Shown here: in pieces, positions 1 through 64,000 of the stretch | How positions within the stretch are numbered: the stretch's first letter is position 1 | How the letters are laid out: each line of letters begins with the position of its first letter | From: Thermoanaerobaculia bacterium | GTDB taxonomy: Bacteria > Acidobacteriota > Thermoanaerobaculia > Gp7-AA8 | Assembly (NCBI GenBank): GCA_041750915.1 | Contig: JBGSYJ010000285.1 | Location: forward strand, 848-64,847 | DNA: 64,000 bases | Direction of reading: 5' to 3' | Position numbers and translations under genes: made by a program | The notes under the pieces: model-generated | Told to the model about the DNA's origin: nothing | Database searches by the model: none | The model's input: only the letters and a program-made list of their open reading frames with translations

Positions 1-1
1 G

Positions 2-784
2 GCGGAACCGGACGCGAAGCTCAGCTCCATCATGGTGCAGCACGTCGTCCGGACGAGCGTCGATGACTCGCAGGAAGAGGTCGCGCAGGTCGTGGCGAAG
101 TACGACCTCCTCTCGGTGCCCGTGGTCGACATGCAGAACCTTCTCGTGGGAGTCGTGACGGTCGACGACGTCATCGACGTCATCCAGGAAGAGGCCGAAG
201 AGGACCTGCTCCATCTCGCGGGCGTCGATGTCACCGAGCGTTTGTCGACTCCCATGGGCAAGACCTTCAAAGCGCGATTTCCCTGGCTTGTGGTCAACCT
301 CGCGACGGCATTCGTAGCGGCGAGTGTGATCCGGTACTTCGAAGGCACAATCGCGAAGTGGGCGGTGCTGGCGGCCTTCATGCCGGTGGTCGTCGGAATC
401 GCCGGGAATGCCGGGACGCAGACGCTCACGGTGTTCGTCAGGGCGCTCGCCTTCGGCGAAGTCGACTGGGCGACACGAGGAAAGCCGATTCTCAAGGAGT
501 TGCTCGTCGGGCTCGCCAACGGCCTCGGGATGGGACTTCTGACGGCCGCGATCGTGGGGCTCTGGACGGGCGATTTCAGGCTGGCGCTGATCCTCTTCGG
601 CGCGATGACCTTCACTTTGATCGTTGCTGGAGTTGCCGGAGGGTTCACTCCTCTAATCCTCAAGAGGTTCGGATTCGACCCGGCCGTGTCGTCCTCGATT
701 TTCGTGACGGCGCTGACGGACGTTGCTGGCTTCTTTGCCTTCCTGGGACTGGCGACCCTGGCGCTCCGTTACTGGCGTTTCTGA
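2..784 (+). CDS. mgtE: Mg2+ transporter MgtE, C-terminal part (CBS region plus MgtE membrane domain); the 5' end lies outside the window
   Basis: The frame is open from position 2. The CBS-domain signature LVGVVTVDDVIDVIQEEAEEDLL is followed by five hydrophobic helices typical of the MgtE pore domain. Confidence 0.85.
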   Translation, partial: AEPDAKLSSIMVQHVVRTSVDDSQEEVAQVVAKYDLLSVPVVDMQNLLVGVVTVDDVIDVIQEEAEEDLLHLAGVDVTERLSTPMGKTFKARFPWLVVNLATAFVAASVIRYFEGTIAKWAVLAAFMPVVVGIAGNAGTQTLTVFVRALAFGEVDWATRGKPILKELLVGLANGLGMGLLTAAIVGLWTGDFRLALILFGAMTFTLIVAGVAGGFTPLILKRFGFDPAVSSSIFVTALTDVAGFFAFLGLATLALRYWRF

Positions 785-970
785 CGATTGTCAACCCTCT
801 TTCCGCTATCGAAGACAGATTGTTGGAGTTTCGCGGGGAAATCGGAGACGCCGACCGTGCAAATTCCGTGTGAAGTGCTTAAACACAAGAAAAATAATCA
901 GTTAGCAGCTTCGCCCAGCGAGTTGTGCATTTCGCTCTCTCTTCGGCGGGTACGCCATTTCTGGAGTTTT

Positions 971-1609
971 TCACAGTGATTTCCGCGAGCTTTTCCACAG
1001 ATCCTGTGTAAAGCGAAATTTCCCCTCCCGAACCACCCGAGGACTGCCGGAGGTAAAGTCCGCGACCGTCGACGCTTCACCCTGGAGAGGCCCGATGTCG
1101 AGAATCGCTGCGACCGATTTCCTCGTCGCAGAGTCGAGGCCCTCCATACTCTGGAGTGGTGGACTTCCACTCAGGTTCACGCTCGTTGAGGCGAGCGGCC
1201 CGGCAAGCGTAATCAGATCCCTCAGCCACGGAATGTCGGGGATCCGGACGGCGAGCGTGGCGGAGCCTGCGCTCGCGGGCACGGGTGTGTGCAGCGGCAG
1301 GATCGCTGTGAGTGGGGCCGGCCAGATGGTGGCAAGGAACGATTCGGTCAGCGGCGGCAACTCGACTCCAAGCACGGAGAGTTGTTCGAGGTTCGCGGAA
1401 AGGACGATGAGCGGTTTTCTTTTTTCGCGCGCTTTCAACTCGAACACAGCTTCGACGGCATCTCGTTTCAGTGCACTGCAGTGGAGTCCATAGATCGTAT
1501 CGGTCGGGAGGATCACGATCCCGCCTTCACGAATCGCCGAGGCGAGTCTGTCGATCACATCCTCTGAGACTTCACCGGGGCGCGCTTTGTAGATGGACGG
1601 TTCAGACAT
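971..1609 (-). CDS. tsaC: L-threonylcarbamoyladenylate synthase (TsaC/YrdC/Sua5 family)
   Basis: Contains the YrdC-fold motifs ILPTDTIYGL and KRKPLIVL...SVN and is about 210 aa long. Confidence 0.8.
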   Translation of the reverse strand: MSEPSIYKARPGEVSEDVIDRLASAIREGGIVILPTDTIYGLHCSALKRDAVEAVFELKAREKRKPLIVLSANLEQLSVLGVELPPLTESFLATIWPAPLTAILPLHTPVPASAGSATLAVRIPDIPWLRDLITLAGPLASTSVNLSGSPPLQSMEGLDSATRKSVAAILDIGPLQGEASTVADFTSGSPRVVREGKFRFTQDLWKSSRKSL

Positions 1610-1610
1610 G

Positions 1611-2645
1611 TCAGTCCCCGAGGTAACGCGAGAGGAGTGTTCTCGCCTCCAGTGTGTCGGTGGTTCCCTCGACGATGACCCGTCCGTCAGCGAAGAGTGT
1701 CAGCTTTCCTTCGGGGATCCTGATGGTGATCGATTCTTCGTGAGCCTCGAGATCGAATCGCTGCGCCAGCCGCGTCGCGATGCTCGCGATATCGGCCGCC
1801 GCGCCCGTTGCAATCTGCACCGAGTTCCGTCCGCACAGAGTCACCATCTCTTCCGAATGATCTGCGAGTGACGGCATCTCGCGAAGATCGCATGACGGAC
1901 AGCCGGCGACGGGCTGCGTCTCTCTGAAGCGCCGCTCTCCCGGGCCTCCACCACTCCAGAGGTCGAACGTCGCGACGCCACGATCGACCTCTCCGGCAAC
2001 GACCCATTTGAGGGCTGCCGCGACCTGAAGACCGGCGACGACCGAAGGCAGGGGAGTGATGATGCCGGCGACGTCACAACTTTCGTTGCTTCCAAGCGGC
2101 GGAAGAAATTCCATGAAGCAACGCAGACACGGGGTCACGCCGGGGACGATCGTCGCGGTCATGCCCCTGCTTCCAACGGCAGCGCCGTAAATCCAGGGAG
2201 TGCCGAGCTCGATCGCCGCATCGTTGATCAGGAATCGTGTACGGAAATTGTCGGTGCCGTCGAGGATGAGCTCGACGCCGTCGAGCAGAGTGAGGGCGTT
2301 GGCCGGATTGAGGTCCCGTACGACGGCTTCGCAGCGCAAAGACGAATCGATGCGTTCGAGATGGCGCTTCGCTGCGGAAGCCTTCGGCCGGGAACGTCCG
2401 GCATCGTCTTCGTCGAACAGAGCCTGCCGCTGAAGGTTCGACAGGTCGACGTAGTCGCGATCGATGATCCGAAGCAGTCCGCCGGAGCCTCGTCCGACTC
2501 CCGCGCGGGCGAGGAGCTCGGCGATCCTGCTGCCGAGCGCGCCACAGCCCACGATGGCGATGCGTGCGTTCTCGAGCGCCTTCTGCCCGTCATCGCCGAT
2601 CGGCGGGAAAAGCCGGTGGCGGGAATGGCGATCGTCGGAGGACAT
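1611..2645 (-). CDS. ThiF/MoeB/HesA-family E1-like adenylyltransferase with a Cys-rich C-terminal extension
   Basis: Has the Rossmann motif IVGCGALGS and the DLSNLQRQ motif. Downstream there are CLRC and CPSC pairs and an extra ~80 aa. Confidence 0.8.
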   Translation of the reverse strand: MSSDDRHSRHRLFPPIGDDGQKALENARIAIVGCGALGSRIAELLARAGVGRGSGGLLRIIDRDYVDLSNLQRQALFDEDDAGRSRPKASAAKRHLERIDSSLRCEAVVRDLNPANALTLLDGVELILDGTDNFRTRFLINDAAIELGTPWIYGAAVGSRGMTATIVPGVTPCLRCFMEFLPPLGSNESCDVAGIITPLPSVVAGLQVAAALKWVVAGEVDRGVATFDLWSGGGPGERRFRETQPVAGCPSCDLREMPSLADHSEEMVTLCGRNSVQIATGAAADIASIATRLAQRFDLEAHEESITIRIPEGKLTLFADGRVIVEGTTDTLEARTLLSRYLGD

Positions 2646-2692
2646 CGAGTGAAGAATACCGCAGGGGAGTTCTCGCGGGCATCTTCGGGGCT

Positions 2693-2863
2693 TGTCATCC
2701 CGAGCTTGGTTGTGAGGGCGGGAGGGGCGAGGGAACTCCGGCGGTAGTACATCGTTAATTCGTCGGGGGTAGAGTCGACGTATGGGCTCTCCTCGAGGTA
2801 ACTATGTACCATCGCGCGAGGTCCCTCGCCCCTCCCGCCCTCACAACCAAGCTCGGGATGACA
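2693..2863. repeat. MITE-like palindromic element, copy 1 (family with TGTCATCCCGAGC termini)
   Basis: The terminal inverted repeats TGTCATCCCGAGC and GCTCGGGATGACA enclose internal inverted repeats GGGAGGGGCGAGGGA...TAGTACAT and ATGTACCA...TCCCTCGCCCCTCCC. Three more copies lie at 15417, 27652 and 37303. Confidence 0.85.
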
Positions 2864-2899
2864 TTTCGCTTCACTGCGCCACGAGACTTCCGGGATGGA

Positions 2900-3106
2900 T
2901 CAGTCCTCGAGGATGAACGTCACCAGCAGGTTCACCTGGTACGCGGTGATCTTTCCTTCTTTGACTTCGCAGCGCTGTTCCTTCACCCACGCGGACGTGA
3001 CGTTTCTCAGCGTTTTGTTTGCGCGAGTGACGCCGAGCTCGACGGCATCCTCGAAGCTCTTCTCTGATCGGGCTGATATTTCGGTAACTCTTCCTACGCT
3101 TTCCAT
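2900..3106 (-). CDS. dodecin (small flavin-binding protein)
   Basis: The 68-aa product MESVGRVTEISARSEKSFEDAVELGV...KITAYQVNLLVTFILED matches the dodecin fold pattern. An AAGGAG ribosome-binding site sits 6 nt upstream of the ATG at 3106. The longer ORF reaching 3256 is an N-terminal over-extension. Confidence 0.8.
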   Translation of the reverse strand: MESVGRVTEISARSEKSFEDAVELGVTRANKTLRNVTSAWVKEQRCEVKEGKITAYQVNLLVTFILED

Positions 3107-3450
3107 CGTTTCTCCTTTTCGTGAAAACGGACTGAAGAAACGTCCAGCAAGACCCGCGCCGAGGTCGATCGGGTCGTGAGACGGTACACTGGTGCGCATG
3201 AAGCGATACTCCAGAGCGAGGGCTGCGCTGCTCGTGGCAGCGATCAACTTCCGCACCCCCGAGCCACTCGATCTTCTCCGCTTTCTACGGCTTCCGGCGA
3301 TTCATTTCGTGCTGCGGCGGCAATCGGTGGGTCGCCAGGCAGCTCACTCCTGTCGGGAAAGGTGCCACCCTGCGAAGCGATCGTGGGTCCGCACCGGCCG
3401 CGATCGTGCGCAGCGCTGAGTGCAGGCCGCCTGTCGGATAGAATCCTCAC

Positions 3451-4062
3451 ATGGGATCCGAAACGCAATGCGAAGTCCGATATCGGGGTGCGAGCTGCGA
3501 GGGAAAAGCGCTTCTCGAAACGAACGAGCTGCTGTTCAGGGGAAAGCCCGTGCGGCTGAAGATCCCGTTTGACGAGATCGACGAGATTTCGGCCGAAGAA
3601 GGTGTGCTCCATCTCTCATGGAAAGATGAACAAGTAGAGCTTGTGCTGGGCAAACTCGCAGCGAAATGGGTGATGAAGATCACGAATCCCCGAACCCTGG
3701 TCGACAAGCTCGGGGTGAAATCCGGGATGCGGGTTTCCGTGATCCGACTCCGGGACGAAACGTTGCGGATGATGCTCGAGTCCCGGGACGTCGAGATCCA
3801 CGAAGGTCGCGGAGCAAAAGACAGCGACATCGTATTCGTCGGCGCGGAGTCGCGGGAGGAGCTTTCGGACTTTCAGGCGATTCGTGACCTGTTGAAACCG
3901 AAAGGCGCGATCTGGGTGGTCCGACCGAAGGGGACGGCTTCCATTTCGGACGCAGACGTAAGGGCCGCAGCGAAACTGGCGGGCCTTGTCGACGTGAAAG
4001 TGGCAGCTTACTCCGAGCGGCTGACCGCGGAAAAGCTCGTGATCCGTCGCGAAGGGCGATGA
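3451..4062 (+). CDS. hypothetical protein (possibly DUF3052-like)
   Basis: A 203-aa ORF with coding-like composition that is not antisense to any other gene. I do not recognise the family with any confidence. Confidence 0.55.
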   Translation: MGSETQCEVRYRGASCEGKALLETNELLFRGKPVRLKIPFDEIDEISAEEGVLHLSWKDEQVELVLGKLAAKWVMKITNPRTLVDKLGVKSGMRVSVIRLRDETLRMMLESRDVEIHEGRGAKDSDIVFVGAESREELSDFQAIRDLLKPKGAIWVVRPKGTASISDADVRAAAKLAGLVDVKVAAYSERLTAEKLVIRREGR

Positions 4063-4084
4063 GCTTCGCGCGCCGGTAACGCCG

Positions 4085-5332
4085 TCATTCGATCGCCGGG
4101 TAGAAGGCGACGAGCAGTACGCCGCAAAGCGCCGCGAATGCAAAGGGTGGAAGGGTGCGGATCAGCAGTGCCCGGCCACCCACCGTTGCAATGACCAGAG
4201 CCTTGAACGCGAGATTCGAGACCGTCGCAATCACGATCATGCGCCATGCCTGATCGACGGCGATCATGCCGTCGCGGGTGAGCTGCGACGCAGACAGGGT
4301 CAGCGCGTCGACGTCGGTCAGACCTGACATCGCTGATACGACGTAGAGTCCCCGATTCCCGAAGTACACTCGCGCCGCCGCAACGGCGACGAGAACCACG
4401 GCGTAAAGCGCGGCAAAGATCAGAGCCGGTTTCAGCTCAGTCGGGTTGTCCTGAGGCGGCATCGATGAATCTTCCCGGCGGCCTGCGAGCCAGAGTCCTG
4501 CGCAGGAGATCAGGTGTGCTGCGAAGAGGATCGCGAGGGGAATGGCCATCGCCCGTGCAGCAGCCGGGGCAACGACCGCCACCTCGGTGGAGACGCGCAC
4601 GATCACGACGGTCGACGCGATCATGATCACGATCGCCGCCGCTCTCACCTGACCCTCCGCGCGCGCAGCGCGTCTCGCATAGCTGAACGTCGTGGCCGTG
4701 CTGGAGATCATGCCCCCGAGAATTCCGCCGAGCACCGTGCCTGCTTTGTCTCCCCAGAATCGGAAGATGATGTAGCCGCCCAGGCTCAGCCCGACGATCA
4801 ACACCACCATCAGCCAGATCTCGCGCAGGTTGAGCACGTCGAACGGTCCGAAATTCGCGTCTGGGAGGACCGGCAGAATGACCAGCGAGATGAGAGCGAA
4901 CTGCATGATCGCGCGGACGTCTCCCTCGCCGAGAGTCGCGACGATCTTGCGTAAACGCGTCTTCGCCTGCAGAAGCACGGCAACCCCGCCGCCCACAGCG
5001 ACGGCAACCGCTGTGGGGCCGACCACGATGAAACATCCGACGACGAACATGAGAAGCAGCGCGACTTCAGTGGTCAGGCCGGGATCATCCGCGCGCAACG
5101 AGGTCGCGATATGTCCTGCGACGACAAGCAGCCCCATCACGATGAAGCCAGCGGCGACGAACCAGACGCTCAGCGGCCCGACGAGCAGCGCGCAGAGCGT
5201 TCCCAGCACTGTTGCGAGTGGGAAGGTGCGCACGCCGGCGAGGGGAGAGTCCACACTCTCGCGCTGCAGCCCGACGAGCAGTCCGAGCCCCAGGGCGATG
5301 CCGAGGTCCGTGAAGATCGTGGCCAGTTCCAT
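4085..5332 (-). CDS. MgtC/SapB family membrane protein with C-terminal DUF4010-like domain
   Basis: The N-terminus MELATIFTDLGIALGLGLLVGLQRE is typical of MgtC/SapB proteins. It is followed by about 12 TM helices. Confidence 0.75.
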   Translation of the reverse strand: MELATIFTDLGIALGLGLLVGLQRESVDSPLAGVRTFPLATVLGTLCALLVGPLSVWFVAAGFIVMGLLVVAGHIATSLRADDPGLTTEVALLLMFVVGCFIVVGPTAVAVAVGGGVAVLLQAKTRLRKIVATLGEGDVRAIMQFALISLVILPVLPDANFGPFDVLNLREIWLMVVLIVGLSLGGYIIFRFWGDKAGTVLGGILGGMISSTATTFSYARRAARAEGQVRAAAIVIMIASTVVIVRVSTEVAVVAPAAARAMAIPLAILFAAHLISCAGLWLAGRREDSSMPPQDNPTELKPALIFAALYAVVLVAVAAARVYFGNRGLYVVSAMSGLTDVDALTLSASQLTRDGMIAVDQAWRMIVIATVSNLAFKALVIATVGGRALLIRTLPPFAFAALCGVLLVAFYPAIE

Positions 5333-5389
5333 CTGGCCGCATGCTCGCAGAAGCCGAGCCCGGCAGCAAGCAGGACTCCCTCTCCGGAC

Positions 5390-6724
5390 TCACCGGCATC
5401 GGGCTTCGAATCCGAGGATGACGGGATCTTCGAGCTTCTCGGCGGGGAGGAGCTGATTGTTCGCGTCGACGGCGCCCCAATAGCCGTTTGCGATGTAGGC
5501 GAAACGGGAGCCTGCAACGACCCCGAGCGTCGGCTCTTTGTGTTGAGGATGGTTCAGGTCGATGACCTCGACGCCGTGAACTCGGTTCTGATCGAGCTCG
5601 AGACGAATCAAACGATTCGGATTGATTCCGTTCTGAACCGCAAGGAGATTGTTGCCGCAGCGATAGATCCCATCGATGCCGGCAAGAGATGAATCCTGCG
5701 GCGATTCCAGGTGTACGACTCTTTTTGTACCGATGTCGACACGGTAGATACCCGTCGAGTAGTCGGCGACGAAAATGCTTCTACCGTCACGAGAAAGATC
5801 GATCCCCTGGAGCGATTGAAACTGCTCGTCACGGATAAAGAGCTCCAGGCGGTCAGTCGAAGTGGAGATGCGGTAAACCTCGGGTTGCGTGCTGTCAGTC
5901 ACGTAGACGGTTCCGTCTGGTGACAATGTGAGGTCGCCGAACCAGTGTTCGGACTTGTTTGCACCCTCAGGATCAATGGAGTACCTGTTCAGTAGCCGAC
6001 CCGAATCGAGATCGAATTTGAATACCGCCGCGCCGCCGCGATCCGAAGTCTCGAATCCCACCATTTGAGGTGCTGCCGAAGACGCGACCCATAGAATTCT
6101 TCTGGCCGAGTCTGCGCGCATTCCCATCGCGGCAAGCAGGCCGGACGTGGGGCCCGCGAATTCACTCGACTCTCCTTCGGGCGTTACGCGAAAAATCCTT
6201 CTCTCTCGAACGCTGCTGACCAGAAAAACGCCGTTCTTCTCATCGAAAGCCAGCCCCTCTGGTATGAGCCCCTTGCCTTCGAATCCGAAGAACGGAGAGC
6301 TGGTGGTTACCACTGACTCACGGCTGAGCGAAAGCCTTCGCACGACATCCTGAAATCGCGGATCCCCTGCGAGCGGCCCAAACGTCTCTTCGCCTTCGAC
6401 GTTCAGATAGAGGTCCAGCTCCGCGAGTCGTTCGAGCGCTGCGAGCGCTTCGTCGTGATTGCCCGAGAGCGTTTCCATTGCGGCCAGGTTGAACAGGAGC
6501 GAGGGATGAGTGGGCGCAACGCGCAGCGCGTCGCGGAAATGGTTGGCCGCAGCGGCGAAATCCTTCCTGCCGAACGCGTCGCGGCCGAGCTTCCGCGACT
6601 CTGCAAAATCGACCGAGGATTGCTGAGGTGCGGGCTGCGCGGATCTGCAGGCGAGCGGCAGAAGAACCAGGAGCGAACAGCACGAGACGAGAAGGGCCCT
6701 GTGCGCGAGTTTCATGGCGCACAC
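5390..6724 (-). CDS. secreted TPR-repeat protein with C-terminal beta-propeller (SMP-30/gluconolactonase/LRE- or NHL-like)
   Basis: Signal peptide MKLAHRALLVSCCSLLVLLPLAC, then TPR-like helices (AAANHFRDALRVAP, NHDEALAAL), then repeated blades (DGTVYVTDSTQPEVYRIS; RSIFVADYSTGIYRVD). The start could be the M at 6724 or at 6715. Confidence 0.6.
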   Translation of the reverse strand: MCAMKLAHRALLVSCCSLLVLLPLACRSAQPAPQQSSVDFAESRKLGRDAFGRKDFAAAANHFRDALRVAPTHPSLLFNLAAMETLSGNHDEALAALERLAELDLYLNVEGEETFGPLAGDPRFQDVVRRLSLSRESVVTTSSPFFGFEGKGLIPEGLAFDEKNGVFLVSSVRERRIFRVTPEGESSEFAGPTSGLLAAMGMRADSARRILWVASSAAPQMVGFETSDRGGAAVFKFDLDSGRLLNRYSIDPEGANKSEHWFGDLTLSPDGTVYVTDSTQPEVYRISTSTDRLELFIRDEQFQSLQGIDLSRDGRSIFVADYSTGIYRVDIGTKRVVHLESPQDSSLAGIDGIYRCGNNLLAVQNGINPNRLIRLELDQNRVHGVEVIDLNHPQHKEPTLGVVAGSRFAYIANGYWGAVDANNQLLPAEKLEDPVILGFEARCR

Positions 6725-6854
6725 TGTGGCCCTGATTCGGCGCCGAGTCCAGCGGCTGGGAGGTGTCAGGGAACTCGAACCTTCAGATGTCGCAGCTCCG
6801 GTGTAAGGACGTTACCGTTCGTTCACCTGAAGCTCGACTATGGGTGAACGAGCC

Positions 6855-7598
6855 TCAACTCTTCAGGAAACGCGAGGTGCGGAGCCAGTCGGGATCTGGA
6901 TAGTAGGCGAAGATCGGGCTGCCGCCCTTGACGTGATCGATGATCTTTTTCGAGACCTTCGCAGGAAGCGCCGGACATCCCCAGCTTCGGCCGAGACGTC
7001 CCATCGTCTTCGTGATCGAATCGTTCACGTAAGGCGCGCCATGCATGACGATCGCGCGGACCAGCGCCTGATCGTTGAACCCCTGTTCGAGCCCTCGGAG
7101 CCGCAGCGAGTAGCCGTTGCTTCCGAAGTAGGTTCCTGCAGTGACGAAAAGCCCGAGGCTCGTTGCCCGGCTGTCGATCTGATTTGAAAAGCGCGTGGTG
7201 AGATTGTCGCCGCTGTTCACGCCGTGAGCGACGAGCTCGCGATAGAGAAGCTTCTTCTGTGCGAGATCGAATACGAAGAGGCGGGGCTGGGTGGAGGGCA
7301 GCGAGTAATCGATGACGGTGAGAAGATCCATGCGCGTCACGAGACCTTCACGGGCGGCATTTTCTGTGGCCTTGAGCGCGAGCCGGAGTGCGTCAGCCGT
7401 GAGCCCGGGGGCCTGGCCGAGGAGCGTAGCCGCGATGTCCGCTGGCTGGTGCCGTTGCGAAAGGGTCGTGGGAGGTTCGATTGATTTTGCCTGGAGGGGC
7501 GGCGGGGCGGAGGATGGCAGAAGGAGAATGAACGCGGCAAGGGGAAGTGCGTGCCGGACTGCGCGAGCAGCCCGTTGGTGGATCGGCTTCGCCATCAT
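6855..7598 (-). CDS. L,D-transpeptidase catalytic-domain family protein (YkuD_2-like), secreted
   Basis: Signal peptide plus the conserved HG...SWGCPAL motif (HGAPYVNDSITKTMGRLGRSWGCPAL). Confidence 0.65.
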   Translation of the reverse strand: MMAKPIHQRAARAVRHALPLAAFILLLPSSAPPPLQAKSIEPPTTLSQRHQPADIAATLLGQAPGLTADALRLALKATENAAREGLVTRMDLLTVIDYSLPSTQPRLFVFDLAQKKLLYRELVAHGVNSGDNLTTRFSNQIDSRATSLGLFVTAGTYFGSNGYSLRLRGLEQGFNDQALVRAIVMHGAPYVNDSITKTMGRLGRSWGCPALPAKVSKKIIDHVKGGSPIFAYYPDPDWLRTSRFLKS

Positions 7599-7738
7599 CT
7601 GGATCTCCGTTCGCTTCGATTGTAGGCGGAGGACCGTTCCGCCTGATGTTCAGTTTAATACAGAAAGTGGTTATTTGAATTCCCGGAGGCTGATCGGCGG
7701 GACCTCATTTTCCAGACTCTTTCGCTGGCCACGGCGCC

Positions 7739-8152
7739 TCAATCTGCCGGATCGCATAGCTCCGTTGGCGACAGAAACAGGATGTTTTTGACCCGTTCCT
7801 TTCTGAACTCGAACGACAGAAGCCACTTCGTTTCTCTGCCCTTGTGACGACCCGCTGCACAGAGGATGACGAGTTCTTCGTCGCTCGAAAACTGCTGCGT
7901 CGTGAAGGTCACGCTTTCGAATTCGCGATCGAAGCCGGGGAGGATTGCGTCGTTCTTTCTCGCGATTACGATGTGTTCATCGTCGGTCACGTTGACGATG
8001 TATACACGCTCATCGGTGACCTTCCTGAGCTTTTTCGTATCGCGAGCCTCCAGCGCCGTCAGGAACTCGCGGACGGTTGCATCCTGCCGTTCGCCCCCGA
8101 GCAGCGGTGTTGCGAGCAGAACCATTGCGACGACGAGAACGTGCCTGTACAT
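7739..8152 (-). CDS. hypothetical secreted protein
   Basis: The ATG at 8152 is preceded by GGAGAG and followed by the signal peptide MYRHVLVVAMVLLATPLLG. The upstream part of the listed ORF (to 8209) is a probable over-extension. Confidence 0.5.
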   Translation of the reverse strand: MYRHVLVVAMVLLATPLLGGERQDATVREFLTALEARDTKKLRKVTDERVYIVNVTDDEHIVIARKNDAILPGFDREFESVTFTTQQFSSDEELVILCAAGRHKGRETKWLLSFEFRKERVKNILFLSPTELCDPAD

Positions 8153-8466
8153 TTCATCTCTCCTCGAACCCGGGATCGGCATGTCACGGACGACTCGGGG
8201 AGATTCCATTGTGGCCTGCTGCGCCCCCGATCGTCAAAACTCGGGCGGCGAAGCTTCGCCGGGGAAGGTGTGGATGAAGCGCGTAGGTCGCGCGAGACCG
8301 ACCCGTCCTGCGGCGATTGTCAGTCGCGCGGAATGTGAAATGGGACTTCGTCGACGGGAGCCGCCGATCCAAATTCCCGAGCGTCTTCGAAGTCGGGAGA
8401 TTTCTCCTGTTCCTGGCTGATCCGTTCCGATGATTCTTCTTCGATGTTCACGATTGCCTCCCTTGT

Positions 8467-9762
8467 TTACCGTGCTGCAAACTGGGCTGTTTCCGTGGAC
8501 TCGTCCAGGGCCGTAGTCGAAGCTTTTCCTCCGGAGATGACCCTGGTGACCTCGTCGAAGTAGCCGGTGCCGACTTCGTGCTGGTGTTTCGTCGCCGTAT
8601 ACCCGTTGGCTTCCGCCGCGAACTCGGCCTGCTGCATCCGCGAGTAGGCGGTCATTCCCTCGTCGCGGTAGCTTCGCGCCAGCTCGAACATCGAATGGTT
8701 CAGGGCGTGGAAGCCGGCGAGCGTAACGAACTGGAACCTGTACCCGAGCTCTGCCAGTTCGCGCTGGAAGCTCGCGATCGCACCTGCCGAGAGTTTTTTC
8801 GCCCAGTTGAATGAGGGCGAGCAGTTGTACGCCAGCAGTTTTCCCGGAAACTCCGCATGGATGGCTTCTGCGAATCGGCGCGCCTCCGCGATGTCGGGTG
8901 TCGAGGTCTCCATCCACAACAGATCGGCGTACGGCGCGTAGGCAAGTCCACGTGCGATGGCCGGTTCGAGCCCTCCACGCGTCACATGAAAACCTTCCGC
9001 AGTTCGTTCGCCCGTGAGGAATCGATGATCGCGGTCATCGATATCACTCGTGATGAGCTTCGCGCTTCCGGCGTCCGTTCGCGCGATGAGCAGTGTCGGC
9101 ACGCCGCAGACGTCGGCAGCGAGCCGCGCTGCCGCGAGCGTGCGGATGAAGCCGCCCGTCGGCACGAGCACTTTGCCGCCCAGATGACCGCACTTCTTTT
9201 CCGAGGCAAGCTGGTCTTCGAAGTGAACGGCGGCGGCGCCTGCTTCAATCATCAGCTTCATCAGCTCGAACGCGTTGAGGGATCCCCCGAAGCCGGCTTC
9301 CGCATCCGCGACGATCGGCGCGAACCAGCAGGTGCCGTTGCGCCCCTCGCTGTGGTCGATCTGGTCGGCGCGCTGGAGCGCCTGGTTGATCCGCTTGACC
9401 ACGTGAGGCACGGAGTTGGACGGATAGAGACTCTGATCGGGGTACATATGCCCCGCGAGGTTCGCGTCTGCGGCGACCTGCCACCCGCTGAGGTAGATCG
9501 CTTTGAGGCCTGCCCGAACCTGCTGGATCGCCTGGTTGCCGGTCAGTGCTCCGAGCGCAGCAACGTATGGCTCCTCGGAGAGGAGGCGCCACAGCCGATT
9601 CGATCCGAGCTCCGCGAGTGTGTGGGCGATGTCGATTCCGCCGCGCAGCCGAAGCACGTCTTCGGCGGAATAGTCCCGTACGACGCCCTTCCAGCGCGGA
9701 TCGCTGCTCCACTCCTGTTCGATGGTCGCTGCGCGGTTCACTTCCCTGAGTGCTGCCATCAT
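8467..9762 (-). CDS. aceA: isocitrate lyase
   Basis: The ICL signature KKCGHLGGK is present and the product is 431 aa. The start overlaps the aceB stop by 4 nt. Confidence 0.95.
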
Positions 9763-11375
9763 GCGGCTCCTTTTTCGAGTGTGAGCAGTTCCTGGTAAGC
9801 GGGTATGGTCAGAAAATCTGCCAGCTCGTCCGCGAGGATCAATTCATCGAAAATGCGCGCGGCGCGATCGAGATATCCCGCGGCGGCGCGATCTTCTCCG
9901 AGCCGTTCGCGGATCGACGCGAGCTCCTCATCCCTCATGCGGCCATAGAGGGCGGCGTCGAGGCCTCTTCCGTCGTCGAGCACCGCTCCGTGATGAATCC
10001 ACTGCCACAATTGCGTTCGCGAGATCTCGGCAGTGGCCGCGTCCTCCATCAGGTTGTAAAGCGGCACACAGCCGAGTCCTGCAAGCCAGGCTTCGAGATA
10101 GAGCACCCCGACGTTGATGTTCTGCCGCACGCCGCTCTCGGTGATTGGGCCTTTTGGGAGTCGGAGCAGATCCTCGCGGCTGATATGGACATCCCCGCGT
10201 TTGCGATCGATCTGGTTTGGTCCCGGCATGTGCTCGTCGAAGATCCGCTTAGCGATGGGGACGAGTCCCGGGTGCGCGACCCAGGTTCCGTCGTGGCCGG
10301 CCCTCACCTCACGCAGCTTGTCGGCTTCGACCTTCCGCATCGCGGCGGCGTTCGCGTCCGGGTCGTTCCGGATGGGAATCTGAGCCGCCATGCCTCCCAT
10401 CGCATGAATGCCGCGGCGATGACATGTCTGAATGAGCAGATCGACGTATGCGGCGAGGAAATCTTTGTCCATGGAGATCAGCGCGCGGTCGGGAGTGATG
10501 AATCCGTCACGCGCTCTGAACTTTTTGATGAAGGAAAAGATGTAGTCCCAGCGCCCGCAGTTCAGTCCAGCCGAGTGGTCGCGCAGTTCCCACAGGATCT
10601 CGTGCATTTCGAACGCTGCGAGAATGGTTTCGATCAGCACGGTTGCGCGAATCGAGCCGTCGGGAATTCCGAGCTCGCGCTGCGCGAACACGAAGACGTC
10701 GTTCCACAGTCGCGCCTCGAGGTGCGACTCCAGCTTCGGAAGATAGAAGTAAGGCCCGGTGCCTCGAGACTGCGCTTCCTTCGCGTTGTGAAAGGAGTAG
10801 AGGCCGAAATCGAAGAGGCTTGCGCTCATCGGCTTTCCGTCGACCACAAAGTGCTCTTCCAACAGATGCCATCCGCGTGGACGGACCATCAACGTTGCCG
10901 TCCGTTCCTCCAGCCGGTATTGCTTCGTACCGCTGTCGAAAGAGATTGTTCGCCGGACGGCGTCGCGCAGGTTGATCTGGCCTTCGAGATTGTTCGCCCA
11001 CGTCGGAGCGTTGGCATCCTCGAAATCAGCCATAAACACGCTCGCGCCGGAATTGAGCGCGTTGATGATCATCTTCCGGTCCGTAGGCCCCGTGATCTCG
11101 ACACGCCGGTCGAGCAGATCCTTGGGGATGTCCGCGGTAGTCCAGTTGCTGTCGCGAATCTCGCGTGTTTCGGGCAGGAAATCGGGCAATTCGCCCGCGT
11201 CGAGTCTCGCGGCGCGCTCCAGCCGATGGGAGAGCAGCGTTTCACGGCGGGCTCCGAACGTCCGCTGGAGCCGGGTGAGAAATGTTGTGGCTTCAGGAGT
11301 GAGGATGCCGGCCGAGGCCGCCTGCGACCCTGGAGTGCCGGGGTTGGGATCGGATGCTTCAGGTTGTTTGATCAC
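9759..11375 (-). CDS. aceB: malate synthase A
   Basis: A 538-aa product with conserved malate synthase A blocks ([28 protein letters not shown]; WVAHPGLV). It forms an operon with aceA. Confidence 0.95.
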
Positions 11376-11540
11376 GGTGAGTCATTTTGCAAATATGGAG
11401 GCTGATAGTCAACAACTAATGCTATTGCAGCAAGTTACGTTGTATACCGTTGTGAAGCTAGTTCTGTAAATCTGTAAATTCTAGTAAAGTTGTCTTGACC
11501 CGGAACCCTACGGGCGCGACCCTGTCGATAGGAGCTGCTC
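11376..11540. promoter_or_regulatory. divergent aceBA / ramB-like intergenic control region with a TTTGCAAA core (RamB-type operator-like) at 11386-11393
   Basis: This AT-rich 165-bp spacer lies between divergently transcribed genes. TCATTTTGCAAATATGG sits immediately 5' of aceB and resembles the RamB motif A(A/G)AACTTTGCAAA of Corynebacterineae. Confidence 0.45.
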
Positions 11541-13046
11541 ATGAGACATCTGCCGAAGCTCGGAACAAAAGTGCGCGCCATGCGGCGCCGGGAAGGACTC
11601 ACGCAGAGTGACCTGGCCGCAAAACTCGAGATCTCGCCGAGCTATCTCAACCTGATCGAACACAATCAGCGTCCGCTTACAGCGCACTTGCTCGTGCGCG
11701 TGGCGCAGCTCTTTCGCATCGATCTCGACTCTTTTGCCGACGACAACGCGAGTCGGTTGGCGGCAGACCTCCAGGAGGCTTTTGGCGATCCGCTGTTCGA
11801 AGAGCATTCACTCAATACTTCGGATGTGCGCGAGCTCGCTGAAAACACTGCGGCCGCGCGCGCTGTCCTTTCGCTTTATCAGGCGTACCGTTCCTCGGCC
11901 GAATCCACCCGCGCACTTGCAGCGAGGCTGTTCGATGGCCAGGACTTCATGGGAATCAATCCCGCACATCTGCCCTCCGAGGAAGTCTCGGAGGTGATTC
12001 AGCAGAATCTGAACTACTTCGCGGAGCTGGAAGCACTAGCCGAGGATGTAGCGCGGCGGACACGTCTGGACAGGCGCGACATGTATCGCGCGATGGTCGA
12101 GTATCTCCTCCAAGCGCATGCGACGGTGGTGGACCGCGTTCCGGTGAGCCGGGATCGCGGAGTGGTCCGGCGCTATGATCGGGAGCGCCGTACACTCTTT
12201 CTGTCGGAAGTTCTGCCGCCCTGGAGCCGTAACTTTCAAGTCGCCTATCAGATCGGACAACTCGAAGGCGAACAGATCATCACCTCGATTCTCGACCGGC
12301 ATCAGTCCCTGCTCACGACTCCGGAATCTGTGAAGCTCTGCCGGATCGCGCTGGCGAACTATTTTGCTGCGGCGTTGCTCATGCCGTACGAGGACTTCAT
12401 CCGAACCGCCGGAGAAGTGCGCTACGACGTCGAGATGCTGCAGCATCACTTTACGGCGAGTTGGGAACAGGTCTGTCATCGGCTCACGACGCTCCGGAGA
12501 CCGGGCTCGATGGGTGTGCCGTTCCATTTCGTGCGCGTCGACATCGCCGGCAACATCTCCAAGCGCTACAGCGGCACAGGGATTCGGTTCGCGCGGTTCT
12601 CCGGTTCGTGCCCAAGGTGGGATGTTCACGCGGCCTTTCTGACTCCGGGCCGCGTCCGCACGCAGCTCTCGAAGATGCCAGATGGCACGGCGTACTTCTG
12701 CGTGGCGCGCACCATCAGGAAGAGCTATGGCGGCTTTGCTTCAGGTGATGCGCTCATGTCGGTGGGCATCGGATGTCCGGTCTCGGATGCCCGGCAGCTC
12801 GTGTATGCCGAAGGGTACAATCTCGAAAATCTCGAAGCGGCCGTACCCATCGGCACGACGTGCCGTCTTTGCGAACGGCTCGATTGCGATCAGCGCGCGT
12901 TTCCTCCGCTTCAGCAGGGTCTGGTCATCGATGAGAACGTGCGCGGCCGATCGTTCTACGCACCTGCCGAAGTGTCCAGTGTTGACGAAGCGGGGATACC
13001 GGCCCTGCTGCCGGTGCGTCGAAAGCGGGCACCTCGACAACCGTGA
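11541..13046 (+). CDS. XRE-family HTH regulator with IrrE/DUF955-like and DUF2083-like domains (RamB/ScfR-type regulator of acetate and glyoxylate genes)
   Basis: Contains the N-terminal HTH LGTKVRAMRRREGLTQSDLAAKLEISPSYLNLIEHNQR. It is about 500 aa with a Cys-rich C-terminus, and its position divergent from aceBA matches the RamB arrangement. Confidence 0.8.
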   Translation: MRHLPKLGTKVRAMRRREGLTQSDLAAKLEISPSYLNLIEHNQRPLTAHLLVRVAQLFRIDLDSFADDNASRLAADLQEAFGDPLFEEHSLNTSDVRELAENTAAARAVLSLYQAYRSSAESTRALAARLFDGQDFMGINPAHLPSEEVSEVIQQNLNYFAELEALAEDVARRTRLDRRDMYRAMVEYLLQAHATVVDRVPVSRDRGVVRRYDRERRTLFLSEVLPPWSRNFQVAYQIGQLEGEQIITSILDRHQSLLTTPESVKLCRIALANYFAAALLMPYEDFIRTAGEVRYDVEMLQHHFTASWEQVCHRLTTLRRPGSMGVPFHFVRVDIAGNISKRYSGTGIRFARFSGSCPRWDVHAAFLTPGRVRTQLSKMPDGTAYFCVARTIRKSYGGFASGDALMSVGIGCPVSDARQLVYAEGYNLENLEAAVPIGTTCRLCERLDCDQRAFPPLQQGLVIDENVRGRSFYAPAEVSSVDEAGIPALLPVRRKRAPRQP

Positions 13047-13048
13047 AG

Positions 13049-13225
13049 GTTCTGAGTTCTGCACGCCCACACGAGTTCTGGGTTCTGCACGCCCGGCCCT
13101 CCCACACGAGTTCTGGGTTCTGAGTTCCCACCCTCCCACTCACAGATCACAACTCACAATCTGGAAAGGGGTGGGAGGAAACCCAGAACCCAGAACCGAG
13201 AACCCAGAACCCAGAACCACAACTC
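13049..13225. repeat. long imperfect palindrome built from tandem GTTCTG/GGGTTCTG units
   Basis: GAGTTCTGGGTTCTG repeats and CCCACCCTCCCAC pair with GGGTGGGAGG and CCCAGAACCCAGAAC repeats around a loop containing CACAACTCACAATC. Confidence 0.75.
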
Positions 13226-13281
13226 CGACCGAGCGTGGAGTTTTCTGAACCTCGTCCCTGATTTTTCCGTATTGTGTATTC

Positions 13282-13815
13282 GTGTTCCGACTCGAAACGG
13301 ATCGGCTGATCATTCGTCCCTGGCAGAAAACGGACCGTCCGGCTCTCCGCAGAATCATGCGAGGCGCCGAAGTGACACGTTATGTCCACGGCGGGCATCC
13401 CTATACGGTCGACGACGAAGACGACTTTTTCGCACGGCAGGCACGACAGCTGGCGGAGAACCACATCTGCATGGGTGCAGTGGAGGAGCGGGAAAGCGGT
13501 CTGGTGGTGGGCATAGCCGGATCGCAGCCACTCGGGACCACGCCGGACCTCGAGATCGGCTGGATTTTCGATCGTGCGGCATGGGGGCGGGGTTATGCAA
13601 CGGAGGCTGGCGCTGCAGCGATGCAGCATGTGTTGCATACACTCGACCGCCCGCGCGTTGTCGCGATCATCGATCCAGGGAACGAAGCATCTAAGCGGGT
13701 GGCCGCCCGGCTCGGGATGCAGTACGAGGACCGGTATACGGGCGCTCAGCTGGGGCACAGGAAGCCGGAGATCAGCGTCGATCTTTATTTCAGGGACCGG
13801 CAGGCCATCGTGTAG
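13282..13815 (+). CDS. GNAT family N-acetyltransferase (RimJ/RimL-like)
   Basis: N-terminal TDRLIIRPW motif and a GNAT core (LEIGWIFDRAAWGRGYATEA). Confidence 0.8.
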   Translation: MFRLETDRLIIRPWQKTDRPALRRIMRGAEVTRYVHGGHPYTVDDEDDFFARQARQLAENHICMGAVEERESGLVVGIAGSQPLGTTPDLEIGWIFDRAAWGRGYATEAGAAAMQHVLHTLDRPRVVAIIDPGNEASKRVAARLGMQYEDRYTGAQLGHRKPEISVDLYFRDRQAIV

Positions 13816-13836
13816 TTGCGCTCCGAGCGACGTTGT

Positions 13837-13868
13837 TGTCATCCCGCACAACCAGGCTCGGGATGACA
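13837..13868. repeat. solo hairpin of the TGTCATCCCG family (MITE terminus-like)
   Basis: TGTCATCCCGCACAACCAGGCTCGGGATGACA. Confidence 0.7.
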
Positions 13869-13946
13869 AGCTCGTTCATTTCTTGCCACAATGATCTGTC
13901 CCGCAACCTGGATTATGTCTCCCTCAGCAGTCGTTTCCCCTCAGGA

Positions 13947-14387
13947 ATGCCCAACTTCGAGAACCCCCCGACGCGCCCCCTCATGTCGCTCTATCACGGG
14001 ATGCGCGGCCTCTGTTCCCGCTGCGGCGAGGGCCCGCTCTTCCGCCGCGGACTCAAAGCATGGGAGCGCTGCTCGGCCTGCGATCTTCGCTACCAGCGCA
14101 ATCAGGGCGATGTGTGGATGTTCGTCATTATGATGAACCGCATTCCCGTCGCACTGGGAGTCGCGATCGTCTACTTCGGCTTCCGTGCGGCGAGTCTCGA
14201 AACATCAATCCTGTTTTTTCTTTCGCTCGCAGGACCGCTACTCGCCACGGTGCGCCACAGGCAGGGGATCGCGCTCGCACTCGACTACCTGTCGCGGGTC
14301 TATCTGCCCGATTCTTCCGACGAGATTCACAAAGAGCGCGCGCTCGCGAACACCGAGGCGATTCGACGCTCGAGAATGGCTGTCTGA
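13947..14387 (+). CDS. DUF983-like zinc-ribbon membrane protein
   Basis: The CxxC...CxxC pair (CSRCGEGPLFRR...CSACDL) followed by 2 TM helices is typical of DUF983. The ORF listed from 13833 starts inside the hairpin repeat. Confidence 0.6.
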   Translation: MPNFENPPTRPLMSLYHGMRGLCSRCGEGPLFRRGLKAWERCSACDLRYQRNQGDVWMFVIMMNRIPVALGVAIVYFGFRAASLETSILFFLSLAGPLLATVRHRQGIALALDYLSRVYLPDSSDEIHKERALANTEAIRRSRMAV

Positions 14388-14399
14388 CGAGCGGCCTCG

Positions 14400-15335
14400 A
14401 TGGATCAGACCAACTCCCCCGGTCGCAGCGAAAGCCGCGATTCCCGCTCCAGCGATCTCGAACAGTACCCTCCGATGCCTGTCATCGTCGGAGCCCCTCG
14501 GTCCGGGACGACGCTACTCCGCTTCATGCTCGACGCGCATCCGGACCTTGCGATTCCTCCGGAAACGGGGTTTCTCCGGCTCTGCGAAGAGTGGTTCCAT
14601 CACGACGTGAGCCCCGAGAAGTTTCATCACGCACTCACCAGCTTTCCCGAATCGATGCCGGCCTGGGCGGATTTCGGTGTCCGAGCCGAAGATTTTCATG
14701 CCGCGCTCTCGCAGCTGGTGCCGTTCACGGTTGCCGACGGCTTCCGCACTTTCTACAGGCTTTATGCGGAGCGCTTTGGCAAGAGCCGCTGGGGAGACAA
14801 GACTCCGCTCCATAGCCGATACATCGATGCAATTCGGCGAGTCATTCCTGAGGCCCGCTTCATCCACATCATTCGCGATGGACGCGATGTCGCGCTTTCC
14901 CTCAGGGAAATGTGGTTTTCGCCTGGCCGCGAAATGGAAATCCAGGCGGCTCACTGGCGGGACTGGGTCGTCGCGGCGCGGGAGGCCGGTCGCGGGCAGC
15001 CCGACTATCTCGAGGTTCGCTACGAAGCGCTGATACGCGAGCCAGAGAGCGTGATCCGCGAAATCTGTTCGCTGATCGACCTCGATTTCCAGAGCGAGAT
15101 GCTCGACTACCACCGGCGCACACCCGAAAGACTGCAGGAGCACAGGGCCAGATACAGGGCCGACGGAAGTCTCCTGATTTCTCACGAGCGCCGCCTCGAG
15201 CAGTTGCGCCTCACGACCCGCCCCCCTGATCCAACGAGGGTATTGGGATGGAAGACAGCCATGTCAGACGAAGATCGCACCCGATTCGAGGCCATCGCGG
15301 GAGAGCTCTTGAGAGATCTCGGATACGAAGAGTGA
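14400..15335 (+). CDS. sulfotransferase family protein
   Basis: PAPS-binding P-loop-like motif VIVGAPRSGTTLL (5'-PSB) and a later RDGRDV block (3'-PB). Confidence 0.7.
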   Translation: MDQTNSPGRSESRDSRSSDLEQYPPMPVIVGAPRSGTTLLRFMLDAHPDLAIPPETGFLRLCEEWFHHDVSPEKFHHALTSFPESMPAWADFGVRAEDFHAALSQLVPFTVADGFRTFYRLYAERFGKSRWGDKTPLHSRYIDAIRRVIPEARFIHIIRDGRDVALSLREMWFSPGREMEIQAAHWRDWVVAAREAGRGQPDYLEVRYEALIREPESVIREICSLIDLDFQSEMLDYHRRTPERLQEHRARYRADGSLLISHERRLEQLRLTTRPPDPTRVLGWKTAMSDEDRTRFEAIAGELLRDLGYEE

Positions 15336-15416
15336 GCTGCATCAGTCGGAGAATGCTCATCTGCTTCGCGATTAACCTCAACAATCGCACTGCTATCTTC
15401 AGGACTTGTCATCCCG

Positions 15417-15572
15417 AGCAAGCGCGGGCGGGCGGGAGGGGCGAGGGATCTCCGGCGGTAGTACATTCGTGATTCCCGACCCGGCGTCGGTGGTGGAGGC
15501 CGATAGGCAACTATGTACCATCGCCGGAGATCCCTCGCCCCTCCCATCCGCACACCCAGGCTCGGGATGACA
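15417..15572. repeat. MITE-like palindromic element, copy 2
   Basis: Same termini and the same internal GGGAGGGGCGAGGGATCTCCGGCGGTAGTACAT / ATGTACCATCGCCGGAGATCCCTCGCCCCTCCC arms as copy 1. Confidence 0.85.
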
Positions 15573-15615
15573 GGCTCTCGTTCATTTCGTCACTCGTCAT
15601 TCGTGAACTGCCGCA

Positions 15616-18432
15616 CTACATATCGTTCCAGTGGAGGATCGCGTTGTAGACAAAGCGAAAGTCCGAGTGCGTCAAATAGCGGTGAAGCGGATTGAAGTTG
15701 AACAGAATCACGCGGCCTTTCCCGACGGGCAGGTCGATGATGGCCGGTTTGCCTTCGACCACATCACTCGACTTCACGAATCCGGAAAGCACGAACGGTT
15801 TGCCGTTCTTTTTCTCTTCTTCTTTCTCCTCTGCGGACTCAACCGCCGGCGCAGCGGCCATTGGAGAATCGCCCCCGTCCGCGAGATTCATCGCCGGTCC
15901 ATCTGTTTCGATCTTCTTCGTCCCGAATTGCAGGACGACCCTGTCGCGGTCCCGGTCGCGGACATTGAACAGGGGCGCATTGCCGCGAAAGATCGACGGT
16001 AGCTCTTCATAGCCGTACACGATCGGATGAAGCGGCCGCAGCACTTTCGCCTGCACTTCCGAGCCGGGCGTGTTGAACGTCGCCGGGGCGACGCGGCTGA
16101 TACCGCGGGCGATCCCGCCGTCGACGGCGAGAGTGCCCGCATTCTCCAGAGTGACTAGCAGCCCGCCGTCATTCACGAACTTCTGAAGGTTGCTCAGGCC
16201 TTCCAGCCCCATGCCGCCGGTGATGTCCGGTGACGCGTTCGGAACTCCGTGGCTCGGAAACTCCGCCGTCTTCGTGTAAGCGAGCGGGCCATACTTCGTG
16301 TCGTGTCCATGGACCATGCGAGCCAGGTCGCCGCCCGAGTTGCCGAAGAGAATCACGTCGAAGCGTTCTCCGAGGCTTCCGGCACGGAGGTCGCCGTCGT
16401 GGATCAAGGTGTAGGGGAGGGAGATCTGGTCGAACGTGTAGCGGATCCAGCCGATGTCCTGGGTCGAGGTCCACGTGTGCATGACGGCGACTCTCGGCAT
16501 GTCGACGATATGGCGCGCCACCTGAGGCATGCGGCGCACGGCGGTCAGATCAAGTCCGGTCTTTGCTGCGGCGCTCTCGGCATCGGCCCGTGAGGCCTGC
16601 ACGATCAGCGTGCCCGCTGGATATCGTTTCCGATCGACTTCGAAAGACTCCCTCGCAGCTTCGATCGTTCCCTGCAGTGCGAGTCGAAGTTCCATGATCG
16701 CGTTCTGCCCCTTGTCTGCGACGAGAAAGACGTCTCCACTTCCCGAAACTCGGCCCGTCGGCTTCAGATCTTCGGCGAGCATGGTCATCGATGACTCGAG
16801 GATCTTCCGGTCGGCGACTTTGCTTCCCTCGACTCCGTACAACAGCGGCCATGTCCACGCGACGTCGTCGTACGGAGTGTTGGGCTCGTCGGCAGGAAAC
16901 TTCTGGACATCGAGCAGCGTGATGATTGCGTCCCGATATGGCTGATCGAGACGGACGACGTACGTTCCCGCCGGATGCGTCTTCTCGCCGCCCTTGAACG
17001 GCTGGTCGAGGCGGTGCACCTCATATCGGTGCGCTCGAAGTCTGTTGATCAGATACGCCAGCCGGCCGCGGTCGCGCTGTTCTTCCGGAAAAACCCACGC
17101 ATACGGCGCCGTCGTTTTCGATTTTTCGATATTGCGGAAGCCTTTGGTCCATCCGCTGCGGAGAAGATCCGTCCCGTGAACACTCGTGTATGCGAGTGCT
17201 TCCAGTACGCCGGCCTGCATGTAATTCGTGTTGTTTCTCATCGACCACTTCAGCTTCTTTGCCGGCGGGTCCGGCCGGTACCACTGCGCTTCGGTCACCG
17301 GCCTGCCGACGAATCGCGTGTTCTCCAGATTTCTGTCATAGGTTCCGGCGAGCGAGTTTCCGAACGTCTCGTAGAAGCGTCCCACCGAGTTGTGATTGTT
17401 CGCAACCGAGAAGAGGTACCCGGGCCACCATCCGTCCCAGAAGCCCCAGGTCCAGACACCGGGCAGTCCCATCGCCTGCAGCGATCCCGCTTCGTTGTGT
17501 GCGTACTGCGTCCACTGATTGACTGTCATCGCGCTGACGGCACTCGAATAGGGGCCGTGTCCGGTGGAAATGTAGAGAAGCGGGAGCGACTCGTGAAGGT
17601 CATGGACGACATGCGGGTGGTACTTGAAGAACGTCTCGTGTACCGCGCGCGTGAGCGCGAGTGCCTGCTGCATGCCGTCACGGTTGTTGTCATGAAACGC
17701 GTAGTGGCCCCAGTAAGGCGGCGAGGAGAACTCCCGCAGCTCCTCGTAGGAAAGATCCCGGTCGCGGAGGTGACGGTAATACCACTCGACCATGCGATCG
17801 CGACCATCCGGCTCGGCCACCGGCGTGATGAGCACGATGACTTCGCTGCGGATGCGGGCGATCTCCGGTTTGTCGCTCACCGCAAGACGGTAGGCCAGCT
17901 CCATGAGCATCTCCGGGCTTCCCGTCTCTGTCGAATGAAGACCTCCGATGAGGTGATAGATCGCCTTGCCCTCTGCGACGAGCGATTCCATCTCGCGCGC
18001 GGTCGTCTTCCGCGGGTCTGCGAGCCTGCGTGTGATGTCTTTGTATCGCTCGATGTTTTGTAGATTCGCCGCATCGGACACGCGGATCAGTACCAGATCC
18101 CGTCCCTCCTCGGTTTTTCCGATCACTTCCATCTCGACGCGGTCGGAAGCTGCGGCGAGCTTCGAGTAGTAGTCGTAGATCTTCGCGACGCTGGTCAGCT
18201 CGTTCGGCGCACCCGCGACCCGTCCGAGAACGTCGGATGGCGACGGCACGTTCGCTGATTCGGGCACATACGCGACGGTCGGCGGAAGGTATTCGGGAGC
18301 GGTCGTGAATTGGCGGATCTGCTCGACACTTCCCGGCTCCGGCGTGTCGGGTGACCAGGAGGGCTCCTGTGCGACCAGGGGAAAAATGAACATCGCGGCG
18401 GCAACGCAGACGGGGATCAGACGACGGCGCAT
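15616..18432 (-). CDS. secreted M14-family zinc carboxypeptidase-like protein (large, multi-domain)
   Basis: The ATG at 18432 is preceded by GAGGAGAG and followed by the signal peptide MRRRLIPVCVAAAMFIFPLVAQ. An M14-like zinc site is present (HLIGGLHSTETGSPE). The 251 codons upstream in the listed ORF are Arg-rich, non-protein-like sequence. Confidence 0.7.
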   Translation of the reverse strand: MRRRLIPVCVAAAMFIFPLVAQEPSWSPDTPEPGSVEQIRQFTTAPEYLPPTVAYVPESANVPSPSDVLGRVAGAPNELTSVAKIYDYYSKLAAASDRVEMEVIGKTEEGRDLVLIRVSDAANLQNIERYKDITRRLADPRKTTAREMESLVAEGKAIYHLIGGLHSTETGSPEMLMELAYRLAVSDKPEIARIRSEVIVLITPVAEPDGRDRMVEWYYRHLRDRDLSYEELREFSSPPYWGHYAFHDNNRDGMQQALALTRAVHETFFKYHPHVVHDLHESLPLLYISTGHGPYSSAVSAMTVNQWTQYAHNEAGSLQAMGLPGVWTWGFWDGWWPGYLFSVANNHNSVGRFYETFGNSLAGTYDRNLENTRFVGRPVTEAQWYRPDPPAKKLKWSMRNNTNYMQAGVLEALAYTSVHGTDLLRSGWTKGFRNIEKSKTTAPYAWVFPEEQRDRGRLAYLINRLRAHRYEVHRLDQPFKGGEKTHPAGTYVVRLDQPYRDAIITLLDVQKFPADEPNTPYDDVAWTWPLLYGVEGSKVADRKILESSMTMLAEDLKPTGRVSGSGDVFLVADKGQNAIMELRLALQGTIEAARESFEVDRKRYPAGTLIVQASRADAESAAAKTGLDLTAVRRMPQVARHIVDMPRVAVMHTWTSTQDIGWIRYTFDQISLPYTLIHDGDLRAGSLGERFDVILFGNSGGDLARMVHGHDTKYGPLAYTKTAEFPSHGVPNASPDITGGMGLEGLSNLQKFVNDGGLLVTLENAGTLAVDGGIARGISRVAPATFNTPGSEVQAKVLRPLHPIVYGYEELPSIFRGNAPLFNVRDRDRDRVVLQFGTKKIETDGPAMNLADGGDSPMAAAPAVESAEEKEEEKKNGKPFVLSGFVKSSDVVEGKPAIIDLPVGKGRVILFNFNPLHRYLTHSDFRFVYNAILHWNDM

Positions 18433-18504
18433 GGACTCTCCTCGATCGGTATTCGTGTGATGCGGCATGTGTATCACGAAAGTGTGAAAGGAATGCGTTG
18501 GCCG

Positions 18505-18610
18505 TCGTGCTCTCCCTCTCTCCGCGAAGTCGGGGAGAGGGTGGCGCGCGGCCCCGCCCGATCGTTGGGAACTTGCGAGGTCGTCGCGCGCCGGGAGAGG
18601 GGCGTTGGGG
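18505..18610. repeat. CCCTCTCCC/GGGAGAGGG hairpin-containing repeat element, copy A (inverted relative to copy B at 23693)
   Basis: Contains CTCTCCCTCTCTCCGCGAAGTCGGGGAGAGGGTGGCGCGCG...CGCGCGCCGGGAGAGGGGCGT. Its reverse complement matches 23693-23795 almost base for base. Confidence 0.75.
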
Positions 18611-18744
18611 GCTTGCCGCTTCTCGTGCCGATGGGCTGGATTCGAATTGCCTGCACGGCCCCTCTCCCCGTTCACACGGGGAGAGGGGAATCGGGCCTGC
18701 GTCATTGCCGCCACGCACCCGCCTGTATACTTTTCATCCCTCCC

Positions 18745-21300
18745 ATGAAAAATCCGAAATCCGTTTCCTCGACAGACGTATTCAAATTCGGCGGCGTGGC
18801 GGTCGGCAGCGCGGAAGCCGTGCGCGCTGCGGCCGCTCACGTGAGAGCTGCGACAAACCATCCGGTAGTAATCGTCTCCGCGATGAATGGAGTGACGGAT
18901 CTTCTTCTCGGCGTGGCGAACGCTGCCTCCCGCCGAGATCGCGCCGCATGGGAATCGGCGGCGCAGACATTCGCAAAGCGTCACGCCACTCTGATCGAGG
19001 AGCTGTCGATGCCTCGCCGGGCCAGCCGCAAACTCCTCGAGCTGATCGACGAAACGACGGCCGAGATGCTCGCGATGGCGGAGAGCATCTTCATCCTTCG
19101 CGAGCTGACGCGCCGCGCGGAGGATGCGATCGTCGCCCGCGGCGAGAGACTGCTCGCGCGCATCTTCGTCGAGTTCCTTCTGCACTCCGGAACTTCCGCG
19201 GTCTATCTCGATGCCTCCGAGGTCATCTTCACTGCGCGACGTCTGGGAAGCCTCTGGCCCGACTTCGCGAAGTGCGAGCGAGCCGCGAAGAAGCTAATCA
19301 TTCCGCTGATCGAACAGTCGGTCGTTGTCATTCCGGGATTCATCGGATCCGGCCCGGACGGCGAGCTCGTTACCCTCGGACGAGGAGGCTCGGACTTCTC
19401 CGCAGCGATCATCGGGAGGAGTCTTCACTGCCGGAGTGTGACGCTCTTCAAGGAAGTTGACGGGCTCATGACCGCCGATCCGTCGAGTGTCCCGCATGCC
19501 CGCGTGCTTCCCGAGCTTCACTATCGAGAAGCCGCCGAGCTTGCGTTCTACGGTGCGAAAGTGCTCCATCCGCGCACGATGGTGCCACTGGCGGACCGGA
19601 AGATTCCTCTTCATCTTCGCAACACCTTCCGGCCGGAATCGAGCGGCACGCGAATCGCGCATGACGTCAAACCCGGGGACTACCCGGTTCGCGCGCTCAC
19701 CGCGATTCGCAGGCAGGCGCTCGTCGCCATCGAAGGCAGCGGCATGATGGGCGTCCCGGGCGTCGCCGGCCGCGCGTTCACCGCGCTCTCGGACGGCGGC
19801 CACTCGGTCGTGATGATCAGCCAGGCATCGAGCGAAGCGAGCATCTGCTTCGTACTCCCTCAGGATGAGGCAGACCATGCAGTCAAAGCTCTGGATCAGG
19901 CATTCGCGGCGGAGCGCAGGTTGAAGCTGATCGAGCGCATCCACGCCGAGAAGAAAATCGCGCTCATCGCCGTGGTCGGACTCGGAATGAAGGGACGTCC
20001 CGGAATCGCAGCCCGCACGTTCTCGGCGCTGAGCGGCGAAGGGATCAACGTCATTGCTATCGCGCAGGGATCTTCTGAGTTGAACATCACGGTGGCGATC
20101 GACGAGGCCGATGCAACACGGGCGCTGCTGTGTCTGCACTCGGAGTATCAGCTCGATCGTCTCCGCCCGCTCGCGGATGTGACAGGGCGCGAATCGAAGC
20201 TCACGCTGCTCGGATTCGGCAGGATCGGTCGCGCGCTGACCTCGCAGCTGCTCGCGCAGGAGAAACATCTGCGCGACGAGCTCGGAATCGATCTCGAAGT
20301 CGTCGGGGTCGCCGACAGCTCAGGCATCAGGATTGAGGAGAAGGGATTCTCCCGCGCTGCCCTCCAGCGACTCGCGAAGAGCAAGGCTTCGGGTGCGAGG
20401 CTGTTCGATCGCGACTCGCCGCTCACTCTTCCCCAACTCCAGCAGATGCTGCGTGAGGAGCTCTGGATTCTCCCTTCGCACCGGCCCATACTGGTCGATC
20501 TCACATCAGAGGAGACCGCGCCGCTCATCCAGGAGGCACTCGAGCAGGGCTTCCACGTCGTCCTGGCGAACAAGAAGCCGCTGACCGTTCCGCAGATCGA
20601 ATACGACCGGATGACGCAGTCTGCAAAGGAGCGGCACCTGTCGCTGCGGTACGAAGCGACGGCCGGAGCTGGCCTTCCGGTGCTCGACACCGTCTCGAAA
20701 CTCCATGAAGCAGGCGACCGCGTCTCCTCCATTCAAGGCTGCTTCTCGGGTACCCTCGGATATCTGATGAGTGCACTGGAAGACGGCGTCCTTTTTTCTG
20801 ATGCAGTGAGAAAGGCATGGAAGCTCGGATATACCGAGCCCGATCCTCGCGACGATCTCTCGGGGATGGACGTCGCCCGCAAGGCGCTGATCCTCGCGCG
20901 GTCGCTCGGGATTCGCGCCGAAATCTCGGACATCGCCCTCGAGCCTCTGTTCGGATCTGACGTCGACAATGCTGATCCTGCAGGCTTCGTCGAAGGGCTC
21001 GTCGCATTGAATTCTTCGTTCACAGAGAGAGTGGAGAGCGCCCGTCGAGAGAAGAAGGTCCTCCGCTATGTTGCGAACATTTCGAGAAGATCGATTCGCG
21101 TCGGTATCGAAGCGGTTCCGGACTCGTCCCCTTTGGGGAGACTGCGCGGAACTGACAACCAGGTGGTCATCCATTCGCGACGATACAAGACGAATCCTTT
21201 GATCGTTACGGGTCCTGGTGCGGGAGCGGAGGTCACGGCGGCCGGTGTGTTGAATGACATCGTAGCGATCACAACTGAGGAGCGGAGAAGACGGCGATGA
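18745..21300 (+). CDS. thrA: bifunctional aspartokinase / homoserine dehydrogenase
   Basis: Aspartokinase N-terminus VFKFGGVAVGS, two ACT regions and a C-terminal homoserine dehydrogenase domain; 851 aa from the ATG at 18745. Confidence 0.9.
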   Translation: MKNPKSVSSTDVFKFGGVAVGSAEAVRAAAAHVRAATNHPVVIVSAMNGVTDLLLGVANAASRRDRAAWESAAQTFAKRHATLIEELSMPRRASRKLLELIDETTAEMLAMAESIFILRELTRRAEDAIVARGERLLARIFVEFLLHSGTSAVYLDASEVIFTARRLGSLWPDFAKCERAAKKLIIPLIEQSVVVIPGFIGSGPDGELVTLGRGGSDFSAAIIGRSLHCRSVTLFKEVDGLMTADPSSVPHARVLPELHYREAAELAFYGAKVLHPRTMVPLADRKIPLHLRNTFRPESSGTRIAHDVKPGDYPVRALTAIRRQALVAIEGSGMMGVPGVAGRAFTALSDGGHSVVMISQASSEASICFVLPQDEADHAVKALDQAFAAERRLKLIERIHAEKKIALIAVVGLGMKGRPGIAARTFSALSGEGINVIAIAQGSSELNITVAIDEADATRALLCLHSEYQLDRLRPLADVTGRESKLTLLGFGRIGRALTSQLLAQEKHLRDELGIDLEVVGVADSSGIRIEEKGFSRAALQRLAKSKASGARLFDRDSPLTLPQLQQMLREELWILPSHRPILVDLTSEETAPLIQEALEQGFHVVLANKKPLTVPQIEYDRMTQSAKERHLSLRYEATAGAGLPVLDTVSKLHEAGDRVSSIQGCFSGTLGYLMSALEDGVLFSDAVRKAWKLGYTEPDPRDDLSGMDVARKALILARSLGIRAEISDIALEPLFGSDVDNADPAGFVEGLVALNSSFTERVESARREKKVLRYVANISRRSIRVGIEAVPDSSPLGRLRGTDNQVVIHSRRYKTNPLIVTGPGAGAEVTAAGVLNDIVAITTEERRRRR

Positions 21301-22211
21301 GCAGCGGATCCTCATTCGCTCCAGGTTCGATCGGCAACGTCGGCCCGGGCTTCGACGTCCTCGGACTTGCCGTCGAAGCGGCCGGCGACCGCGTAGCCGT
21401 CGAGTTGACGGATGGCGAGGCGAGGGTTGCCGAGGTCACCGGCTTCGATTCCCACCTGATTCCTCTCGAGCCGGAGATGAACGTAGCCGTGATCGCGGCT
21501 CGCGCGTGGCTTCGCGACGCCAAGATTGATGCAAATCCGATCGTGACCATCGTGAAAGGGCTTCCTCTGTCAGGCGGACTCGGAGGGAGCGCGGCCAGCA
21601 GCGTTGCGGGAGCACTTGCGGCCGCGCTGGCGGCTGGAGCAACTCCGACTCCGGAATCGCTGATGCTTGCAGCCCTCGAGGGTGAGACGCTCGTCTCGGG
21701 AAGGCATCTCGACAACATCGCGCCGGCGGTTCTCGGGGGGTTATCTCTCGTCCGCTCGGTGGATCCAATGGACGTGATCTCACTTCCTTATCCGGACGAA
21801 TGGATGCTGGCACTCGTGACGCCGCATGTGCGGGTCGAGACAAAGTCTGCGCGCGGTGTGCTGCCTGAGCTCTGGCAACGGGAACAGTGGATCCGGCAGA
21901 TGGCGAACACCGCTTCGATGGTGCATGCGTTTTCGTCGGGAGACCGCGATCTCATGTGCCGCTCGCTGGTCGACCTTTACGCAGAGCCGAGAAGGGCGAG
22001 CCTGATTCCCCGTTTTCACGAAGTGAAGAAAGCGGCGCTTGAGCATGGCGCCTTCGGTTGTTCGATCAGCGGATCGGGGCCGACGATCTTCGCCCTCGTC
22101 ATGCCTGATGACGCGGAGCGCTGCGCCGACGTGATGGTCGAAGCGGTTGGTGATATCGGCGCCGACAGGATCGTCTCGGCGATCGCGCGTACGGGAGCGA
22201 GGCCTATATGA
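21297..22211 (+). CDS. thrB: homoserine kinase
   Basis: GHMP kinase motif PLSGGLGGSAASSVAG. The start overlaps the thrA stop (ATGA). Confidence 0.9.
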   Translation: MSSGSSFAPGSIGNVGPGFDVLGLAVEAAGDRVAVELTDGEARVAEVTGFDSHLIPLEPEMNVAVIAARAWLRDAKIDANPIVTIVKGLPLSGGLGGSAASSVAGALAAALAAGATPTPESLMLAALEGETLVSGRHLDNIAPAVLGGLSLVRSVDPMDVISLPYPDEWMLALVTPHVRVETKSARGVLPELWQREQWIRQMANTASMVHAFSSGDRDLMCRSLVDLYAEPRRASLIPRFHEVKKAALEHGAFGCSISGSGPTIFALVMPDDAERCADVMVEAVGDIGADRIVSAIARTGARPI

Positions 22212-23413
22212 GTGAATGGCTCGAATGCATCCGCTGCGCGAAACGCTTCGATGCCGGCGTGATCCGGTATGTCTGCGACTGCGAGGGCCTGCTGGGGGTC
22301 GAACGCGAATGGGATGGAATCGATCGGTCGACCTTCGATGCCCGCCGCAGCGGAAGAGGCACGATTGACCGCAGTGGCGTGTGGAGATTCAGAGATGCAG
22401 TGCTGTCGTTGCCGGATGAAGCGATCGTCAGCCATCCGGAGGGCTCGACGCGTCTGTACGAGCGGGAGGGCACCTTCTACAAACACGAAGGCGAGAATCC
22501 GACTGGCTCGTTCAAGGACCGGGGAATGACGGTCGCGGTTTCCCAGGCAGTGCGGCTCGGCGCGCGCGCGGTTGCCTGCGCATCGACCGGAAACACGAGC
22601 GCGTCGCTCGCTGCCTATGCGGCTCAGGCAGGTCTGGACGCCATCGTCATCGTCCCCGCCGGAAAGATCTCCACGGGCAAACTTGCACAGACGCTCGCAT
22701 ACGGCGCGCGGTGCCTGCAGGTGCGCGGAGACTTCGATTCGGCGATGCGTCTCGTCCGGGAGGCCTGCGACGACGCGGGAATCTATCTCGTCAACTCGAT
22801 CAATCCGTTCCGTATCGAGGGACAGAAGACAATCGTATGGGAGCTCCTGCAGGATCTCGACTGGGAGGCGCCCGACTGGATTGTCGTCCCCGCCGGAAAC
22901 CTCGGCAACACGAGCGCATTCGGCAAGGCGCTCCGCGAGGCTTATCGCGCCGGATGGATCACGAAGATGCCGCGAATCGCTTCCATTCAGGCAAGCGGCG
23001 CGAATCCTTTCGCGAGGGGCTTTCGCGAAGCTTTTGCCACGCGGCACACGATGGATGCAGAGACCATCGCCAGCGCAATCCGTATCGGAGATCCTGTGAG
23101 CTGGGAGCGGGCCGTCGCCGCGATTCACGACACAAACGGCGTGGTCGACGATGTGACCGACTCCGAGTTGATGGCGGCGAAGCGGGACATCGACCGTTCA
23201 GGCCTCGGCTGCGAACCGGCGTCCGGCTGCACGCTCGCGGGCGTTCGGAAGCTTCGTGCCACTGGCGTGATCCGTCCGGGCGACGAAGTGGTCTGCATTC
23301 TCACCGGACACATCCTCAAGGACACGGAAGCGGCGATGCAGAATGTCGAGAGCGGGCAGATGATCGAGATCGATCCGACCATCGAGGCATTTCGGAGTGC
23401 GGTCGGGGTGTGA
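22208..23413 (+). CDS. thrC: threonine synthase
   Basis: PLP-lysine motif SFKDRGM and an N-terminal Cys-rich zinc-ribbon-like region. The start overlaps the thrB stop. Confidence 0.9.
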   Translation: MSEWLECIRCAKRFDAGVIRYVCDCEGLLGVEREWDGIDRSTFDARRSGRGTIDRSGVWRFRDAVLSLPDEAIVSHPEGSTRLYEREGTFYKHEGENPTGSFKDRGMTVAVSQAVRLGARAVACASTGNTSASLAAYAAQAGLDAIVIVPAGKISTGKLAQTLAYGARCLQVRGDFDSAMRLVREACDDAGIYLVNSINPFRIEGQKTIVWELLQDLDWEAPDWIVVPAGNLGNTSAFGKALREAYRAGWITKMPRIASIQASGANPFARGFREAFATRHTMDAETIASAIRIGDPVSWERAVAAIHDTNGVVDDVTDSELMAAKRDIDRSGLGCEPASGCTLAGVRKLRATGVIRPGDEVVCILTGHILKDTEAAMQNVESGQMIEIDPTIEAFRSAVGV

Positions 23414-23486
23414 GAGTAGGAGACCACGAGCCAAGGGGGGCAAGGGGCATAGGCAGTAACTTTGACGATGAACCGGTCAGGAGACC

Positions 23487-23580
23487 GAATGTTGAATGTT
23501 GAAATTGTGAATGCTGAATGTTGAATTGGGCACCGGTCTTCATTCACCATTCAAAATTCATAATTTCAACATTCAACATT
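23487..23580. repeat. AT-rich imperfect palindrome (about 40-bp arms) downstream of thrC
   Basis: GAATGTTGAATGTTGAAATTGTGAATG...CATTCAAAATTCATAATTTCAACATTCAACATT sits in an otherwise GC-rich context. It may act as a terminator or protein-binding site. Confidence 0.6.
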
Positions 23581-23692
23581 GCCTTTCTTGGGCAGACTTC
23601 GATCTGAAGCTAGTGCCTATCGGGGCAAGAGGTGAGGGGCCGTGCAAGCAACTCATGTGTAGGCGATTGGCTGCAGAAGTTGCAAGCCCCTG

Positions 23693-23795
23693 ACGCCCCT
23701 CTCCCGGCGCGCGACGATCTCGGAAATCTCACTACTGCGCGGAGCCCGCGCGCCACCCTCTCCCCGACTTCGCGGGGAGAGGGAGAGCACGGCTG
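23693..23795. repeat. CCCTCTCCC/GGGAGAGGG repeat element, copy B
   Basis: ACGCCCCTCTCCCGGCGCGCGACG...CGCGCGCCACCCTCTCCCCGACTTCGCGGGGAGAGGGAGAGCACGG is the reverse complement of copy A. Confidence 0.75.
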
Positions 23796-23895
23796 GTTCT
23801 TAACCGTTCATCCACTGTCCGCCCCCCCCCGAATCTAAACATTCCAGCCATCCCGTCGTACCATCAAAGAGAATACCCACCACCGGGAGGTCTGG

Positions 23896-24672
23896 ATGAA
23901 ATCTGTTCTGTTGATTCTCGTTGCCGCAGCCGTAACTGCGATGCCGCTTCGAGCAGACTGCATTGGAGAAGAAAAGCGGCAGGCTGCGGTGAACGCTGCG
24001 GGCATCAAGTCAGTCCGGATCATCGGACGCTCCGGGACGCTGCTCGTGCAGGGAAAGCCGGGGCTGGGGCAGATTCGCGCTCACGGAACCGCATGCGCCT
24101 CCTCGCGCCAGCTCGCGGGTGATATCAAGCTCGACGTTCGGCGGAATGGAGCAGAGCTGACTGTCGAGGCTTTGATCCCCGAGGATGGCGCTGGTGGCAG
24201 CATCTGGCCGTTCGGGATCGGGCGATACGCCCAGCTGAACCTTACCGTCGAGCTGCCGGACAACCTCCCGGTCGTCGTGATTGACGGAAGCGGTGAGGCA
24301 TGGATCCGGAATGTCGCGTCGGCGAATGTGCGTGACGGCTCTGGCGCGCTGGAGATCTCGAACGTACGGGGAAACCTCCGTGTCGTGGACGGTTCCGGCT
24401 CGATGGAGGTGCGGAACGTGTCCGGAAACGTGGATATCGAGGACGGATCCGGATCGATCGATGTCATCGACGTCGGCGGGACGGTCACGCTGGACGATGG
24501 CTCGGGAAGCATGACGATCATCAACGTTCGCGGCAGCGTGATCGTCGAGAGCGACGGCTCGGGAAGCATCGACGTTTCGAACGTCGGGGGCGACTTCATT
24601 GTCAGGAACGACGGATCGGGCAGCGTGACTCACGACGGCGTGCGGGGTCAGGTGCGGATTCCCGGGGATTGA
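23896..24672 (+). CDS. secreted DUF4097-like (putative adhesin / beta-helix repeat) protein
   Basis: Signal peptide followed by about 8 tandem ~20-aa repeats centred on DGSGS(I/M)xV and NVxG. Confidence 0.65.
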   Translation: MKSVLLILVAAAVTAMPLRADCIGEEKRQAAVNAAGIKSVRIIGRSGTLLVQGKPGLGQIRAHGTACASSRQLAGDIKLDVRRNGAELTVEALIPEDGAGGSIWPFGIGRYAQLNLTVELPDNLPVVVIDGSGEAWIRNVASANVRDGSGALEISNVRGNLRVVDGSGSMEVRNVSGNVDIEDGSGSIDVIDVGGTVTLDDGSGSMTIINVRGSVIVESDGSGSIDVSNVGGDFIVRNDGSGSVTHDGVRGQVRIPGD

Positions 24673-24684
24673 GCGGTCCGCTCT

Positions 24685-25125
24685 TTACTTGAGCTTGTTT
24701 CGGAGCCAGACGTCGAGCGGCATTCCCCCGATATCAGAAGGGAGCGAACCTCCTCCGAGATCGCGACCTTCGGCGAGCGATCTCTGGAGGCTGTCGTCAA
24801 TCAGCGACTGAAGATGATCTCGGCTCTGCTCGTCCATCTCGCGGAAGTGGAGTCCGGAGAGATGTATGGTCTGTCCTTTCGGTCCTGGAGCGACGTGGGA
24901 TAGCGCGCATCGAGTCACCATGGCGGATATCCGGATGGTTTCGCTCTTCCATTGAATCTCGATCTCGATCACTTCCCGGCTCTTGAGCGGTAGTGAGTGC
25001 TGAATACATGCGCCTTCGGTGCTCAGATCGACCAGTGAGATCCGTCGAGAACGGATCGTCCCCGGGAGGGGCTCGGCAAATCGAATTCGCTGGACCCGGC
25101 GGCGCTCTTTCATGGGCGAGATCAT
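24685..25125 (-). CDS. PilZ domain protein (c-di-GMP receptor-like)
   Basis: RRRVQRIR...DLSTEG matches the PilZ RxxxR and D/NxSxxG motifs. The listed ORF start (25185) lies inside a hairpin repeat, so the first downstream ATG is used. Confidence 0.6.
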   Translation of the reverse strand: MISPMKERRRVQRIRFAEPLPGTIRSRRISLVDLSTEGACIQHSLPLKSREVIEIEIQWKSETIRISAMVTRCALSHVAPGPKGQTIHLSGLHFREMDEQSRDHLQSLIDDSLQRSLAEGRDLGGGSLPSDIGGMPLDVWLRNKLK

Positions 25126-25179
25126 ATTGCATGCATCGTGCTGAAGAATGAGGCTTAGCTCACAGACCGCCGTTTGACA

Positions 25180-25208
25180 TGTCATCCTGAGCTGCGCTCA
25201 GGATGACA
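25180..25208. repeat. solo hairpin TGTCATCCTGAGC-TGC-GCTCAGGATGACA
   Basis: A perfect 13-bp inverted repeat that belongs to the same terminus family as the MITE-like element. Confidence 0.7.
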
Positions 25209-25274
25209 CGTGTCCCTTCATTCGACTCTCGGGATGCTGCGGCGTCATGTTAGGATGCGCTCCTCGCCGAGGCC

Positions 25275-27080
25275 ATGACTCCGCAACTCCTGCTCACTCT
25301 CGCTGTCACCGCAGGCACGCTGGTCCTGATGCTGTCGAATCGCGTTCGCGTCGACGTTGCCGGTCTCATCGTGATGACGACGCTGATTCTCCTCAGGCTC
25401 GTTACGCCGGCCGAAGGGATCAGCGGGTTTGCAAATGAGGCGATCGTGACGGTGGCCTGTATGTTCATTCTTTCCGCCGGCCTCATTCGAACCGGCGCCA
25501 TTGATGTGCTCGGGCGCTGGGTAGAACAGCTTGCTGCCAAAAGCGAAACCCGCCTTCTGCTCGTTACCCTCGCGATCGCCGTTCCCCTGAGCGCATTCAT
25601 CAACAACACCCCCGTTGTCACGATGCTGATTCCCCTGATTCTTGGCATCACGCGAAAAACCGGGATTTCTCCTTCCCGCATCTTCATGCCGATCTCGTTC
25701 GGTTCCCAGATGGGCGGGACTCTGACACTCATCGGGACGAGCACAAACCTGCTCGTCGCGGGTCTTATCCTCGAGCTCGGACTGCCGCGAATCGAGCTGT
25801 TCGACATCACCCTCCCGGCGCTCATCCTCACGGGGATTGGTGTGGTTTATCTGGTGACCGCAGGTCGCTTCCTGACGCCGAAACGTGTTGCCGAGCCCGA
25901 CCTTCTCGAGAGCTATGAGTTGCGGGATTACCTCACCGTACTGCGCGTCGCTTCCGAGTCGTCATTTGCGGGCAAGACGCTGAAAGAATCGCGATTCGGA
26001 GATCGAGTCGGGCTGCAGGTGCTCGAGATCGACCGCGCCGGAACGCGGATCTCCATCCCCGGACCTACAACTGGGATCGAGGCTGGAGACATTCTGCTCG
26101 TCGAGGGAAAGAGCGGGGAGATTGCGAAGATTGCTGAAGACGAGCATCTCGAACTGATCGGGGCGGGACCCGAATACGACTTCGCACTGCTCGAGAGAAA
26201 GAAGGAGAACGGGGAAGGAAAGCAGAAGCCGATTCTGGCAGAGGTCATCGTTCCTCCGCGCTCGCCGGTCACTGGCAGAACGCTCCGGCAGCTGAACTTC
26301 AGGGTGCGTCACGGCGGCGTGGTTCTCGGCATCCAGCGCCACCAGATCGCTCTTCATGAGCGGCTCGGGACGATTCGTCTTTCCGCAGGCGACATTTTGC
26401 TGGTGCAGGCCATGAAGGAGGACCTCCAGCGGATGCACGCCTCGGGTGAGCTCGCGTTGCTGGGTGCGCTCGATCTTCCTGCGCGGCGAAAGAAGAAGAT
26501 GTGGATCGCCATATCCATCATGTTGATCGTCGTCCTGCTGCCCGCTTTGAATATTCTGCCGATCATGACTTCCGCTCTCGCGGGGATCGTCGCAATGTTC
26601 CTCACCGGCTGTGTCAAACCGGAAGAGGCGTATGCGGACATCGACTGGATGGTCCTGGTGCTGCTCGGTTCGATGATTCCTCTGGGCCTGGCGATGCAGA
26701 AATCGGGAGCCGCGGAACTGATCGCGAACAATCTGATGTTGCTGGCAACGCCTCTGGGGCTGTATGGCACATTCGCCGTCTTCTATCTTCTGGTTTCGCT
26801 TCTGACCAACATGCTCAGCAACAATGCAGCGGCCGTCGTGCTGACGCCGATCGCAATCTCCAGTGCGCTGGCCCTCGGAGTCTCTCCCATGCCGTTCGTC
26901 ATCGCGGTCATGATGGCGGCCTCCAACAGCTTCCTCACACCGATCGGCTATCAGACAAACACGTTCATCTACGGTCCTGGCGGATACCGGTTCAGCGATT
27001 TCTTCCGGCTGGGTGCTCCCTTGACCGTGATCCTCACGGTCGTTGCAACTTTCGTGATTCCCTACTTTTTTCCATTTTGA
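25275..27080 (+). CDS. SLC13/DASS family permease with two internal TrkA-C domains
   Basis: About 12 TM helices are split by two cytoplasmic TrkA_C-like domains (RVASESSFAGKTLKES...; RTLRQLNFRVRHGGVVLGIQR). Conserved SNNAAAVVLTPIA block. Confidence 0.85.
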   Translation: MTPQLLLTLAVTAGTLVLMLSNRVRVDVAGLIVMTTLILLRLVTPAEGISGFANEAIVTVACMFILSAGLIRTGAIDVLGRWVEQLAAKSETRLLLVTLAIAVPLSAFINNTPVVTMLIPLILGITRKTGISPSRIFMPISFGSQMGGTLTLIGTSTNLLVAGLILELGLPRIELFDITLPALILTGIGVVYLVTAGRFLTPKRVAEPDLLESYELRDYLTVLRVASESSFAGKTLKESRFGDRVGLQVLEIDRAGTRISIPGPTTGIEAGDILLVEGKSGEIAKIAEDEHLELIGAGPEYDFALLERKKENGEGKQKPILAEVIVPPRSPVTGRTLRQLNFRVRHGGVVLGIQRHQIALHERLGTIRLSAGDILLVQAMKEDLQRMHASGELALLGALDLPARRKKKMWIAISIMLIVVLLPALNILPIMTSALAGIVAMFLTGCVKPEEAYADIDWMVLVLLGSMIPLGLAMQKSGAAELIANNLMLLATPLGLYGTFAVFYLLVSLLTNMLSNNAAAVVLTPIAISSALALGVSPMPFVIAVMMAASNSFLTPIGYQTNTFIYGPGGYRFSDFFRLGAPLTVILTVVATFVIPYFFPF

Positions 27081-27160
27081 AGTTCGGATATCTGCAGCCA
27101 GGACAAGTCCGCCCGAAACCCGGCCGCTATCTGTACTGGATCCAACACTATCGACAGGAG

Positions 27161-27634
27161 ATGCACTTCATGATCGAAGCAGGCCAGCAGTTCCCTCATT
27201 TTTCGCTACCTGACCAGAATGGCAGAGCGCGGAGTCTCGAAGACTACGCCGGCAAGTGGCTCGTCGTATATTTCTATCCGGAGGACGACACGCCCGGCTG
27301 CACGATTCAGGGCAAGTCCTTCACTGCTTCACGAAAGGATTTCGAGGATGCGGGGATCGACGTCGTCGGCGTGAGCCAGGATGATGTCGACTCGCACAAG
27401 AGCTTCTGCGACAAGTTCGCCTTCACAATCGATCTGCTCGCCGATACGAACGCGGATCTTCTTCGCGCCTGCGGCGTGGGACAAACCGAGTGGAACGGAA
27501 CGATGTTCTGGGACCGGACGAGTTTCGTGATCGATCCTTCCGGACAGGTGCGGAAGACTTACACGAAGGTCAGCCCGCAGGGTCATGAACAGGTGCTGCT
27601 GGACGATATCCGCGAGATGCAGAAGGGCGGGTGA
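27161..27634 (+). CDS. bcp: peroxiredoxin Bcp (thiol peroxidase, AhpC/TSA family)
   Basis: FSLPDQ plus VVYFYPEDDTPGCT (peroxidatic Cys) resembles E. coli Bcp. CAGGAG lies immediately 5' of the ATG. Confidence 0.85.
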   Translation: MHFMIEAGQQFPHFSLPDQNGRARSLEDYAGKWLVVYFYPEDDTPGCTIQGKSFTASRKDFEDAGIDVVGVSQDDVDSHKSFCDKFAFTIDLLADTNADLLRACGVGQTEWNGTMFWDRTSFVIDPSGQVRKTYTKVSPQGHEQVLLDDIREMQKGG

Positions 27635-27651
27635 AGCAATTATAACGAGCT

Positions 27652-27823
27652 TGTCATCCCGAGCCTGGTCGTGCGGGCGGGAGGGGCGAGGGACCTCCGG
27701 CGATAGTACATAGTTCATTCGTCTCGGAAAAAGTCGACGTGCGGACTTCTCCTCGAGGCGACTATGTACCAGCGCGTGAGGTCCCTCGCCCCTCCCGCAC
27801 ACCCACGCTTGCTCGGGATGACA
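27652..27823. repeat. MITE-like palindromic element, copy 3
   Basis: Same architecture as copies 1, 2 and 4; it directly abuts the bcp stop. Confidence 0.85.
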
Positions 27824-27862
27824 AGCCCGTTCGTTTCCGCCAGTACGCACCGGTTTACAACA

Positions 27863-28732
27863 TCACCGCGCCGCGACGCGAAGCGTTTTGAACCCGAGCT
27901 TTTCGAACATTGCGGCGGCACGTGCTTCGTCCGGGCCTTTGTATTCGAGCTCTGCGAGCGTCGTACGGATCGGCGCGTCGCGCGCAACCGTTGCCAGGCG
28001 CTTCGAGAGGCCGGCCAGCTTCACGTCGGCTGCCAGTTTCGCCGCCGTAGAGCCGGCGCCGCGCGCGCGGCTGGCCAGCATCGCAGGGAGATTCTCGTAG
28101 ATCCCTTCGAGGGAACCGTACTTCTGGAGCAGCTGCGCCGCGGTCTTCGGTCCGATTCCCCGCACACCCGGAATGTTGTCGACCGCGTCTCCCGCGAGCC
28201 CCAGAAAGTCGGTGATCTGATCGGGACGGACGCCGAACTTCGCCTCAACGGCTTTCGCGTCGAGTCGCGTGTGTTTTGCAAAGTCGTAAATCGTTATACG
28301 GTCATCGACGAGCTGACAGAGATCCTTGTCGGAGGTGACGACTACGTAGTGGCAGCCCGATTCCGAGGTCTGCTCGATGATGGTCGCGATCAGATCGTCC
28401 GCTTCGTAGTCCGGGTCGATAAATACCGCCATTCCCATTGCCTCCGCGACCTCGAGGCAGGGGACGTTCTGGGCTTCGATCTCTGCCGGAGCGTCAGGTC
28501 GATGCGCTTTGTATTGAGGATAGATCTTATTGCGAAAGCTCCGATTGAAGTTTTTGTCGAACGTCACGGCCATGTGCGTCGGCTTTTCCTCGGCGAGATA
28601 CTTGATGAGGAACGCTGTGAATCCGTAGATCGCATTCACAGGGTTCCCTCCCGGATCCTTGATGGAGGAGGGGAGAGAGTGGAACGCCCGGAAGATGTAC
28701 GGGCTCGCGTCGATGAGGTGAACGGTCGTCAT
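27863..28732 (-). CDS. xni: 5'-3' exonuclease / flap endonuclease (Xni/ExoIX-like, H3TH domain)
   Basis: The SLEGIYENL and GVRGIGPKTA motifs and the acidic cluster DPDYEADDL resemble E. coli Xni. Confidence 0.85.
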   Translation of the reverse strand: MTTVHLIDASPYIFRAFHSLPSSIKDPGGNPVNAIYGFTAFLIKYLAEEKPTHMAVTFDKNFNRSFRNKIYPQYKAHRPDAPAEIEAQNVPCLEVAEAMGMAVFIDPDYEADDLIATIIEQTSESGCHYVVVTSDKDLCQLVDDRITIYDFAKHTRLDAKAVEAKFGVRPDQITDFLGLAGDAVDNIPGVRGIGPKTAAQLLQKYGSLEGIYENLPAMLASRARGAGSTAAKLAADVKLAGLSKRLATVARDAPIRTTLAELEYKGPDEARAAAMFEKLGFKTLRVAAR

Positions 28733-28763
28733 ATTGTCGATTTCAGGCTCGCGGATCCGGCTT

Positions 28764-31700
28764 TCATGGCATCCAGAAGTCTCTCGGATAAAGAGTCCAG
28801 AGCTTTGTTCCTTCGCCCTCGGTCTCCGTCAGATACCGATCCCAGGCTTCGAGTTGATTGTCCGCGCCGATCGCGAAGCTGATCGAGCCCGGGGCTGTTC
28901 CTTTCGAATATCCCGGAAGCATGCGAGCGTAAACGGCGTCCTTTCGGGCGAAAAGCTTCTCGGCGAGCTTCGGATCCTTCCTGAGCTCGAGAATCGACGC
29001 CCGGAATCTCCGCACCTGATCGTGTGGCTGGTTGTCCGCGATGTCGGCTGCGATTCCTTCGGCCCGCGATTCGTACGTGCCGGCCGCCCGGTTCTCCCCG
29101 AACGCGAGCGCGACTGTGTAATCACCGAGCCGTGGATCGAGCTCAGACTTCTTGAGTGTGTCGACGACGAAGCGGACGGTCTGCGGAATCTCGGGCGTTC
29201 TCTCCGCGTAGTATCCGACCTGTCCGGACTGCACGCTTCCGCGCAGGCCATTGCTGTACGCGAGACCGGCGGCCAGCGTCTTGAGGAAGACACCATGAGC
29301 GCCGTAGCCGGCATGAAGTCTCGAGGCGAGATAATCGAGCTGACGTTCACGGTCGTCAAAGTGGGAGAAGTGCACGGCCGGGGCAGAGGTGATGATGACG
29401 CCGCCCTTCATGTTCGGGGCGAGGAGCGCGACATGATCCCGGTTGCCGGGCGAGCCGTCGCGCCCTTGCAGGCGCGTGTCGATGCGGGCAGACTGGCTGT
29501 GAGACGGCGCAGGCGCAGGCTTCTCGCTGAGCGACGCAGCAAGCGTCTCGATTCGCGCGCCGACTGCTTTCTGATTCGCGCCTGAGCCGACCAGGAACAT
29601 GCGCCCGTTCCCGCGATGCGCAAGGGCGGCGCGCAGTTCTCCGAGCGCCTTCAGGGCCTCGGCCGGCGGGGTGAGCAGATCATCCCGGATTGCGCTCACC
29701 AGGTATTGCCAGTCCGCAGCGAGGCTGCCATCCGGAATGTCGCCGAGCGTCAGGTCGAGGTCCTTGTGGGCATCGGCGATGAGCGTCTTCGCCTCCGCCG
29801 AGAAAGAGTCGGGGAGCGCTCCGGAAAGCATCGTCTTGAGCTCATCGCGTTTTTTTGTGGATGCCGCTCCCGACAGTTGAGTGAAGTATTTGTTCAGCGC
29901 GTCGCGGTCGGACTCGGGAGCCTCGCGCAGCGTCCAGCGGAGACGAAGTGCGTTGTGTGCGCGTGTGAGGAACGAGTCGGCCGCGAGATACGGAGCATTC
30001 GTCTGCAGACGGTACGCAATCGCCGGGTTGTTCACCCACGATTCCTCCGAACCCTGCATCGTGTTTCGAAGACTGCTGAGCGACTGGTCGACGACGTCAC
30101 GGATGCGCGCCAGGTTCTCAGGACGCCAGTCGGGATGATGAAGAACGAGATTCATCCAGCCGATCGCGCGCGCGGCTTCTTCGGGACCAAGTCCGGCCCC
30201 TCTGATTACAAGTTCCACACGCCCGGTGCGCTGGTTCGTGGAAAAGTTCGCGTTGAGGTTGAGGATCTCTTTCCGCATCCGTTCGCTCATCTGGTCAAAC
30301 GAAACCGGTTTGCCGTTCTCGATGACGCCGACCTGCGTCATGAGCGCCGGGAGCAGAGACAGATACCGCAGCTGCTGCGGCGAGGCCACATCGGCGCGGA
30401 GGGCGAGCCCCAGCGTCACGCTCGACATGTTGTCGAAAGTCGAGGCGACGATCGGGACGTTCGCTTTGGTTTTGGCGGTGGTGAACTGCAGGGGATCGTC
30501 GAGGGTCATGGGAGGGTTGCTGACGAACGCCGGAGGGGCGACCCCGCTGGCGAGCGACTCGATCCTCGCCGACTCCGCCTCGTACTCGGCCTTGTACTTT
30601 GCGATCGCACCCTGCAGGTCCTCGAGGCCGTATTGCGCGGCCAGCCGCTCGGCCTCAGCCTGTGCCCGCGCCTCGCGTTCGCTGTTTTCCTTCTCTAAGA
30701 GGGCCGTGCTTGGCTTTACGCCGGCAGCGAAAGGAACTGAATCCGTGAGCTTCCAGCGCTTCAGTGCCTCACGCCAGATATTCTTTTCCGAGCCGAGGTG
30801 CTTGCGCATCGACGCCAGCTGTGGCGCGAGCGTCACCGATTTCCGGAAGTCCTGAGTCTTCGCGAGCAGTGTCAGCTGTTCGAGCCACCCCGAGCCGGTA
30901 CTCCGCCCACCCCACGAAGGAGGTGTGTTGACGAAATTCGCGAGACCCCGTTCCGACTCGATGATCCGGTTCAGTGCCCGCTCGTTGAATTCGGAGAGCT
31001 CAGCGGAACCATCCTCGAGTGCCGCTACGCGCTTCAGCTCGGAGATCAACCGGGTCCGGATCTCGCCGATCTTCGCCGGCTCGAGATTCGCCACGGAAAC
31101 GTTGTCGAGAATGATCGAGAAGGGATGTCCGAGATCGCTGCTGACATTGTTGAAGACCGACGTCGCTCCTGTCTCCATGACACGGGTCCGGCTGTCTACG
31201 AACATCTTGTAGACGTTCGTCGTGGCGTCGCTTGCGAACGTATCAGCGAAGAGGTTCAGCAGGAGAAAGTCTTCCGGTGTGAGCTCCCGCACCGGTGGCC
31301 ACGAGAACGCCAGCGAGCCGGGCTGCTGGTCATTGCGATTGGGAAATTCAGCGACGACGATGGCCCCCTCGGGCCCGGACTGCGGCGGAGGAAGCGGCTT
31401 CGTCGTCGTTGAAGGCCGTCCTGCGCCCGGATCGACTTCATCGAGAATCTTCGCGGTGCGCGTCAGCACCTCGTCGATGGTTACGGTCTTCGGAAACGCG
31501 ACCATGGTTCCCATGTTGCCGAGGTAGTAGTTCTCTTTGTGAAATTTGCGGATGTCTTCCGGTTGCATCGTGCGGATCCCGGATGGCGCACCGCCCGCGT
31601 TGTAGGACAGCGGGTGTGCGGTTCCGTAAAGAAGGTGACCCATACTGCGGAAGAGCACACTGTATCGATTCGCACTCGAGCTCGTCATCTCGTTGTAGAC

Positions 31701-32255
31701 CGAGCCTGTTTCTTCGAGGCGTAGCGCGCCATCTGCAGTCGTTGCGACCCCGAAGTGCCGCACTTCGCGCCGGATCTCTTCATCGCTGTAGTTCGGGTTC
31801 AGAAGGGCGTCGAGCTGACCGGCAAAGAGGTCGAAGAAGACATCTTTTCCTGCCGATGTGTTGAAGTGGTAGCTGGTCCGCCACTGCTGCACAAACGCCG
31901 TGGAGGTGGCGAGCCACATCGTGTCGAGTCCGGCAAACGTGCGCCCTTTGGTTCCCTTTCCGAGAAGGAGGTGTTCCTGCGTGTGGGGTTCTCCCTGGTC
32001 GCCGACCAGGAAGCTGTTGACCCACGTGTAGCCCTGCGGAACGGACTCGATACTGAGGTAGTCGAGAGTGAAGCCGCTTCGGACGTGCACGAAGCGGGCG
32101 CCCATTGGTGTTCCAGCGTCGTTGAGGTACACCGATTCCGCGCGGAAGCCGTGAGCCTGGTCTCCCTTTGTGAGCCTGTCGAGTTGCACCGGCGCAGAGT
32201 GTATCGGGGATGAGACCATCATGAAGAGGGAGATCAGGATCAGCGTCAGGCGCAT
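28764..32255 (-). CDS. secreted M16 (pitrilysin/insulinase) family zinc peptidase, large form
   Basis: Signal peptide and the inverted zinc motif HTQEH (HxxEH); 1163 aa. Confidence 0.8.
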   Translation of the reverse strand: MRLTLILISLFMMVSSPIHSAPVQLDRLTKGDQAHGFRAESVYLNDAGTPMGARFVHVRSGFTLDYLSIESVPQGYTWVNSFLVGDQGEPHTQEHLLLGKGTKGRTFAGLDTMWLATSTAFVQQWRTSYHFNTSAGKDVFFDLFAGQLDALLNPNYSDEEIRREVRHFGVATTADGALRLEETGSVYNEMTSSSANRYSVLFRSMGHLLYGTAHPLSYNAGGAPSGIRTMQPEDIRKFHKENYYLGNMGTMVAFPKTVTIDEVLTRTAKILDEVDPGAGRPSTTTKPLPPPQSGPEGAIVVAEFPNRNDQQPGSLAFSWPPVRELTPEDFLLLNLFADTFASDATTNVYKMFVDSRTRVMETGATSVFNNVSSDLGHPFSIILDNVSVANLEPAKIGEIRTRLISELKRVAALEDGSAELSEFNERALNRIIESERGLANFVNTPPSWGGRSTGSGWLEQLTLLAKTQDFRKSVTLAPQLASMRKHLGSEKNIWREALKRWKLTDSVPFAAGVKPSTALLEKENSEREARAQAEAERLAAQYGLEDLQGAIAKYKAEYEAESARIESLASGVAPPAFVSNPPMTLDDPLQFTTAKTKANVPIVASTFDNMSSVTLGLALRADVASPQQLRYLSLLPALMTQVGVIENGKPVSFDQMSERMRKEILNLNANFSTNQRTGRVELVIRGAGLGPEEAARAIGWMNLVLHHPDWRPENLARIRDVVDQSLSSLRNTMQGSEESWVNNPAIAYRLQTNAPYLAADSFLTRAHNALRLRWTLREAPESDRDALNKYFTQLSGAASTKKRDELKTMLSGALPDSFSAEAKTLIADAHKDLDLTLGDIPDGSLAADWQYLVSAIRDDLLTPPAEALKALGELRAALAHRGNGRMFLVGSGANQKAVGARIETLAASLSEKPAPAPSHSQSARIDTRLQGRDGSPGNRDHVALLAPNMKGGVIITSAPAVHFSHFDDRERQLDYLASRLHAGYGAHGVFLKTLAAGLAYSNGLRGSVQSGQVGYYAERTPEIPQTVRFVVDTLKKSELDPRLGDYTVALAFGENRAAGTYESRAEGIAADIADNQPHDQVRRFRASILELRKDPKLAEKLFARKDAVYARMLPGYSKGTAPGSISFAIGADNQLEAWDRYLTETEGEGTKLWTLYPRDFWMP

Positions 32256-32657
32256 TCATTTCCTCCGGAGAAATCAGTACGGGAGCTGGCGGCCTGAGGC
32301 AATTTTGCCTGCGGGCCTCTCTGTCAGGGAACCGACATGATAGCCAATGAGCTTGTTACAGAGCTGTCAATTGCCGCGGTCATCCGTCCTCTTCCCAGGC
32401 GGAATGATGAATTCGCGCACGGTTCGAGTCCGGAGCTCCTTACGGTTTCGATCCGACAGGACAATCGTCGCGCCGAACTTCTGCGGTGAGCTGGCTTTGT
32501 TCCGCACGCGAAGTGCGAAGGTTCGAGTGGTGAAGCCGTCCGAGCTGCTGGTCGTGGAAACATCCCGTCGAAACGGGAACTGCCAGACTTGCGCTCTCCA
32601 ATAGCGCGGGCGGCCGACCGACTATTCATTCTCCGTTTTTAGGGTATCTTATTCCCC

Positions 32658-34718
32658 GTGACCGGGGATGGGGTTTTCCAGGAGAGCGACGCCTGGCGTC
32701 TGATCGCAGAACACTCCCGCGATCTGGTGCTGCTGCTCGACCTGTCCGGCTGCATCGTCTACGCTTCGCCCTCCCACCAGACGATCCTCGGCATCGATCC
32801 GTCCACTCTGATTGGCGTGCCGGCCTCCGAGCACGTCCATCCCGATGACAGGGCGCTCCAGCGCGCGGCATTCCTCCTTCGGCTGGAAACGGGCAACTCT
32901 CAGGGTGTGGACATCCGCGTCCGAAAGGCAGACGGATCGTATCTCATCGTGGAGAGCCTGGGGGTGCCGATCCGTAACGGGAATGGGGAAGTCACGTCGA
33001 TCGTGATCTCAGCTCGCGACATCACGGCCCGTCATGAAGCGGAGCGAAAGCTCATGCGATCGCAGGAGCGCTATCGGGTCATCTTCGAGCGCAACCTCGC
33101 GGGGGTTTATCGCTCGACTCTCGATGGGCGATTGATCGAGTGCAATCCCTCGTTCGCAAAAATGCTCGGGTTCGATTCAGTCGAAGAAGTGTTGAAGGTT
33201 TCCACATGGGATCTCTATTTCTCACGCAGCGATCGCGCAGTGCTCATCGAAGCACTCACCGAGCAGAACGAGATGCACAACTTCGAGATCTGCCTCAAGA
33301 AGAAAGACGGCTCTCCGGTGTGGGTACTCCAGAACGACGCGATGGTGCACGATACCGAAGACGGCATGCCGTACATGGAAGGGACAATCGTTGACATCAC
33401 TGACCGGAAGAACGCCGAAGACCGGATCGAGCACCAGGCGTATCACGATCATCTGACGGACCTGCCGAATCGTCTTCTGTTTCACGACCGGCTCTCACTT
33501 GCGGTCGCGAACGCGCGCGCTCAGGGCGACCGGCTCACCGTGATGTTTCTCGACCTCGATCACTTCAAGCTGATCAACGACACGATGGCGCACTCGGCGG
33601 GCGATGAGCTGCTCCGCAAGGTCGCGGTGACGCTGCAGGCTGCGCTGCGAGAAGAAGATACGGTCTCGCGGATGGGAGGGGATGAATTCACGATTCTGCT
33701 CCCGCACGTGAAGGACGAGAACGAAGCGGCGAAGGTAGCGCAGGGAATCCTCGACGCCCTGACGATTCCGTTCTACATACAGGAGCGCGAAGTATTCGTA
33801 TCGGGGAGTATCGGCGTGAGCATGTTCCCCAGCGACGGGGACGAACCGGAGGCGCTCGTAAGGAACGCGGACAGCGCCATGTATCGCGCGAAGGACGCCG
33901 GGCGAAACAACTTCCAGTTCCACACGCCGCTTGCGCAGCATCGCGCCGAGGCGCGTCTCAGCATGGAGACGGCGCTGCGTCACGCCCTCGAGCGGGACGA
34001 GCTCTACCTCGAATACCAGCCGCAGGTCTGCCTGAGCACAGGCGCGATCGTTGGCGTCGAGGCTCTGATCCGCTGGCAACATCCCGAAAGGGGTGTGGTG
34101 CCGCCTCTCGACTTCATTGGAATCGCCGAAGACATCGGGCTGATTCTGCCGATCGGAGAATGGGTGCTGTCGACTGCGTGCAGGCAGCTGGCATCATGGA
34201 AGAAGGCGGGTGCGCCGCCGCTCCGGCTCTCGGTGAACCTCTCTCCGAGGCAGTTTCAGAGTCCGTCATTGATCTCTTTTGTTTCGAAGGTCGTTGACGA
34301 GAGCTGTCTCGCTCCCGGCCGGCTCGATCTCGAGATCACCGAGAGTCTGGCCATGCGCGATACCGAACTGACGATCAGCGTGCTGCAAAGGATGAAGGAA
34401 CTGGGTGTCTCGGCGTCGATCGACGACTTCGGGACGGGCTATTCGTCGCTGAGCTATCTGAAGACGCTGCCGATCGACCGCTTGAAGATGGATGAGCTCT
34501 TCGTCCGGGAAATCGCTTCGAATCCGATGGATGAGACGATCGTCGACGCGATCATCAAAATGGCGCACAGCATGCGGCTGGGAGTCGTCGCGGAAGGTGT
34601 AGAGCAGGGGGCTCAGCGCGATGTGTTGAGACGGCTCGGCTGCGACGAGATGCAGGGCTTTCTGTTCAGCAGGCCGGTCGCGCCGGAGAAGATCCTCGAG
34701 TTGCTGCAGGCTGATTGA
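32658..34718 (+). CDS. PAS-PAS-GGDEF-EAL signalling protein (c-di-GMP turnover)
   Basis: Two PAS-like regions, a GGDEF motif in RMGGDEFTIL, and an EAL domain carrying EYQPQV and DDFGTGYSSL. Confidence 0.85.
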   Translation: MTGDGVFQESDAWRLIAEHSRDLVLLLDLSGCIVYASPSHQTILGIDPSTLIGVPASEHVHPDDRALQRAAFLLRLETGNSQGVDIRVRKADGSYLIVESLGVPIRNGNGEVTSIVISARDITARHEAERKLMRSQERYRVIFERNLAGVYRSTLDGRLIECNPSFAKMLGFDSVEEVLKVSTWDLYFSRSDRAVLIEALTEQNEMHNFEICLKKKDGSPVWVLQNDAMVHDTEDGMPYMEGTIVDITDRKNAEDRIEHQAYHDHLTDLPNRLLFHDRLSLAVANARAQGDRLTVMFLDLDHFKLINDTMAHSAGDELLRKVAVTLQAALREEDTVSRMGGDEFTILLPHVKDENEAAKVAQGILDALTIPFYIQEREVFVSGSIGVSMFPSDGDEPEALVRNADSAMYRAKDAGRNNFQFHTPLAQHRAEARLSMETALRHALERDELYLEYQPQVCLSTGAIVGVEALIRWQHPERGVVPPLDFIGIAEDIGLILPIGEWVLSTACRQLASWKKAGAPPLRLSVNLSPRQFQSPSLISFVSKVVDESCLAPGRLDLEITESLAMRDTELTISVLQRMKELGVSASIDDFGTGYSSLSYLKTLPIDRLKMDELFVREIASNPMDETIVDAIIKMAHSMRLGVVAEGVEQGAQRDVLRRLGCDEMQGFLFSRPVAPEKILELLQAD

Positions 34719-34732
34719 AACGTGGCTATATG

Positions 34733-34912
34733 TGGCAGGGCCTTCCCAGGCCCTGCCTTCTCGGGCAGTGACGTGGTACGAGACTTGGAGCATTCATCCC
34801 TGGTCGTCGCTTCAGAACTCGTACAACCGACAAACACAAAAAAAGGCAGGGCCTCGGAGGGCCCTGCCACGTGGTGAATCCACAAGGCAGGGCCTGGGAA
34901 GGCCCTGCCACA
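34733..34912. repeat. REP-like array: three GGCAGGGCC-N6-GGCCCTGCC hairpins plus a TGGAGCATTCATCC box
   Basis: TGGCAGGGCCTTCCCAGGCCCTGCC, GGCAGGGCCTCGGAGGGCCCTGCC and GGCAGGGCCTGGGAAGGCCCTGCCACA lie between convergent genes. The array is related to the one at 54894. Confidence 0.8.
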
Positions 34913-34919
34913 TGCGAAC

Positions 34920-37175
34920 TTACTGTTTGGTGCGGGTCGCGCGGGCCGGAGCGGGAGCGGGTGCCGCGCTGGTGGTTCCGCCGGACGCCGACTGCGTGTC
35001 CGCCACGAAACCGCGTTTCCGCATCAGCGCTTCGACCTCGGGGTCGCGTCCACGGAATGCTCGGTAGCCTTCCGCCGGATCGATGGTGTTACCCACGGTG
35101 AAGATGTTGTCCCGCAGACGCTGCGAGACTGCGGTGTCGTAGGCGCCCGTTCCTTCAGTGAACGCCTCGTACGCATCTGCCGTCAGCACGTCCGACCAGA
35201 GATAGCTGTAGTAGCCGGCCGAATAGCTGTCGCTCGAGAAGAGGTGGAGGAAGTGCGGAAGTCTGTGCCGCAGCACAATCTCCTCCGGCATGTTCATCTC
35301 CGCCAGAGTCTCCCGCTCGAAGACTGCAGGATCGATCGGGCGATCACCGGCGAGGTGAAGTTTCATGTCGACGAGTGCTGCCGCCAGATACTCAGTCGTT
35401 TCAAAGCCCTGGTTGAATGTGTCAGCACGCTTGATACGATCGACGAGTGTCTGGGGAATCGGCTGTCCGGTTTCATGATGAAGCGCGAACCGCTGAAGTA
35501 CTTCAGGAGTCGAGAGCCAGTGCTCGAGCAGCTGGGAGGGGAACTCGACATAGTCGCGGACCACGGCGGTGCCGGCAAGCGACGGATAGGTCACGTTCGA
35601 CGACAGCCCGTGCAGGGCATGGCCGAACTCGTGAAACAGCGTCGATGCGTCGTCCCATGAGATCAGGACCGGCTCGCCTTCAGCTCCCTTCACGAAGTTC
35701 GAGTTGTTCGACACGATCGTGGTGACGGGCTGATCGAAACGCTCCTGGCTTCTGTATGCGTTCATCCATGCGCCGGATCGTTTGCCTTCCCGCGCGAAGG
35801 GGTCGAAGTACCACAGACCGACGTGGCCCCCGTTGGTCTTGTCTGTGACTTCCCAGACGCGGACTTCGGGGTGAAAGACAGGGACGTTGTCGATGGGGGT
35901 GAAGTTGAAGTTGAACAGCTCGCCCGCGACCCAGAACATGCCGTCCCGGAGGTTGTCGAGCTGGAGGTACTGCTTGACCTCGTTCTGGTCCAGGTCATAG
36001 CGCTCTTTCCGCACTTTCTCGGCGTAGTAGCGGTAGTCCCACGGTTCGATGGTGATGTTCGCCCCTTCCCGGCGGGCGAGGGCCTGCATGTCGGTGACCT
36101 CTTCCTCGACCCTCGCGATCGACGCAGGCCAGACGGCCTCCATCAGCTCGAGAGCCCGCTCGGGAGTTTTCGCCATCGTGTTCTCGACGCGCCAGTGCGC
36201 ATGCGTCTCATACCCGAGGAGTTTCGCGCGCTCTGCGCGGAGCTGAAGGATCTGGCTGATGATCGCGTTATTGTTGTGCGCTCCAGGATTGTCGCCGCGG
36301 TTCACGAAGAGATTGAACGCCTGCTGGCGGAGCTCCCGGTTGTCCGAGTACGTGAGAAACGGATCCATCGATGAGCGGGTGTTGGTGATGACCCACACCT
36401 CGGGCGTTCCCTTGGCGACCGCAGCGCGCTTCGCAGCGTCGCTCACTGACTGAGGCAGCCCAGCGAGATCGGCCTCGCTTTCGATGGACAGGAACTGGTT
36501 GGTCTCGTCAGCGAGCACGTTCTGATTGAACTGTGTGAAGAGGCCTGCGAGCTGCTGGTTGATCTCGGACAGACGGGACTTCGCCGTGCTGTCGAGACGG
36601 GCACCGGCCCGCACGAAGTTGTTGTGATAGACCCAGGCGAGGCGCTGCTGCTCTGGAGTCCAGCTCGACTTCTGCGGCGAGTTGTATACGGCCTCGATGC
36701 GCCTGAAGAGCGGGTCGTTCTGCGTGATCTGATCGGAGAAGGCGGCGAGGCGCGGCTGCATCTCCCGCTCCACGACCTGGAACTCCGGCGAGTTCATGCT
36801 GGTGCTCCAGACTCCGTACGCGGTCCCGACGCGGTCGAGCGTGCGCCCCGCACGCTCCATTGCAATGATCGTGTTCTCGAACGTGGCGGGCTCAGGGTTG
36901 CTGGCGATACGCTGGACGTCCGCGAGGTTCTCGGCCATCGCCGCCTCGAGTGCCGGCTTGAAATCCTCGACGCGTACCGCATCGAATGGTGGAACGCCGC
37001 CGTACGTACCGCCCCACTCGGCGAGCAGCGGGTTGTCACTGGTAGACGCCACAGGCGCCATCACTTCTGGTTCAGCATTCATCGTATTCACGTCCTGGTT
37101 GGTTGCGCATCCGGCGATCACGATAGCCAGGGCTATCACGCCGGAACGGGCGGAGAAGTTTCTCATCAGCTGCAC
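34920..37175 (-). CDS. dcp: peptidyl-dipeptidase Dcp (M3 family), lipoprotein
   Basis: HEFGHALH zinc motif; 751 aa; lipobox-like IAGC. Confidence 0.85.
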   Translation of the reverse strand: MQLMRNFSARSGVIALAIVIAGCATNQDVNTMNAEPEVMAPVASTSDNPLLAEWGGTYGGVPPFDAVRVEDFKPALEAAMAENLADVQRIASNPEPATFENTIIAMERAGRTLDRVGTAYGVWSTSMNSPEFQVVEREMQPRLAAFSDQITQNDPLFRRIEAVYNSPQKSSWTPEQQRLAWVYHNNFVRAGARLDSTAKSRLSEINQQLAGLFTQFNQNVLADETNQFLSIESEADLAGLPQSVSDAAKRAAVAKGTPEVWVITNTRSSMDPFLTYSDNRELRQQAFNLFVNRGDNPGAHNNNAIISQILQLRAERAKLLGYETHAHWRVENTMAKTPERALELMEAVWPASIARVEEEVTDMQALARREGANITIEPWDYRYYAEKVRKERYDLDQNEVKQYLQLDNLRDGMFWVAGELFNFNFTPIDNVPVFHPEVRVWEVTDKTNGGHVGLWYFDPFAREGKRSGAWMNAYRSQERFDQPVTTIVSNNSNFVKGAEGEPVLISWDDASTLFHEFGHALHGLSSNVTYPSLAGTAVVRDYVEFPSQLLEHWLSTPEVLQRFALHHETGQPIPQTLVDRIKRADTFNQGFETTEYLAAALVDMKLHLAGDRPIDPAVFERETLAEMNMPEEIVLRHRLPHFLHLFSSDSYSAGYYSYLWSDVLTADAYEAFTEGTGAYDTAVSQRLRDNIFTVGNTIDPAEGYRAFRGRDPEVEALMRKRGFVADTQSASGGTTSAAPAPAPARATRTKQ

Positions 37176-37302
37176 CTCACTTTGAATGTTGGAGTCAACG
37201 GGCCGCGGATTGTCGCTGCGGCGGGGAAAGCAAGTGGAAGCAAGAATAGTACCGGACCCAGCTGGAGTGGCGAAATTGGCCGACGACAGGATCTTAAGGA
37301 CT

Positions 37303-37472
37303 TGTCATCCCGAGCTCGGTTGTGCGGACGGGAGGGGCGAGGGATCTCCGGCGATAGTACATAGTAAATTCGTCACTGGAGAGTCGACGTACGACGTGTT
37401 CTGGAGGCTACTATGTACCATCGCGAGAGATCCCTCGCCCCTCCCGCACACCCACGCTTGCTCGGGATGACA
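37303..37472. repeat. MITE-like palindromic element, copy 4 (with extra half-site CTCGGGATGACA at 37495-37506)
   Basis: Same termini and internal arms as the other copies. Confidence 0.85.
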
Positions 37473-37528
37473 TTCCGCGACTGACTGGAAACCTCTCGGG
37501 ATGACACACTCGACAAAGACTGCGAACC

Positions 37529-38314
37529 TCACCCTCTCCACATTTCCAGGAACGCTCTCACTGTGGCCGGGGCATGGCCGGCGTAATGGTTGTTCACGTA
37601 AACATGAGCCGTCACGCCGCGGTGGGTGATGGTGCGGCAGACGCCGACCCATTCGCGGAGCTCACTCGTCCGATCCTCGACGACCTCGCCCCAGACTTTT
37701 GTCTTCTTTTCGATGCCGTGCCGGTCGCCCAGCAGCCGGATGTAGGTGAAGTCGGCGGTGATCGGATCGAGCTCCAGAAGCTCGGCCGGGCGCGCCATGT
37801 AAGGATGATCGATCAGTGCCAGCGCTACGTTCCTCCCGCGGAGGAGGTCGAGAAATTCCGCACTCAGCCACCAGCGGTTGCGAATCTCGACCGCGATGGG
37901 AAACTCCCTCGGAAGCATGGGGATGAAGTCACTCAGCCGCTGCAGAAATTCGTCCTGGCGGATCTCGCCCTGGCGGAAGTACGGAAACTGGAGCAGGAGC
38001 GGTCCGAGCTTGTCGCGCAGCTCATCGGCCGCCCGGAGGAACTCAGCGAGCTCCGCGTCGCAGTTCCTGAGGAACTTCTCGTGCGTGATGGTTTTCGGGA
38101 ACTTCAGTGCGAATCTGAAATTGTCAGGAGTGCTCTCGTACCACCTGCGAACGGTCGAGATGGCCGGTGTTCCGTAGAAGGAGCTGTCGATCTCGAGCGT
38201 ATCGAAGTGCTGCGCGTAGAACGGCAGCATCGCAGCCGCCGTGATTCCTTCCGGATAGAAGCTGCCCTTCCAGCCTTTTGCAGTGAATGAGCAGGTACCG
38301 ATGCGAAGGGTCAT
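37529..38314 (-). CDS. DUF72 (YecE-like) protein
   Basis: MTLRIGTCSFTAKGWKGSFYP at the N-terminus is typical of DUF72. Confidence 0.8.
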   Translation of the reverse strand: MTLRIGTCSFTAKGWKGSFYPEGITAAAMLPFYAQHFDTLEIDSSFYGTPAISTVRRWYESTPDNFRFALKFPKTITHEKFLRNCDAELAEFLRAADELRDKLGPLLLQFPYFRQGEIRQDEFLQRLSDFIPMLPREFPIAVEIRNRWWLSAEFLDLLRGRNVALALIDHPYMARPAELLELDPITADFTYIRLLGDRHGIEKKTKVWGEVVEDRTSELREWVGVCRTITHRGVTAHVYVNNHYAGHAPATVRAFLEMWRG

Positions 38315-38380
38315 GGAGAAGGGAGCGGAGTGGCCGGAACGATCACGCCGGCCACTCCGGTGAGAGTTTCGCTGGTGGTC

Positions 38381-38758
38381 TCAGGGGTTGCCGCAGGTCG
38401 GGCAGACGGTCAGGCCCTCCATCCGTTTCTTGCCGCAGTTGTTGCACGGAGCAGTGACACCCTTCGGGCGGACGATGAGATAGATGATCAGACCGAGAAG
38501 GCCGAAGATCAGCACGAGCACCAGCCACAGGGCCGCGTTGTCCATTCCCCGGGCCTTTGCATCGCGGTAGACCCAGATGATTATCAGGATGTTGATCACG
38601 AGCGCCAGGAGTACGAAGATTGCGCAGCCGCCCATGGCAGCCAGCCCGGCAGCGGTCTCGACGGCGTCGGAATCTTCGTACTGTGCAATCAGGGGAAGGG
38701 CCAGACAAAGCAGCGACAGCGGCAAGAGCAGTTTCTTTCGCAAGATTGTTCTCCTCAT
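38381..38758 (-). CDS. small membrane protein with PLDc_N-like domain and C-terminal zinc ribbon
   Basis: IWVYRDAKARGMDNAALWLVLVLIFGLLGLIIYLIVR is PLD-N-terminal-like; the C-terminus carries CNNCGKK...CPTCG. Confidence 0.5.
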   Translation of the reverse strand: MRRTILRKKLLLPLSLLCLALPLIAQYEDSDAVETAAGLAAMGGCAIFVLLALVINILIIIWVYRDAKARGMDNAALWLVLVLIFGLLGLIIYLIVRPKGVTAPCNNCGKKRMEGLTVCPTCGNP

Positions 38759-39245
38759 CTTTTCTTCGGCGATGCAGGCCCGCGAGGGGGTAGCCCGATC
38801 GTCTTTCGCCGATTCGATTGTGGGTTGAGTGGCGGAACTTTATCGCTGTCGAATTTTCGAATCAAGGTCATTGGCCAGAGCGGGATCCGGTTCTTTGATC
38901 TTTCCTTTCTGTCGTCAGCGAATAAGATTCGCGATATTCCGTCCAACGGTGACTCTTTCGTGACGCTGCTCTACTTCACGCTGTTTGCGATCGGTGTGAT
39001 CTTCACCGTGGTCACCTCTCTGTTCTCGGGAGGCGTTTCGGCGTCGACTCAGGGGGTGATATCGAGATCCCTACCACTTAATCAGGTCGTAAATGTCCGT
39101 ATCGAAAGCGCTTCTTGACTTCCGCCACGATTGCCGGTTTGACTCATTCGGACGCTTGCGGTAAAACGAGATCTTCCTGCACGTCGTCATTCCGGAGCCG
39201 AGCCTGCATGCTCCTGATCTGGCTCGCTCTCTCCAAGGAGGCCCG

Positions 39246-40580
39246 ATGCGTTCGTCCCGCTTGTTTGCCCTCGTCGCCGGTATCGCGCTGTTCGTCTCAT
39301 CGCCCGCGCATGCGCAGTCGCTCAATCTGCGCGACATGCTCACGAACTTTCTGCTCGAAGGCGTCGTGCTAAGTCCACCGCCACCGGCGTCGGGCTTCCC
39401 CTCTCACGAAGCGCATTTCATCGGAACCGACTCACCGCAGTTCCAGGCGCTCGAGCAGTTCAACACCGCGCTCGCGCAGCAGCTCTCTTCGTTTCCGCTT
39501 GCCTCATCCGCCGGCGGGTTCACCTACGAGTACGATCCGGAGCTCGGCGTGTTCAACCGGGCATCGAACAGCTTCGGACCGGTGTATGCCGAGCGTGCGA
39601 ATACGATCGGTCGAGGGAAGTTCAATTTCGGTATCAACTCGAGCCGGTTCAGCTTTGAGAGTCTTGACGATCTGTCGCTGCAGGACGGAGACGTGCGGCT
39701 CGTCTTCGCGCACATTGATGTGAATAACGACGACGATCTGACGAGGCCCTTCTTCGAGGGCGACATCATCACGGGTCAGCTCTTCATGAAGGTCGAGAGT
39801 GAGATCACGGCGTTCGTTCTGACTTATGGAGTCAACGACCGCTTAGATATCGGGGCGGCAATTCCCCTCGTGAGGGTTGACGTCGACGTGCAGTCGAACC
39901 TTCAGATCCAGCGCATCGCAACGGGGGACGACTCTCCGATTCACGTGTTCCTCAATGGAGGGACGACCGATACGGTGCGGCAAAGCGGCAGTGCCTCCGG
40001 CGTTGGAGATGTTCTGGTTCGCGCGAAGTACCGGTTGACTGATAGCCCGCGCGGCGGACTTGCTTTCGGAGCAGATCTGCGACTCCCCACCGGGGAGGAT
40101 CGAGACCTCCTCGGCACAGGGGCCACGCAGTTCAAGGCGGTTGTGATCGGATCGTTGACCGCGGGCGCAGTCTCACCGCACATCAACGCCGGCTACCTTT
40201 TCTCCAGCGGGGGAGATACCGAAGTTCCCGACGAGATCGTTTACGCTGCGGGCATCGACTGGGCCGTCCACCCGCGTATGACATTCGCCGTCGACGTGCT
40301 GGGACGCAACGTTCAGGATGCGCGGACCGTAAACGTGGAGCCTGCGACGTTCCTGGCAAACACGAATCCCGATCGGAACACACCACCAGTGCTGGTGATG
40401 CGGCAATTTCCCAGTCTGTTCACCGAGGTCGAGGACTCGAACATTGTTACGGGGTCAGTCGGTGTGAAGGTGAACCCGTTCGGGAACCTGCTCGTGACGA
40501 TCAATGGACTTTTCTCGCTCAGCGGGGAGGGGCTGCAGAGCCGGTTCGCTCCTCTGATCGGACTCGATTACAGCTTCTGA
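39246..40580 (+). CDS. secreted putative outer-membrane beta-barrel protein
   Basis: Signal peptide ending AHAQS, alternating amphipathic beta-strand pattern, and the C-terminal aromatic ending GLDYSF. Confidence 0.5.
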   Translation: MRSSRLFALVAGIALFVSSPAHAQSLNLRDMLTNFLLEGVVLSPPPPASGFPSHEAHFIGTDSPQFQALEQFNTALAQQLSSFPLASSAGGFTYEYDPELGVFNRASNSFGPVYAERANTIGRGKFNFGINSSRFSFESLDDLSLQDGDVRLVFAHIDVNNDDDLTRPFFEGDIITGQLFMKVESEITAFVLTYGVNDRLDIGAAIPLVRVDVDVQSNLQIQRIATGDDSPIHVFLNGGTTDTVRQSGSASGVGDVLVRAKYRLTDSPRGGLAFGADLRLPTGEDRDLLGTGATQFKAVVIGSLTAGAVSPHINAGYLFSSGGDTEVPDEIVYAAGIDWAVHPRMTFAVDVLGRNVQDARTVNVEPATFLANTNPDRNTPPVLVMRQFPSLFTEVEDSNIVTGSVGVKVNPFGNLLVTINGLFSLSGEGLQSRFAPLIGLDYSF

Positions 40581-40589
40581 TCCGGCAGA

Positions 40590-42713
40590 TCAGCGGATCG
40601 AGGTGATCACCCAGTTTGCCCCGCGGCGAGCGAGGCTGATCGTCCTCTCTCCGCCAACGCGCTGTTCGCTGCCGGCGCGGGGAGTGGCCACTCTCGTCTC
40701 GGTTGCACGGACGGTGGCCGACTGGCCATCCCCGGAGATCTCCACGCTCCTGATCTCGAGTGTCAGACTCTGCGATCGGAGGGAGGAGAAGCCCGATTCG
40801 ATCCGTCGGCGGTCAGCTGAAGGATAGACGGAGAGGTAGGCGTCGGCGTCGAGCGCTTCCGCTGCGTTCACGTAGCGCTGGATCGCGTTCCGCACGCGCG
40901 GCTCTTCGGAGACTGTGGGACGGGGAGTATCCACAGGCGTTTCAGCCTTCTTTCTTTTCTCGAGCTCAGCCTGTGCCTGATCGCGGCGTTCCTGTTCTCT
41001 CTTCTGTCTCTCCGCCTCGGCCAGTGCGGCAGCGGCGGCAGCGGCGTTCGCATCGTTCGTCTGCTGGACGAGTCGGCGTTTCGTTTCATCCCGTGCGGCG
41101 ACTGCCGCTTCGTCGTAGATTCGCAGCGCCGAGAGAAAACTTCCGCCGGCCGCGTCCATTCTTCCTGATCTGAACTGGCTTTCGGCACGCCGTTCCGTAT
41201 CTTCGGCGCGACGAAAGAGCACCGCTGCCAGGTCCCGGGCTCCCGCGCTGGCGGCCGCGGTCTTGGCAGCCAGCATCCTGATTCGTGAGCGTTCGGCGAC
41301 GCTCCGCCCGGGCTCCGTTTGTGGGTTCTGTTCGGCAGCCTCTCCGACGACAGTTTCCTCGGGTGCTGTCGTCGTCGTGACGACAGTCGTCGTCTCAGGC
41401 TCGGCGGGACCGGAGGTCTCCGGCTTGACGAGAAGCGTTGCGACCGATGCAGTGTCGGAAGGCGGGGCCGAAGATGTCTCTGCCGGCTTTCGGTTCTCTA
41501 CGACGTCTGCGGGCCCCTGCCTGAAGAACGTGATACCGGCGACCCCGACGATGATCAGAAGAGCGGCGGCCCAGATCACGGGTGATGGCCGGCGGCGCTC
41601 AGCAGATGGTCCGATCACAGTCGCCCCGGAGTCCTGTGCACCGTCGACTGCGGCGGAATCGAACTCGGTAGCCTCCCCATCGTCGATCGATGCATCGATG
41701 GTCGAAGCCATCGGCATCGGGGTGTTGGATGGCTGAAAACGGCGGTTCAGCCGTTCCTGTGCGCTGGGCGTCGGCGTCGGGTGATCGGGCAGTGCGCTTT
41801 CCGATGTTGATTGCACGAGCTCCATGAATGCTGCCGCCTCGACCATGTCCGGCCTCGGGAGCTTCGCCTGACTCGATTCGAGGGTCCGGAGCAGGGTCGT
41901 CGCATCGGGAAAGCGATCGTCTCTCTTCTTCTGAAGTGCGTGGAGAACGAGTTCCCTGACGTCTTCTGAAATCCGACCTTCAGGATCCGACTCTTCGAAC
42001 GGAATCGGCGGCTGGAACAGATGCGCTGCGGCGAGCTGGTGAGCGGTGTCCCCTCGGATCGGAAGTTGTCCGGTCAGCATCTGATAGAGAACGACCGCGA
42101 GGGAGTAGAGGTCGGTCCTTCCATCGAGCGGGAGCCCGTCGGACATCAGCTGCTCGGGTGACGAGTACTTGAACTTTCCGATGAAGACGCCGGTCTTGGT
42201 CACTCCGTCGTCGGCATCGAGTGCCTTGGCGATTCCGAGGTCGATCAGTTTGACGAGAAGCCGGCCGTCGTGATCGGTGGTGAGCATGATGTTTTCCGGA
42301 GAGATGTCTCGGTGGATCACCCGTTTCCGATGGAGGTACTCGAGCGCTTCGAGACTCTGATGTGCGATCTCGAGGGCCAGGGGCACCTCGAGCGGGCCGC
42401 TGAGCTTGATCCAGTCCGCGAGACTTACACCTTCGATGTACTCCATGACGATGTACGCCGTCATCTCCTCGTCGACGGCGTAATCGAAGATCAGACAGAT
42501 ATTGCGGTGCCGGACCCTGGTGATGAGCTGCGCTTCCTGGGCGAAGCGGCGCTGGAGATCGGGATTGTCCGCGCCCTGGGTGCGCATGACCTTGATGACA
42601 CGGATTTCATCGAGGAGGCCATGATGCACCTTGTAGATGGCCCCCATCCCTCCTTCTCGCAGCTTGGAGAGAATGCGGTATTTCCCATCGATGAGGGTGC
42701 CGGTTTCGGGCAA
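40590..42713 (-). CDS. Ser/Thr protein kinase with Pro-rich linker, TM segment and NTF2-like C-terminal domain
   Basis: Kinase subdomains GGMGAIYKV, HRDISPENIM and DLGIAKA. TTG start with CAGGAGG upstream. Confidence 0.85.
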   Translation of the reverse strand: MPETGTLIDGKYRILSKLREGGMGAIYKVHHGLLDEIRVIKVMRTQGADNPDLQRRFAQEAQLITRVRHRNICLIFDYAVDEEMTAYIVMEYIEGVSLADWIKLSGPLEVPLALEIAHQSLEALEYLHRKRVIHRDISPENIMLTTDHDGRLLVKLIDLGIAKALDADDGVTKTGVFIGKFKYSSPEQLMSDGLPLDGRTDLYSLAVVLYQMLTGQLPIRGDTAHQLAAAHLFQPPIPFEESDPEGRISEDVRELVLHALQKKRDDRFPDATTLLRTLESSQAKLPRPDMVEAAAFMELVQSTSESALPDHPTPTPSAQERLNRRFQPSNTPMPMASTIDASIDDGEATEFDSAAVDGAQDSGATVIGPSAERRRPSPVIWAAALLIIVGVAGITFFRQGPADVVENRKPAETSSAPPSDTASVATLLVKPETSGPAEPETTTVVTTTTAPEETVVGEAAEQNPQTEPGRSVAERSRIRMLAAKTAAASAGARDLAAVLFRRAEDTERRAESQFRSGRMDAAGGSFLSALRIYDEAAVAARDETKRRLVQQTNDANAAAAAAALAEAERQKREQERRDQAQAELEKRKKAETPVDTPRPTVSEEPRVRNAIQRYVNAAEALDADAYLSVYPSADRRRIESGFSSLRSQSLTLEIRSVEISGDGQSATVRATETRVATPRAGSEQRVGGERTISLARRGANWVITSIR

Positions 42714-42848
42714 CGCGGAGGCCTCCTGAAGCGATAGCGAGCACTGGGCGGTGCCTTATTGTACGTCATGGATGGCGGATGCCCGAACCCGTCCGGCGAT
42801 GACGCGAATCGTGCCGATGCTGAGGGTCTTTTGCCGGCGAACAGTGGG

Positions 42849-43352
42849 TCAGCGTGAGAGAGGATCCGCCATGAGAGCCAGCGTCGCTGTTGAGACTCGC
42901 GAGCAGGTCTGTCCAGGGGATCTGTGGCGGGACCAGCTGATTCCGCGGAGGGGCCGGTCACCGGTTCCGTCACCTTCGACCAGATGCACTGTCCCCATGC
43001 TGACGGCGATGATCGGGATTCCAATCCTCTCTGCTTCTTTTCTGTCGTGGGCAGACAGATCGCGGCAGCAGCGCGGATGGGTGTGTGCAATTGCGATCGT
43101 CCCGGGCGGGATGACTCCGCGGTGTGAGGTTTTCTGAAACTCTGCGGACTGATTCCAGAGCTCGCAGCGGATCATGCCGTCAGAATCGCGCACGAGGAAT
43201 GCCCCGACCTCAGCATGCCCGTTTCCATATCCGGATCGGGAAGCCAGGTCCGCAAGGAGCGGCATGAGCTCTTCGACGCGCAGCCGATCTTCACCATGGA
43301 TGGGCGACGAGAGCAGGAGTGCGGCGATCGAGCACGCGAGCAGGATTCGCAT
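42849..43352 (-). CDS. secreted protein with JAMM/MPN+-like metalloprotease motif
   Basis: Signal peptide followed by AIAHTHPRCCRDLSAHD, which fits HxHx7SxxD, with an upstream Glu (ELWNQ). Confidence 0.45.
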   Translation of the reverse strand: MRILLACSIAALLLSSPIHGEDRLRVEELMPLLADLASRSGYGNGHAEVGAFLVRDSDGMIRCELWNQSAEFQKTSHRGVIPPGTIAIAHTHPRCCRDLSAHDRKEAERIGIPIIAVSMGTVHLVEGDGTGDRPLRGISWSRHRSPGQTCSRVSTATLALMADPLSR

Positions 43353-43452
43353 GCATCGAATCTGCGGCGCGCGTCGCTCGTGGTCGCAGGCAAACCCTAA
43401 GAGAACCGTAGGAATACGGTGGGATCAGGTGGAGGGGGATTTAGAATGGGGG

Positions 43453-43649
<197 letters not shown>

Positions 43650-43655
43650 AGCCAT

Positions 43656-44300
43656 ATGCGCGTTCGATTCAACGACTTCGTATTCGATGCTGAGCGTCGT
43701 GAACTGACGCGCAGCGGAAGCCTTGTCCATTTGACACCGAAGAGTTTCGATCTTCTTGCCGTGCTGATTGCGAATCATCCGCGAGCGGTGCGCAAGGAAG
43801 AGCTCTACGAGCAGCTGTGGCCCGACACTTTCGTCGAATATGCAAACCTCAACAACCTGATCTCGGAGATTCGGGGCGCACTCGGTGACAGCGAAAGAAG
43901 GATGATCCAGACCAAGACGCGCTTCGGGTTCGCCTTCGCTGCCGTGACCGAGTTGGAAGGCAACGGATCGGCCGCGACGAGGGATCGCCTTTTTCGAGTC
44001 AGCGCCGGTGGTAAGACGTATGAACTGCGGCCCGGGAGAAATCTGATCGGACGCGAGCTGGACTGTGCGATCGTGATCGACTCGCCTTCAGTCTCGCGCT
44101 ACCACGCGGTCATCGAAGTTGCCGGACCCGTGGCAATGATCGAAGATCTCGGCAGCAAAAACGGCACCTTCGTCCGGGCGCATCGCATCACGGCGGCTGT
44201 CGAATTGCGCGATCGAGACGAGATTGAAATCGGCCGCACCCTTTTGCGCTTCCGGATCTTCGACCGCCGTGCGGCCACGGTGAGCGACCCGAGACGCTGA
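43656..44300 (+). CDS. transcriptional regulator: OmpR/PhoB-type winged helix (trans_reg_C) fused to FHA domain
   Basis: The N-terminus resembles the ToxR/CadC DNA-binding domain (VRFNDFVFDAERRELTR...VHLTPKSFDLLAVL). The C-terminal FHA carries GRNLIGRE...SRYHAVIE...NGTFV. The listed ORF start is inside the heptamer repeat. Confidence 0.75.
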   Translation: MRVRFNDFVFDAERRELTRSGSLVHLTPKSFDLLAVLIANHPRAVRKEELYEQLWPDTFVEYANLNNLISEIRGALGDSERRMIQTKTRFGFAFAAVTELEGNGSAATRDRLFRVSAGGKTYELRPGRNLIGRELDCAIVIDSPSVSRYHAVIEVAGPVAMIEDLGSKNGTFVRAHRITAAVELRDRDEIEIGRTLLRFRIFDRRAATVSDPRR

Positions 44301-44428
44301 ACGGGGGCGCCAGGGGTCGGAGCGTGGCGTTTGCCATCGGGTTGGATACAGTTCAGTTGCAGAAGAGCCCCGGGAAGCCCGCAGGCGGTATGATCCGAAG
44401 ACGATGCTTCTGCATCGCGGAGGTTCCG

Positions 44429-45721
44429 ATGACTCGACGCATGCGAATCGGCAACTGGGACTTTGCTCCCGACCTTCATCTGCTAAGCCGGGAGGGCACA
44501 GAGATCCGGCTGGAACGGAAGCAGGCCGAGGTGTTGTCGGCACTTGCCGCCCGTGCGGGCGAGGTGCTCACCCGCGACGAGTTGCTGAGCATCGTCTGGG
44601 GCGAGATCAGCGTGACGGAAGAAGTACTGACGAACGCGATCTACAGTCTGCGGCGGGCCTTCGAGGACGACTCGAGAAGGCCGGAGTACATCCAGACAAT
44701 CCCTCGCCGCGGCTACCGTCTGGTGGCCGAGGTGGCCGAAACGAAGTCCCCGGAACGAACCGCACAGCCTCCCGTGAAGCGAGGCCGCGCACTTGTGGCC
44801 GCGGCTGTGATCGTTGCATGCATCCTCGCGATCTCGGGGTTTCTCTATGGATCGCTCCGCGATGCCGCCCGCTTGGAGGTTGCCGCAATCATCGCGGAAG
44901 CCGAGGCCGAGCTCGATCGCGGAACTCCGGAGTCCGTCCGCCGTGCCCTCGATCTCTACGAGCGCGCCATTGCCGCGGACTCCTCCGATGCCACGGCGCT
45001 CGCGGGCCGCGCGCTCGTCCTCGCAGAACTCCCCGCACCATCGGGTGCTTCGCGCGCGTCTTCCCGCTCCAGCGCAGAGCGCGACGCTGAGCGGGCCTTG
45101 CGAATCGATCCCGAGCTCTCCGATCCTCATGTCGTCCTCGGCACGATCCGGCTGGCCGAGTGGAACTGGCCGGCGGCGGAAGGTCATCTCCGTCGCGCCG
45201 TCGAGGCCGGCCCCCGCTCTGCCCGCGCACAAGCAGCGCTCGCCGAGTATCTTCTGCTCGCGGGGCGAGCGGAGGAAGCTCGAAGGTCCGCTGTCCTGGC
45301 CTCGAGGCTTGCGCCTGATTCCGTTCGCGTCCGACTCAGCACCGGTTTCGTTCACACGATGCTTCGCGACGACGCGAGCGCAATCGCCGATTACCGGCAC
45401 GTGCTATTGCGCGATCCGGGACATGCATCGGCGAGACGACAGATCGAGAAGCTGACGACCAGGAATGACGGCGAGGATTCGAGTCCCGAAGCGCTCCTCC
45501 GAAACGTTGATTCGCTGTTGAGAAAAGGGGAGATCCGCCCGGCAATCGTGGCTGGAATGTTTGCCGAGGCAGGGGAAACCGATCGCGCGCTGGAATGGCT
45601 CGAGCGCGCTCGCGACCAGAAGGATCTCTCGATCCTTTTGGTTCGCCTCGACGACCGATGGCAGAAACTGCATGCCGAGCCGCGACTCCAGGCCATCCTG
45701 GCGAGCGTCGGGCCGCGCTGA
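44429..45721 (+). CDS. membrane-anchored winged-helix (trans_reg_C) regulator with TM segment and TPR domain (ToxR/CadC/EmbR-like)
   Basis: wHTH motif NWDFAPDLHLLSREGTEIRLERKQAEVLSALA...TIPRRGYRL, TM ALVAAAVIVACILAISGFL, and TPR-like helices. GCGGAGG lies before the ATG at 44429. Confidence 0.7.
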   Translation: MTRRMRIGNWDFAPDLHLLSREGTEIRLERKQAEVLSALAARAGEVLTRDELLSIVWGEISVTEEVLTNAIYSLRRAFEDDSRRPEYIQTIPRRGYRLVAEVAETKSPERTAQPPVKRGRALVAAAVIVACILAISGFLYGSLRDAARLEVAAIIAEAEAELDRGTPESVRRALDLYERAIAADSSDATALAGRALVLAELPAPSGASRASSRSSAERDAERALRIDPELSDPHVVLGTIRLAEWNWPAAEGHLRRAVEAGPRSARAQAALAEYLLLAGRAEEARRSAVLASRLAPDSVRVRLSTGFVHTMLRDDASAIADYRHVLLRDPGHASARRQIEKLTTRNDGEDSSPEALLRNVDSLLRKGEIRPAIVAGMFAEAGETDRALEWLERARDQKDLSILLVRLDDRWQKLHAEPRLQAILASVGPR

Positions 45722-45852
45722 GCAGCATCGCGTCGCAGCTCATTCGCCGTCCCCGAGCAACTCCTGATCGAATCCTGATCTTTCCCTCAGGATTCTGAAC
45801 CCTCCTCTCTCTCAAAGTGTCTCTGAGAAACGAGACAGAGGAGGTCCTTCTG

Positions 45853-48231
45853 ATGCGCAACGTGCCGCTGCTGACTGTCGTGTTCGCAGTTCTTCTCGTC
45901 CAGGGAGCGTCCGCCGCGTCCGAGGGGATGCTCGAAACCGAGCCAGGGGTCGGGATCTACTGGCGAGCTCTCGGCCAGGGCGCCGAGACCGTGATCATCC
46001 CGGGAGATTTTCTCTTCGGCGGTGATATGGACGTTCTCGCAAACGGCCGGCGGGTGGTGCTCTATGACATGCGGAACCGTGGGCGCTCGCGCCGTGTGAC
46101 TGACCCGTCGCTCCTCACGCTCAACGGTGACGTGCGTGACCTCGAAGCTCTCCGGCGAGAGGTGGGGGCCGAGAAATTCTCGACGATCGGGTACTCGGTC
46201 CTGGGCAAGCTGGTCATTCTCTATGCCCTGCAGTATCCCGAGCGCGTGGAGAGAATCGTTCAGATCGGTCCGGTCGGAATGAGATTCGGGGCGGCGATGC
46301 CTCCGGTCTACGACAACACGCGCGAGGACGTCATGGACTCCGATGCGCTTGCCGCTATACGCCAGCTCCGTTCCACCGGCTTTCACGAAACGAATCCGCA
46401 GGAGTATTGCGAGCGGGAGTGGCTCGTCACGCGCGTTCGTCTCGTTGGCGATCCGTCGATGGCGGAAAAGCTGAAGTCCTATTGCGCCATGGAGAACGAG
46501 TGGGCCACCAACTTTGCCTTTCACCTCCAGCATCACTTTGCATCCGCTCGTGAGACGCATGTCAGCCCGGCCGAAGTCCGCGATGTGACGTCTCCGGTTC
46601 TCACGGTGCACGGCACACTCGACAGGAATGCGCCGTATGGTGCGGGGCGCGAATGGGCGGCGACGATACCCGATGCGAGGCTGCTGACCGTGGAGGGTGG
46701 CGCGCATCAGGTGTGGTTGGACGATCCGAAGATTATCGACGAGATCGCCGAGTTTCTCGACGGGTCGTGGCCTGCACGCTCCGAGGATCTCGACATCTCT
46801 TCGGAAGAATGGCTCTCGCAGCTTCGGGGATGGGAGTTGCTCACCAGAGTGCGCGAAGCGACCGATGATGGCGGCGTGGACTTCTCCACATCCCCAGTGA
46901 AAGTCGGGTTCTCAGGAGCCCTCTATCCACATTCCCAGTCGGCGAGGCCGGTTCCGCCCTTCACTCCTTTTCCGACAACGGACGATGTGATTCTCGATCT
47001 CGCATCGAACAGGATCGCTGCACGGCATGAGATGAAATGGCCGAATTTCACTTCGCGGGTCAGGATCGTCGCCAGAGGAGATGAGGGGTTCGAGGTCGCT
47101 GGCGAAAGCTCTCGTGCCTCGACGCTCGGGGTGAGTGCCGACGATCTGCGACTCCGATATATGCGGCGACTTCCGGCAATCCTGATCGAAGAGGCGCTGA
47201 GAGACCCGGCTTCGATCCGTCTTCTCGGAACCCGCGATCTCCGGCGGGACCGCTTCAGCCTTGTGAATGTCGAAGTCGAAGATTCTCGGCTGACGTTGTG
47301 GTTTGATAAGGACGAGAGGCTTACCCGCACGACACGGCTCATTCACGACGGCCTGCTGGGCGACGTGCTCGAGGAGACGATCTATTCATCCGAAGAGTCC
47401 TCGCGTGGATGGCCGCGGCGCGTTCAGGTCTTCTTCAACCGCACGCTGGCGGCCGAGTTCGCGGTCCAGACGCGCGAAGCGCCGAACGCTGAAGAACTGC
47501 GCCAGGCGTTCGAGCTTCCCGCGGAGGGTCTTTCTCCGGCAAGTGCAAGCGAGCCGCTCGACATCCGCAGACTCGCAGATCGTGTCTGGCTCGTAACGGG
47601 GATCGGTGGGCGCGACTACCGCAGTCTCGTCGTCGAGCGGGACGACGCCCTGCTTCTTGGTGAAACGCCGCTCAGCAGGGAGGCGATGGAATCAGTTCTC
47701 GATCTTCTCTCGAAGCATTTTCCGGATAAGTCTGTACGAACTGCCGTGGTCACGCACCATCACTTCGATCACGCAGGCGGGGTGACGGCGCTCATGCGGG
47801 CCGGTGCGAAGATCGTGACGGCGCCGGGGAATGCGGCGTTCTTCCGCGAGATCGCAGCTGCACCTCGGACGATCGACGGAGGTTCCCGAATTCCGCGCGT
47901 GGAACTGGAGCTCGTGCTCGAGGATCGGATCGCTCTCCCGGGCTCCGGCCCGGCCGTCGAGGTGCATCGGATCGAAGCCGCGGGCCACGCGGAAGAAATG
48001 CTCTTTCTCTGGCTCCCGAAAGAACGGATTCTATTTCAGGGAGATCTGTTCGTGCACTTTCCTGACGCGCCCGAAAGAGCGAGGCCGCAGGCGGTCTCGC
48101 TCCTCGAGAGCGTCACAAGCCGATCGCTGCCCGTGGACCGGATCGTCGGTGTTCATGGAGAAGTTGCCACGCTCGACGATCTCCGGAGGGCGGTAGAGCG
48201 AGCGGGTAGGCCAGGAGTGCCTGGCCAGTAA
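45853..48231 (+). CDS. secreted alpha/beta-hydrolase fused to metallo-beta-lactamase-fold domain
   Basis: The signal peptide follows a GAGGAGG ribosome-binding site. Nucleophile elbow GYSVLG in the N-terminal ~300 aa; MBL motif VVTHHHFDHAGG (HxHxDH) in the C-terminal ~250 aa. Confidence 0.7.
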   Translation: MRNVPLLTVVFAVLLVQGASAASEGMLETEPGVGIYWRALGQGAETVIIPGDFLFGGDMDVLANGRRVVLYDMRNRGRSRRVTDPSLLTLNGDVRDLEALRREVGAEKFSTIGYSVLGKLVILYALQYPERVERIVQIGPVGMRFGAAMPPVYDNTREDVMDSDALAAIRQLRSTGFHETNPQEYCEREWLVTRVRLVGDPSMAEKLKSYCAMENEWATNFAFHLQHHFASARETHVSPAEVRDVTSPVLTVHGTLDRNAPYGAGREWAATIPDARLLTVEGGAHQVWLDDPKIIDEIAEFLDGSWPARSEDLDISSEEWLSQLRGWELLTRVREATDDGGVDFSTSPVKVGFSGALYPHSQSARPVPPFTPFPTTDDVILDLASNRIAARHEMKWPNFTSRVRIVARGDEGFEVAGESSRASTLGVSADDLRLRYMRRLPAILIEEALRDPASIRLLGTRDLRRDRFSLVNVEVEDSRLTLWFDKDERLTRTTRLIHDGLLGDVLEETIYSSEESSRGWPRRVQVFFNRTLAAEFAVQTREAPNAEELRQAFELPAEGLSPASASEPLDIRRLADRVWLVTGIGGRDYRSLVVERDDALLLGETPLSREAMESVLDLLSKHFPDKSVRTAVVTHHHFDHAGGVTALMRAGAKIVTAPGNAAFFREIAAAPRTIDGGSRIPRVELELVLEDRIALPGSGPAVEVHRIEAAGHAEEMLFLWLPKERILFQGDLFVHFPDAPERARPQAVSLLESVTSRSLPVDRIVGVHGEVATLDDLRRAVERAGRPGVPGQ

Positions 48232-48428
48232 TCGGGAGCGACGGCCCCATCCCTTACTTCCCTGGAAAGGCAGACTTTTTTCCGGGCCTGATCCCCTGCT
48301 GTCCCGACGGCCGCGCCAAGCAGTCCAACCATTGGGGTCGCCATTGGGGTCGTAGCTTCAGTCGACAAGCACGTACTACGACAAGGAGGAGTTGTCATCG
48401 GACTGACCAAGCCGTCATATCGAGTTGC

Positions 48429-48625
48429 GGACTGGAGCTGCCCCAATGGCTGCCCGGCTGAAGCTGCGACCCCGACGCTTTCTTAGGCGACGGCTTACCG
48501 GACTGGAGCTGCGACCCCGACGGCTTACCGACGGCTTACCGCCGACGGCTTACCGGACTGAAGCTGCGACCCCGACGGCTTACCGCGCCGACGGCTTACC
48601 GCGACCCGACGGCTTACCGGATCCC
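48429..48625. repeat. nested tandem repeat array (CGACGGCTTACCG x7; GGACTGRAGCTGCGACCCCGAC x3)
   Basis: Read directly in the intergenic region between convergent genes. The units and gaps are too short and irregular for a CRISPR array. Confidence 0.8.
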
Positions 48626-48690
48626 CACGCTGCTGACGCCGCCCTGCTCGACGCATCGCAGCAAGTACGAGAGCATTGAAACACCGGCGC

Positions 48691-50442
48691 TCAGTACCCG
48701 AGAATCAGCTCGATGCGCCGGTTCCTCGCGCGGCCCTCCGCGCTGTCGTTCTCGGAGATCGGCACCAGCTCACCGCGCCCTATGCTTGTGATGCGCGCGG
48801 GATCGATGCCGGCTGTGACGAGCAGATCCCTGAGGCCATCCGCGCGGGCCTGAGACAACTGCAGGTTGTCGTCTTCGCCCCCGCTCGAGTCGGTGTGACC
48901 CTCGATGGCGACTCGGACGTCGGGGTTCGCCGCCAGTTGCTCGGCAATCCGTTGCAGAACACCGCGGCTCTCCCAGCTGATCTGGCTCCGTCCGGTTCTG
49001 TAGAAGAGCCCTGGAATCGTCACGACCAATCCCCGCGCCTCGAAGCGTGCTTCGACGACCGCTGCGAGCGACCGCTGGATCGATGCAAGACGTTCCTGCT
49101 GGCTCGTACGCCGCTGGCGCTCCTCTCGCACTTTAGCCAGCTCTCCTTCGGCCGTCGTCACCCGCTCTCGCAGTTTCCTGCTCTCCGCGCTGGTTCCGCT
49201 CAGGGTCACGCTGACGTCTGCGAGAAGCTTCCTGTATGAGTCTTCGAGATCCCTGCGAAGACGTTCGCCCTCATCCCGTTCGCCCCGCAGCCGCTCGTTC
49301 TCGATTTCGCGCTCCGTCAAGGCACGCGAGACCGCCACGAACTGCGTACGCTCCTGAGCCAGGGTCTGCTCGAGCCGGACGACCTCCGGATGCTTCGATG
49401 GTTCGACCGCGGCCGCGACTGTGGTGAGGACGATTCCCGCGGGAACCCTCAAGACGAGTACGGCCAGCAGGAATCCAATGGTGGCCATTGCCACCCGCAT
49501 GCGGCGGGCACGAAGCAGGCCGGCGAATGCAGGCTTCCGTTTGCCCGGAGTAGCGATCGATGCAGCCTCGAAGAGGTCGAGCGCCAGATCGCGTGCCGAA
49601 TCGTAACGCTGCTCGCGATCCTTGGCGAGGCATCGATCAAGGATGCGTTGAAGCATCGCGTTGAGGCGCGAGCCGCCGACAGAGATTCGGGGAGCTGGCC
49701 GATGAACGATGTTGTGCATCGTTTCCGCATTCGTCGAACCGGCAAAGGGAGCCTGCCCGGTTATCGACTCGTGGATGATGCATCCGAGCGAGAAAATGTC
49801 GGTTCGGTGATCAAGCGCAAAGCCTTCGATCTGCTCAGGCGACATGTAGCCGACTGTTCCCAGCAGTGTTGACGGCTCGGTGAGCGTCCTTCGTCCCGAG
49901 GGGGATCGCACCTCGTCGCTATGCTGCACGCCCACCAGTTTTGCGACGCCGAAGTCGAGGACTTTCGCATGGCCCTCGGACGTGATCATGATGTTGTCGG
50001 GCTTGAGGTCGCGATGGACGATCCCTCGCGCATGCGCCTTGCCGAGCCCTTCGGCGACGCGGCCCAGCTCTGCAAGCGTCGACGCGAGCGGAGGCTCCTC
50101 CCCCAGCCAGACATCGAGCGTTGCTCCCTCGATGTACTCCATTGCAATGTAATGGATCACCGAAACGTGGCCCGACGCGTCGACGACCGGCGCTTCACCC
50201 ATCTCGTAGATCGTCACGATCGAAGGATGATTCAGAGCGGAGGCAGCTTTCGCTTCAGTGATGAAGCGTTGCACGCGGAGAGGATCGGACGTGAGACCCG
50301 TCGGCAGAATCTTGATGGCGACGAGTCGGTCGAGCTCGACGTCGAGGGCAAGGTAGACCTCGCCCATGCCACCGGCGCCCAGAAGCTTCCGGATCTGGTA
50401 GCGTCCGACGGACGACTCTTCCGCTAACGATGGCCCGGTCAT
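48691..50442 (-). CDS. Ser/Thr protein kinase fused via TM segment and coiled coil to a C-terminal OmpA/MotB-like peptidoglycan-binding domain
   Basis: Kinase motifs GAGGMGEVY, HRDLKPDNIM and DFGVAKL; a central TM helix; C-terminal OmpA-C-like block VAIEGHTDSSG...RNRRIELIL. Strong GGGAGGAG ribosome-binding site. Confidence 0.8.
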   Translation of the reverse strand: MTGPSLAEESSVGRYQIRKLLGAGGMGEVYLALDVELDRLVAIKILPTGLTSDPLRVQRFITEAKAASALNHPSIVTIYEMGEAPVVDASGHVSVIHYIAMEYIEGATLDVWLGEEPPLASTLAELGRVAEGLGKAHARGIVHRDLKPDNIMITSEGHAKVLDFGVAKLVGVQHSDEVRSPSGRRTLTEPSTLLGTVGYMSPEQIEGFALDHRTDIFSLGCIIHESITGQAPFAGSTNAETMHNIVHRPAPRISVGGSRLNAMLQRILDRCLAKDREQRYDSARDLALDLFEAASIATPGKRKPAFAGLLRARRMRVAMATIGFLLAVLVLRVPAGIVLTTVAAAVEPSKHPEVVRLEQTLAQERTQFVAVSRALTEREIENERLRGERDEGERLRRDLEDSYRKLLADVSVTLSGTSAESRKLRERVTTAEGELAKVREERQRRTSQQERLASIQRSLAAVVEARFEARGLVVTIPGLFYRTGRSQISWESRGVLQRIAEQLAANPDVRVAIEGHTDSSGGEDDNLQLSQARADGLRDLLVTAGIDPARITSIGRGELVPISENDSAEGRARNRRIELILGY

Positions 50443-50547
50443 GAGTGGCAGTTCTCCTCCCGAGTACGGATCTCCGACTTACAGGTTGCGCGAAGCGCGG
50501 GCAGAAGTCATAGGAGTGGCGGAGTGTTTGAAGCTTTGTTGCAGGAA

Positions 50548-50757
50548 GTAGACAGGAGACAGTAGACAGTAGACAGTAGACAGGAGACAGTAGACAGTAG
50601 ACAGGAGACAGTAGCCCACCCGCCCCGGGTACTGGCTCGCTCCTCCGGCGTTCCAGCTGGCAGGGAAGGCTTTACAGCAAACTGCGTCTCCCGACGGGTG
50701 TGTTCGCTGAAGGGACGGGCGGGCTACTGTCTCCTGTCTACTGTGTACTGTCTACTC
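50548..50757. repeat. composite 7-mer inverted repeat, copy 2 ((GTAGACAG)n...82-bp spacer...(TACTGTC)n)
   Basis: Same architecture and the same GCCC(A/G)CCCGCCC / GGGCGGGC junctions as copy 1. Confidence 0.85.
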
Positions 50758-50798
50758 AAAAAGAGAACCTCTCATCATCCCAGTCCGTCTCACATTCA

Positions 50799-51407
50799 AT
50801 GGTTCGCTTCAGGAGAGACGAAATCGCGTCGAAACGATACCTGGCACTGCTGGGACTTCTGATCCTTCTTGTTCCCTGCGGTTTCGCGGAGCCGGTCAGA
50901 GGAAATCACGCCGTTCGTCTCGCGAGGGCTGCGGAGGCTCAGGTTGGCGTGACGCGCCACTACGATCCCGCTTATGTTGCGCTTGCCTACCCCGGGGGCG
51001 ATGTGCCGCGCGACCGAGGAGTCTGCACGGATGTCGTGGTGCGCGCGTTTCGTGGAATCGGAATCGATCTCCAGAAGGAGCTTCATGAAGACATGCGTCG
51101 GAGTTTCAGTTCGTATCCCCGCAACTGGGGATTGACGAGACCCGATCGGAACATCGATCATCGCCGCGTTCCGAATCTGATGACCTGGTTCACCCGGCAG
51201 GGAAAGAAGGTTCCTCCCGGCGGCCGGACGATCGCCGGCGATGTCGTTGCCTGGAAATTGCCCGGCGGCCTTCTGCACATCGGCGTGGCCGCCGTCGATC
51301 TCGAACCCGGAACGAACCGGCCGCTGATGATTCACAACATCGGTGCGGGCGCGCAGAAAGAGGACATTCTGAACGCGTACGAGATCATTGGGCATTACCG
51401 CTGGTGA
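50799..51407 (+). CDS. DUF1287-like secreted protein
   Basis: The signal peptide is followed by YDPAYVALAYPGGDVPRDRGVCTDVV, typical of the DUF1287/YijF-like family. The upstream part of the listed ORF is translated repeat. Confidence 0.6.
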   Translation: MVRFRRDEIASKRYLALLGLLILLVPCGFAEPVRGNHAVRLARAAEAQVGVTRHYDPAYVALAYPGGDVPRDRGVCTDVVVRAFRGIGIDLQKELHEDMRRSFSSYPRNWGLTRPDRNIDHRRVPNLMTWFTRQGKKVPPGGRTIAGDVVAWKLPGGLLHIGVAAVDLEPGTNRPLMIHNIGAGAQKEDILNAYEIIGHYRW

Positions 51408-51476
51408 CGGCTTTATCCTCTCCGCCGTCGCCGTCGCCGCAAAATTGTGGCAACTCAAGCAACGGGTGTCATCCTG

Positions 51477-51553
51477 AGCGTTAGCGAAGGATCCCCCCAG
51501 GGTTTGCGACACAGCCAGTAGTGAGGGGATCCTTCGCTGCGCTCAGGATGACA
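51477..51553. repeat. hairpin element with TGTCATCCTGAGCG termini and CGAAGGATCCCC inner arms
   Basis: GTGTCATCCTGAGCGTTAGCGAAGGATCCCC...GGGGATCCTTCGCTGCGCTCAGGATGACAC. Confidence 0.75.
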
Positions 51554-51588
51554 CTTGCTCGAACCCGGTCCCACTCACAACTCAGAAC

Positions 51589-52554
<966 letters not shown>

Positions 52555-52563
52555 GATGTCCTC

Positions 52564-53622
52564 TCAGGCGTAAACGTCGGTCGTGAGCTCGTCGAAGCTC
52601 GGGTAAGGGGATTCGGTGGCGAAGAGGACGGCATCTTCGACTTTCTGTTGTGCGCGTTCACGCATCACCGTGATGTCGTCATGGTCAAGCGTGCCGCGAT
52701 CGAGAAGACGCTTTTCCATCAATCTGATCGGGTCGCGCTCTTTCCAGGACGCGAGCTCGTTTTTGTCGACATACGACTGGTCGTCCGGCTCCATGTGTCC
52801 GCGCAGGCGGTAGGTGTACGTCTCGAGGAGGAATGGCTTCTTCTCCGTGCGGATGTATTCGACCGCTTCTCTTGCGGCAGCGAGAACGGACTCGACGTCG
52901 TTGCCGTCGACGGTGCGCGACTTCACGCCGTACGGTTTTGCCCACTCGCTGATGTAGTCGCCTTTCATCGTCTCCTTCCGGTGGACGAAGGCCTGCCACT
53001 GGTTGTTCTCGCAGATATAGAGAATCGGCAGGTCCCATATGGCAGCGAGGTTGAGCGACTCGTGGAAGATGCCTTCACTCGCTGCTCCGTCTCCGAAGAA
53101 GCAGGCGACGATCGCGTCGCTGTCGGACATCGAGACCGAAAGTCCGACTCCCGGCGCGAGTGAAAGCTCACCGCCGACGATCGTTGATGTGAGCACGACG
53201 CCGAGCTCTTTCGCCGAGATGTGAAGGCTTCCGCTTTTGCCTTTGCAGTAGCCGGTGCTCCTGCCCATGATCTCGGCCATGACGCGCCCGGGATCTGCGC
53301 CGCGGGCCAGCAGATGGCCGGCGCTGCGGTGGTTGGTCAGGATGAGGTCCTGAGCCTCGAGCGCACCCATGACGCCTACGGCCGACGCTTCCTGGCCGAC
53401 CGACGTGCACATGCTGGGGGACTGCCCCGCAGCTTGGAGCGAGGCAGATTTCTCTTCGAACGTTCGGATCAGCAGCATCGTTTCGAGCTGCCGGATTGCG
53501 TCGGTACCCGCTTCGCTTTCGCGAAACCCGATGAGCTCAGGGTTGGTAATTGTGTTGACGGTGGTCAAGGTAAGCTCCTCTTCTGAAGTGTTCCGGTTGT
53601 ATTGATGTGGCGGCTCGATCAT
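52564..53622 (-). CDS. 2-oxoacid dehydrogenase E1 component alpha subunit (TPP-binding)
   Basis: TPP motif GDGAASEGIFHESLNLAA...NN. The start is uncertain between the ATG at 53622 and a TTG 6 nt after GAGGAG near 53577; the listed ORF start at 53766 is probably too long. Confidence 0.75.
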   Translation of the reverse strand: MIEPPHQYNRNTSEEELTLTTVNTITNPELIGFRESEAGTDAIRQLETMLLIRTFEEKSASLQAAGQSPSMCTSVGQEASAVGVMGALEAQDLILTNHRSAGHLLARGADPGRVMAEIMGRSTGYCKGKSGSLHISAKELGVVLTSTIVGGELSLAPGVGLSVSMSDSDAIVACFFGDGAASEGIFHESLNLAAIWDLPILYICENNQWQAFVHRKETMKGDYISEWAKPYGVKSRTVDGNDVESVLAAAREAVEYIRTEKKPFLLETYTYRLRGHMEPDDQSYVDKNELASWKERDPIRLMEKRLLDRGTLDHDDITVMRERAQQKVEDAVLFATESPYPSFDELTTDVYA

Positions 53623-53815
53623 CGGCAGCCGTTCAGACTCGTGAGAATTTACGGTCGGAGTCAGGCGCAGTTTCCCTAAGACTTCGCTACAAATGTGCGA
53701 AAACATCGCTTGTGCGACTGCGAGAGATGCCGGGATTCTTAAGACAATGCTAAGTCTTGTTGACACCGGACCTTCATGAGCGTAGCGTCCAGATGTATAC
53801 GGTTACATTCCAACG

Positions 53816-54889
53816 ATGACGAAACGCGATGACACCGCTGCCCCCAGGACCCGCCAGCACGGCGCGACGGTCAGGGACGTCGCATCCAGGGCAGGCGTGT
53901 CAGTAGCTACCGTGTCGCGAGTTTTGAATGATCAGAACGTCGTCCGTGAACCGACGATCGGTCGCGTTCGGAGCGCGATGGAGGAGCTCAATTATGTTCC
54001 TCATGGCGGCGCGCGCAGCCTTTCCACTCGGAGGACGAATACTGTCGGTCTGGTGCTCCCGGATCTTCACGGCGAGTTCTTCTCGGAGATGATCCGCGGA
54101 GTCGACGTCGCGGCGCGAAGGCAGGGGTATCACTTGCTGGTCTCCGGATCGCACAGCGACTGGAACGAGATGTCTGCGGTGGTCTCGGCAGTCCGTGGGC
54201 GAGTCGATGGGCTGATCGTAATGGCGCCGGAGCTCGACGCCGAGAACGTACACACGCATCTTCCTGCCGGACTTCCCGCGGTGCTGCTGAACTGCTACGC
54301 CACGAACGCATGGTCCATCGCCGTCGATAACGTCCGTGCTGCGCGCTCGATGATGGATCATCTCGGATCGCTGGGTCACCGGCGCATTGCGTACATTCGC
54401 GGCCCCGAGGGCAACAACGACGCGGCCGAGCGCCTGCGTGGCTGGGGGGAAGCCCTGGGCGAATCTGGCGTGAGCCAGGAAAAGCTGCTTTTCGAGGGCG
54501 ACTTCAGCGAGACCGCCGGCTACGGCGCGGCCTACGCGATCATGTCGGAGGACACGGATGCCACGGCGATTTTCGCAGGCAACGACGCGATGGCCATCGG
54601 TGCGCTCTGCGCGCTGCGCGAGTTGAATGTTCGCGTGCCCGAGGACATGGCGGTGGTCGGGTTCGACGACATTCCGCTCGCGCGGTTCGTCTCTCCGCCA
54701 CTCACGACGATCAGCGTCGACATCGCCGAGCTCGGCCGACGCGCCTTCGATCTCGTACTTGAGGCGGGGGAGGAGGGCAGCACTCCGCGTCACTCAATCG
54801 TTCCCACCCGTCTGGTCATCCGCGAGTCGTGTGGCTCGCGCCCTTCATCGGGCAAAGCGTTGAAAGAGCTCTCGAAATCTGAGGCCTGA
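53816..54889 (+). CDS. LacI family transcriptional regulator
   Basis: HTH ATVRDVASRAGVSVATVSRVLN plus a periplasmic-binding-protein-like sugar-binding fold. Confidence 0.85.
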   Translation: MTKRDDTAAPRTRQHGATVRDVASRAGVSVATVSRVLNDQNVVREPTIGRVRSAMEELNYVPHGGARSLSTRRTNTVGLVLPDLHGEFFSEMIRGVDVAARRQGYHLLVSGSHSDWNEMSAVVSAVRGRVDGLIVMAPELDAENVHTHLPAGLPAVLLNCYATNAWSIAVDNVRAARSMMDHLGSLGHRRIAYIRGPEGNNDAAERLRGWGEALGESGVSQEKLLFEGDFSETAGYGAAYAIMSEDTDATAIFAGNDAMAIGALCALRELNVRVPEDMAVVGFDDIPLARFVSPPLTTISVDIAELGRRAFDLVLEAGEEGSTPRHSIVPTRLVIRESCGSRPSSGKALKELSKSEA

Positions 54890-54893
54890 GCAT

Positions 54894-55044
54894 GTGGCAG
54901 GGCCCTCCGAGGCCCTGCCTTGTCTGAATAGTAAGGATGAATGCAGTTGGAGCATTCATCCAGCCGCGTCAGTCAGAGCTCCAGCCAGGTGTCGTACATC
55001 TTCACTGCTCGCCGAGGCAGGGCCTCGGAGGGCCCTGCCACATG
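54894..55044. repeat. REP-like array (GTGGCAGGGCCCTCCGAGGCCCTGCC ... TGGAGCATTCATCC ... GGCAGGGCCTCGGAGGGCCCTGCCACATG)
   Basis: Same family as the array at 34733-34912. Confidence 0.8.
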
Positions 55045-55060
55045 GCGCTACAATCTGCTG

Positions 55061-56080
55061 ATGCCGGCGACGATTGAATCCTTCCTGCCCGAGGAGGAGG
55101 GTGCTTCTTTCTACGAGCTGGTTACATCTGATACTCAGCGGACCGCTTCAACCATCCGTCAACTGGCAAACCGCGGCCCCGTCCGCCTCTTCGTGGCGAT
55201 CGGCGAGACGGGTCCCGTCGCGCGACTCGTCACGCAAATCTCACCGGCGTATCGCGATGGCGAGGGCAACCCGCTCGGTCTCATAGGATTCTTCGACGCA
55301 CAGAACGACCCGGATGCGGTGTCTGAGCTCTTTGACGCCGCGGCGGCCACGCTCCGGCAATATGGCTCCCGTAAGATGATCGGGCCGATCGACGGCGACA
55401 CGTGGCACCGATACCGGGTCAATGCGGGGCCGTTCGAGACACCTCCCTTTCTCCTCGAGCCGTGGAATCCGCCTTACTACGCTGAACTGTGGGAACGCTC
55501 GGGATTCACGATTCTCGAGACGTACTCATCGAGACGCATCGATGATGTGGAGCCTGTGGCCGAGCGACTGTCAGAGAAATTCGCCAGCGCACGAAATGGC
55601 GGCTACGTCTTCGAGCCCTTCGATCGAAGCGACTTTCAGCGGACACTCGAGCGCATCTACAGGCTGTCGCTCGAGATCTTCCGCGACAACTATCTGTACT
55701 CGGACATTTCGTTCGACGACTTCTGCTCGCTCTATTACGGAGCCGATCGGCTCATCGAGGACGATTCCATCTGGTTCGCGAGGGCGCCTGACGGCAGCGA
55801 CGCAGGCTTCGCGTTCACCTATCCCAACCGCACGCCGAAGGACCCGCACGGCGATGCGTTGAACTTCAAGACCCTCGGAGTTCTGCCCGCTCACCGCCGC
55901 GGTGGCACCGGCGCCGCCCTGATGTTCTGTGGTTACGAGGCGGGACTGCGAAGGGGCTTTCAGGCTGTGAATCACTGCCTGATGCGCGCGGGCAACCCAT
56001 CCGAGAAGCTCGACTCAGGTCACGGGAAACCATTCCGCGAGTATTTTCTCTACGAGAGGGCGGTGAAGAGTGAAGGGTGA
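55061..56080 (+). CDS. GNAT-fold acyltransferase-like protein (FemAB/BioF2-like or N-acyl amino acid synthase-like)
   Basis: C-terminal LGVLPAHRRGGTGAALM resembles GNAT motif A. No Shine-Dalgarno sequence precedes the start, and the family assignment is tentative. Confidence 0.45.
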   Translation: MPATIESFLPEEEGASFYELVTSDTQRTASTIRQLANRGPVRLFVAIGETGPVARLVTQISPAYRDGEGNPLGLIGFFDAQNDPDAVSELFDAAAATLRQYGSRKMIGPIDGDTWHRYRVNAGPFETPPFLLEPWNPPYYAELWERSGFTILETYSSRRIDDVEPVAERLSEKFASARNGGYVFEPFDRSDFQRTLERIYRLSLEIFRDNYLYSDISFDDFCSLYYGADRLIEDDSIWFARAPDGSDAGFAFTYPNRTPKDPHGDALNFKTLGVLPAHRRGGTGAALMFCGYEAGLRRGFQAVNHCLMRAGNPSEKLDSGHGKPFREYFLYERAVKSEG

Positions 56081-56101
56081 AAGTGAAGAGTGAAAAAGGG
56101 G

Positions 56102-56205
56102 CCCTCACCCCTGACCCCTCTCCCGCCGGGAGAGGGGAACCACCGCCCGTGCACGAGGGGTGGCGATGCCCCTCTCCCGACGGGAGAGGGGTCAGGGGTG
56201 AGGGA
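56102..56205. promoter_or_regulatory. nested GC-rich palindrome overlapping the Shine-Dalgarno sequence of the downstream ligase gene
   Basis: Outer arms CCCTCACCCCTGACCCCTCTCCCG / CGGGAGAGGGGTCAGGGGTGAGGG enclose two CCCCTCTCCCG-N-CGGGAGAGGGG hairpins and a CCACC...GGTGG centre. The 3' arm ends in GAGGGAG 6 nt before the ATG at 56211. Confidence 0.6.
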
Positions 56206-56210
56206 GCTTC

Positions 56211-57803
56211 ATGCGCAACCTGAGCCGGGGTTCCGGGAGCGTCGTCGAGCTCTTTCGCAATGTTGCACGCGAGCATCCTTCAAAGATTGCCTTTCATGAA
56301 GGCAGTGAGTCGATCCGGTTCGATGCTCTTTGGGAACGGATCGCACGATTCTCCACAGGTCTGGTGCAGAAGGGCTTCGGTCCGGGCGATCGCGCCATCG
56401 TCATGGTCCCGATGTCGATCGACCTCTACGTGGTCCTTCTCGGCGTTCTGAAGACGGGCGGTACGGCAGTGTTTCTCGATCCGTGGGTTGGCTGGAGGCG
56501 CCTGATCGACCTGGCCCGTTTCGCGGGTGCCGCAGCGTGGATCGGAACGACGAAAAGTCACATCCCGCGGCTGTTCGATTCCGAGCTCCGTGCGATTCCG
56601 CTCGCGATCAGCCGCGGATCGTCGTTGCTAGCCCGCGAGTCGATGGCATCGATCGAGTCGCACGGTGTTGACGAGGCGATTCACCAGTCCAGCGCCGAAG
56701 ACACGGCGCTCGTGACGTTCACGACAGGATCGAGCGGTACGCCGAAGGGAGTTCGGCGTACGCACGGAATTCTCGAAGCGCAGCATCGCGCGCTTGCAGC
56801 GGAGTTTCCGGCGAAACCGGGCGAGGTCGATCTCTGCACGTTCCCCGTTTTTGCCCTGAACAATCTCGCGCTCGGCGTCACGACGGTGATTCCGCCGGTC
56901 GACCTGAAACGAATCGATCGCGCCGATCCGTACCGGGTCATGGAGGCTATCCGCCATCACCGGGTCACGACCGCGACCGCGTCACCTCCGCTCTTCGACG
57001 CGCTGGCGTATGCGGCGTCATCAGATGTCTCTTCATCGTTGCGACGGATTCTGACTGGCGGAGCGCCTGTGGAAGATCGGCAGTTGCAGAGCTGGACGAA
57101 AGCGTTTCCCGACACATCCATCGAGGTCGTCTACGGCTCGACGGAAGCGGAGCCGGTGGCGCACCTCGGTTCCGCAGAGCGTCTCGAGCTCGCGGGCAGC
57201 CGCGGCTACACGGTTGGCCGGATCGCGTCTTCGGTCCGGGCCGCCGTCGTGCGGATCGATCGCGGGCCGCTCGAGGCGAAGAGTCGAAACGGATGGATCT
57301 CGCTGCAGGTTCCCCATGGTGACATCGGAGAATTGCTCGTTACCGGAGACCATGTCTGTCGCGACTATGATCGCAATCCCGAAGCTGCGCGCGAGAACAA
57401 GATTGTCGATCCGGAGGGCGTGGTGTGGCACCGAATGGGGGACACCGGATGGTTCGACGATAGAGGGCGGTTTCGAATTGCGGGACGGGTTCACTCCACG
57501 ATCGTGAGGAACGGATTGATGATTCACCCGCAGCTCGTCGAACAGGTCGCACGCGGTGAAGACCTGCGCATTCGCCGCGCCGCCGCAGTCGGAATCCCCG
57601 ATCCGTCGATGGGCGAGAGGCTGGCGGTCGTCTGCGAAAGTGATGATGACGTCGCTTCCGCAGTCGAAAGCCGGCTTGGTGATGCAGAGATCACCTTCGA
57701 TCAGGTTCTCGCGACATCGAAGCCTCTTCCTGTCGACCCTCGGCACAACAGCAAGGTCGATTATCCGGCACTGCGCGACATGCTCATGGATGGACGCGTC
57801 TGA
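56211..57803 (+). CDS. AMP-dependent synthetase/ligase (adenylate-forming; fatty-acyl-AMP/CoA ligase-like)
   Basis: FTTGSSGTPKGV (A3) and GDTGWFDDRGRFRIAGR (A8-like) motifs. Confidence 0.8.
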   Translation: MRNLSRGSGSVVELFRNVAREHPSKIAFHEGSESIRFDALWERIARFSTGLVQKGFGPGDRAIVMVPMSIDLYVVLLGVLKTGGTAVFLDPWVGWRRLIDLARFAGAAAWIGTTKSHIPRLFDSELRAIPLAISRGSSLLARESMASIESHGVDEAIHQSSAEDTALVTFTTGSSGTPKGVRRTHGILEAQHRALAAEFPAKPGEVDLCTFPVFALNNLALGVTTVIPPVDLKRIDRADPYRVMEAIRHHRVTTATASPPLFDALAYAASSDVSSSLRRILTGGAPVEDRQLQSWTKAFPDTSIEVVYGSTEAEPVAHLGSAERLELAGSRGYTVGRIASSVRAAVVRIDRGPLEAKSRNGWISLQVPHGDIGELLVTGDHVCRDYDRNPEAARENKIVDPEGVVWHRMGDTGWFDDRGRFRIAGRVHSTIVRNGLMIHPQLVEQVARGEDLRIRRAAAVGIPDPSMGERLAVVCESDDDVASAVESRLGDAEITFDQVLATSKPLPVDPRHNSKVDYPALRDMLMDGRV

Positions 57804-58765
57804 TGACTGCGACGACCGGCATCGATGAGCGGACCGCTCCCTTTCTCCGCCGGTTTCACCTCTACCTCCGCGAGCGTTTTCCACTTCTCGGCCACGGCAT
57901 CCTGATCGTCAGCTACTACTCTTCGAATCAGTTCCTTGCGCGCGCCATCACGCAGCCGGGAACTCCGATGCATTTCGACTGGGTGTCGATCGCCGGAGTC
58001 GTCGCGCTGCTCTGCTTTTTCTTTCACCTGCGCGTCTTCGATGAGCACAAGGACTTCGAGGATGACAGTCGCTATTACCCTCACAGAGTTCTCCAGCGCG
58101 GGGTGATCACCCTTCGCGAGCTCCGCATCGTTGGAGGCATCGCCATCGCGCTCGAGCTGCTGATCTCGGCGTTTCGTGGCGCTGCTGCCACCACAGGCTG
58201 GCTGATTGCGTTCGTTTTCTCGCTGCTGATGCTCCGCGAGTTCTTCGCGCGCGACTGGCTTCGCCGGCATTTTCTCGTCTACGCGATGAGCCACATGCTC
58301 CTCATGCCGCTCCTGTCGCTCTGGGTGTTCTCGTTTGCGACGGGACGCTACCCATGGGAGGCGCCAGGACTCTACTGGATGTATGCCCTCGTCGGTCTGT
58401 TCGTGACCTTGAACTGGGAAGTCTCTCGCAAGATCCGCGCGCCTGAGCAGGAGATCGAAGGGGTCGAAACCTACTCGACGATCTTCGGTACGTATGGTGC
58501 CGCCTGGCTCGTGCTCTTCATCCGCATCATCGACACCGCTCTCGTTGCCTACGTGGGATATGCCCTCGGCTTCGGCACGTTTTTCTATGTCGCGATCGCG
58601 CTGCTGTATCTCGCCTGTGTCGTCGGATTCCTGCAATTCCGGATCATGACGACACCGCGGTCGGCGAAGATGATGGAAGTGTATGCAGGTGTCTACATGA
58701 TCGTCTTCGACATTCTCGTAGCGGTGGAACTCGGAAGAACTCGAGGCCTCGAGGTGTCGATGTGA
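57803..58765 (+). CDS. UbiA-like prenyltransferase-family integral membrane protein (degenerate Asp-rich motifs)
   Basis: 8-9 TM helices. The first cytoplasmic loop carries FDEHKDFEDD, and a later EQEIEGVETYSTIFG block resembles the second UbiA motif. The start overlaps the ligase stop (ATGA). Confidence 0.45.
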   Translation: MTATTGIDERTAPFLRRFHLYLRERFPLLGHGILIVSYYSSNQFLARAITQPGTPMHFDWVSIAGVVALLCFFFHLRVFDEHKDFEDDSRYYPHRVLQRGVITLRELRIVGGIAIALELLISAFRGAAATTGWLIAFVFSLLMLREFFARDWLRRHFLVYAMSHMLLMPLLSLWVFSFATGRYPWEAPGLYWMYALVGLFVTLNWEVSRKIRAPEQEIEGVETYSTIFGTYGAAWLVLFIRIIDTALVAYVGYALGFGTFFYVAIALLYLACVVGFLQFRIMTTPRSAKMMEVYAGVYMIVFDILVAVELGRTRGLEVSM

Positions 58766-61458
58766 GCGGGCCTCCGATCCTTCGCATGGACGCTGGCGTG
58801 CACGCCGTCGGAGCGGCTGGAGGCAAGGGCGCGAATCTTTCACGCCTCGTGAAGCTGGGCCACGAAGTGCCTCCGTTCGTCGTAGTTTCTCCCGCGGCGC
58901 TGGACCAGGCGCTTCATTCGTCCGGAGCGATCAGTGCGATCGCGGAAATCCTCGCCGGACTGGATGCGGATCGAGTCGGTGAACAGGCTCGCGCGATTCA
59001 GTCCATCGTGTCGCAGACGCCCGTTCCGGATCAATTGCGCACGGAGATTCTGGACGCCGTGCGCGAGATCATCGGATCGGACGATTTCGCAGCAGTGCGC
59101 TCTTCGGCTCTCGATGAAGACGCGGCTGCTTTGTCATTCGCAGGATTGCACGACAGCTTTCTCTTCGTGCGCGGGGACGACGCTCTCATCGACGCGATCC
59201 GCCGCGTCTGGGCCTCCGCGTTCAACGAGAGGGCGCTCGCATACCGCTTGAGCTCCGGCGCCGGCGTGCACGCGATCTCCATCGCCGTCGTCGTGCAGAA
59301 AATGATCGATCCGCGGGCGAGCGGAGTCGTCTTCACCGTGAATCCGGTGAACGGAAGCGTGCAGCAGGTGCTCATCAATGCGCTCTATGGGACAGGGGAG
59401 GGGCTGGTGAGCCGCGGGTTCGACGCCGACAGCTTCGTCGTCGACAAGCAGACGCTGAAGATCGAGGCGACGGTTGCCATCAAGTCCGAAGCGGTTGTGA
59501 TGGCAGCGGGTGGGGGAGTGAAGGATGTCGCGGTGGCCGAAGATCGAGCGGGCCTCCCGAGTCTGTCGGATGAGGAAGCGAGGTCCGTTGCAAAGGCCGC
59601 GATCGCGATCGAGAACAGCTTCAGGAAACCGCAGGACATCGAGTTTGCGTTCGATCATGCCGGGAAGCTCTTCGTTCTTCAGACGCGGCCGATCACGACA
59701 GCGGCGGAGTATGGTCCTGCTGCGGGAAATCCGCTTCTATGGGACAACTCGAACATCATCGAGAGCTTTTCCGGCGTCACCTCGCCCATGACGTTCAGCG
59801 TGATCCGGCGCGCATACACGATCGTCTATCGATGCTTCGCGGAGGTAATGGGGATCCGGCCGGGGGTTGTGCAGGAGAACCGGTTCGTCTTCGAGAACAT
59901 GCTCGGCCTGTTCCGTGGTCAGGTGTACTACAACCTCCTCAATTGGTACCGGCTCGTCGGAATGTTCCCCGGGTTCAACTACAACCGGGCCTTCATGGAA
60001 TCGATGATGGGTGTGCGGCAGCCGGCTGCCACCGTCGAAGCCGCGCCGCAGCCTGCGATGCAGCGCTATTTCGTCGAGTTGCCGGCCTTGCTGAAGCTTC
60101 TTGGCCGGTCCGGACGGAACTTCTTTCGCATTCGCACTCTCACTGCCGAGTTCGAGACGAACTTCCGCGAAAACTACAGTCGCTGGTCGAAGATCGATCT
60201 CGATTCACTCAGGCCGCACGAGCTGATGAATCTCTACCTCGAGTTCGAAGAGAGGGTGCTCTGGAAGTGGCGCGCGCCGATCATCAACGACTTCTTTGTG
60301 ATGATCTTCTACGGCGTGCTTCGGAAGCTGACGGCGAAGTGGTGCGGTGATGAGGGAGGCTCGCTTCAGAACGATCTCATCTCCGGGGAAGGGGGGATCG
60401 AGAGTACGGAGCCGGCGAAACAGCTGCTGCGCATGGCGGCAGTCGCTGCGCGTGATGAAGCACTCCGCGAGGTGATCGTGACACAGGGGCCGGACGAGGC
60501 GCTGTCGAGGGTCCGCGGCGAAGCAAGGTTTGCATCCTTCAACGGAATGATTGATCACTACCTCGAGCTCTACGGATTCCGCTGCATGAATGAGCTCAAG
60601 CTCGAGGAACCGTCGCTGCGCGACAACCCCGCGTTCCTGCTGATGCTGCTCCGGAACTATCTGACGGGTGACGCGAGCCGGCTCGATCTGGCCGCACAGG
60701 ATGCGCGCGAGAAGGAGATCCGGAGGGATGCAGAACGGCGCGCCTTCGGTGCGATTCGCTCTCCTTTCAAGCGGGCCGTCTTCCGGCGCGTCCTCGCCAA
60801 CGCGCGCCTCGGAGTGAAGAACCGCGAGAACATGCGGTTCGCGCGGACCCGCATCTTCGGTCTCGTGCGCGAGGTGATGCGCGCCATCGGCCGGCAGTTT
60901 ACGGCGGAAGGACTCATCGCGACTCCCCAGGACGTCTTCTTCCTGACTTTGGATGAAGTGTTCGATTACATCAAAGGTACGGCGGTTACCACCGATCTCG
61001 CAGGGCTGATCGATCTGCGGCGTCGAGAGTTCGAAGCGTACCGCGCAGGCACTCCCGCGGACGACCGCTTCGAGACGTTCGGCATGGCTTACCATCGCAA
61101 TGCGTTCGCGGGCCCACGCGATGAGACGCCGATTGAGGAAGGAGTGCTGCGCGGAACGCCGTGCTCCCCAGGCCGGATCACCGGGGCGGTCAAAGTCCTG
61201 CGATCTCCTGACGAGGCGCGACTTTCCGGCGAAATCCTCGTCGCCGAGCGGACCGATCCCGGATGGGTTCCGCTCTACCCGTCGATCTCGGGTCTGCTCA
61301 TCGAGCGGGGGAGCATCCTGTCGCACTCGGCGATCGTCGCGAGAGAGATGGGGAGTCCGACGATCGTTGGGATTCGAGGTCTCACCGACACGTTGAAGAG
61401 CGGCGACGTCGTGACGATGGACGGCTCCGCGGGCTCGGTGCATGTCGTTGATCCTTGA
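58762..61458 (+). CDS. PEP-synthase/pyruvate-phosphate-dikinase-family enzyme (ATP-grasp PPDK_N domain plus C-terminal swivel His domain; rifampin-phosphotransferase-like architecture)
   Basis: The N-terminal GGKGANLS and the C-terminal ERGSILSHSAIVAREMGSPTIVG are the two hallmark blocks. The product is 898 aa and its start overlaps the preceding stop. Confidence 0.8.
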   Translation: MSGPPILRMDAGVHAVGAAGGKGANLSRLVKLGHEVPPFVVVSPAALDQALHSSGAISAIAEILAGLDADRVGEQARAIQSIVSQTPVPDQLRTEILDAVREIIGSDDFAAVRSSALDEDAAALSFAGLHDSFLFVRGDDALIDAIRRVWASAFNERALAYRLSSGAGVHAISIAVVVQKMIDPRASGVVFTVNPVNGSVQQVLINALYGTGEGLVSRGFDADSFVVDKQTLKIEATVAIKSEAVVMAAGGGVKDVAVAEDRAGLPSLSDEEARSVAKAAIAIENSFRKPQDIEFAFDHAGKLFVLQTRPITTAAEYGPAAGNPLLWDNSNIIESFSGVTSPMTFSVIRRAYTIVYRCFAEVMGIRPGVVQENRFVFENMLGLFRGQVYYNLLNWYRLVGMFPGFNYNRAFMESMMGVRQPAATVEAAPQPAMQRYFVELPALLKLLGRSGRNFFRIRTLTAEFETNFRENYSRWSKIDLDSLRPHELMNLYLEFEERVLWKWRAPIINDFFVMIFYGVLRKLTAKWCGDEGGSLQNDLISGEGGIESTEPAKQLLRMAAVAARDEALREVIVTQGPDEALSRVRGEARFASFNGMIDHYLELYGFRCMNELKLEEPSLRDNPAFLLMLLRNYLTGDASRLDLAAQDAREKEIRRDAERRAFGAIRSPFKRAVFRRVLANARLGVKNRENMRFARTRIFGLVREVMRAIGRQFTAEGLIATPQDVFFLTLDEVFDYIKGTAVTTDLAGLIDLRRREFEAYRAGTPADDRFETFGMAYHRNAFAGPRDETPIEEGVLRGTPCSPGRITGAVKVLRSPDEARLSGEILVAERTDPGWVPLYPSISGLLIERGSILSHSAIVAREMGSPTIVGIRGLTDTLKSGDVVTMDGSAGSVHVVDP

Positions 61459-61580
61459 GAAGGGAGCGCTTCACAGTGATCTTCCCTCTGCCCGCCCTTA
61501 GCTGCGTCTCACGCGCAGGAAGAAGTTCGGGGAGAGGGGAGGACGTCGTCGGCATCGACTGGCGCAATGGGCCAATGCAT

Positions 61581-62933
61581 CTACCGTGGAAACGCCTCGA
61601 TAATCTCTGCCTGTTGCAACGCCGCGATCAGGGCAGCTGAAGCAAGCGCCAGGAGAAACGAGATCCCGCTCCAGCCGCGAGGGGACTCGCCCTCGAGACG
61701 CATGCGGCCCAGCGATGCATTGACAACAGTGATGAGAATGGCAGCGAATGCAATTGCGCGAAGCGTGTCGAAGGATGGGGCTCCTCCCACGAGCATCCAC
61801 ACCGGAATTCCGACAACGAGCGCCGCGACTGCCGCGATCACGCCGGCTGCGATCGCATCGCCCCATCGCTGGAACAGGTTCAGACGGATCCGCCCATCCC
61901 ACCAGACGAGTGCGAGCACCATGATCGTGGCCATCAGATATGGCGCGTAAAAGAATCCGTACCGGCCGGTGAGATTGGCGGCGAGCAGCACGATGAACGG
62001 GACGAGGATGGCGTGGGTGATCACCCGCACACGGAGTGGCTCTCCTTCGCGTCCCATGACGAATGCCCGGACGAAGACGAAGGCGACGATGGCGAGGAGC
62101 ACCGGCAGCGCCCATCGTCGCGACCCGAGAGACCATGTTGCGAAGGTGAAGAGAACGACGGCGATCATGCCGCCGGCGTTGAACGAACGAAACCGCCAGA
62201 CGATGAGCGCCATGAGCGCAAAGATCGCGAGGAAGCTGATGTTCTGGTAGGCGATCTCGGCGAGCGGCTTCGTCGTGATCTTCTGAAGAACGAAACAGAC
62301 AGCAATCGGGATGAACAGGTTGTCCGTTCCGCGCAGTGAAATCGCTTCGAAGCCTGTCACCAGCATTGCGACGAGGAGCGCCGAGAGCACCGTCACTGGA
62401 CGTGGCAGATCCGTCATCAGCAGCATCGGCAGATGAACCGCCAGGAATGCAACCACGAGGAAGACGAGAGAGCCTTCCACGCTCTTGTGTTCGTCTTCGA
62501 CCTCATAACGAAGACGCCCGTATCTGCTGCCGATCAGTGCTGCGAACGCATCGGCTACTGCGAGCACGAGCAGCGCGCTCACGTAGAGCCAGGGCTGATC
62601 CGCCGCGATCAGGAACACGATGAAGATCGCGAGTGGATAGTATTCGCTCCCTCTGCTCTTCCGCTCGACTCCGTGAAGGCTGCGCAGGAGGCCGAACCGA
62701 CCTCCGAGGAAGAAGATCGCGGAGAGCGACGCTGTAAGCATCAGCACTACGAGCGGAGATCGGATCAGAAAGGGGAGGGAGAGCCCGACCAGCCCACCTC
62801 CAACGTGGACCAGCTTCCTCGTCCATTCGGGCTTTGCGTTCCCGACTCGAATCCAGATCTCGGCAGAAACAAGAAGGATGGCGAAGACGCTGGCTATGAT
62901 CGCCGCCCCCGTAATGTCGGAGTTTGAGATCAC
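61581..62933 (-). CDS. polyprenol (dolichol/phytol)-kinase-like CTP-dependent kinase domain fused to an extra polytopic membrane domain
   Basis: VADAFAALIGSRYG (DxxAxxxGxxxG) and KSVEGSLVF (KxxEG) motifs of the CTP_transf_1 kinase subfamily lie in the N-terminal half, followed by about 8 more TM helices. Confidence 0.55.
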   Translation of the reverse strand: MISNSDITGAAIIASVFAILLVSAEIWIRVGNAKPEWTRKLVHVGGGLVGLSLPFLIRSPLVVLMLTASLSAIFFLGGRFGLLRSLHGVERKSRGSEYYPLAIFIVFLIAADQPWLYVSALLVLAVADAFAALIGSRYGRLRYEVEDEHKSVEGSLVFLVVAFLAVHLPMLLMTDLPRPVTVLSALLVAMLVTGFEAISLRGTDNLFIPIAVCFVLQKITTKPLAEIAYQNISFLAIFALMALIVWRFRSFNAGGMIAVVLFTFATWSLGSRRWALPVLLAIVAFVFVRAFVMGREGEPLRVRVITHAILVPFIVLLAANLTGRYGFFYAPYLMATIMVLALVWWDGRIRLNLFQRWGDAIAAGVIAAVAALVVGIPVWMLVGGAPSFDTLRAIAFAAILITVVNASLGRMRLEGESPRGWSGISFLLALASAALIAALQQAEIIEAFPR

Positions 62934-64000
62934 CGCGCGACCTCATCGATCCTGAATGCACTGTAGAAAAAGGCGCGATCTCGCAGGAACAGCTCCTTCG
63001 CGAGATCGGTGCGCTCAATGATCCGGTCCGCAAATACCTCGGGCCGTCTCCTTGGAACGAGCATGTTCCAGTACGCGAGTCGTGCGCCCGGACGGGCGGT
63101 GTCAAGGAGACGTCCGTAGAGACGCTCGGTCGTCGCAGGATCGAGATACTCGAAGATGTCCGACAGATTGTAGCCGTCGAATTTGCCGCCCGCCTGGAGC
63201 CCGACTTCGTCGATCGGTCCCTGGCGGATCGTGAGACGATTCATGCCCGAGCGGAGCGAGGCGAGGGAATCGGATCTCAGGTAACGAGGAAGCGCGGTGC
63301 CATAGTTTCCGGTGAAGATCGATGTAAGGTAGGGATTGTCATGAGTCGGGAGCTGCGTGAACGCGTATTCGGCGCGGGCACGGATGCGATCCGCAACGGA
63401 GCCTTCGACGAAGCGGAAGAACTCCGGATCGCGTCCGAGGCGTCCCATGACCAGGCGACTGAAGAAGACGCTGAACATTGCCCGCCAGCGCACGCCGTCC
63501 CATCGCTCGTCGTAGAACTTCCTCCGTTCTTCGAATGTCTTCTCTTGCAGTAGCTTCTCGACGAGCCGATGTCCGTGAACGAGTGGAAGTACGCGAGTCC
63601 GGAAGAGGCGGAAATAGTTCTCGAACTTTCCGTGATGGATGATGCCGTTCCTGATGGCGCCGGTCGACGCATCCCAGTAGTTTCGCGATTCGGAAGGGAG
63701 GGCAAGTGCGAGCCGGGCGTAGACCTCGAGGCGCTCGTTGCTCGGTCGCACGCCGAGGAATGCGAGAAGCGGTTCGTCATCGAGTTGGAGGATGGCAGCC
63801 TTCTTCAGCTCGACCAGGTGCAGCTGAGCCGAACTGATGTCGGCAGCCACGACCTCCGCGCCTGCGGCGACGAGAGCAAAGGCGTTGTCTCCGGCCGAGG
63901 CGATGGAGAGAATCCGGCGTCCCGTGGCGGCGTCGAGTGCCTCATGGAGGATGTCGGCGTCCTCCCAGACATTCGCGTAGCGAATCTGGTCGAAGCGCGC
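62930..64000 (-). CDS. DUF3419 / BtaA-like protein (SAM:diacylglycerol 3-amino-3-carboxypropyl transferase family); the 5' end lies beyond the window
   Basis: Reading the minus strand to the window edge gives ...YANVWEDADILHEALDAATGRRILSIASAGDNAFALVAAGAEVVAADISSAQLHLVELKKAA, the conserved BtaA-like N-terminal core. The frame is open at position 64000. Confidence 0.7.
   Translation of the reverse strand, partial: ARFDQIRYANVWEDADILHEALDAATGRRILSIASAGDNAFALVAAGAEVVAADISSAQLHLVELKKAAILQLDDEPLLAFLGVRPSNERLEVYARLALALPSESRNYWDASTGAIRNGIIHHGKFENYFRLFRTRVLPLVHGHRLVEKLLQEKTFEERRKFYDERWDGVRWRAMFSVFFSRLVMGRLGRDPEFFRFVEGSVADRIRARAEYAFTQLPTHDNPYLTSIFTGNYGTALPRYLRSDSLASLRSGMNRLTIRQGPIDEVGLQAGGKFDGYNLSDIFEYLDPATTERLYGRLLDTARPGARLAYWNMLVPRRRPEVFADRIIERTDLAKELFLRDRAFFYSAFRIDEVAR

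Follow-up and report, generated by a model that had tools for sequence, protein, structure and literature searches.

What are the four palindromic repeats of about 170 bp that lie scattered over 64 kb of a Thermoanaerobaculia chromosome, and what put them there? The original prediction regarded them as a MITE-like element, possibly acting as a terminator or a mobile insulator, with shorter hairpins as relatives. The window, that is the whole stretch of 64,000 nucleotides that was analysed, is ordinary chromosome with 61% GC, and its genes include those for isocitrate lyase, malate synthase, kinases, peptidases and a GGDEF/EAL protein.

The repeats themselves stand well above the background of the window. 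The terminus TGTCATCCCGAGC and its complement gave 17 matches with up to two mismatches in the 64 kb, compared to 3.4 +/- 1.9 in shuffled sequences, none of which reached 17 in 100 trials. The eight perfect matches to the 13-nt terminus pair into four full copies of 166-172 bp, each bounded by perfect 13-nt inverted repeats, and the alignment of the four has a mean column identity of 85%. An nhmmer search of the window with a profile of nine copies recovered exactly the same four. Their scores were 149-166 bits for the + strand, against 118-126 bits for the - strand, the + orientation being the best profile match for every one of them. Terminus count, alignment and profile search bear out the four copies of about 170 bp that had been claimed. 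All four are intergenic, between genes supported by Pfam. Three of the positions originally given were correct, whereas the second copy starts at 15407 and not at 15417, ten bases off. Loci beyond the window, and the copies in them, are designated below by L numbers. The full copies, with the blocks of the first one and the neighbours of each, are as follows.

2693..2863, + strand: full copy 1, subfamily 1; its a/a arms make up an inverted repeat of 42 bp without mismatches.
Copy 1, blocks of the left arm: terminus 2693-2705; a segment 2706-2718; box CGGGAGGGGCGAGGGA 2719-2734; inner stem 2736-2752.
Copy 1, remaining blocks: centre 2753-2803; inner stem' 2804-2821; box' 2822-2837; a' segment 2838-2850; terminus' 2851-2863.
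Copy 1, neighbours, both on the - strand: dodecin, whose stop (2900) precedes the copy by 37 nt, and ThiF, whose start (2645) follows it by 48 nt.
15407..15572, + strand: full copy 2, subfamily 2, arms b..a', with a different centre.
Copy 2, neighbours, with convergent 3' ends: sulfotransferase (+ strand, ends 15335) and M14 peptidase (- strand, stop 15616).
27652..27823, + strand: full copy 3, subfamily 1, arms a..b'.
Copy 3, neighbours, with convergent 3' ends: AhpC/TSA gene (+ strand, ends 27634) and 5'-3' exonuclease (- strand, stop 27863).
37303..37472, + strand: full copy 4, subfamily 1, arms a..b'.
Copy 4, neighbours, both on the - strand: DUF72, whose stop (37529) precedes the copy by 57 nt, and M3 peptidase, whose start (37175) follows it by 128 nt.

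Each full copy folds into a hairpin with a stem of about 80 bp (-129 to -140 kcal/mol, z about -17); copy 1 does so as one long hairpin on either strand, with -140.4 kcal/mol (z -17.6) on one and -129.1 kcal/mol (z -16.7) on the other. Covariation along this long hairpin is sparse, involving 5 of 50 pairs. The repeat family is non-coding: every forward frame contains a stop in all nine copies, while on the reverse strand frames that span the element are found in some copies only, and the frame differs between copies. The pseudo-ORF M-Y-[HY]-R-x-R-S-L-A-P-P...L-G-M-T, which had been pointed out on both strands, was indeed recovered there by translation. It had also been envisaged that a search might place the copies within a known structural RNA, and this did not occur: Rfam 15 gave 0 matches to the window at gathering thresholds, and below them only generic miRNA-precursor models scored (67 bits against 168, or lower). 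An attC site, a CRISPR repeat, a Xer site, a group II intron and a ribozyme were dropped as candidates, the respective core motifs being absent from the sequence.

Conservation is distributed in blocks along the element. Pairwise identity is 98-100% in the termini and 89-95% in the box and inner stem, and it falls to 65-76% in the segment of 13-14 nt that joins terminus and box and to 46-73% in the centre; the view that divergence is concentrated in the central loop is correct as regards the centre, but it overlooks the arm segment, which is variable as well. This segment exists in two types, a (YYGGTYGTGNGGG) and b (RAGCGYGGGYGKG). The arms are arranged a..b' in copies 27652, 37303, L001 and L002 and b..a' in 15407, L003, L004 and L009; copy 2693 is the only a..a' homodimer, all other copies being heterodimeric. 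Two subfamilies differ also in their centres and are not sorted by genome, copy 27652 being 89% identical to L001 and 87% and 84% identical to its siblings in the window. Copy L009 has the arms of copy 2 and an inverted centre, which is the outcome expected from recombination between inverted arms.

The original prediction allowed for copies being confined to the window, and this is not the case. A genome scan with the internal box as query identified at least 11 matches, in 10 stretches, in the metagenome-assembled genome (MAG) JBGTDX01 (Thermoanaerobaculia bacterium JTS-RE153). Between the window and these loci only the elements match, and none of 12 window proteins had a relative when compared by tblastn with the 10 MAG loci, so that the copies are non-orthologous; at least two Thermoanaerobaculia genomes harbour the family, dispersed over intergenic sites that are unrelated to one another. 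Among metagenome loci with ThiF relatives of 42-49% identity, 582 kb in all, the box was absent, the terminus occurred once and there was no copy of the element. The family is therefore restricted to a lineage, not to the window. For those flanking proteins that were looked up as exact matches, either nothing was retrieved or the Logan contigs encoding them broke off within an element or at its edge, which is the behaviour anticipated for a palindrome present in several copies. Neither these contigs nor the ThiF loci revealed an empty site. When a chimeric pseudo-protein made of six arm reading frames was used as query, a single match was obtained (P0001), which includes the right extension described below.

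Besides the full copies, the window contains shorter sequences that share their termini, as well as conserved extensions outside the palindrome.

13837..13868, + strand: internally deleted derivative of subfamily 2, in which the left terminus is truncated after TGTCATCCCG and joined to CACAACCAGGCTCGGGATGACA.
13869..13902, + strand: conserved right extension AGCTCGTTCATTTCTTGCCACAATGATCTGTCC, 95% identical to L003 5098-5156 and aligned in six further copies.
15366..15406 (start approximate), + strand: conserved left extension (..TTCGCGATTAACCTCAACAATCGCACTGCTATCTTCAGGACT), which aligns with the left flanks of L001, L006, L010 and copy 1.
25180..25208, no strand assigned: minimal palindrome of two termini (T variant TGTCATCCTGAGC) with a 3-nt loop between them.
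37494..37506, - strand: additional right terminus standing alone, TCTCGGGATGACA, at a distance of 22 nt from copy 4.
51467..51553, no strand assigned: short "T-type" dimer forming an 87-nt hairpin, with two inverted units TGTCATCCTGAGCGNAGCGAAGGATCCCC, a spacer of about 30 nt and a different interior.

The shorter hairpins that had been listed are true relatives of the element, although the third one spans 51467-51553 and does not begin at 51477. The derivative at 13837-13868, located 22 nt past the stop of a GNAT acetyltransferase gene, has a right end that shares 93% identity with that of copy 2, its junction falls at a CCCG microhomology, and it has the right extension on the same side as the full copies. 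The palindrome at 25180 lies between a PilZ gene (- strand) and a CitMHS transporter gene (+ strand), and the dimer at 51467 is flanked by a DUF1287 gene (+ strand) and a transketolase-like E1 beta gene (- strand), both of which have their 3' ends towards it; heptamer repeats come after the dimer at 51573-51605. As regards the extensions, the flanks are conserved between copies, with ..ATCTTCAGGACT on the left and AGCTCGTTCATTTCTCGCCACAATGATCTGTCC on the right; in the nine full copies the left flank reads ..RRNCT and the right one mostly AGCTCG.., and the two are not direct repeats of each other. The left extension (..CTCAACAATCGCGCGGCGATCTTCAGGACT) and the right extension each recur in several copies, and the ends of the palindrome are not clean borders. 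Extra solo right termini are found 20-45 nt further out, at 37494 in the window and beside the MAG copies L004, L006 and L009.

Comparison of the short and the long forms brings out a small stem-loop unit behind the arms. As read from the sequence, the unit is made up of a tag (C/T)GTC, a 5' stem half AT[C/T]C[C/T]-GA-GC, a loop and a 3' half GC-GA-RGRAT. The tag is TGTC in the window, in the MAG and in the viral contigs considered below, and CGTC in Granulicella. In the short form, represented by 51467, by 25180 and in many other genomes, the tag TGTC is followed by ATCCY-GA-GC-GNA-GC-GA-RGGAT, the loop thus being G-N-A with any base at N, and the predicted fold is (((((..((...))..))))). Across units, GAGC and GCGA are separated by an insert of 3 to 28 nt; in the 170-bp element it is rich in G-tracts and 21 nt long (22 nt in one MAG copy). 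The arm with the G-tract-rich insert reads GGGCGGGAGGGGCGAGGG, and the units are of the form TGTCATCCYGAGC.

The two halves of the stem vary in concert. In 15 of the 15 units selected only on C, ATCCC in the terminus is accompanied by GGGAT in its downstream partner, and five complementary stem variants occur, here counted only among units not fixed by the search pattern: TCCC/GGGA (38), TCCT/AGGA (20), TTCT/AGAA (11), TTCC/GGAA (5) and TGCT/AGCA (3). Mismatched combinations are nearly all single, the recurrent exception being TCCC/AGCG with 9 cases, which looks like an artefact of lazy pattern matching. The second internal inverted repeat that the original prediction had described is present in the sequence, but it appears to be the 3' half of the stem of which the terminus is the 5' half; the two would then belong to one unit stem, with the a/b segment forming part of the loop. 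Such a layout with a loop insert would account for the near invariance of the terminus and the GCGAGGGA box and for the variability of the segment between them. Thermodynamically, one arm of the 170-bp form has no preference for its local stem-loop (z -0.04 to +1.3), so that this interpretation of the long form is founded on its homology with the short units.

The unit is not confined to Thermoanaerobaculia. The 25-mer GTCATCCTGAGCGNAGCGAAGGATC, with 24 specified bases, has 76 exact matches in 64 IMG/VR contigs, which have GC contents of 43-70% and unrelated flanks and in which some units form inverted pairs and others are solo. These contigs are phage-like; no recurrent neighbour gene was found at the 25-nt units of the viral contigs, the clusters observed reflecting related phages only. 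Among cellular organisms, solo units were found in Granulicella tundricola (Acidobacteriota) and Gloeothece verrucosa (Cyanobacteriota), while Phocaeicola massiliensis (Bacteroidota) has a heterodimer in which one arm is ATTCT/AGAAT; the units of all three are located on plasmids.

Taken as a whole, these features probably are best explained by an interspersed palindrome of the REPIN/BIME type with expanded, tagged stem-loop modules; in this explanation, which is favoured with some reserve, the 170-bp element would be an inverted pair of two modules of about 60 nt around a spacer of about 50 nt that is free to vary. The family fits the REP/BIME type better than a classical transposon-derived MITE, and it is most likely a selfish repeat of the REPIN/BIME kind, tolerated and probably transcribed in the 3' regions of genes. 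Mobility is inferred from the distribution of the copies: an enzyme recognising the stem-loop of the unit on single-stranded DNA would propagate the element in trans, and this would probably be a RAYT-like HUH enzyme that leaves no target duplication. Copies would persist only where they are harmless, just downstream of genes, and there they might be co-transcribed into the 3' UTR, where an RNA duplex of about 80 bp could serve as a barrier to 3' exonucleases or as a substrate for RNase III, and could also act as a leaky block to transcription.

The mobilising enzyme was looked for directly. No transposase was found in the 64-kb window, in the 10 MAG loci or beside any copy, and none of any kind next to a unit; likewise, no gene for a class 3 TnpA was seen near any copy. 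A search for RAYT with IS608 TnpA and E. coli RAYT queries over 2.4 Mb of loci gave one weak match, an ORF in L202 that scores 17.7 bits for Y1_Tnp, below the 23-bit cut-off, and that is flanked by a different REP of the GTAG type. Counted against the REPIN/BIME explanation are the single orientation shared by all four copies of the window, with the right extension kept on the same side by the derivative at 13837, the lack of a unit-adjacent transposase, the arm fold that is not favoured, the sparse covariation of the long hairpin and the absence of any empty site among the loci compared. In the MAG loci the relation of orientation to GC skew was not significant.

An unlikely alternative is the classical MITE, that is an internally deleted derivative of a DDE-type IS with 13-nt terminal inverted repeats, whose parent transposase would reside elsewhere in the genome. 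The original prediction was right in that the element is small and non-coding, is present in multiple copies (the window has four, and the MAG gave at least 11 matches), ends in inverted repeats and is dispersed at non-orthologous sites; the perfect conservation of the 13-nt ends, and their sharing by at least three size classes with different interiors, are moreover what families served by one transposase look like, and in L006 and L007 the tail of a gene abuts the element. Nevertheless, the target-site duplications that the prediction proposed to look for are missing from the ends of all nine full copies, where the outside bases are conserved instead of being copy-specific, and neither an IS nor a transposase is found in the window or beside any copy. 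The label fails because the target-site duplication, the defining feature tested, is absent. Furthermore, solo units are common, and covariation links the terminus to a partner within its own arm, something that a terminal inverted repeat bound by a protein as a duplex does not need.

Another reading, improbable as it stands, concerns the small unit. According to it, the unit would represent a superfamily extending over Acidobacteriota, Cyanobacteriota, Bacteroidota and phage-like contigs, with strict covariation within the unit and no associated transposase, and it would be spread or maintained by a mechanism that has not been described; the 170-bp form would be a lineage-specific elaboration, in which the loop insert would place a G-quadruplex motif in the 5' arm of whichever strand is single-stranded and so allow a switch between hairpin and quadruplex. 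If this were true, the mechanism might involve a new enzyme acting on single-stranded DNA, or else a conserved function of host or phage at the DNA level.

The gene context was considered in relation to a third, quite improbable possibility, namely that the element is a host cis-element at gene ends, either a terminator or insulator or an mRNA-stabilising 3' hairpin, which would owe its spread to duplication or gene conversion and not to transposition. The distance from a stop codon is 10-85 nt for every copy, and, among the nine copies with both neighbours identified, four are located between convergent genes, five between co-directional ones and none between divergent ones; if a quarter of the sites were divergent, the latter would be expected by chance with a probability of 0.75^9 = 0.075, in what is a small sample. 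The extremely stable fold on both strands would suit a two-way block, and the blocks of the arms are conserved well above the centre. The same location bias is, however, seen in REPs in general, which are reported to be found mainly between unidirectional and convergent ORFs (PMC3733652). Most genes of the window have no element nearby, and the orientation with respect to the upstream gene is mixed, with four antisense cases and one sense case among the co-directional ones. Because its hairpin lacks a following U-tract, the element does not qualify as a canonical terminator. The terminator scan was empty at the ends of copies 3 and 4, and the sites that it proposed near copies 1 and 2 are short chance stems, distinct from the hairpin of the element. 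The terminator or insulator role put forward in the original prediction is weakly supported. As a separate matter, an association with GIY-YIG genes was considered and rejected: one small gene of this type ends 10 nt from copy L004, and there is no other in 2.4 Mb of loci.

The right extension raised the question of outward transcription. Together with the terminus it forms, in a promoter scan, a predicted sigma-70-like site, ATGACA-18 nt-CACAAT; a role as an outward promoter driving genes was rejected, the orientation being correct in only two of six copies, and in four of the six with an intact extension the site faces the 3' end of a convergent gene. In L006 and L007, whose copies are different from each other, an identical foreign sequence, which ends an ORF, adjoins the right terminus at one and the same base (GCT^CGGGATGACA). 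A gene for a structured non-coding RNA, or a landing pad at which other mobile elements integrate site-specifically, is a very improbable identity for the family: the stable fold, the sigma-70-like site and the shared GCT^ junction could be read in this way, but there is no Rfam family at threshold and the generic miRNA-hairpin models score far below gathering, both arms are symmetrically conserved, most of the promoter-like sites point into the end of a convergent gene, and the ORF tail of L006 and L007 has neither a family match nor a homologue.

Palindromic repeats of this type break short-read assemblies and create spurious ORFs, and they can alter the stability of mRNA 3' ends, so that they matter for the annotation of Thermoanaerobaculia genomes. 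The analysis also connects a giant palindrome that is specific to a lineage with a small stem-loop that recurs across phyla and in phage-like contigs. To our knowledge, no mobilising enzyme has been described for this small stem-loop unit. With regard to the spread of REPs that have no RAYT, the family offers a substrate defined by sequence and showing clear structural covariation, on which candidate enzymes can be tested.

Searches of the literature for descriptions of the element by sequence strings or pseudo-peptides retrieved nothing relevant. Among known systems, several classes of repeats can be compared with it. Correia/NEMIS, ERIC and RUP elements are similarly small, non-coding, bounded by inverted repeats, multi-copy and intergenic, and they are co-transcribed with neighbouring genes as long RNA hairpins. 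They carry target-site duplications (TA for Correia) and in several cases have a recognisable parent IS, whereas the family described here shows no target-site duplication and no parent IS was found for it.

The likeness to REPINs and BIMEs, which are hairpin-forming doublets of REPs mobilised by RAYTs, is closer. As in these, an inverted doublet with a variable spacer folds into one hairpin, the a/b arms are usually heterodimeric like the Y and Z REPs of E. coli BIMEs, linker motifs and extra units build mosaics, the copies are extragenic and lie at convergent or co-directional sites, and there is no target duplication. The short units are tagged imperfect palindromes, and the arms of the 170-bp form qualify as such by homology only. 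Unlike REPINs and BIMEs, the family has no GTAG tag, and there is no RAYT in the window. Known REP doublets measure about 100 bp, and the element, at about 170 bp, is larger.

Within the REPs, the unit resembles the CGTC/TGTC-tagged superfamily (Di Nocera, De Gregorio and Rocco 2013, PMC3733652), to which that article assigns Neisseria dRS3 as well as RPE-4 and RPE-6 of Rickettsia; the two are compared here by description. There, REPs are reported to carry a tag at one end and to form inverted dimers with spacers of 20-100 bp, which are often heterodimers and may fold as one large stem-loop, and the CGTC-tagged ones to show frequent change of the tag to TGTC, with CCTC also allowed, to have a stem that starts with A-T and to have no known transposase (PMC3733652). 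The unit agrees in its (C/T)GTC tag, placed directly before a 9-nt stem that starts with A-T and ends ..AT-C, in its occurrence as single units and as inverted dimers with spacers of 20-100 bp that are frequently heterodimers, in its location downstream of genes, between convergent or co-directional ORFs, and in the lack of an associated transposase. Even the translation is similar, with the pattern V-I-x-x-x-x-x-[DI] represented by VILSEAKD here and by VIPAKAGI in R. conorii. It differs in the tandem G-A/G-A internal loop of its stem, two of whose nine positions are G-A mismatches, in contrast to the published stem of 8-9 bp; in its loop, where 3 nt (GNA) for the short form and 21 nt for the 170-bp form contrast with the published 4-5 nt; and in its tail, C-Y-N (C-[CT]-N) compared to a 3-nt tail close to CCA. 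Acidobacteria are not among the superfamily phyla that this source reported in 2013 (PMC3733652). Because loop length and tail do not match, strict membership of the superfamily is not claimed.

Finally, a similar architecture is known from the flanking structures of class 3 TnpA-Y1, which occur in Acidobacteria and Planctomycetes, for example CAGAGCCGCGACCGTTAGGGAGCG (Quentin et al. 2018, PMC6006769), and of which Solibacter usitatus has about 600 copies (PMC6006769). The stem sequences differ, and CnGA, which is an unpaired 5' foot in class 3, lies inside the stem of the unit. Nonetheless, both structures share a stem, a two-base G-A/G-A internal loop, a 2-bp stem and a small loop, giving ((((..((....))..)))) in class 3 and, in the unit, the fold reported above with its five outer pairs and 3-nt loop; both contain C-n-G-A-G-C, and both reach a high copy number in an acidobacterial genome.

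Canonical G-quadruplex motifs are concentrated in the inverted halves (arms) of the 170-bp REP/BIME-like element: six of the nine found in the 64-kb window lie within the arms of its four full copies.

Window 2716-2733; 2823-2840 (minus strand); 15426-15441; 27675-27692; 27783-27804 (minus strand); 37432-37453 (minus strand): G-quadruplex motifs in arms

The same holds for the five complete copies of the Thermoanaerobaculia MAG JBGTDX01, with a motif in all 10 arms; therefore, each strand carries a G-quadruplex motif in the 5′ arm and its C-rich partner in the 3′ arm. The MAG copy at L009 4196-4364 and the window copy at 15407-15572 have arm types and right extension identical in kind, while the central ~60 nt lie in opposite orientation. 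Given such an inverted centre between shared arms, the palindrome seems to exist as flip isomers.

In two other MAG stretches, L006 (1-153) and L007 (4116-4262), different element copies are fused at one identical position within their right terminus, GCT^CGGGATGACA, to a sequence shared by both (TCTAATGAACCTCCTGAACC...). This shared sequence forms the 3′ part of an ORF closing with ..YYEERYRERLVKSLQKKATTLGYQLIPVQEVH*, a tail that matched no family; both contigs end at this ORF tail. In L001 and L006, the 13 nt found at the junction, TCTAATGAACCTC, also mark the boundary of the left extension. The junction may represent a site-specific insertion into the element terminus. In L004, also from the MAG, a small gene with a Pfam GIY-YIG domain (7671-8000, minus strand), which from its sequence we take to be of the YhbQ/UPF0213 type, Pfam indicating GIY-YIG only, has its end 10 nt away from one of the 170-bp copies. 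This proximity is probably a coincidence, because 2.4 Mb of loci yielded no further GIY-YIG gene close to a unit.

The 25-nt unit GTCATCCTGAGCGNAGCGAAGGATC is found in three phyla and is conserved base for base in the IMG/VR loci L095-L158, whose GC content ranges from 43 to 70%, and in the plasmid loci L277-L279; its loop is G-N-A, with N free. No gene recurring beside it was found in the IMG/VR loci.

The window also contains intergenic tandem arrays of heptamers (AGTAGAC, GAATGTT, ACTCACA and others), often as inverted pairs separated by a core of ~90-110 nt.

Window 43453-43506 with 43602-43649: array pair
Window 50547-50614 with 50724-50756: array pair
Window 23487-23526 with 23541-23580: array pair
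Window 13108-13218; 51573-51605; 56063-56124: further arrays

Similar arrays lie beside short hairpin units in the MAG, in L010 (GACGAAT, on both sides) and L002, and follow units in the viral contigs L168, L204 and L207 (CGCTGGT); they look like a second repeat class tied to the hairpins. Two more short hairpin families are present in the window, as is a 30-nt tandem repeat, which has a convergent gene on either side (45817-48231 and 48691-50442).

Window 18513-18544; 18659-18690; 23755-23786; 56108-56139: hairpin family CCCCTCTCCCCG..CGGGGAGAGGGG
Window 34730-34762; 34844-34915; 54892-54924; 55015-55045: hairpin family AGGCAGGGCCnnnnnGGCCCTGCC
Window 48443-48619: tandem repeat, unit CGACGGCTTACCGGACTGGAGCTGCGACCC, ~3.4 copies

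The source genome abounds in several mutually unrelated types of palindromic repeats. The phage-like contig L202 (1000-2200 and 2700-2900) carries a degenerate ORF resembling RAYT (17.7 bits to Y1_Tnp), with GTAG-tagged REPs on its flanks (GTAGCGCAGGCTTCAGCCTGTGG); as this contig also holds a TGTC-type unit, two REP superfamilies coexist in it.

Follow-up and report, generated by a model that had tools for sequence, protein, structure and literature searches.

A predicted receptor-type Ser/Thr kinase with an OmpA-like domain and its conserved gene neighbors in Thermoanaerobaculia

Monoderm bacteria monitor their peptidoglycan with PASTA kinases, and we know of no equivalent Ser/Thr-kinase route established in Gram-negatives. 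Peptidoglycan monitoring in diderms is still poorly understood (PghKR preprint, bioRxiv 10.1101/2023.05.05.539549). One gene in the 64,000-nucleotide stretch of Thermoanaerobaculia DNA analyzed here (the window) raises the question of whether a Hanks-type kinase joined to an OmpA-like domain could be a sensor of this kind. We propose, with a probability of about 55%, that it encodes an inner-membrane receptor Ser/Thr kinase of an envelope-signaling circuit, in which peptidoglycan engagement would lead to autophosphorylation, then to an FHA regulator, and finally to a JAMM-like gene.

A kinase-OmpA fusion conserved in Thermoanaerobaculia

The kinase-OmpA gene (48691..50442) is an open reading frame on the minus strand with an ATG start and a product of 583 aa, a predicted bitopic receptor-type Ser/Thr kinase. 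A sequence-only reading of this DNA had described a frame with exactly these ends, without a strand, as a Ser/Thr kinase fused to an OmpA-type domain. The fusion is borne out by Pkinase and OmpA profiles that both score above their cut-offs, and the two peptides quoted in that reading, HTDSSG and NRRIELIL, are both found in the protein.

Orthologs of the same full-length architecture form about 20 independent clusters at 90% identity, drawn from NCBI, JGI, ENA, and Logan assemblies, and all the named ones belong to Thermoanaerobaculia or Acidobacteriota. The source organisms are uncultured Thermoanaerobaculia. A fusion of this type could be an artifact, whether a chance reading frame, a misassembly, or a gene pair joined by a frameshift. 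Against this, the clusters from these separate assemblies repeat both the architecture and conserved linker motifs, and an identical protein is encoded on an independent Logan contig (L001); the recurrence and the second contig already refute the artifact, to which we give practically no credence. Among the 150 nearest representatives of the C-terminal half (representative search, then local phmmer), a kinase domain was present in 2 and missing from 148. Kinase-OmpA fusions of independent origin, built with more distant OmpA domains, may exist. When genome contigs were scanned with a profile of the ortholog alignment, 1 full-length family member appeared among the matches listed, the rest being generic HRDLKPDN kinase matches. 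A literature search for a Ser/Thr kinase with an OmpA-like ectodomain found no paper describing such a fusion among those covered.

Kinase domain, membrane topology, and stalk

The N-terminal part of the protein (aa 15-281; 49600..50400, minus strand) is a Hanks-type kinase domain, predicted to be cytoplasmic, that matches Pfam Pkinase (PF00069) at E 9e-45 with 153.6 bits against a cut-off of 31.7. Its catalytic residues are invariant in 20 orthologs: G22, G24, and G25 of GxGxxG, K44 (the VAIK Lys), E63 (the alphaC Glu), H143-R144-D145 (HRD), N150, D163-F164-G165 (DFG), and P202-E203 (of APE). T188 in the activation loop is likewise invariant in the orthologs. Judged by these residues the kinase is catalytically intact, and phosphotransfer activity is predicted.

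Basic juxtamembrane residues and a single transmembrane segment follow at aa 312-346 (49405..49509, minus strand), as indicated by Kyte-Doolittle hydropathy, flank charge, and an AF2 model. The protein has one hydrophobic region, at aa 315-347, with a Kyte-Doolittle maximum of 2.29 and an N-terminal flank holding 6 K/R and 0 D/E, and a single such region with a basic N flank recurs in 20/20 orthologs. In the AF2 model (pLDDT 79) the transmembrane helix spans residues 308-332; two long helices (352-413 and 419-459) and an alpha/beta domain at 464-582 follow it. The single transmembrane helix of the sequence-only reading is therefore upheld. The topology is predicted to be N-in, with the OmpA-like domain outside the cytoplasm in all 20 orthologs, as had been proposed. 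We predict a periplasmic location for this domain because the single transmembrane segment has a basic N flank with an ATP-dependent kinase on its N side and because the host, a member of the Acidobacteriota, is a diderm.

Between membrane and OmpA-like domain lies a predicted periplasmic helical stalk of about 108 residues (aa 352-459; 49066..49389, minus strand). Hydrophobicity power over this region is maximal at a period of 3.5 (38.1, versus 5.6 at 3.6), which indicates coiled-coil periodicity; with the two AF2 helices, the heptad pattern supports the long coiled coil proposed earlier. The stalk also carries a motif, R396..E400-x-S402-Y403-R404-x-L406, that is invariant among the orthologs. 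Among 149 other relatives of the C-terminal half it occurs only in P0257, which is the other kinase-bearing match, and in P0244, a protein of 229 aa. The nearest relatives of the stalk and OmpA-like module in the C-terminal-half homolog search are DUF4398-coiled-coil-OmpA envelope proteins of ~600 aa, which match query aa ~347-581 but have neither a kinase nor the LExSYRxLL stalk motif.

The OmpA-like domain

The C-terminal domain (aa 464-582; 48697..49053, minus strand) is a predicted OmpA-like peptidoglycan-binding domain. Its Pfam match (OmpA, PF00691) covers aa 481-575 and profile positions 2-98 of 98 at E 3.7e-21, and the score of 75.7 bits against a cut-off of 27.2 confirms the OmpA-type assignment made from the sequence alone. 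The protein matches 55 solved OmpA-like chains at E<=1e-5, and the domain aligns end to end with the solved peptidoglycan-binding domains of ArfA/Rv0899, YiaD, OprF, AbOmpA, MotB, Pal, and TssL. Across the 20 orthologs invariance is complete at D518, R533, R575, and R576 and nearly so at N574 (GHTD...LSxxRA...NRR is kept), and D518, R533, and N574-R575-R576 are matched by identical residues in ArfA and in a Capnocytophaga OmpA domain. By comparison with the AbOmpA and Pal structures these are the peptidoglycan-contact residues, the Asp and Arg reaching the DAP carboxylate together with the NRR. The protein keeps the residues through which OmpA-like domains of known structure touch the meso-DAP stem peptide, and the domain would be expected to bind peptidoglycan.

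Binding of this kind could serve an anchor as well as a sensor. The OmpA-like domains of MotB, TssL, and Pal are anchors, not sensors, and all the characterized OmpA-like domains matched here are structural peptidoglycan anchors. The domain might therefore only tether the kinase to the sacculus while the signal is sensed elsewhere, for example where the LExSYRxLL stalk motif meets a partner in the periplasm, or from cues in the membrane or the cytoplasm, with the same downstream signaling to the FHA regulator. It fits this possibility that, apart from the peptidoglycan-binding residues, no part of the ectodomain is conserved more strictly than the stalk motif R396..E400xSYRxL, a motif particular to the kinase family. 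However, conservation of the contact residues fits anchor and sensor equally, and the locus holds no conserved candidate for a periplasmic partner except the JAMM-like protein. We regard a purely anchoring role as possible but unlikely and continue with the OmpA-like domain as the input of the circuit.

A conserved neighborhood of three genes

The sequence-only reading had pointed to an FHA-domain regulator a few kilobases away as a likely phosphothreonine reader. This gene (43656..44300, plus strand) is present as described (Trans_reg_C + FHA, E 4e-20), and the NCBI gene call gives the same 214-aa form, an OmpR-type winged helix-turn-helix (wHTH) plus FHA regulator. Its FHA domain matches PF00498 with 72.4 bits against a cut-off of 20.7, and the phosphothreonine-binding signature (GR132, S147-R-Y-H150, and N169-G-T) is kept in all regulator orthologs. 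The protein is the predicted phosphothreonine-dependent partner of the kinase, and a conserved A-T-T-[VI]-[ST]-D sequence at its C-terminal end (T208 here) is the leading candidate for the phosphoacceptor. The best PDB match is the FHA domain of EmbR (2fez, E 5e-14), while the wHTH match to EmbR is weak.

Gene order ties this regulator to the kinase more strongly than a reader of the window alone could have known. The kinase gene is convergent with the wHTH-FHA gene, directly adjoining it in 8/10 distinct orthologous loci, and the wHTH-FHA gene is in turn divergent from the JAMM-like gene. This trio order is found in the window, L002, L003, L006, L007/L008, L089, L090, and L091, across which kinase identity is 39-83%; both neighbors are absent from the remaining loci, L004 and L005. 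In the window the trio is split by a lineage-specific insertion (44324..48231, plus strand) of two genes identified by Pfam, a Trans_reg_C-TPR regulator (44324-45721) and an abhydrolase/metallo-beta-lactamase protein (45817-48231), and this insertion is missing from all other orthologous loci, including that of the 83%-identical relative (L090). A second Ser/Thr kinase gene (40590-42713) lies nearer the FHA gene in the window; it is kept only in the nearest relative. The conserved arrangement gives strong support to a link between the FHA regulator and the kinase, and the two proteins are predicted to interact. Among the ~40 window ORFs tested, no ECF sigma factor, anti-sigma factor, or PP2C phosphatase was found.

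The third gene (42849..43352, minus strand) encodes a 167-aa protein with a signal peptide, the predicted output of the module. Its residues E48, H90-x-H92, S100, and D103 (E...HxHx7Sx2D) are invariant in 11 clusters, and the JAMM metal-binding motif was found in six orthologous loci; the gene is present in 8/8 loci with the FHA gene (L090 and L091 by gene order). The assignment to JAMM/MPN+-like proteins is borderline: Prok-JAB reaches 24.4 bits in the orthologs, just under the cut-off of 25, and the top Foldseek matches are JAMM proteins at a probability of 0.99-1.0, but with E >=3e-3 and TM-scores of 0.37-0.62. Upstream of this gene, between it and the FHA gene, an alignment revealed a conserved motif, TTCTCTTAGGG-TTTG-CCTGCGACC (43382..43405, minus strand), a candidate regulator-binding site or promoter. 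It is kept in 8/8 loci, with CTTAG and C.T..G as invariant columns.

Since the kinase gene in related bacteria has as neighbors the genes of a transcription factor that reads phosphothreonine and of a JAMM-like peptidase that is secreted, the trio is probably an uncharacterized cell-wall signaling module of Gram-negative Acidobacteriota. The trio of L003 is flanked by mreB-mreC-pbp2-rodA on one side and by ftsQ-ftsA-ftsZ/mur on the other, with its kinase gene immediately following mreB-mreC-(mreD)-pbp2-rodA and preceding ftsZ-ftsA-ftsQ-murC; a YkuD L,D-transpeptidase gene is nearby in L006 and a D-Ala-D-Ala-ligase-like gene in L004. Such surroundings could mean that the main substrates, as with PASTA kinases, are morphogenesis or division proteins of the cell-wall machinery (MreB/MreC, PBP2/RodA, FtsZ/FtsA) and that the FHA protein is an adaptor or a secondary target. 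Yet a clear cell-wall context of this kind occurs in one locus only, the flanks of the other nine being unrelated, and the only neighbors conserved family-wide are the wHTH-FHA and JAMM-like genes. We consider it quite improbable that the kinase acts mainly on this machinery, and take the FHA regulator as its more plausible partner.

Upstream region of the kinase gene

The kinase start codon is preceded by a predicted ECF-sigma-type promoter, AAC-N16-CGTA (50465..50487, minus strand), which starts 45 nt ahead of that codon and whose CGTA ends 22 nt from it. The element is invariant in a 9-locus alignment: AAC-N16/17-CGTA is present in 9/9 usable kinase upstream regions, against a background of 6 per 128 kb, and its first base lies 39-45 nt ahead of the called start in 8/9 of these loci and 24 nt ahead in L007. 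The consensus of ECF promoters is a -35 AAC and a -10 CGT(A/C) with a spacer of ~16 nt (PMC5758882). By position and by agreement with this consensus, the element is a predicted ECF-sigma-type promoter. The same alignment contains two further conserved motifs, CTGCAACAAAG (50534-50544) and CTCCTATGACTTC (50504-50516), which make up a candidate operator or activator site (50504..50544, minus strand). A scan for sigma-70 promoters and intrinsic terminators around the kinase gene gave nothing informative.

Proposed signaling circuit

We suggest that an active Hanks kinase in the cytoplasm is linked through one transmembrane helix to a coiled-coil stalk that would carry the OmpA-like domain into the periplasm, where it would bind the peptidoglycan layer non-covalently. 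Engagement of peptidoglycan, or its loss, would alter stalk-mediated dimerization and with it trans-autophosphorylation of the activation loop (T188). The FHA domain of the neighboring regulator would read the phosphorylated kinase, and the regulator would then itself be phosphorylated, as in PknH/EmbR. The regulator's target would be the divergent gene that encodes the JAMM-like secreted metallopeptidase; the kinase gene may be a second target. Transcription of the kinase gene from an ECF-sigma-type promoter would place it in an envelope-stress-type regulon. We infer peptidoglycan binding, kinase activity, phosphotransfer, the FHA interaction, and the regulon alike. The kinase-OmpA family is thus a compact three-gene candidate with a predicted OmpA-like input, Hanks transducer, wHTH-FHA reader, JAMM-like output, and ECF-type promoter; if confirmed, it would show that the OmpA-like domain can serve as a signaling input and not only as a structural anchor.

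A more specific and rather doubtful version of this proposal is that the trio is a self-contained peptidoglycan-surveillance circuit of diderms, in which the kinase acts as a coiled-coil "ruler" that reports engagement of its OmpA-like head and controls a periplasmic JAMM metallopeptidase acting on the cell wall. Head engagement might reflect the distance from inner membrane to peptidoglycan or how available free stem peptides are, and the phosphothreonine/FHA switch would act on a receiver-less OmpR-type regulator. The JAMM enzyme could act, for example, on isopeptide-like stem-peptide bonds or on links between peptidoglycan and proteins. If this is true, the kinase would be the first sensor kinase built on an OmpA domain, and the JAMM protein the first periplasmic enzyme of its class to play a part in the cell wall.

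Comparison with known systems

The sequence-only reading had called the protein a Gram-negative analog of the PASTA kinases. The functional analogy stands, but family membership does not follow from it: the protein has no match to the PASTA Pfam profile, and NF033483 (PknB_PASTA_kin) gives 284.5 against a cut-off of 450, with a match (aa 13-297) limited to the kinase domain. With the PASTA kinases (PknB, PrkC, StkP, Stk1) it shares a bitopic Hanks kinase, an activation-loop Thr, a single transmembrane segment, and an extracytoplasmic peptidoglycan-binding module (predicted here), and FHA proteins are readers in the same pathways, as we propose. The ectodomain differs in being a coiled-coil stalk with an OmpA-like domain, predicted to be periplasmic in a diderm acidobacterium. 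Solved relatives of the OmpA-like domain recognize stem peptide within the intact sacculus instead of soluble muropeptide or lipid II.

The pairing of a membrane Ser/Thr kinase with an OmpR-type wHTH regulator bearing a C-terminal FHA domain resembles PknH/EmbR of Mycobacterium tuberculosis, in which phosphorylation of EmbR by PknH needs the EmbR FHA domain (PMC4601284). PknH/EmbR likewise has cell-envelope genes as its output, although these encode arabinosyltransferases, in place of the secreted JAMM-like peptidase predicted as the output here. The two kinases have unrelated ectodomains. The 214-aa regulator has the wHTH and FHA domains but no match to BTAD, the domain that defines SARP/EmbR, and so falls outside that family. 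The kinase-OmpA system thus has analogs in both the PASTA kinases and PknH/EmbR but belongs to neither family. Another Gram-negative inner-membrane kinase with a periplasmic module binding cell-wall glycans, Shewanella PghK/PghR, is a proposed sensor of peptidoglycan damage (bioRxiv 10.1101/2023.05.05.539549); it pairs a histidine kinase with a response regulator, uses CBM9 as its sensor, and has no homology to the kinase-OmpA system.

In layout the protein also resembles MotB/PomB, the long form of TssL, YiaD, and ArfA (sequence similarity at E 1e-12 to 5e-19), with an N-in single transmembrane segment, a periplasmic linker, and a C-terminal OmpA-like domain. Its cytoplasmic part is instead a 300-aa protein kinase, not a short tail or a DotU domain, and its stalk is a long heptad-repeat helix. 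One might still imagine a part in a larger machine, a stator-like or T6SS-like unit controlled by threonine phosphorylation (cf. PpkA/Fha1), or in an anti-phage kinase system, given that the NCBIfam models for TssL, MotB, and MADS6 score weakly, under threshold, and that the PADLOC models PD-T4-6 and mad6 match the kinase domain. These matches are far under the family cut-offs (MotB/MotD, 50-75 bits versus 283-301; type_VI_ompA, 77.3 versus 139.8) or limited to the generic kinase or OmpA domain, and no T6SS, flagellar, or defense genes occur in the window or in the orthologous loci. The PADLOC matches cover the kinase domain only, with no partner components: the FHA, JAMM, and TPR proteins match no PADLOC model, and the repeat-bounded block otherwise gave one weak TAP-like match. 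We therefore reject both the T6SS/flagellar and the defense assignments; as a whole this alternative is largely refuted and highly improbable.

Heptamer repeats around the locus

The sequence-only reading had also placed the kinase and FHA genes in one repeat-bounded block. The block is physically real, with palindromes at both ends, but it is not a functional or mobile unit. The orthologous loci lack the repeats, for which reason we also reject the heptamer arrays as conserved operator sites of the module, and an Rfam scan, with 0 matches, led us to reject them as a known RNA. The JAMM-like gene (42849-43352) lies outside the block, and 2/4 genes inside it are the lineage-specific insertion. 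A repeat scan resolved the first palindrome (43453..43649, no strand assigned) as (AGTAGAC)n-GCCCGCCC-spacer-GGGGCGGGGGC-(TACTGTC)n, stopping 7 nt before the FHA ATG. The second (50547..50756, likewise unstranded) lies directly upstream of the conserved kinase promoter region. Within these two palindromes AGTAGACAGTAGACAG matches at <=2 mismatches 23 times, versus 0 expected, and L090 has just three copies of the heptamer, all degenerate.

Architecture and topology of the kinase-OmpA protein

The gene at 48691-50442 on the minus strand encodes a 583-aa protein starting with ATG, and the possibility that this ORF is an artefact was rejected. As the sequence-only reading had proposed, both domains lie in the one ORF, with Pfam matches far over their cut-offs: a protein kinase domain at aa 15-281 (E 9e-45, 153.6 bits vs. 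31.7) and a full-length OmpA family domain at aa 481-575 (E 3.7e-21, 75.7 bits vs. 27.2). The C-terminal domain thus does match OmpA profiles, and the peptides HTDSSG and NRRIELIL are found in the translation. GC content is about 61% all along the window, without a compositional break at this locus. Both domains are already named by automated annotation (JGI names), and a literature search found no description of an OmpA-like ectodomain on a Ser/Thr kinase.

The protein has only one hydrophobic region (aa 315-347, Kyte-Doolittle maximum 2.29), with 6 K/R and no acidic residues in its N-terminal flank and a neutral to acidic C-terminal flank. Such a region occurs exactly once, and at the same position, in each of 20 aligned orthologues (45-84% identical to the query), where the N-terminal flank has 2-8 K/R and 0-2 D/E. 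Since the ATP-dependent kinase lies on the N-terminal side of this transmembrane (TM) segment, a periplasmic location is predicted for the C-terminal half, and the single TM helix and non-cytoplasmic C-terminal domain proposed earlier are predicted for 20/20 orthologues. In an AlphaFold2 (AF2) model built on the same alignment (mean pLDDT 79), the kinase fold is confident, with a disordered activation loop (169-193); residues 308-332 form the TM helix, 352-413 and 419-459 two very long helices, and 464-582 an alpha/beta domain that is again modelled with confidence. Over aa 352-459, hydrophobicity power is highest at period 3.5 (38.1, vs. 5.6 at period 3.6), which is the heptad periodicity of a coiled coil and not that of a simple amphipathic helix. 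The long coiled coil expected between the TM segment and the OmpA domain is therefore supported by model and periodicity alike. Its 108 helical residues could form a stalk of about 9-16 nm, depending on fold-back of the two helices.

Invariance scored over the 20 orthologues includes the kinase residues G22/G24/G25, K44, E63, H143-R144-D145, N150, D163-F164-G165, and P202-E203, along with the activation-loop threonine T188. This pattern suggests that the kinase should be active and controlled by phosphorylation of its loop. Invariant in the OmpA-like domain are E514, H516, D518, N526, S530, R533, R575, and R576. The domain aligns end to end with solved peptidoglycan (PG)-binding domains, including those of M. 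tuberculosis ArfA/Rv0899 (E 5e-19), YiaD, OprF, A. baumannii OmpA, MotB, Pal, and TssL, and keeps GHTD...LSxxRA...NRR. In the AbOmpA and Pal complexes, the DAP carboxylate is bound by the GHTD Asp together with the LSxxRA Arg.

Distribution of the fusion and relation to known systems

A whole-protein search recovered an identical protein, encoded on an NCBI contig of 65 kb, and 18 further full-length Pkinase+OmpA clusters (46-83% identity), and all named clusters are from Thermoanaerobaculia or Acidobacteriota. In paralogous kinases of this clade, TolB-like beta-propellers or TPR arrays take the place of the OmpA domain. We also searched the C-terminal half exhaustively against 1.84 billion representatives, then by local phmmer, and assessed the nearest 150 relatives. 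A kinase is present in only 2 of these 150 relatives of the stalk-OmpA module, the query's own cluster and cluster P0257, while the recurrent relatives of about 600 aa are DUF4398-coiled-coil-OmpA envelope proteins. The scarcity of kinases and the clade-limited names indicate that, among the relatives searched, the fusion is a narrow, lineage-restricted family.

The kinase-OmpA ectodomain is closest to these DUF4398 proteins and resembles anchors of the MotB/TssL/YiaD type. The main rival to a sensory OmpA-like domain is that it serves as an anchor only, the role it has in MotB, TssL, and Pal, while another part of the protein or cell perceives the signal. One candidate site is the stalk motif LExSYRxLL (invariant residues R396, E400, S402, Y403, R404, and L406). 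Of the 149 other nearest C-terminal relatives, just two have this motif: P0257, which is the other kinase-bearing match, and P0244 (229 aa). We rate the protein as a predicted receptor Ser/Thr kinase with a cell-wall-binding ectodomain, composed (as shown or predicted from its sequence) of an active cytoplasmic kinase, one TM segment, a periplasmic coiled-coil stalk, and a PG-binding-competent OmpA-like head. The likeness to PASTA kinases holds as an analogy of function but not as family membership, since the protein has no PASTA repeats and falls under the NF033483 cut-off. Defence, T6SS, and flagellar readings of the gene were rejected.

Conserved gene neighbourhood

Ten distinct orthologous loci were compared, the window included. 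In eight of them (the window, L002, L003, L006, L007/L008, L089, L090, and L091) the kinase-OmpA gene is followed by a convergent Trans_reg_C+FHA gene (213-227 aa) and then a divergent small gene (141-204 aa). This order is kept in both the most distant orthologue (L089) and one of 83% identity (L090); L004 and L005 are without FHA and JAMM-like neighbours. The trio in the window comprises the JAMM-like gene at 42849-43352 (-), the regulator gene at 43656-44300 (+), and the kinase gene, with two genes inserted between the last two: one for a Trans_reg_C-TPR protein (44324-45721, +) and one for an abhydrolase + metallo-beta-lactamase protein (45817-48231). Even L090 lacks this insertion, which suggests that the 4-kb gap is secondary and direct adjacency ancestral. 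The FHA regulator noted earlier at 4 kb from the kinase is thus real and linked to it in 8/10 loci, but its distance is a secondary feature.

Only this genome has the Trans_reg_C-TPR protein, whose OmpR-type wHTH is receiver-less. Its gene begins 24 nt downstream of the wHTH-FHA gene, with which it is probably co-transcribed. The two products jointly hold pieces of an EmbR-like wHTH/TPR-like/FHA architecture. A second Ser/Thr kinase (40590-42713, -; 707 aa, single TM at about aa 379-397) is encoded on the same strand as the JAMM-like gene, 135 nt downstream of it. Its extracytoplasmic region of about 300 aa has no Pfam match, and L090, the closest relative, is the only one to keep this kinase at the same place (92% identity over 93 aa).

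In one Thermoanaerobaculia MAG (L003; GCA_036385045.1, DASVLC010000419.1, 3617-21761), the trio lies between mreB-mreC-(mreD)-pbp2-rodA and ftsZ-ftsA-ftsQ-murC. This single case is suggestive of a cell-wall role, and we take the arrangement to be reminiscent of the M. tuberculosis fhaA-fhaB-pstP-rodA-pbpA-pknA-pknB cluster. A second rival explanation is that elongasome or divisome proteins are the main kinase substrates, in place of the FHA regulator that accompanies the kinase.

The FHA regulator and the JAMM-like protein

The regulator combines an OmpR-type winged helix with an FHA domain in which the canonical pThr-binding residues (G-R132, S147-R-Y-H150, N169-G-T) are present. Among solved structures, the regulator is best matched by the EmbR FHA domain of M. 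tuberculosis (2fez, E 5e-14). PknH phosphorylates EmbR in an FHA-dependent manner, and EmbR activates cell-envelope genes (PMC4601284). The kinase and regulator resemble the PknH/EmbR pair, although the regulator is without EmbR's BTAD domain. All regulator orthologues end in a conserved tail, A-[TA]-T-[VI]-[ST]-D (T208 in the window), which one might speculate to be a phospho-acceptor or, as in GarA-type switches, an intramolecular FHA ligand.

The small protein encoded at 42849-43352 has a signal peptide, nearly invariant cysteines, and an invariant E48...H90-x-H92-x7-S100-x2-D103, matching the JAMM/MPN+ metal site. Profile and fold comparisons give weaker evidence than the motif. Prok-JAB scores are 23.9-24.4 bits in three orthologues and 14.1 for the window protein (cut-off 25). 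Foldseek with an AF2 model (pLDDT 81, pTM 0.75) gave PfJAMM1, AF2198, CSN5, and BRCC36 as top matches at probability 0.99-1.0, with weak E values (at least 3e-3) and TM-scores of 0.37-0.62. We read this protein as a putative secreted JAMM-like metallopeptidase; the predicted periplasmic site would be unusual for the fold. Its family (the window protein and orthologues P0390-P0400; 11 clusters) has signal peptides, E..HxHx7Sx2D, and conserved cysteines, and two members have lipobox-like sequences.

Regulatory sequences and proposed circuit

Alignment of kinase upstream regions from nine loci revealed an invariant AAC-N16/17-CGTA (9/9), present also in both loci without FHA/JAMM neighbours. Measured from the beginning of the motif to the called start codon, the distance is 39-45 nt in eight loci and 24 nt in L007. 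In the window this putative ECF-type promoter (AAC-N16-CGTA) is at 50465-50487 (-), against a background of 6 per 128 kb. ECF-sigma promoters have AAC at -35, and CGTA is a sigmaW-type -10 (PMC5758882); judged by its sequence, the motif is of ECF-sigma promoter architecture. A scan of approximately 40 window ORFs turned up no ECF sigma, anti-sigma, or PP2C phosphatase. Farther upstream are the conserved motifs CTGAAACAAA (50534-50544) and CCCTGAGACTTC (50504-50516). The divergent FHA/JAMM intergenic region contains TTCCTTAGCG-N4-CCTGCGACT (43382-43405), conserved in 8/8 loci, and its CCTG[AC]GACT element resembles one upstream of the kinase gene, a short motif that we tentatively consider a possible shared operator. 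The extended motif AAC[AC]T-N14-CGTA matches at just one other place in the window, 23838-23860 (+). ORF 23896-24672 (258 aa, no Pfam match) starts 35 nt downstream of it and may be part of the same sigma regulon.

The best supported reading is a circuit running from the sacculus through the kinase and the FHA regulator to the JAMM-like gene. Kinase expression would be driven by an ECF sigma under envelope stress. The OmpA-like head would bind the sacculus, and this engagement would change stalk-mediated dimerisation and autophosphorylation of T188 in the activation loop. The regulator would dock on the phosphorylated kinase through its FHA domain, be phosphorylated as in PknH/EmbR, and control the divergent JAMM-like gene, perhaps along with the kinase promoter.

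Heptamer arrays and other features of the window

Two heptamer-array palindromes, at 43453-43649 and 50547-50756, each consist of (AGTAGAC)n with a GC clamp, a spacer of 98-112 nt, and a GC clamp with (TACTGTC)n; the window arrays have 23 16-mer matches vs. 0 expected. The stretch between them had been regarded as a repeat-bounded block. Arrays are absent from the orthologous loci L002, L003, L006, L007, L089, and L091, L090 has just three degenerate copies beside the FHA start codon, and the conserved JAMM-like gene lies outside the block. Since the arrays are not kept with the module and the block leaves out one of its genes, a functional or mobile unit was ruled out, although the two bounding elements are real.

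For the same strain, an independent assembly from short reads (L001, Logan) breaks exactly at the two arrays, with the ends of its 6955-bp contig lying inside them, which suggests that they are multi-copy in the genome or hairpin-prone. Elements of this type are widespread: at least 120 metagenome contigs, with GC of 0.3-0.7, contain the exact array. A polarity-fixed palindrome, (ACAGTAG)n-spacer-(CTACTGT)n (-/+), is found in 20 of 80 fetched loci (L092-L171), and the opposite polarity in 0/80. A related spacer of about 57 nt (57-59 nt) is common to about 12 high-GC contigs, in either orientation. An Rfam search of the arrays returned nothing. Each heptamer includes TACTGT, a -10-like TAnnnT hexamer, and the arrays resemble the STRR heptamer repeats of cyanobacteria.

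The convergent hydrolase and kinase genes are separated by 460 bp filled with short direct repeats at 48440-48620 (GACGGCTTACCG about 7 times, GGACTGGAGCTGCGACCCC about 4 times), and no intrinsic terminator was detected in this gap. Three large ORFs have no Pfam match at E<=1e-4: 28764-32255 (-, 1163 aa), 9750-11405 (+, 551 aa), and 61581-62933 (-, 450 aa). The second of these is overlapped by an antisense ORF of similar length, and its strand assignment is putative. A 64-nt inverted repeat (37303-37366 / 37409-37472; 83% complementary, 42-nt loop) lies between the M3 peptidase and DUF72 genes. A perfect 30-nt inverted repeat, CATGTGGCAGGGCCCTCCGAGGCCCTGCCT (54891-54920 / 55015-55044, arms 94 nt apart), covers the end of the gap downstream of a LacI-family gene and the start of ORF 54941-56080.

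Follow-up and report, generated by a model that had tools for sequence, protein, structure and literature searches.

The question raised by this locus is what its six neighbouring genes make together. The window, a 64,000-nt stretch of a Thermoanaerobaculia bacterium contig (JBGSYJ010000285.1), carries these genes near its end (Table 1), and an earlier note had read them as two convergent operons building an unusual lipid or isoprenoid-linked molecule by no characterised pathway. The window genes are six of the seven members of a conserved, laterally mobile cassette found from soil Acidobacteria to cultured Brevibacillus. Functional linkage of the genes, in an undescribed system with lipid-type enzymes, is supported; the product and the individual reactions, such as 3-amino-3-carboxypropyl transfer and polyprenol phosphorylation, are untested inference. 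That the cassette assembles or decorates a membrane-bound lipid with an amino-acid-type head group is a reading to which we give an even chance, with no enzyme assayed and the product unknown. Topical literature searches found no described pathway or account of the combination, in agreement with the note.

Table 1. Features of the cassette region in the window
Feature	Position	Strand	Length	Basis or remark
Tandem-GNAT N-acyltransferase (GNAT)	55061..56080	+	339 aa	
Near-perfect palindrome	56102..56204		~103 nt	Fills GNAT-ligase gap
Adenylate-forming acyl-CoA-type ligase	56211..57803	+	530 aa	Pfam AMP-binding, NCBIfam
Divergent UbiA-superfamily membrane transferase	57803..58765	+	320 aa	Pfam UbiA, NCBIfam PRK13592
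Rph/PigC-type 'substrate, water dikinase'	58762..61458	+	898 aa	PPDK_N, PEP-utilizers
Two-domain polytopic membrane protein, kinase-like	61581..62933	-	450 aa	Motif, homologue, weak structure match
DUF3419/BtaA-family SAM-dependent transferase, 5'-incomplete	62930..64000	-		Pfam DUF3419

All six open reading frames flagged earlier are present in the window, at the coordinates given for them. The overlaps between stops and starts on the plus strand were confirmed: 1 nt between the ligase TGA (57801-57803) and the UbiA ATG (57803), and 4 nt between the UbiA stop (58763-58765) and the dikinase GTG (58762). On the minus strand the stop of DUF3419 (62930-62932) and the GTG start of the 450-aa membrane protein (62933) share 4 nt, GTGA. 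The two arms converge as described, with 122 nt between them (61459-61580), and recurring 4-nt overlaps are seen at the same junctions in relatives. One correction concerns the DUF3419 gene, which is incomplete in the window. Its frame is open through base 64000 and its first ~10-15 codons lie past the window end, leaving ~356 of ~365 codons inside; orthologues are usually 364-370 aa long.

The domain assignments did not fail in the profile searches proposed as a check. The ligase matches Pfam AMP-binding (165 bits) and, over its full length, the NCBIfam model PRK09274 'fatty acid CoA ligase family' (371 bits); it scores 213-222 bits with OleC-type models. It has the core motifs TGSSGTPKG, YGSTE and GDTG and the A10 Lys. 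In our own reading of the sequence it lacks the alpha-amino-binding Asp, and the acid that it activates is left open. The UbiA-like assignment stands on NCBIfam PRK13592 (E = 6.6e-31, full length), though the Pfam UbiA score of 33.1 bits is slightly below the cut-off of 34.2; the Brevibacillus laterosporus orthologue reaches 56.8 bits. Two acidic motifs do not vary: the first, F-D-E-H-K-D-x3-D, and an atypical, Glu-rich second cluster. The dikinase consists of an ATP-grasp domain, a central substrate domain and a C-terminal swivelling His domain, with Pfam matches to PPDK_N (264.9 bits, residues 18-316) and PEP-utilizers (82.4 bits, residues 823-891) only; the PEP/pyruvate TIM barrel is absent. 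The catalytic His lies within L-S-H-S-A-I-V-A-R-E, homologues contain Rph_4th, and the closest solved structures are 5hv1/5fbs. Enzymes of the Rph/PigC architecture phosphorylate hydroxyls with the beta-phosphate of ATP.

The 450-aa membrane protein itself has no match in Pfam or NCBIfam models. Its N-terminal ~225 residues appear CTP_transf_1/dolichol-kinase-like, and its C-terminal ~220 residues form a conserved membrane domain of unknown function. The N-terminal part has the invariant motif D127xxA130xxxG134xxxG138-x9-H-K149-S150-x-E152-G153; the published dolichol-kinase CTP motif is DxxAxxxGxxxGx8KKTxEG. A homologue, P0503 (34% identity, E = 2.7e-51), scores 28.7 bits with Pfam CTP_transf_1, above the cut-off of 24. 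In the structure model (pLDDT 86.5), the top-probability fold match is CdsA (4q2e) and is not significant. The putative kinase identity, proposed earlier as polyprenol-kinase-like, is therefore transitive, resting on this homologue, the motif and a weak structural match, not on a direct profile match.

The listed DUF3419 frame matches Pfam DUF3419 with 161 bits (profile positions 57-381) and has a weak match to class-I methyltransferase motif I. To our knowledge BtaA is the only characterised activity of the family; methyl transfer or other SAM chemistry is not excluded. The strength of this match raises the question of a betaine-lipid (DGTS-type) or diacylglyceryl-homoserine pathway, replacing phospholipids under phosphate limitation. 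Diacylglycerol could be the common substrate of the coupled DUF3419-kinase pair, as the CTP_transf_1 family includes CTP-dependent diacylglycerol kinases. However, a BtaB-type N-methyltransferase is absent from the window and from the conserved neighbours of 80 loci, and DGTS synthesis would have no use for five more of the conserved enzymes, which leaves this pathway quite improbable.

The neighbourhood survey, the second check, showed conserved linkage over several phyla and in different gene orders. Of the 74 loci with sufficient upstream DNA, 72 have DUF3419 together with the kinase-like gene, and in 67 the two are immediately adjacent. Among 39 full-flank loci (at least 8 kb on both sides), 25 have two or more of the ligase, UbiA and dikinase genes within 10 kb and 20 have all three; in about a third the DUF3419-kinase pair stands alone within 10 kb. 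The cassette genes span at least six phyla, with co-occurrence in Acidobacteriota, Verrucomicrobiota, Kiritimatiellae, Lentisphaerota/Victivallales, Planctomycetota, Desulfobacterota (one weak locus, 28-34% identity), Bacillota and Alphaproteobacteria. There are at least three arrangements: convergent (the window, L002, L085), upstream co-directional (L056, L066, L080) and downstream co-directional (L070, L074, L075). The two convergent operons are thus real in the window but are one arrangement among several. Where the modules are separated, the distances are still 12 kb and 43 kb. The seven genes run in one direction as a single operon, ordered HMGR-UbiA-dikinase-DUF3419-kinase-GNAT-ligase, in cultured B. 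laterosporus B9 and also on a plasmid of Roseinatronobacter. Chance juxtaposition of unrelated genes, for which only the separate transcription units of the two arms in the window could be cited, is refuted by the survey: co-location is kept across phyla in varied orders, and two distant lineages have a single operon. We consider it practically ruled out.

In one relative, whose shared flanking segments are 77-85% identical at the nucleotide level, the plus-strand operon and DUF3419 are missing and the kinase-like gene remains. The cassette is accessory, and the loci with the pair alone, together with this relative, show that its parts can work, or persist, apart. Accessory status, in places on a plasmid, and presence in B. 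laterosporus, a prolific producer, would also suit a diffusible secondary metabolite instead of a membrane lipid, either a prenylated acid or amide or a PigC-like ATP-driven condensation product. The dikinase adds to this with 405 bits for RedH and 332 for PigC; both are however far under the equivalog cut-offs of 1350 and 1300 (Rph, 328 against 999). No PKS, NRPS or pyrrole-pathway genes are found. Two of the seven proteins, the CTP_transf_1/dolichol-kinase-like one and UbiA, are predicted polytopic enzymes embedded in the membrane and belong to lipid-phosphate families. The cassette is spread widely, for the most part on chromosomes, with several hundred clusters at 50% identity. Such a metabolite has little chance of being the product.

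The variable neighbours are of cell-envelope type. In Roseinatronobacter the cassette is preceded, on its own strand, by two GT2 genes, WavE and a HAD phosphatase; a Tritonobacter-type locus has an ArnA-like formyltransferase and a WbuX-like amidotransferase, and a Holophagales locus has an inserted Sulfatase/Phosphodiest-domain (Pfam) gene. They fit the membrane-lipid reading, and would also suit modification of a polyprenyl-phosphate carrier lipid or lipid-linked envelope glycan, Arn- or decaprenyl-phosphoribose-like; in decaprenyl-phosphoribose synthesis a UbiA-family enzyme moves a phosphoribosyl group onto polyprenyl phosphate. Yet these neighbours are lineage-specific and lie outside the conserved seven genes, no sugar-nucleotide enzyme is conserved, and the ligase and the reductase described below would have no obvious role. 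This modification is possible but unlikely.

The seventh gene, missed by the note although the genes that it did flag are linked, is a class-I HMG-CoA-reductase-like gene directly 5' of DUF3419 in 27 loci. By the order in relatives it would sit just beyond the window end; its presence in this genome has not been seen. The ligase/UbiA/dikinase trio is present in 11 of 11 full-flank loci with this gene. The protein scores 293 bits against PDB 6hr7, and 336 against an NCBIfam HMGR equivalog cut-off of 442. E559, K691, D767, H866, D690, K692, H752, N755 and R590 are kept in 23 of 23 cassette-linked enzymes, and in the same 23 Ser684 is replaced by Glu and K735 is lost. S684 and K735 line the HMG pocket (PMC7503714). 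The enzyme keeps all the catalytic machinery with which a CoA thioester is reduced to an alcohol, minus two HMG-pocket residues, and since these are changed in all cassette enzymes its substrate is probably not HMG-CoA. It would be a reductase of the cholesterol-pathway type that has probably been re-purposed. No other mevalonate-pathway genes are among the conserved cassette neighbours.

The gene just upstream of the ligase is GNAT-like by fold, as claimed, with 130 nt before the ligase taken up by a large palindrome. The longest GNAT frame starts at 54941 (379 aa); homologue alignment favours the ATG at 55061. The palindrome folds as RNA with -102.7 kcal/mol (z = -11.8) and occurs once in the window, and its 24-mer core is found in >120 metagenome contigs. 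The element is REP/MITE-like, has been inserted, and probably plays no part in the pathway; the few measurable GNAT-ligase junctions elsewhere range from overlapping to 421 nt. Of the two GNAT-fold halves of the protein, only the C-terminal one carries the CoA-binding motif, and the protein's structural neighbours are amine N-acylating enzymes. GNAT is present in 20 loci and Formyl_trans_N in 8, with no locus having both. In Verrucomicrobiota-type variants a formyltransferase replaces GNAT, and in L056, L066 and L080 it lies directly 5' of the ligase, the position of GNAT. This swap suggests an amine intermediate in the pathway.

The cassette has a CTP-type polyprenol-kinase motif, a UbiA gene whose translation is coupled to that of a second phosphorylating enzyme, one that uses ATP, and both a ligase and a thioester-to-alcohol reductase. 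With these it could instead serve salvage, in which free isoprenoid alcohols or acids are converted to prenyl diphosphates that feed prenylation. In the plant and cyanobacterial phytol route the CTP-dependent kinase VTE5 is followed by a second kinase, VTE6, and a UbiA-type prenyltransferase, VTE2. Here the dikinase would replace VTE6, and the alcohol would come from an isoprenoid acid, reduced by way of the ligase and the HMGR-like enzyme. The universally paired DUF3419 and the GNAT/formyltransferase step are however left without explanation, no aromatic-acceptor pathway genes are conserved nearby, and the VTE analogy is untested. Salvage is a minor contender.

If the cassette builds a lipid with an amino-acid-type head group, the ligase would make an acyl-CoA and the HMGR-like enzyme would reduce a CoA thioester other than HMG-CoA to a primary alcohol. 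A lipid alcohol would be phosphorylated by the CTP-type kinase-like protein, the dikinase or both, and the resulting phosphate or diphosphate ester may be donor or acceptor for the UbiA-type enzyme. The DUF3419 enzyme, working like BtaA, would attach the 3-amino-3-carboxypropyl group from SAM to the hydroxyl of a lipid. The tandem GNAT would then cap the free amine with acyl-CoA from the neighbouring ligase, its slot being taken by the formyltransferase in Verrucomicrobiota-type variants. Neither the order of these steps nor the lipid itself, whether polyprenol, diol or diacylglycerol, is known.

Two known lipid pathways come closest. BtaA/BtaB synthesis of DGTS (Rhodobacter sphaeroides type) also uses a DUF3419/BtaA-family SAM enzyme, with a lipid hydroxyl as plausible acceptor. 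In the cassette, BtaB is missing and DUF3419 is translationally coupled to a CTP_transf_1-like membrane protein and travels with the reductase, UbiA, dikinase, GNAT and ligase. Phytol salvage (VTE5, VTE6, VTE2/HPT) follows the same logic, with a polyprenol kinase of the CTP type, another enzyme that adds phosphate, and a transferase of the UbiA family. The cassette differs in having an Rph/PigC-type dikinase as second enzyme, an additional 220-residue membrane domain on the kinase-like protein, and four more conserved enzymes.

Individual enzymes diverge similarly. The reductase has the fold and all catalytic residues of class-I (archaeal-type) HMG-CoA reductases such as 6hr7, and differs in its two pocket positions and sub-cut-off score. 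The UbiA-like protein has the polytopic fold and first acidic motif of the superfamily; its closest solved structure, digeranylgeranylglyceryl-phosphate (DGGGP) synthase 6m31, is very remote (E = 0.035), the second metal-binding motif is Glu-rich, and a search for a characterised member of its subfamily found none. The dikinase has the three-part, barrel-less architecture of Rph and PigC/RedH; it falls far short of each family's cut-off and is always UbiA-coupled. The GNAT protein has the two-GNAT fold and C-terminal-only CoA motif of the amine N-acyltransferases MshD, MAB_4324 and clavulanate ORF14 with just 13-15% identity, and, unlike these, its setting suggests a longer or unusual acyl donor supplied by the partner ligase.

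The six open reading frames that the earlier note had read near the 3' end of the window were all recovered at the positions it gave. They form two arms that converge, as had been described, across a gap of 122 nt, and stops and starts overlap at three junctions through TGATG (1 nt), GTGA (4 nt) and GTGA (4 nt). The DUF3419 frame remains open up to the last base of the window, with about ten codons missing; the gene is thus cut by the window edge. GC content is even over the cluster region (0.60-0.64). No terminator was evident in the convergent gap, the fold of which is unremarkable (z = -1.7), and in the four loci examined the surroundings of the cassette showed neither riboswitches nor RNAs of any other known kind. 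The database protein for the GNAT gene (P0241) is 379 aa long and starts at 54941. Residues 1-40 from this start are of low complexity and have no counterpart in homologues, and the ATG at 55061 is predicted to be the more likely start.

Genes of the cassette present in the window
Feature	Coordinates	Strand	Source
GNAT candidate	54941/55061-56080	plus	ORF list
Ligase	56211-57803	plus	ORF list
UbiA-like	57803-58765	plus	ORF list
Dikinase-like, 898 aa	58762-61458	plus	ORF list
Membrane protein, 450 aa	61581-62933	minus	ORF list
DUF3419	62930 onward	minus	ORF list

The gap between the GNAT and ligase genes is occupied by a near-perfect palindrome of about 103 nt (56102-56204), consisting of two inverted copies of CCCTCACCCCTGACCCCTCTCCCG-N-CGGGAGAGGGG and unique in the window. 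Its RNA fold has an energy of -102.7 kcal/mol (z = -11.8). The exact 24-mer of the palindrome was found in at least 120 metagenome contigs, usually as the same short hairpin, and the element looks like a widespread GC-rich REP/MITE-like sequence inserted within the operon.

Profile searches gave strong Pfam matches for the AMP-binding, PPDK_N plus PEP-utilizers and DUF3419 assignments, the last with PF11899 at 161 bits (E = 5e-47). The GNAT fold with its acyl-CoA-binding motif is present, as expected of the acyltransferase that had been proposed. The UbiA-like protein falls 1 bit short in Pfam (33.1 bits versus a cut-off of 34.2), yet NCBIfam PRK13592 matches it over the full length (E = 6.6e-31), and the Brevibacillus orthologue exceeds the Pfam cut-off with 56.8 bits. 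The first Asp-rich motif, F-D-E-H-K-D-x3-D, is invariant, and where the canonical second motif would stand there is a conserved Glu-rich stretch, P-E-(D/Q)-E-I-E-G-V. Identity of the ligase as an OleC beta-lactone synthetase was rejected on scores (222 versus 900 and 213 versus 850 bits), and no Ole genes were found near it in the window or among the recurrent families of related loci.

In the 898-aa protein only the PPDK_N domain (18-316) and the His domain (823-891) were detected with Pfam, and the C-terminal TIM-barrel that binds PEP/pyruvate is absent by profile search. The bona fide PpsA models also score under their cut-offs (310 versus 598, 307 versus 740), so that of the likeness to PEP synthase and rifampin phosphotransferase given in the earlier note, the Rph-type architecture is what holds. 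Its closest solved relatives are 5hv1/5fbs, which we take to be Listeria rifampin phosphotransferase, and its homologues bear the Rph_4th domain. The architecture is common to Rph, but the dikinase does not reach equivalog-level similarity (NF041857, 328 bits versus a cut-off of 999). A prodiginine ligase of the PigC/RedH type was likewise rejected (332 versus 1300, 405 versus 1350), and no pyrrole-pathway neighbours of that type occur among the recurrent families of related loci. The missing barrel, the Rph-like relatives and the sub-threshold scores together identify the protein, as far as sequence can, as an Rph/PigC-type dikinase with an unknown substrate.

The 450-aa membrane protein gave no Pfam or NCBIfam match, nor did any of its 28 close homologues (29 members). 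Its N-terminal half is assigned to the CTP_transf_1/dolichol-kinase family on three grounds. First, a motif, D127xxA130xxxG134xxxG138-x9-H148-K149-S150-x-E152-G153, is invariant in the 29 sequences. Compared with the published CTP-binding motif of dolichol kinase, DxxAxxxGxxxGx8KKTxEG (PMC5853391), it has a spacer longer by one residue, His in place of the first Lys and Ser in place of Thr. Second, PF01148 does detect one homologue, P0503 (E = 2.7e-51 against the window protein), with 28.7 bits against a cut-off of 24. Third, CdsA is the Foldseek match of highest probability, but no fold match is significant. The C-terminal ~220 residues form a conserved membrane domain of unknown function. 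The polyprenol-kinase-like assignment of the earlier note rests on the motif, a homologue and a weak fold match, without a direct profile match.

Conservation of the neighbourhood was surveyed with a profile of this kinase-like protein, giving 80 genome loci, all from MAGs, and neighbours were detected by tblastn with the window proteins. Most loci are from Thermoanaerobaculia; the others are from Holophagales, Terriglobia, Verrucomicrobiota, Kiritimatiellae, Victivallales/Lentisphaerae, Planctomycetota, Syntrophobacteraceae and Kofleriaceae. Clustered at 50% identity, the public sequences of this marker alone make up more than 400 groups. DUF3419 sits next to the kinase-like gene in 72 of the 74 informative loci. 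Of the 39 loci with full flanks, 25 have at least two of the ligase, UbiA and dikinase genes no more than 10 kb away. In some loci this trio lies further off on the same contig, at 12 kb or 43 kb. Gene order varies between convergent, upstream co-directional and downstream co-directional arrangements, which points to selection for keeping the genes close and not to synteny that was merely inherited. The 4-nt overlaps recur in relatives at the DUF3419-kinase, ligase-UbiA and UbiA-dikinase junctions. The gene grouping is real and non-random, and the chance juxtaposition that would have undone the earlier note's claim is ruled out by this survey.

Clustering of the ORFs from all loci disclosed a seventh gene, which immediately precedes DUF3419 in the same orientation and encodes a protein of ~430 aa. 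It is a homologue of class-I HMG-CoA reductase (HMGR; Pfam 360-393 bits) and was found in 27 loci, among them several of the DUF3419-carrying loci that are more similar to the window (survey loci L004-L007, L013, L026, L031 and L079). These results come from related loci; since the window ends inside DUF3419, the presence of the gene at the window locus cannot be seen.

A tblastn search of annotated plasmids with the UbiA protein returned two records. The co-directional order on a 1.38-Mb replicon of Brevibacillus laterosporus B9 (NZ_CP011076.1, about 464.5-474.7 kb) is HMGR-UbiA-dikinase-DUF3419-kinase-GNAT-ligase, and the order is identical on the 137-kb plasmid NZ_CP121116.1 of Roseinatronobacter sp. 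S2 (loci L089/L090). In both, one operon of 10 kb contains the full cassette. The seven genes are divided into two or three units in Acidobacteriota and PVC bacteria. In the Tritonobacter-type locus, HMGR-DUF3419-kinase converges on dikinase-UbiA-ligase. That the genes make up one operon in Bacillota and Alphaproteobacteria but split units elsewhere is strong evidence for one function, and functional linkage of the cassette genes is near certain.

Some features are peculiar to single records. The Roseinatronobacter HMGR-like gene spans the record origin; it is therefore missing from the distributed gene table and was found solely by tblastn on the rejoined sequence. The Brevibacillus replicon (L088), labelled "plasmid unnamed2", has 16 features in its distributed table, none over the cassette, and may be a chromid or a mislabelled piece of chromosome. 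Lineage-specific neighbours of envelope type also occur. Same-strand HAD, two GT2 and WavE-type genes lie upstream of the cassette on the Roseinatronobacter plasmid. In a Holophagales MAG (L083), a gene for a 901-aa Sulfatase/Phosphodiest (Pfam) protein lies between ligase and UbiA (7294-9999), and a conserved 527-aa protein without a family match is encoded upstream of GNAT.

The closest relative found, L003 (Thermoanaerobaculia MAG JBGTDX010000171.1), is 77-85% identical in nucleotide sequence across shared segments. It keeps the kinase-like and LacI genes, and in it about 400 unrelated bases replace window positions 54840-61579, so that the GNAT-ligase-UbiA-dikinase operon is absent. No DUF3419 homology was found upstream of its kinase-like gene, and most of the window's E1-dehydrogenase region (about 50550-53780) is also missing. 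With the flanks shared, these absences mean that several indels separate two otherwise collinear genomes, and the cassette is accessory. The LacI gene (53816-54889) was rejected as a cassette regulator, because this relative has LacI without the operon.

The HMGR-like enzymes were examined by aligning 23 cassette-linked copies with two solved class-I enzymes. The catalytic residues E559, K691, D767 and H866 are kept in 23/23, apart from two gaps at the ends of tblastn fragments, and most pocket residues are conserved among the copies. In every one of the 23, Glu stands in for Ser684 and Lys735 has no counterpart. Lys735 is the residue that Istvan and Deisenhofer, in 2001, reportedly found to pair with the terminal carboxylate of HMG. 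Ser684 and Lys735 are both part of the HMG pocket (PMC7503714). The NCBIfam equivalog for HMGR, TIGR00533, scores 335.7 bits, under its cut-off of 441.8. Thus the fold and the catalytic Glu/Lys/Asp/His are common to these proteins and the class-I reductase of the mevalonate pathway, whereas the HMG pocket is intact there and altered here. The enzyme is inferred to carry out CoA thioester to alcohol chemistry, putatively with a substrate in which the terminal carboxylate of HMG is missing.

Further clues to the chemistry come from the neighbours. GNAT and Formyl_trans_N genes are mutually exclusive among the loci, and in three of them the formyltransferase fills the place of GNAT just upstream of the ligase. 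The formyltransferase variants (L085 at 16932-19044, L056, L066, L080, L027 and L070) are from Verrucomicrobiota, Kiritimatiellae, Planctomycetota and one Terriglobia MAG. In the Tritonobacter-type locus the formyltransferase is followed by a homologue of a WbuX-like N-acetyl-sugar amidotransferase (164 bits). Both enzymes are of amine-capping types, and either would cap the amine created if the DUF3419 protein transfers the 3-amino-3-carboxypropyl (acp) group of SAM as BtaA does. GNAT adjoins the ligase gene, with a 4-nt overlap in some loci, the usual layout for a ligase that feeds acyl-CoA to an acyltransferase. Diphosphate esters or polyprenyl phosphates serve as substrates for UbiA enzymes, and the dikinases of Rph type add phosphate to hydroxyls; given the coupling of the two genes, it is plausible that the dikinase supplies the UbiA substrate.

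A gene for a PunA-type purine nucleoside phosphorylase lies upstream of DUF3419 in about 29 loci (at about 0.9 kb in L008, L011, L012, L016-L020, L035, L039 and others), mostly from Thermoanaerobaculia with some Holophagales and unclassified Acidobacteriota. An MTA phosphorylase in this position would favour acp transfer, which in the BtaA/BtaB pathway goes to diacylglycerol and releases methylthioadenosine (MTA). The protein scores 288 bits against a cut-off of 218 for PunA and 79 against 275 for MTAP; that identity was rejected, and the gene lends acp transfer no support. In many loci it immediately precedes DUF3419 in the same orientation, and in some it is thousands of bases off or on the opposite strand. 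It probably reflects lineage synteny. It never occurs in the same locus as the HMGR-like gene, an either/or pattern that remains unexplained.

From its known enzyme families the cassette is counted as a lipid or isoprenoid biosynthetic operon type, and its product is likely a membrane lipid. For that product, a new lipid class is a substantial possibility. An activated acid would be reduced by a neofunctionalised HMG-CoA-reductase paralogue, then phosphorylated or diphosphorylated by the dikinase, and the activated backbone would be coupled by the UbiA-type enzyme; the head group would come from SAM, as a homoserine-type moiety with an N-acyl (or N-formyl) cap. That the cassette makes such a class, with a non-glycerol or isoprenoid-linked backbone built in this way and this head group, is only a tentative possibility. 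The reaction scheme is an inferred working hypothesis, its reactions not having been assayed, and any given order of steps is doubtful still. If this reading is true, the cassette would be the first case of an HMGR-family enzyme that acts on something else than HMG-CoA, and the first in which a dikinase partners a UbiA enzyme. The membrane-lipid pathways of Acidobacteriota and PVC bacteria are poorly known, though these bacteria are abundant in soils and sediments, and a new lipid class would add both biomarkers and head-group chemistry not known before. HMG-CoA reductases are a very heavily studied family, and a re-tooled member would extend its known scope; it would also caution that an HMGR match need not signal a mevalonate pathway. 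The single operon in cultured B. laterosporus and on the Roseinatronobacter plasmid makes the question directly testable.

The earlier note had recognised no characterised pathway in these genes, and that judgement stands. No description of the combination was found in the literature; most subscription journals were not covered and an earlier description is not excluded, so the cassette is undescribed as far as can be told. A BtaA-family (DUF3419) enzyme is common to the cassette and the BtaA/BtaB betaine-lipid pathway, but that pathway is ruled out by the absence of a BtaB-type N-methyltransferase from the window cluster and from the recurrent families of the 80 related loci. The mevalonate pathway is ruled out by the altered HMG pocket and the lack of partner genes among the conserved neighbours, and PpsA, Rph, PigC and OleC identities by scores that all lie under the cut-offs. 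The logic of the cassette is partly like that of phytol salvage, with its kinase, second kinase and UbiA enzyme, and partly like that of aminolipid capping.
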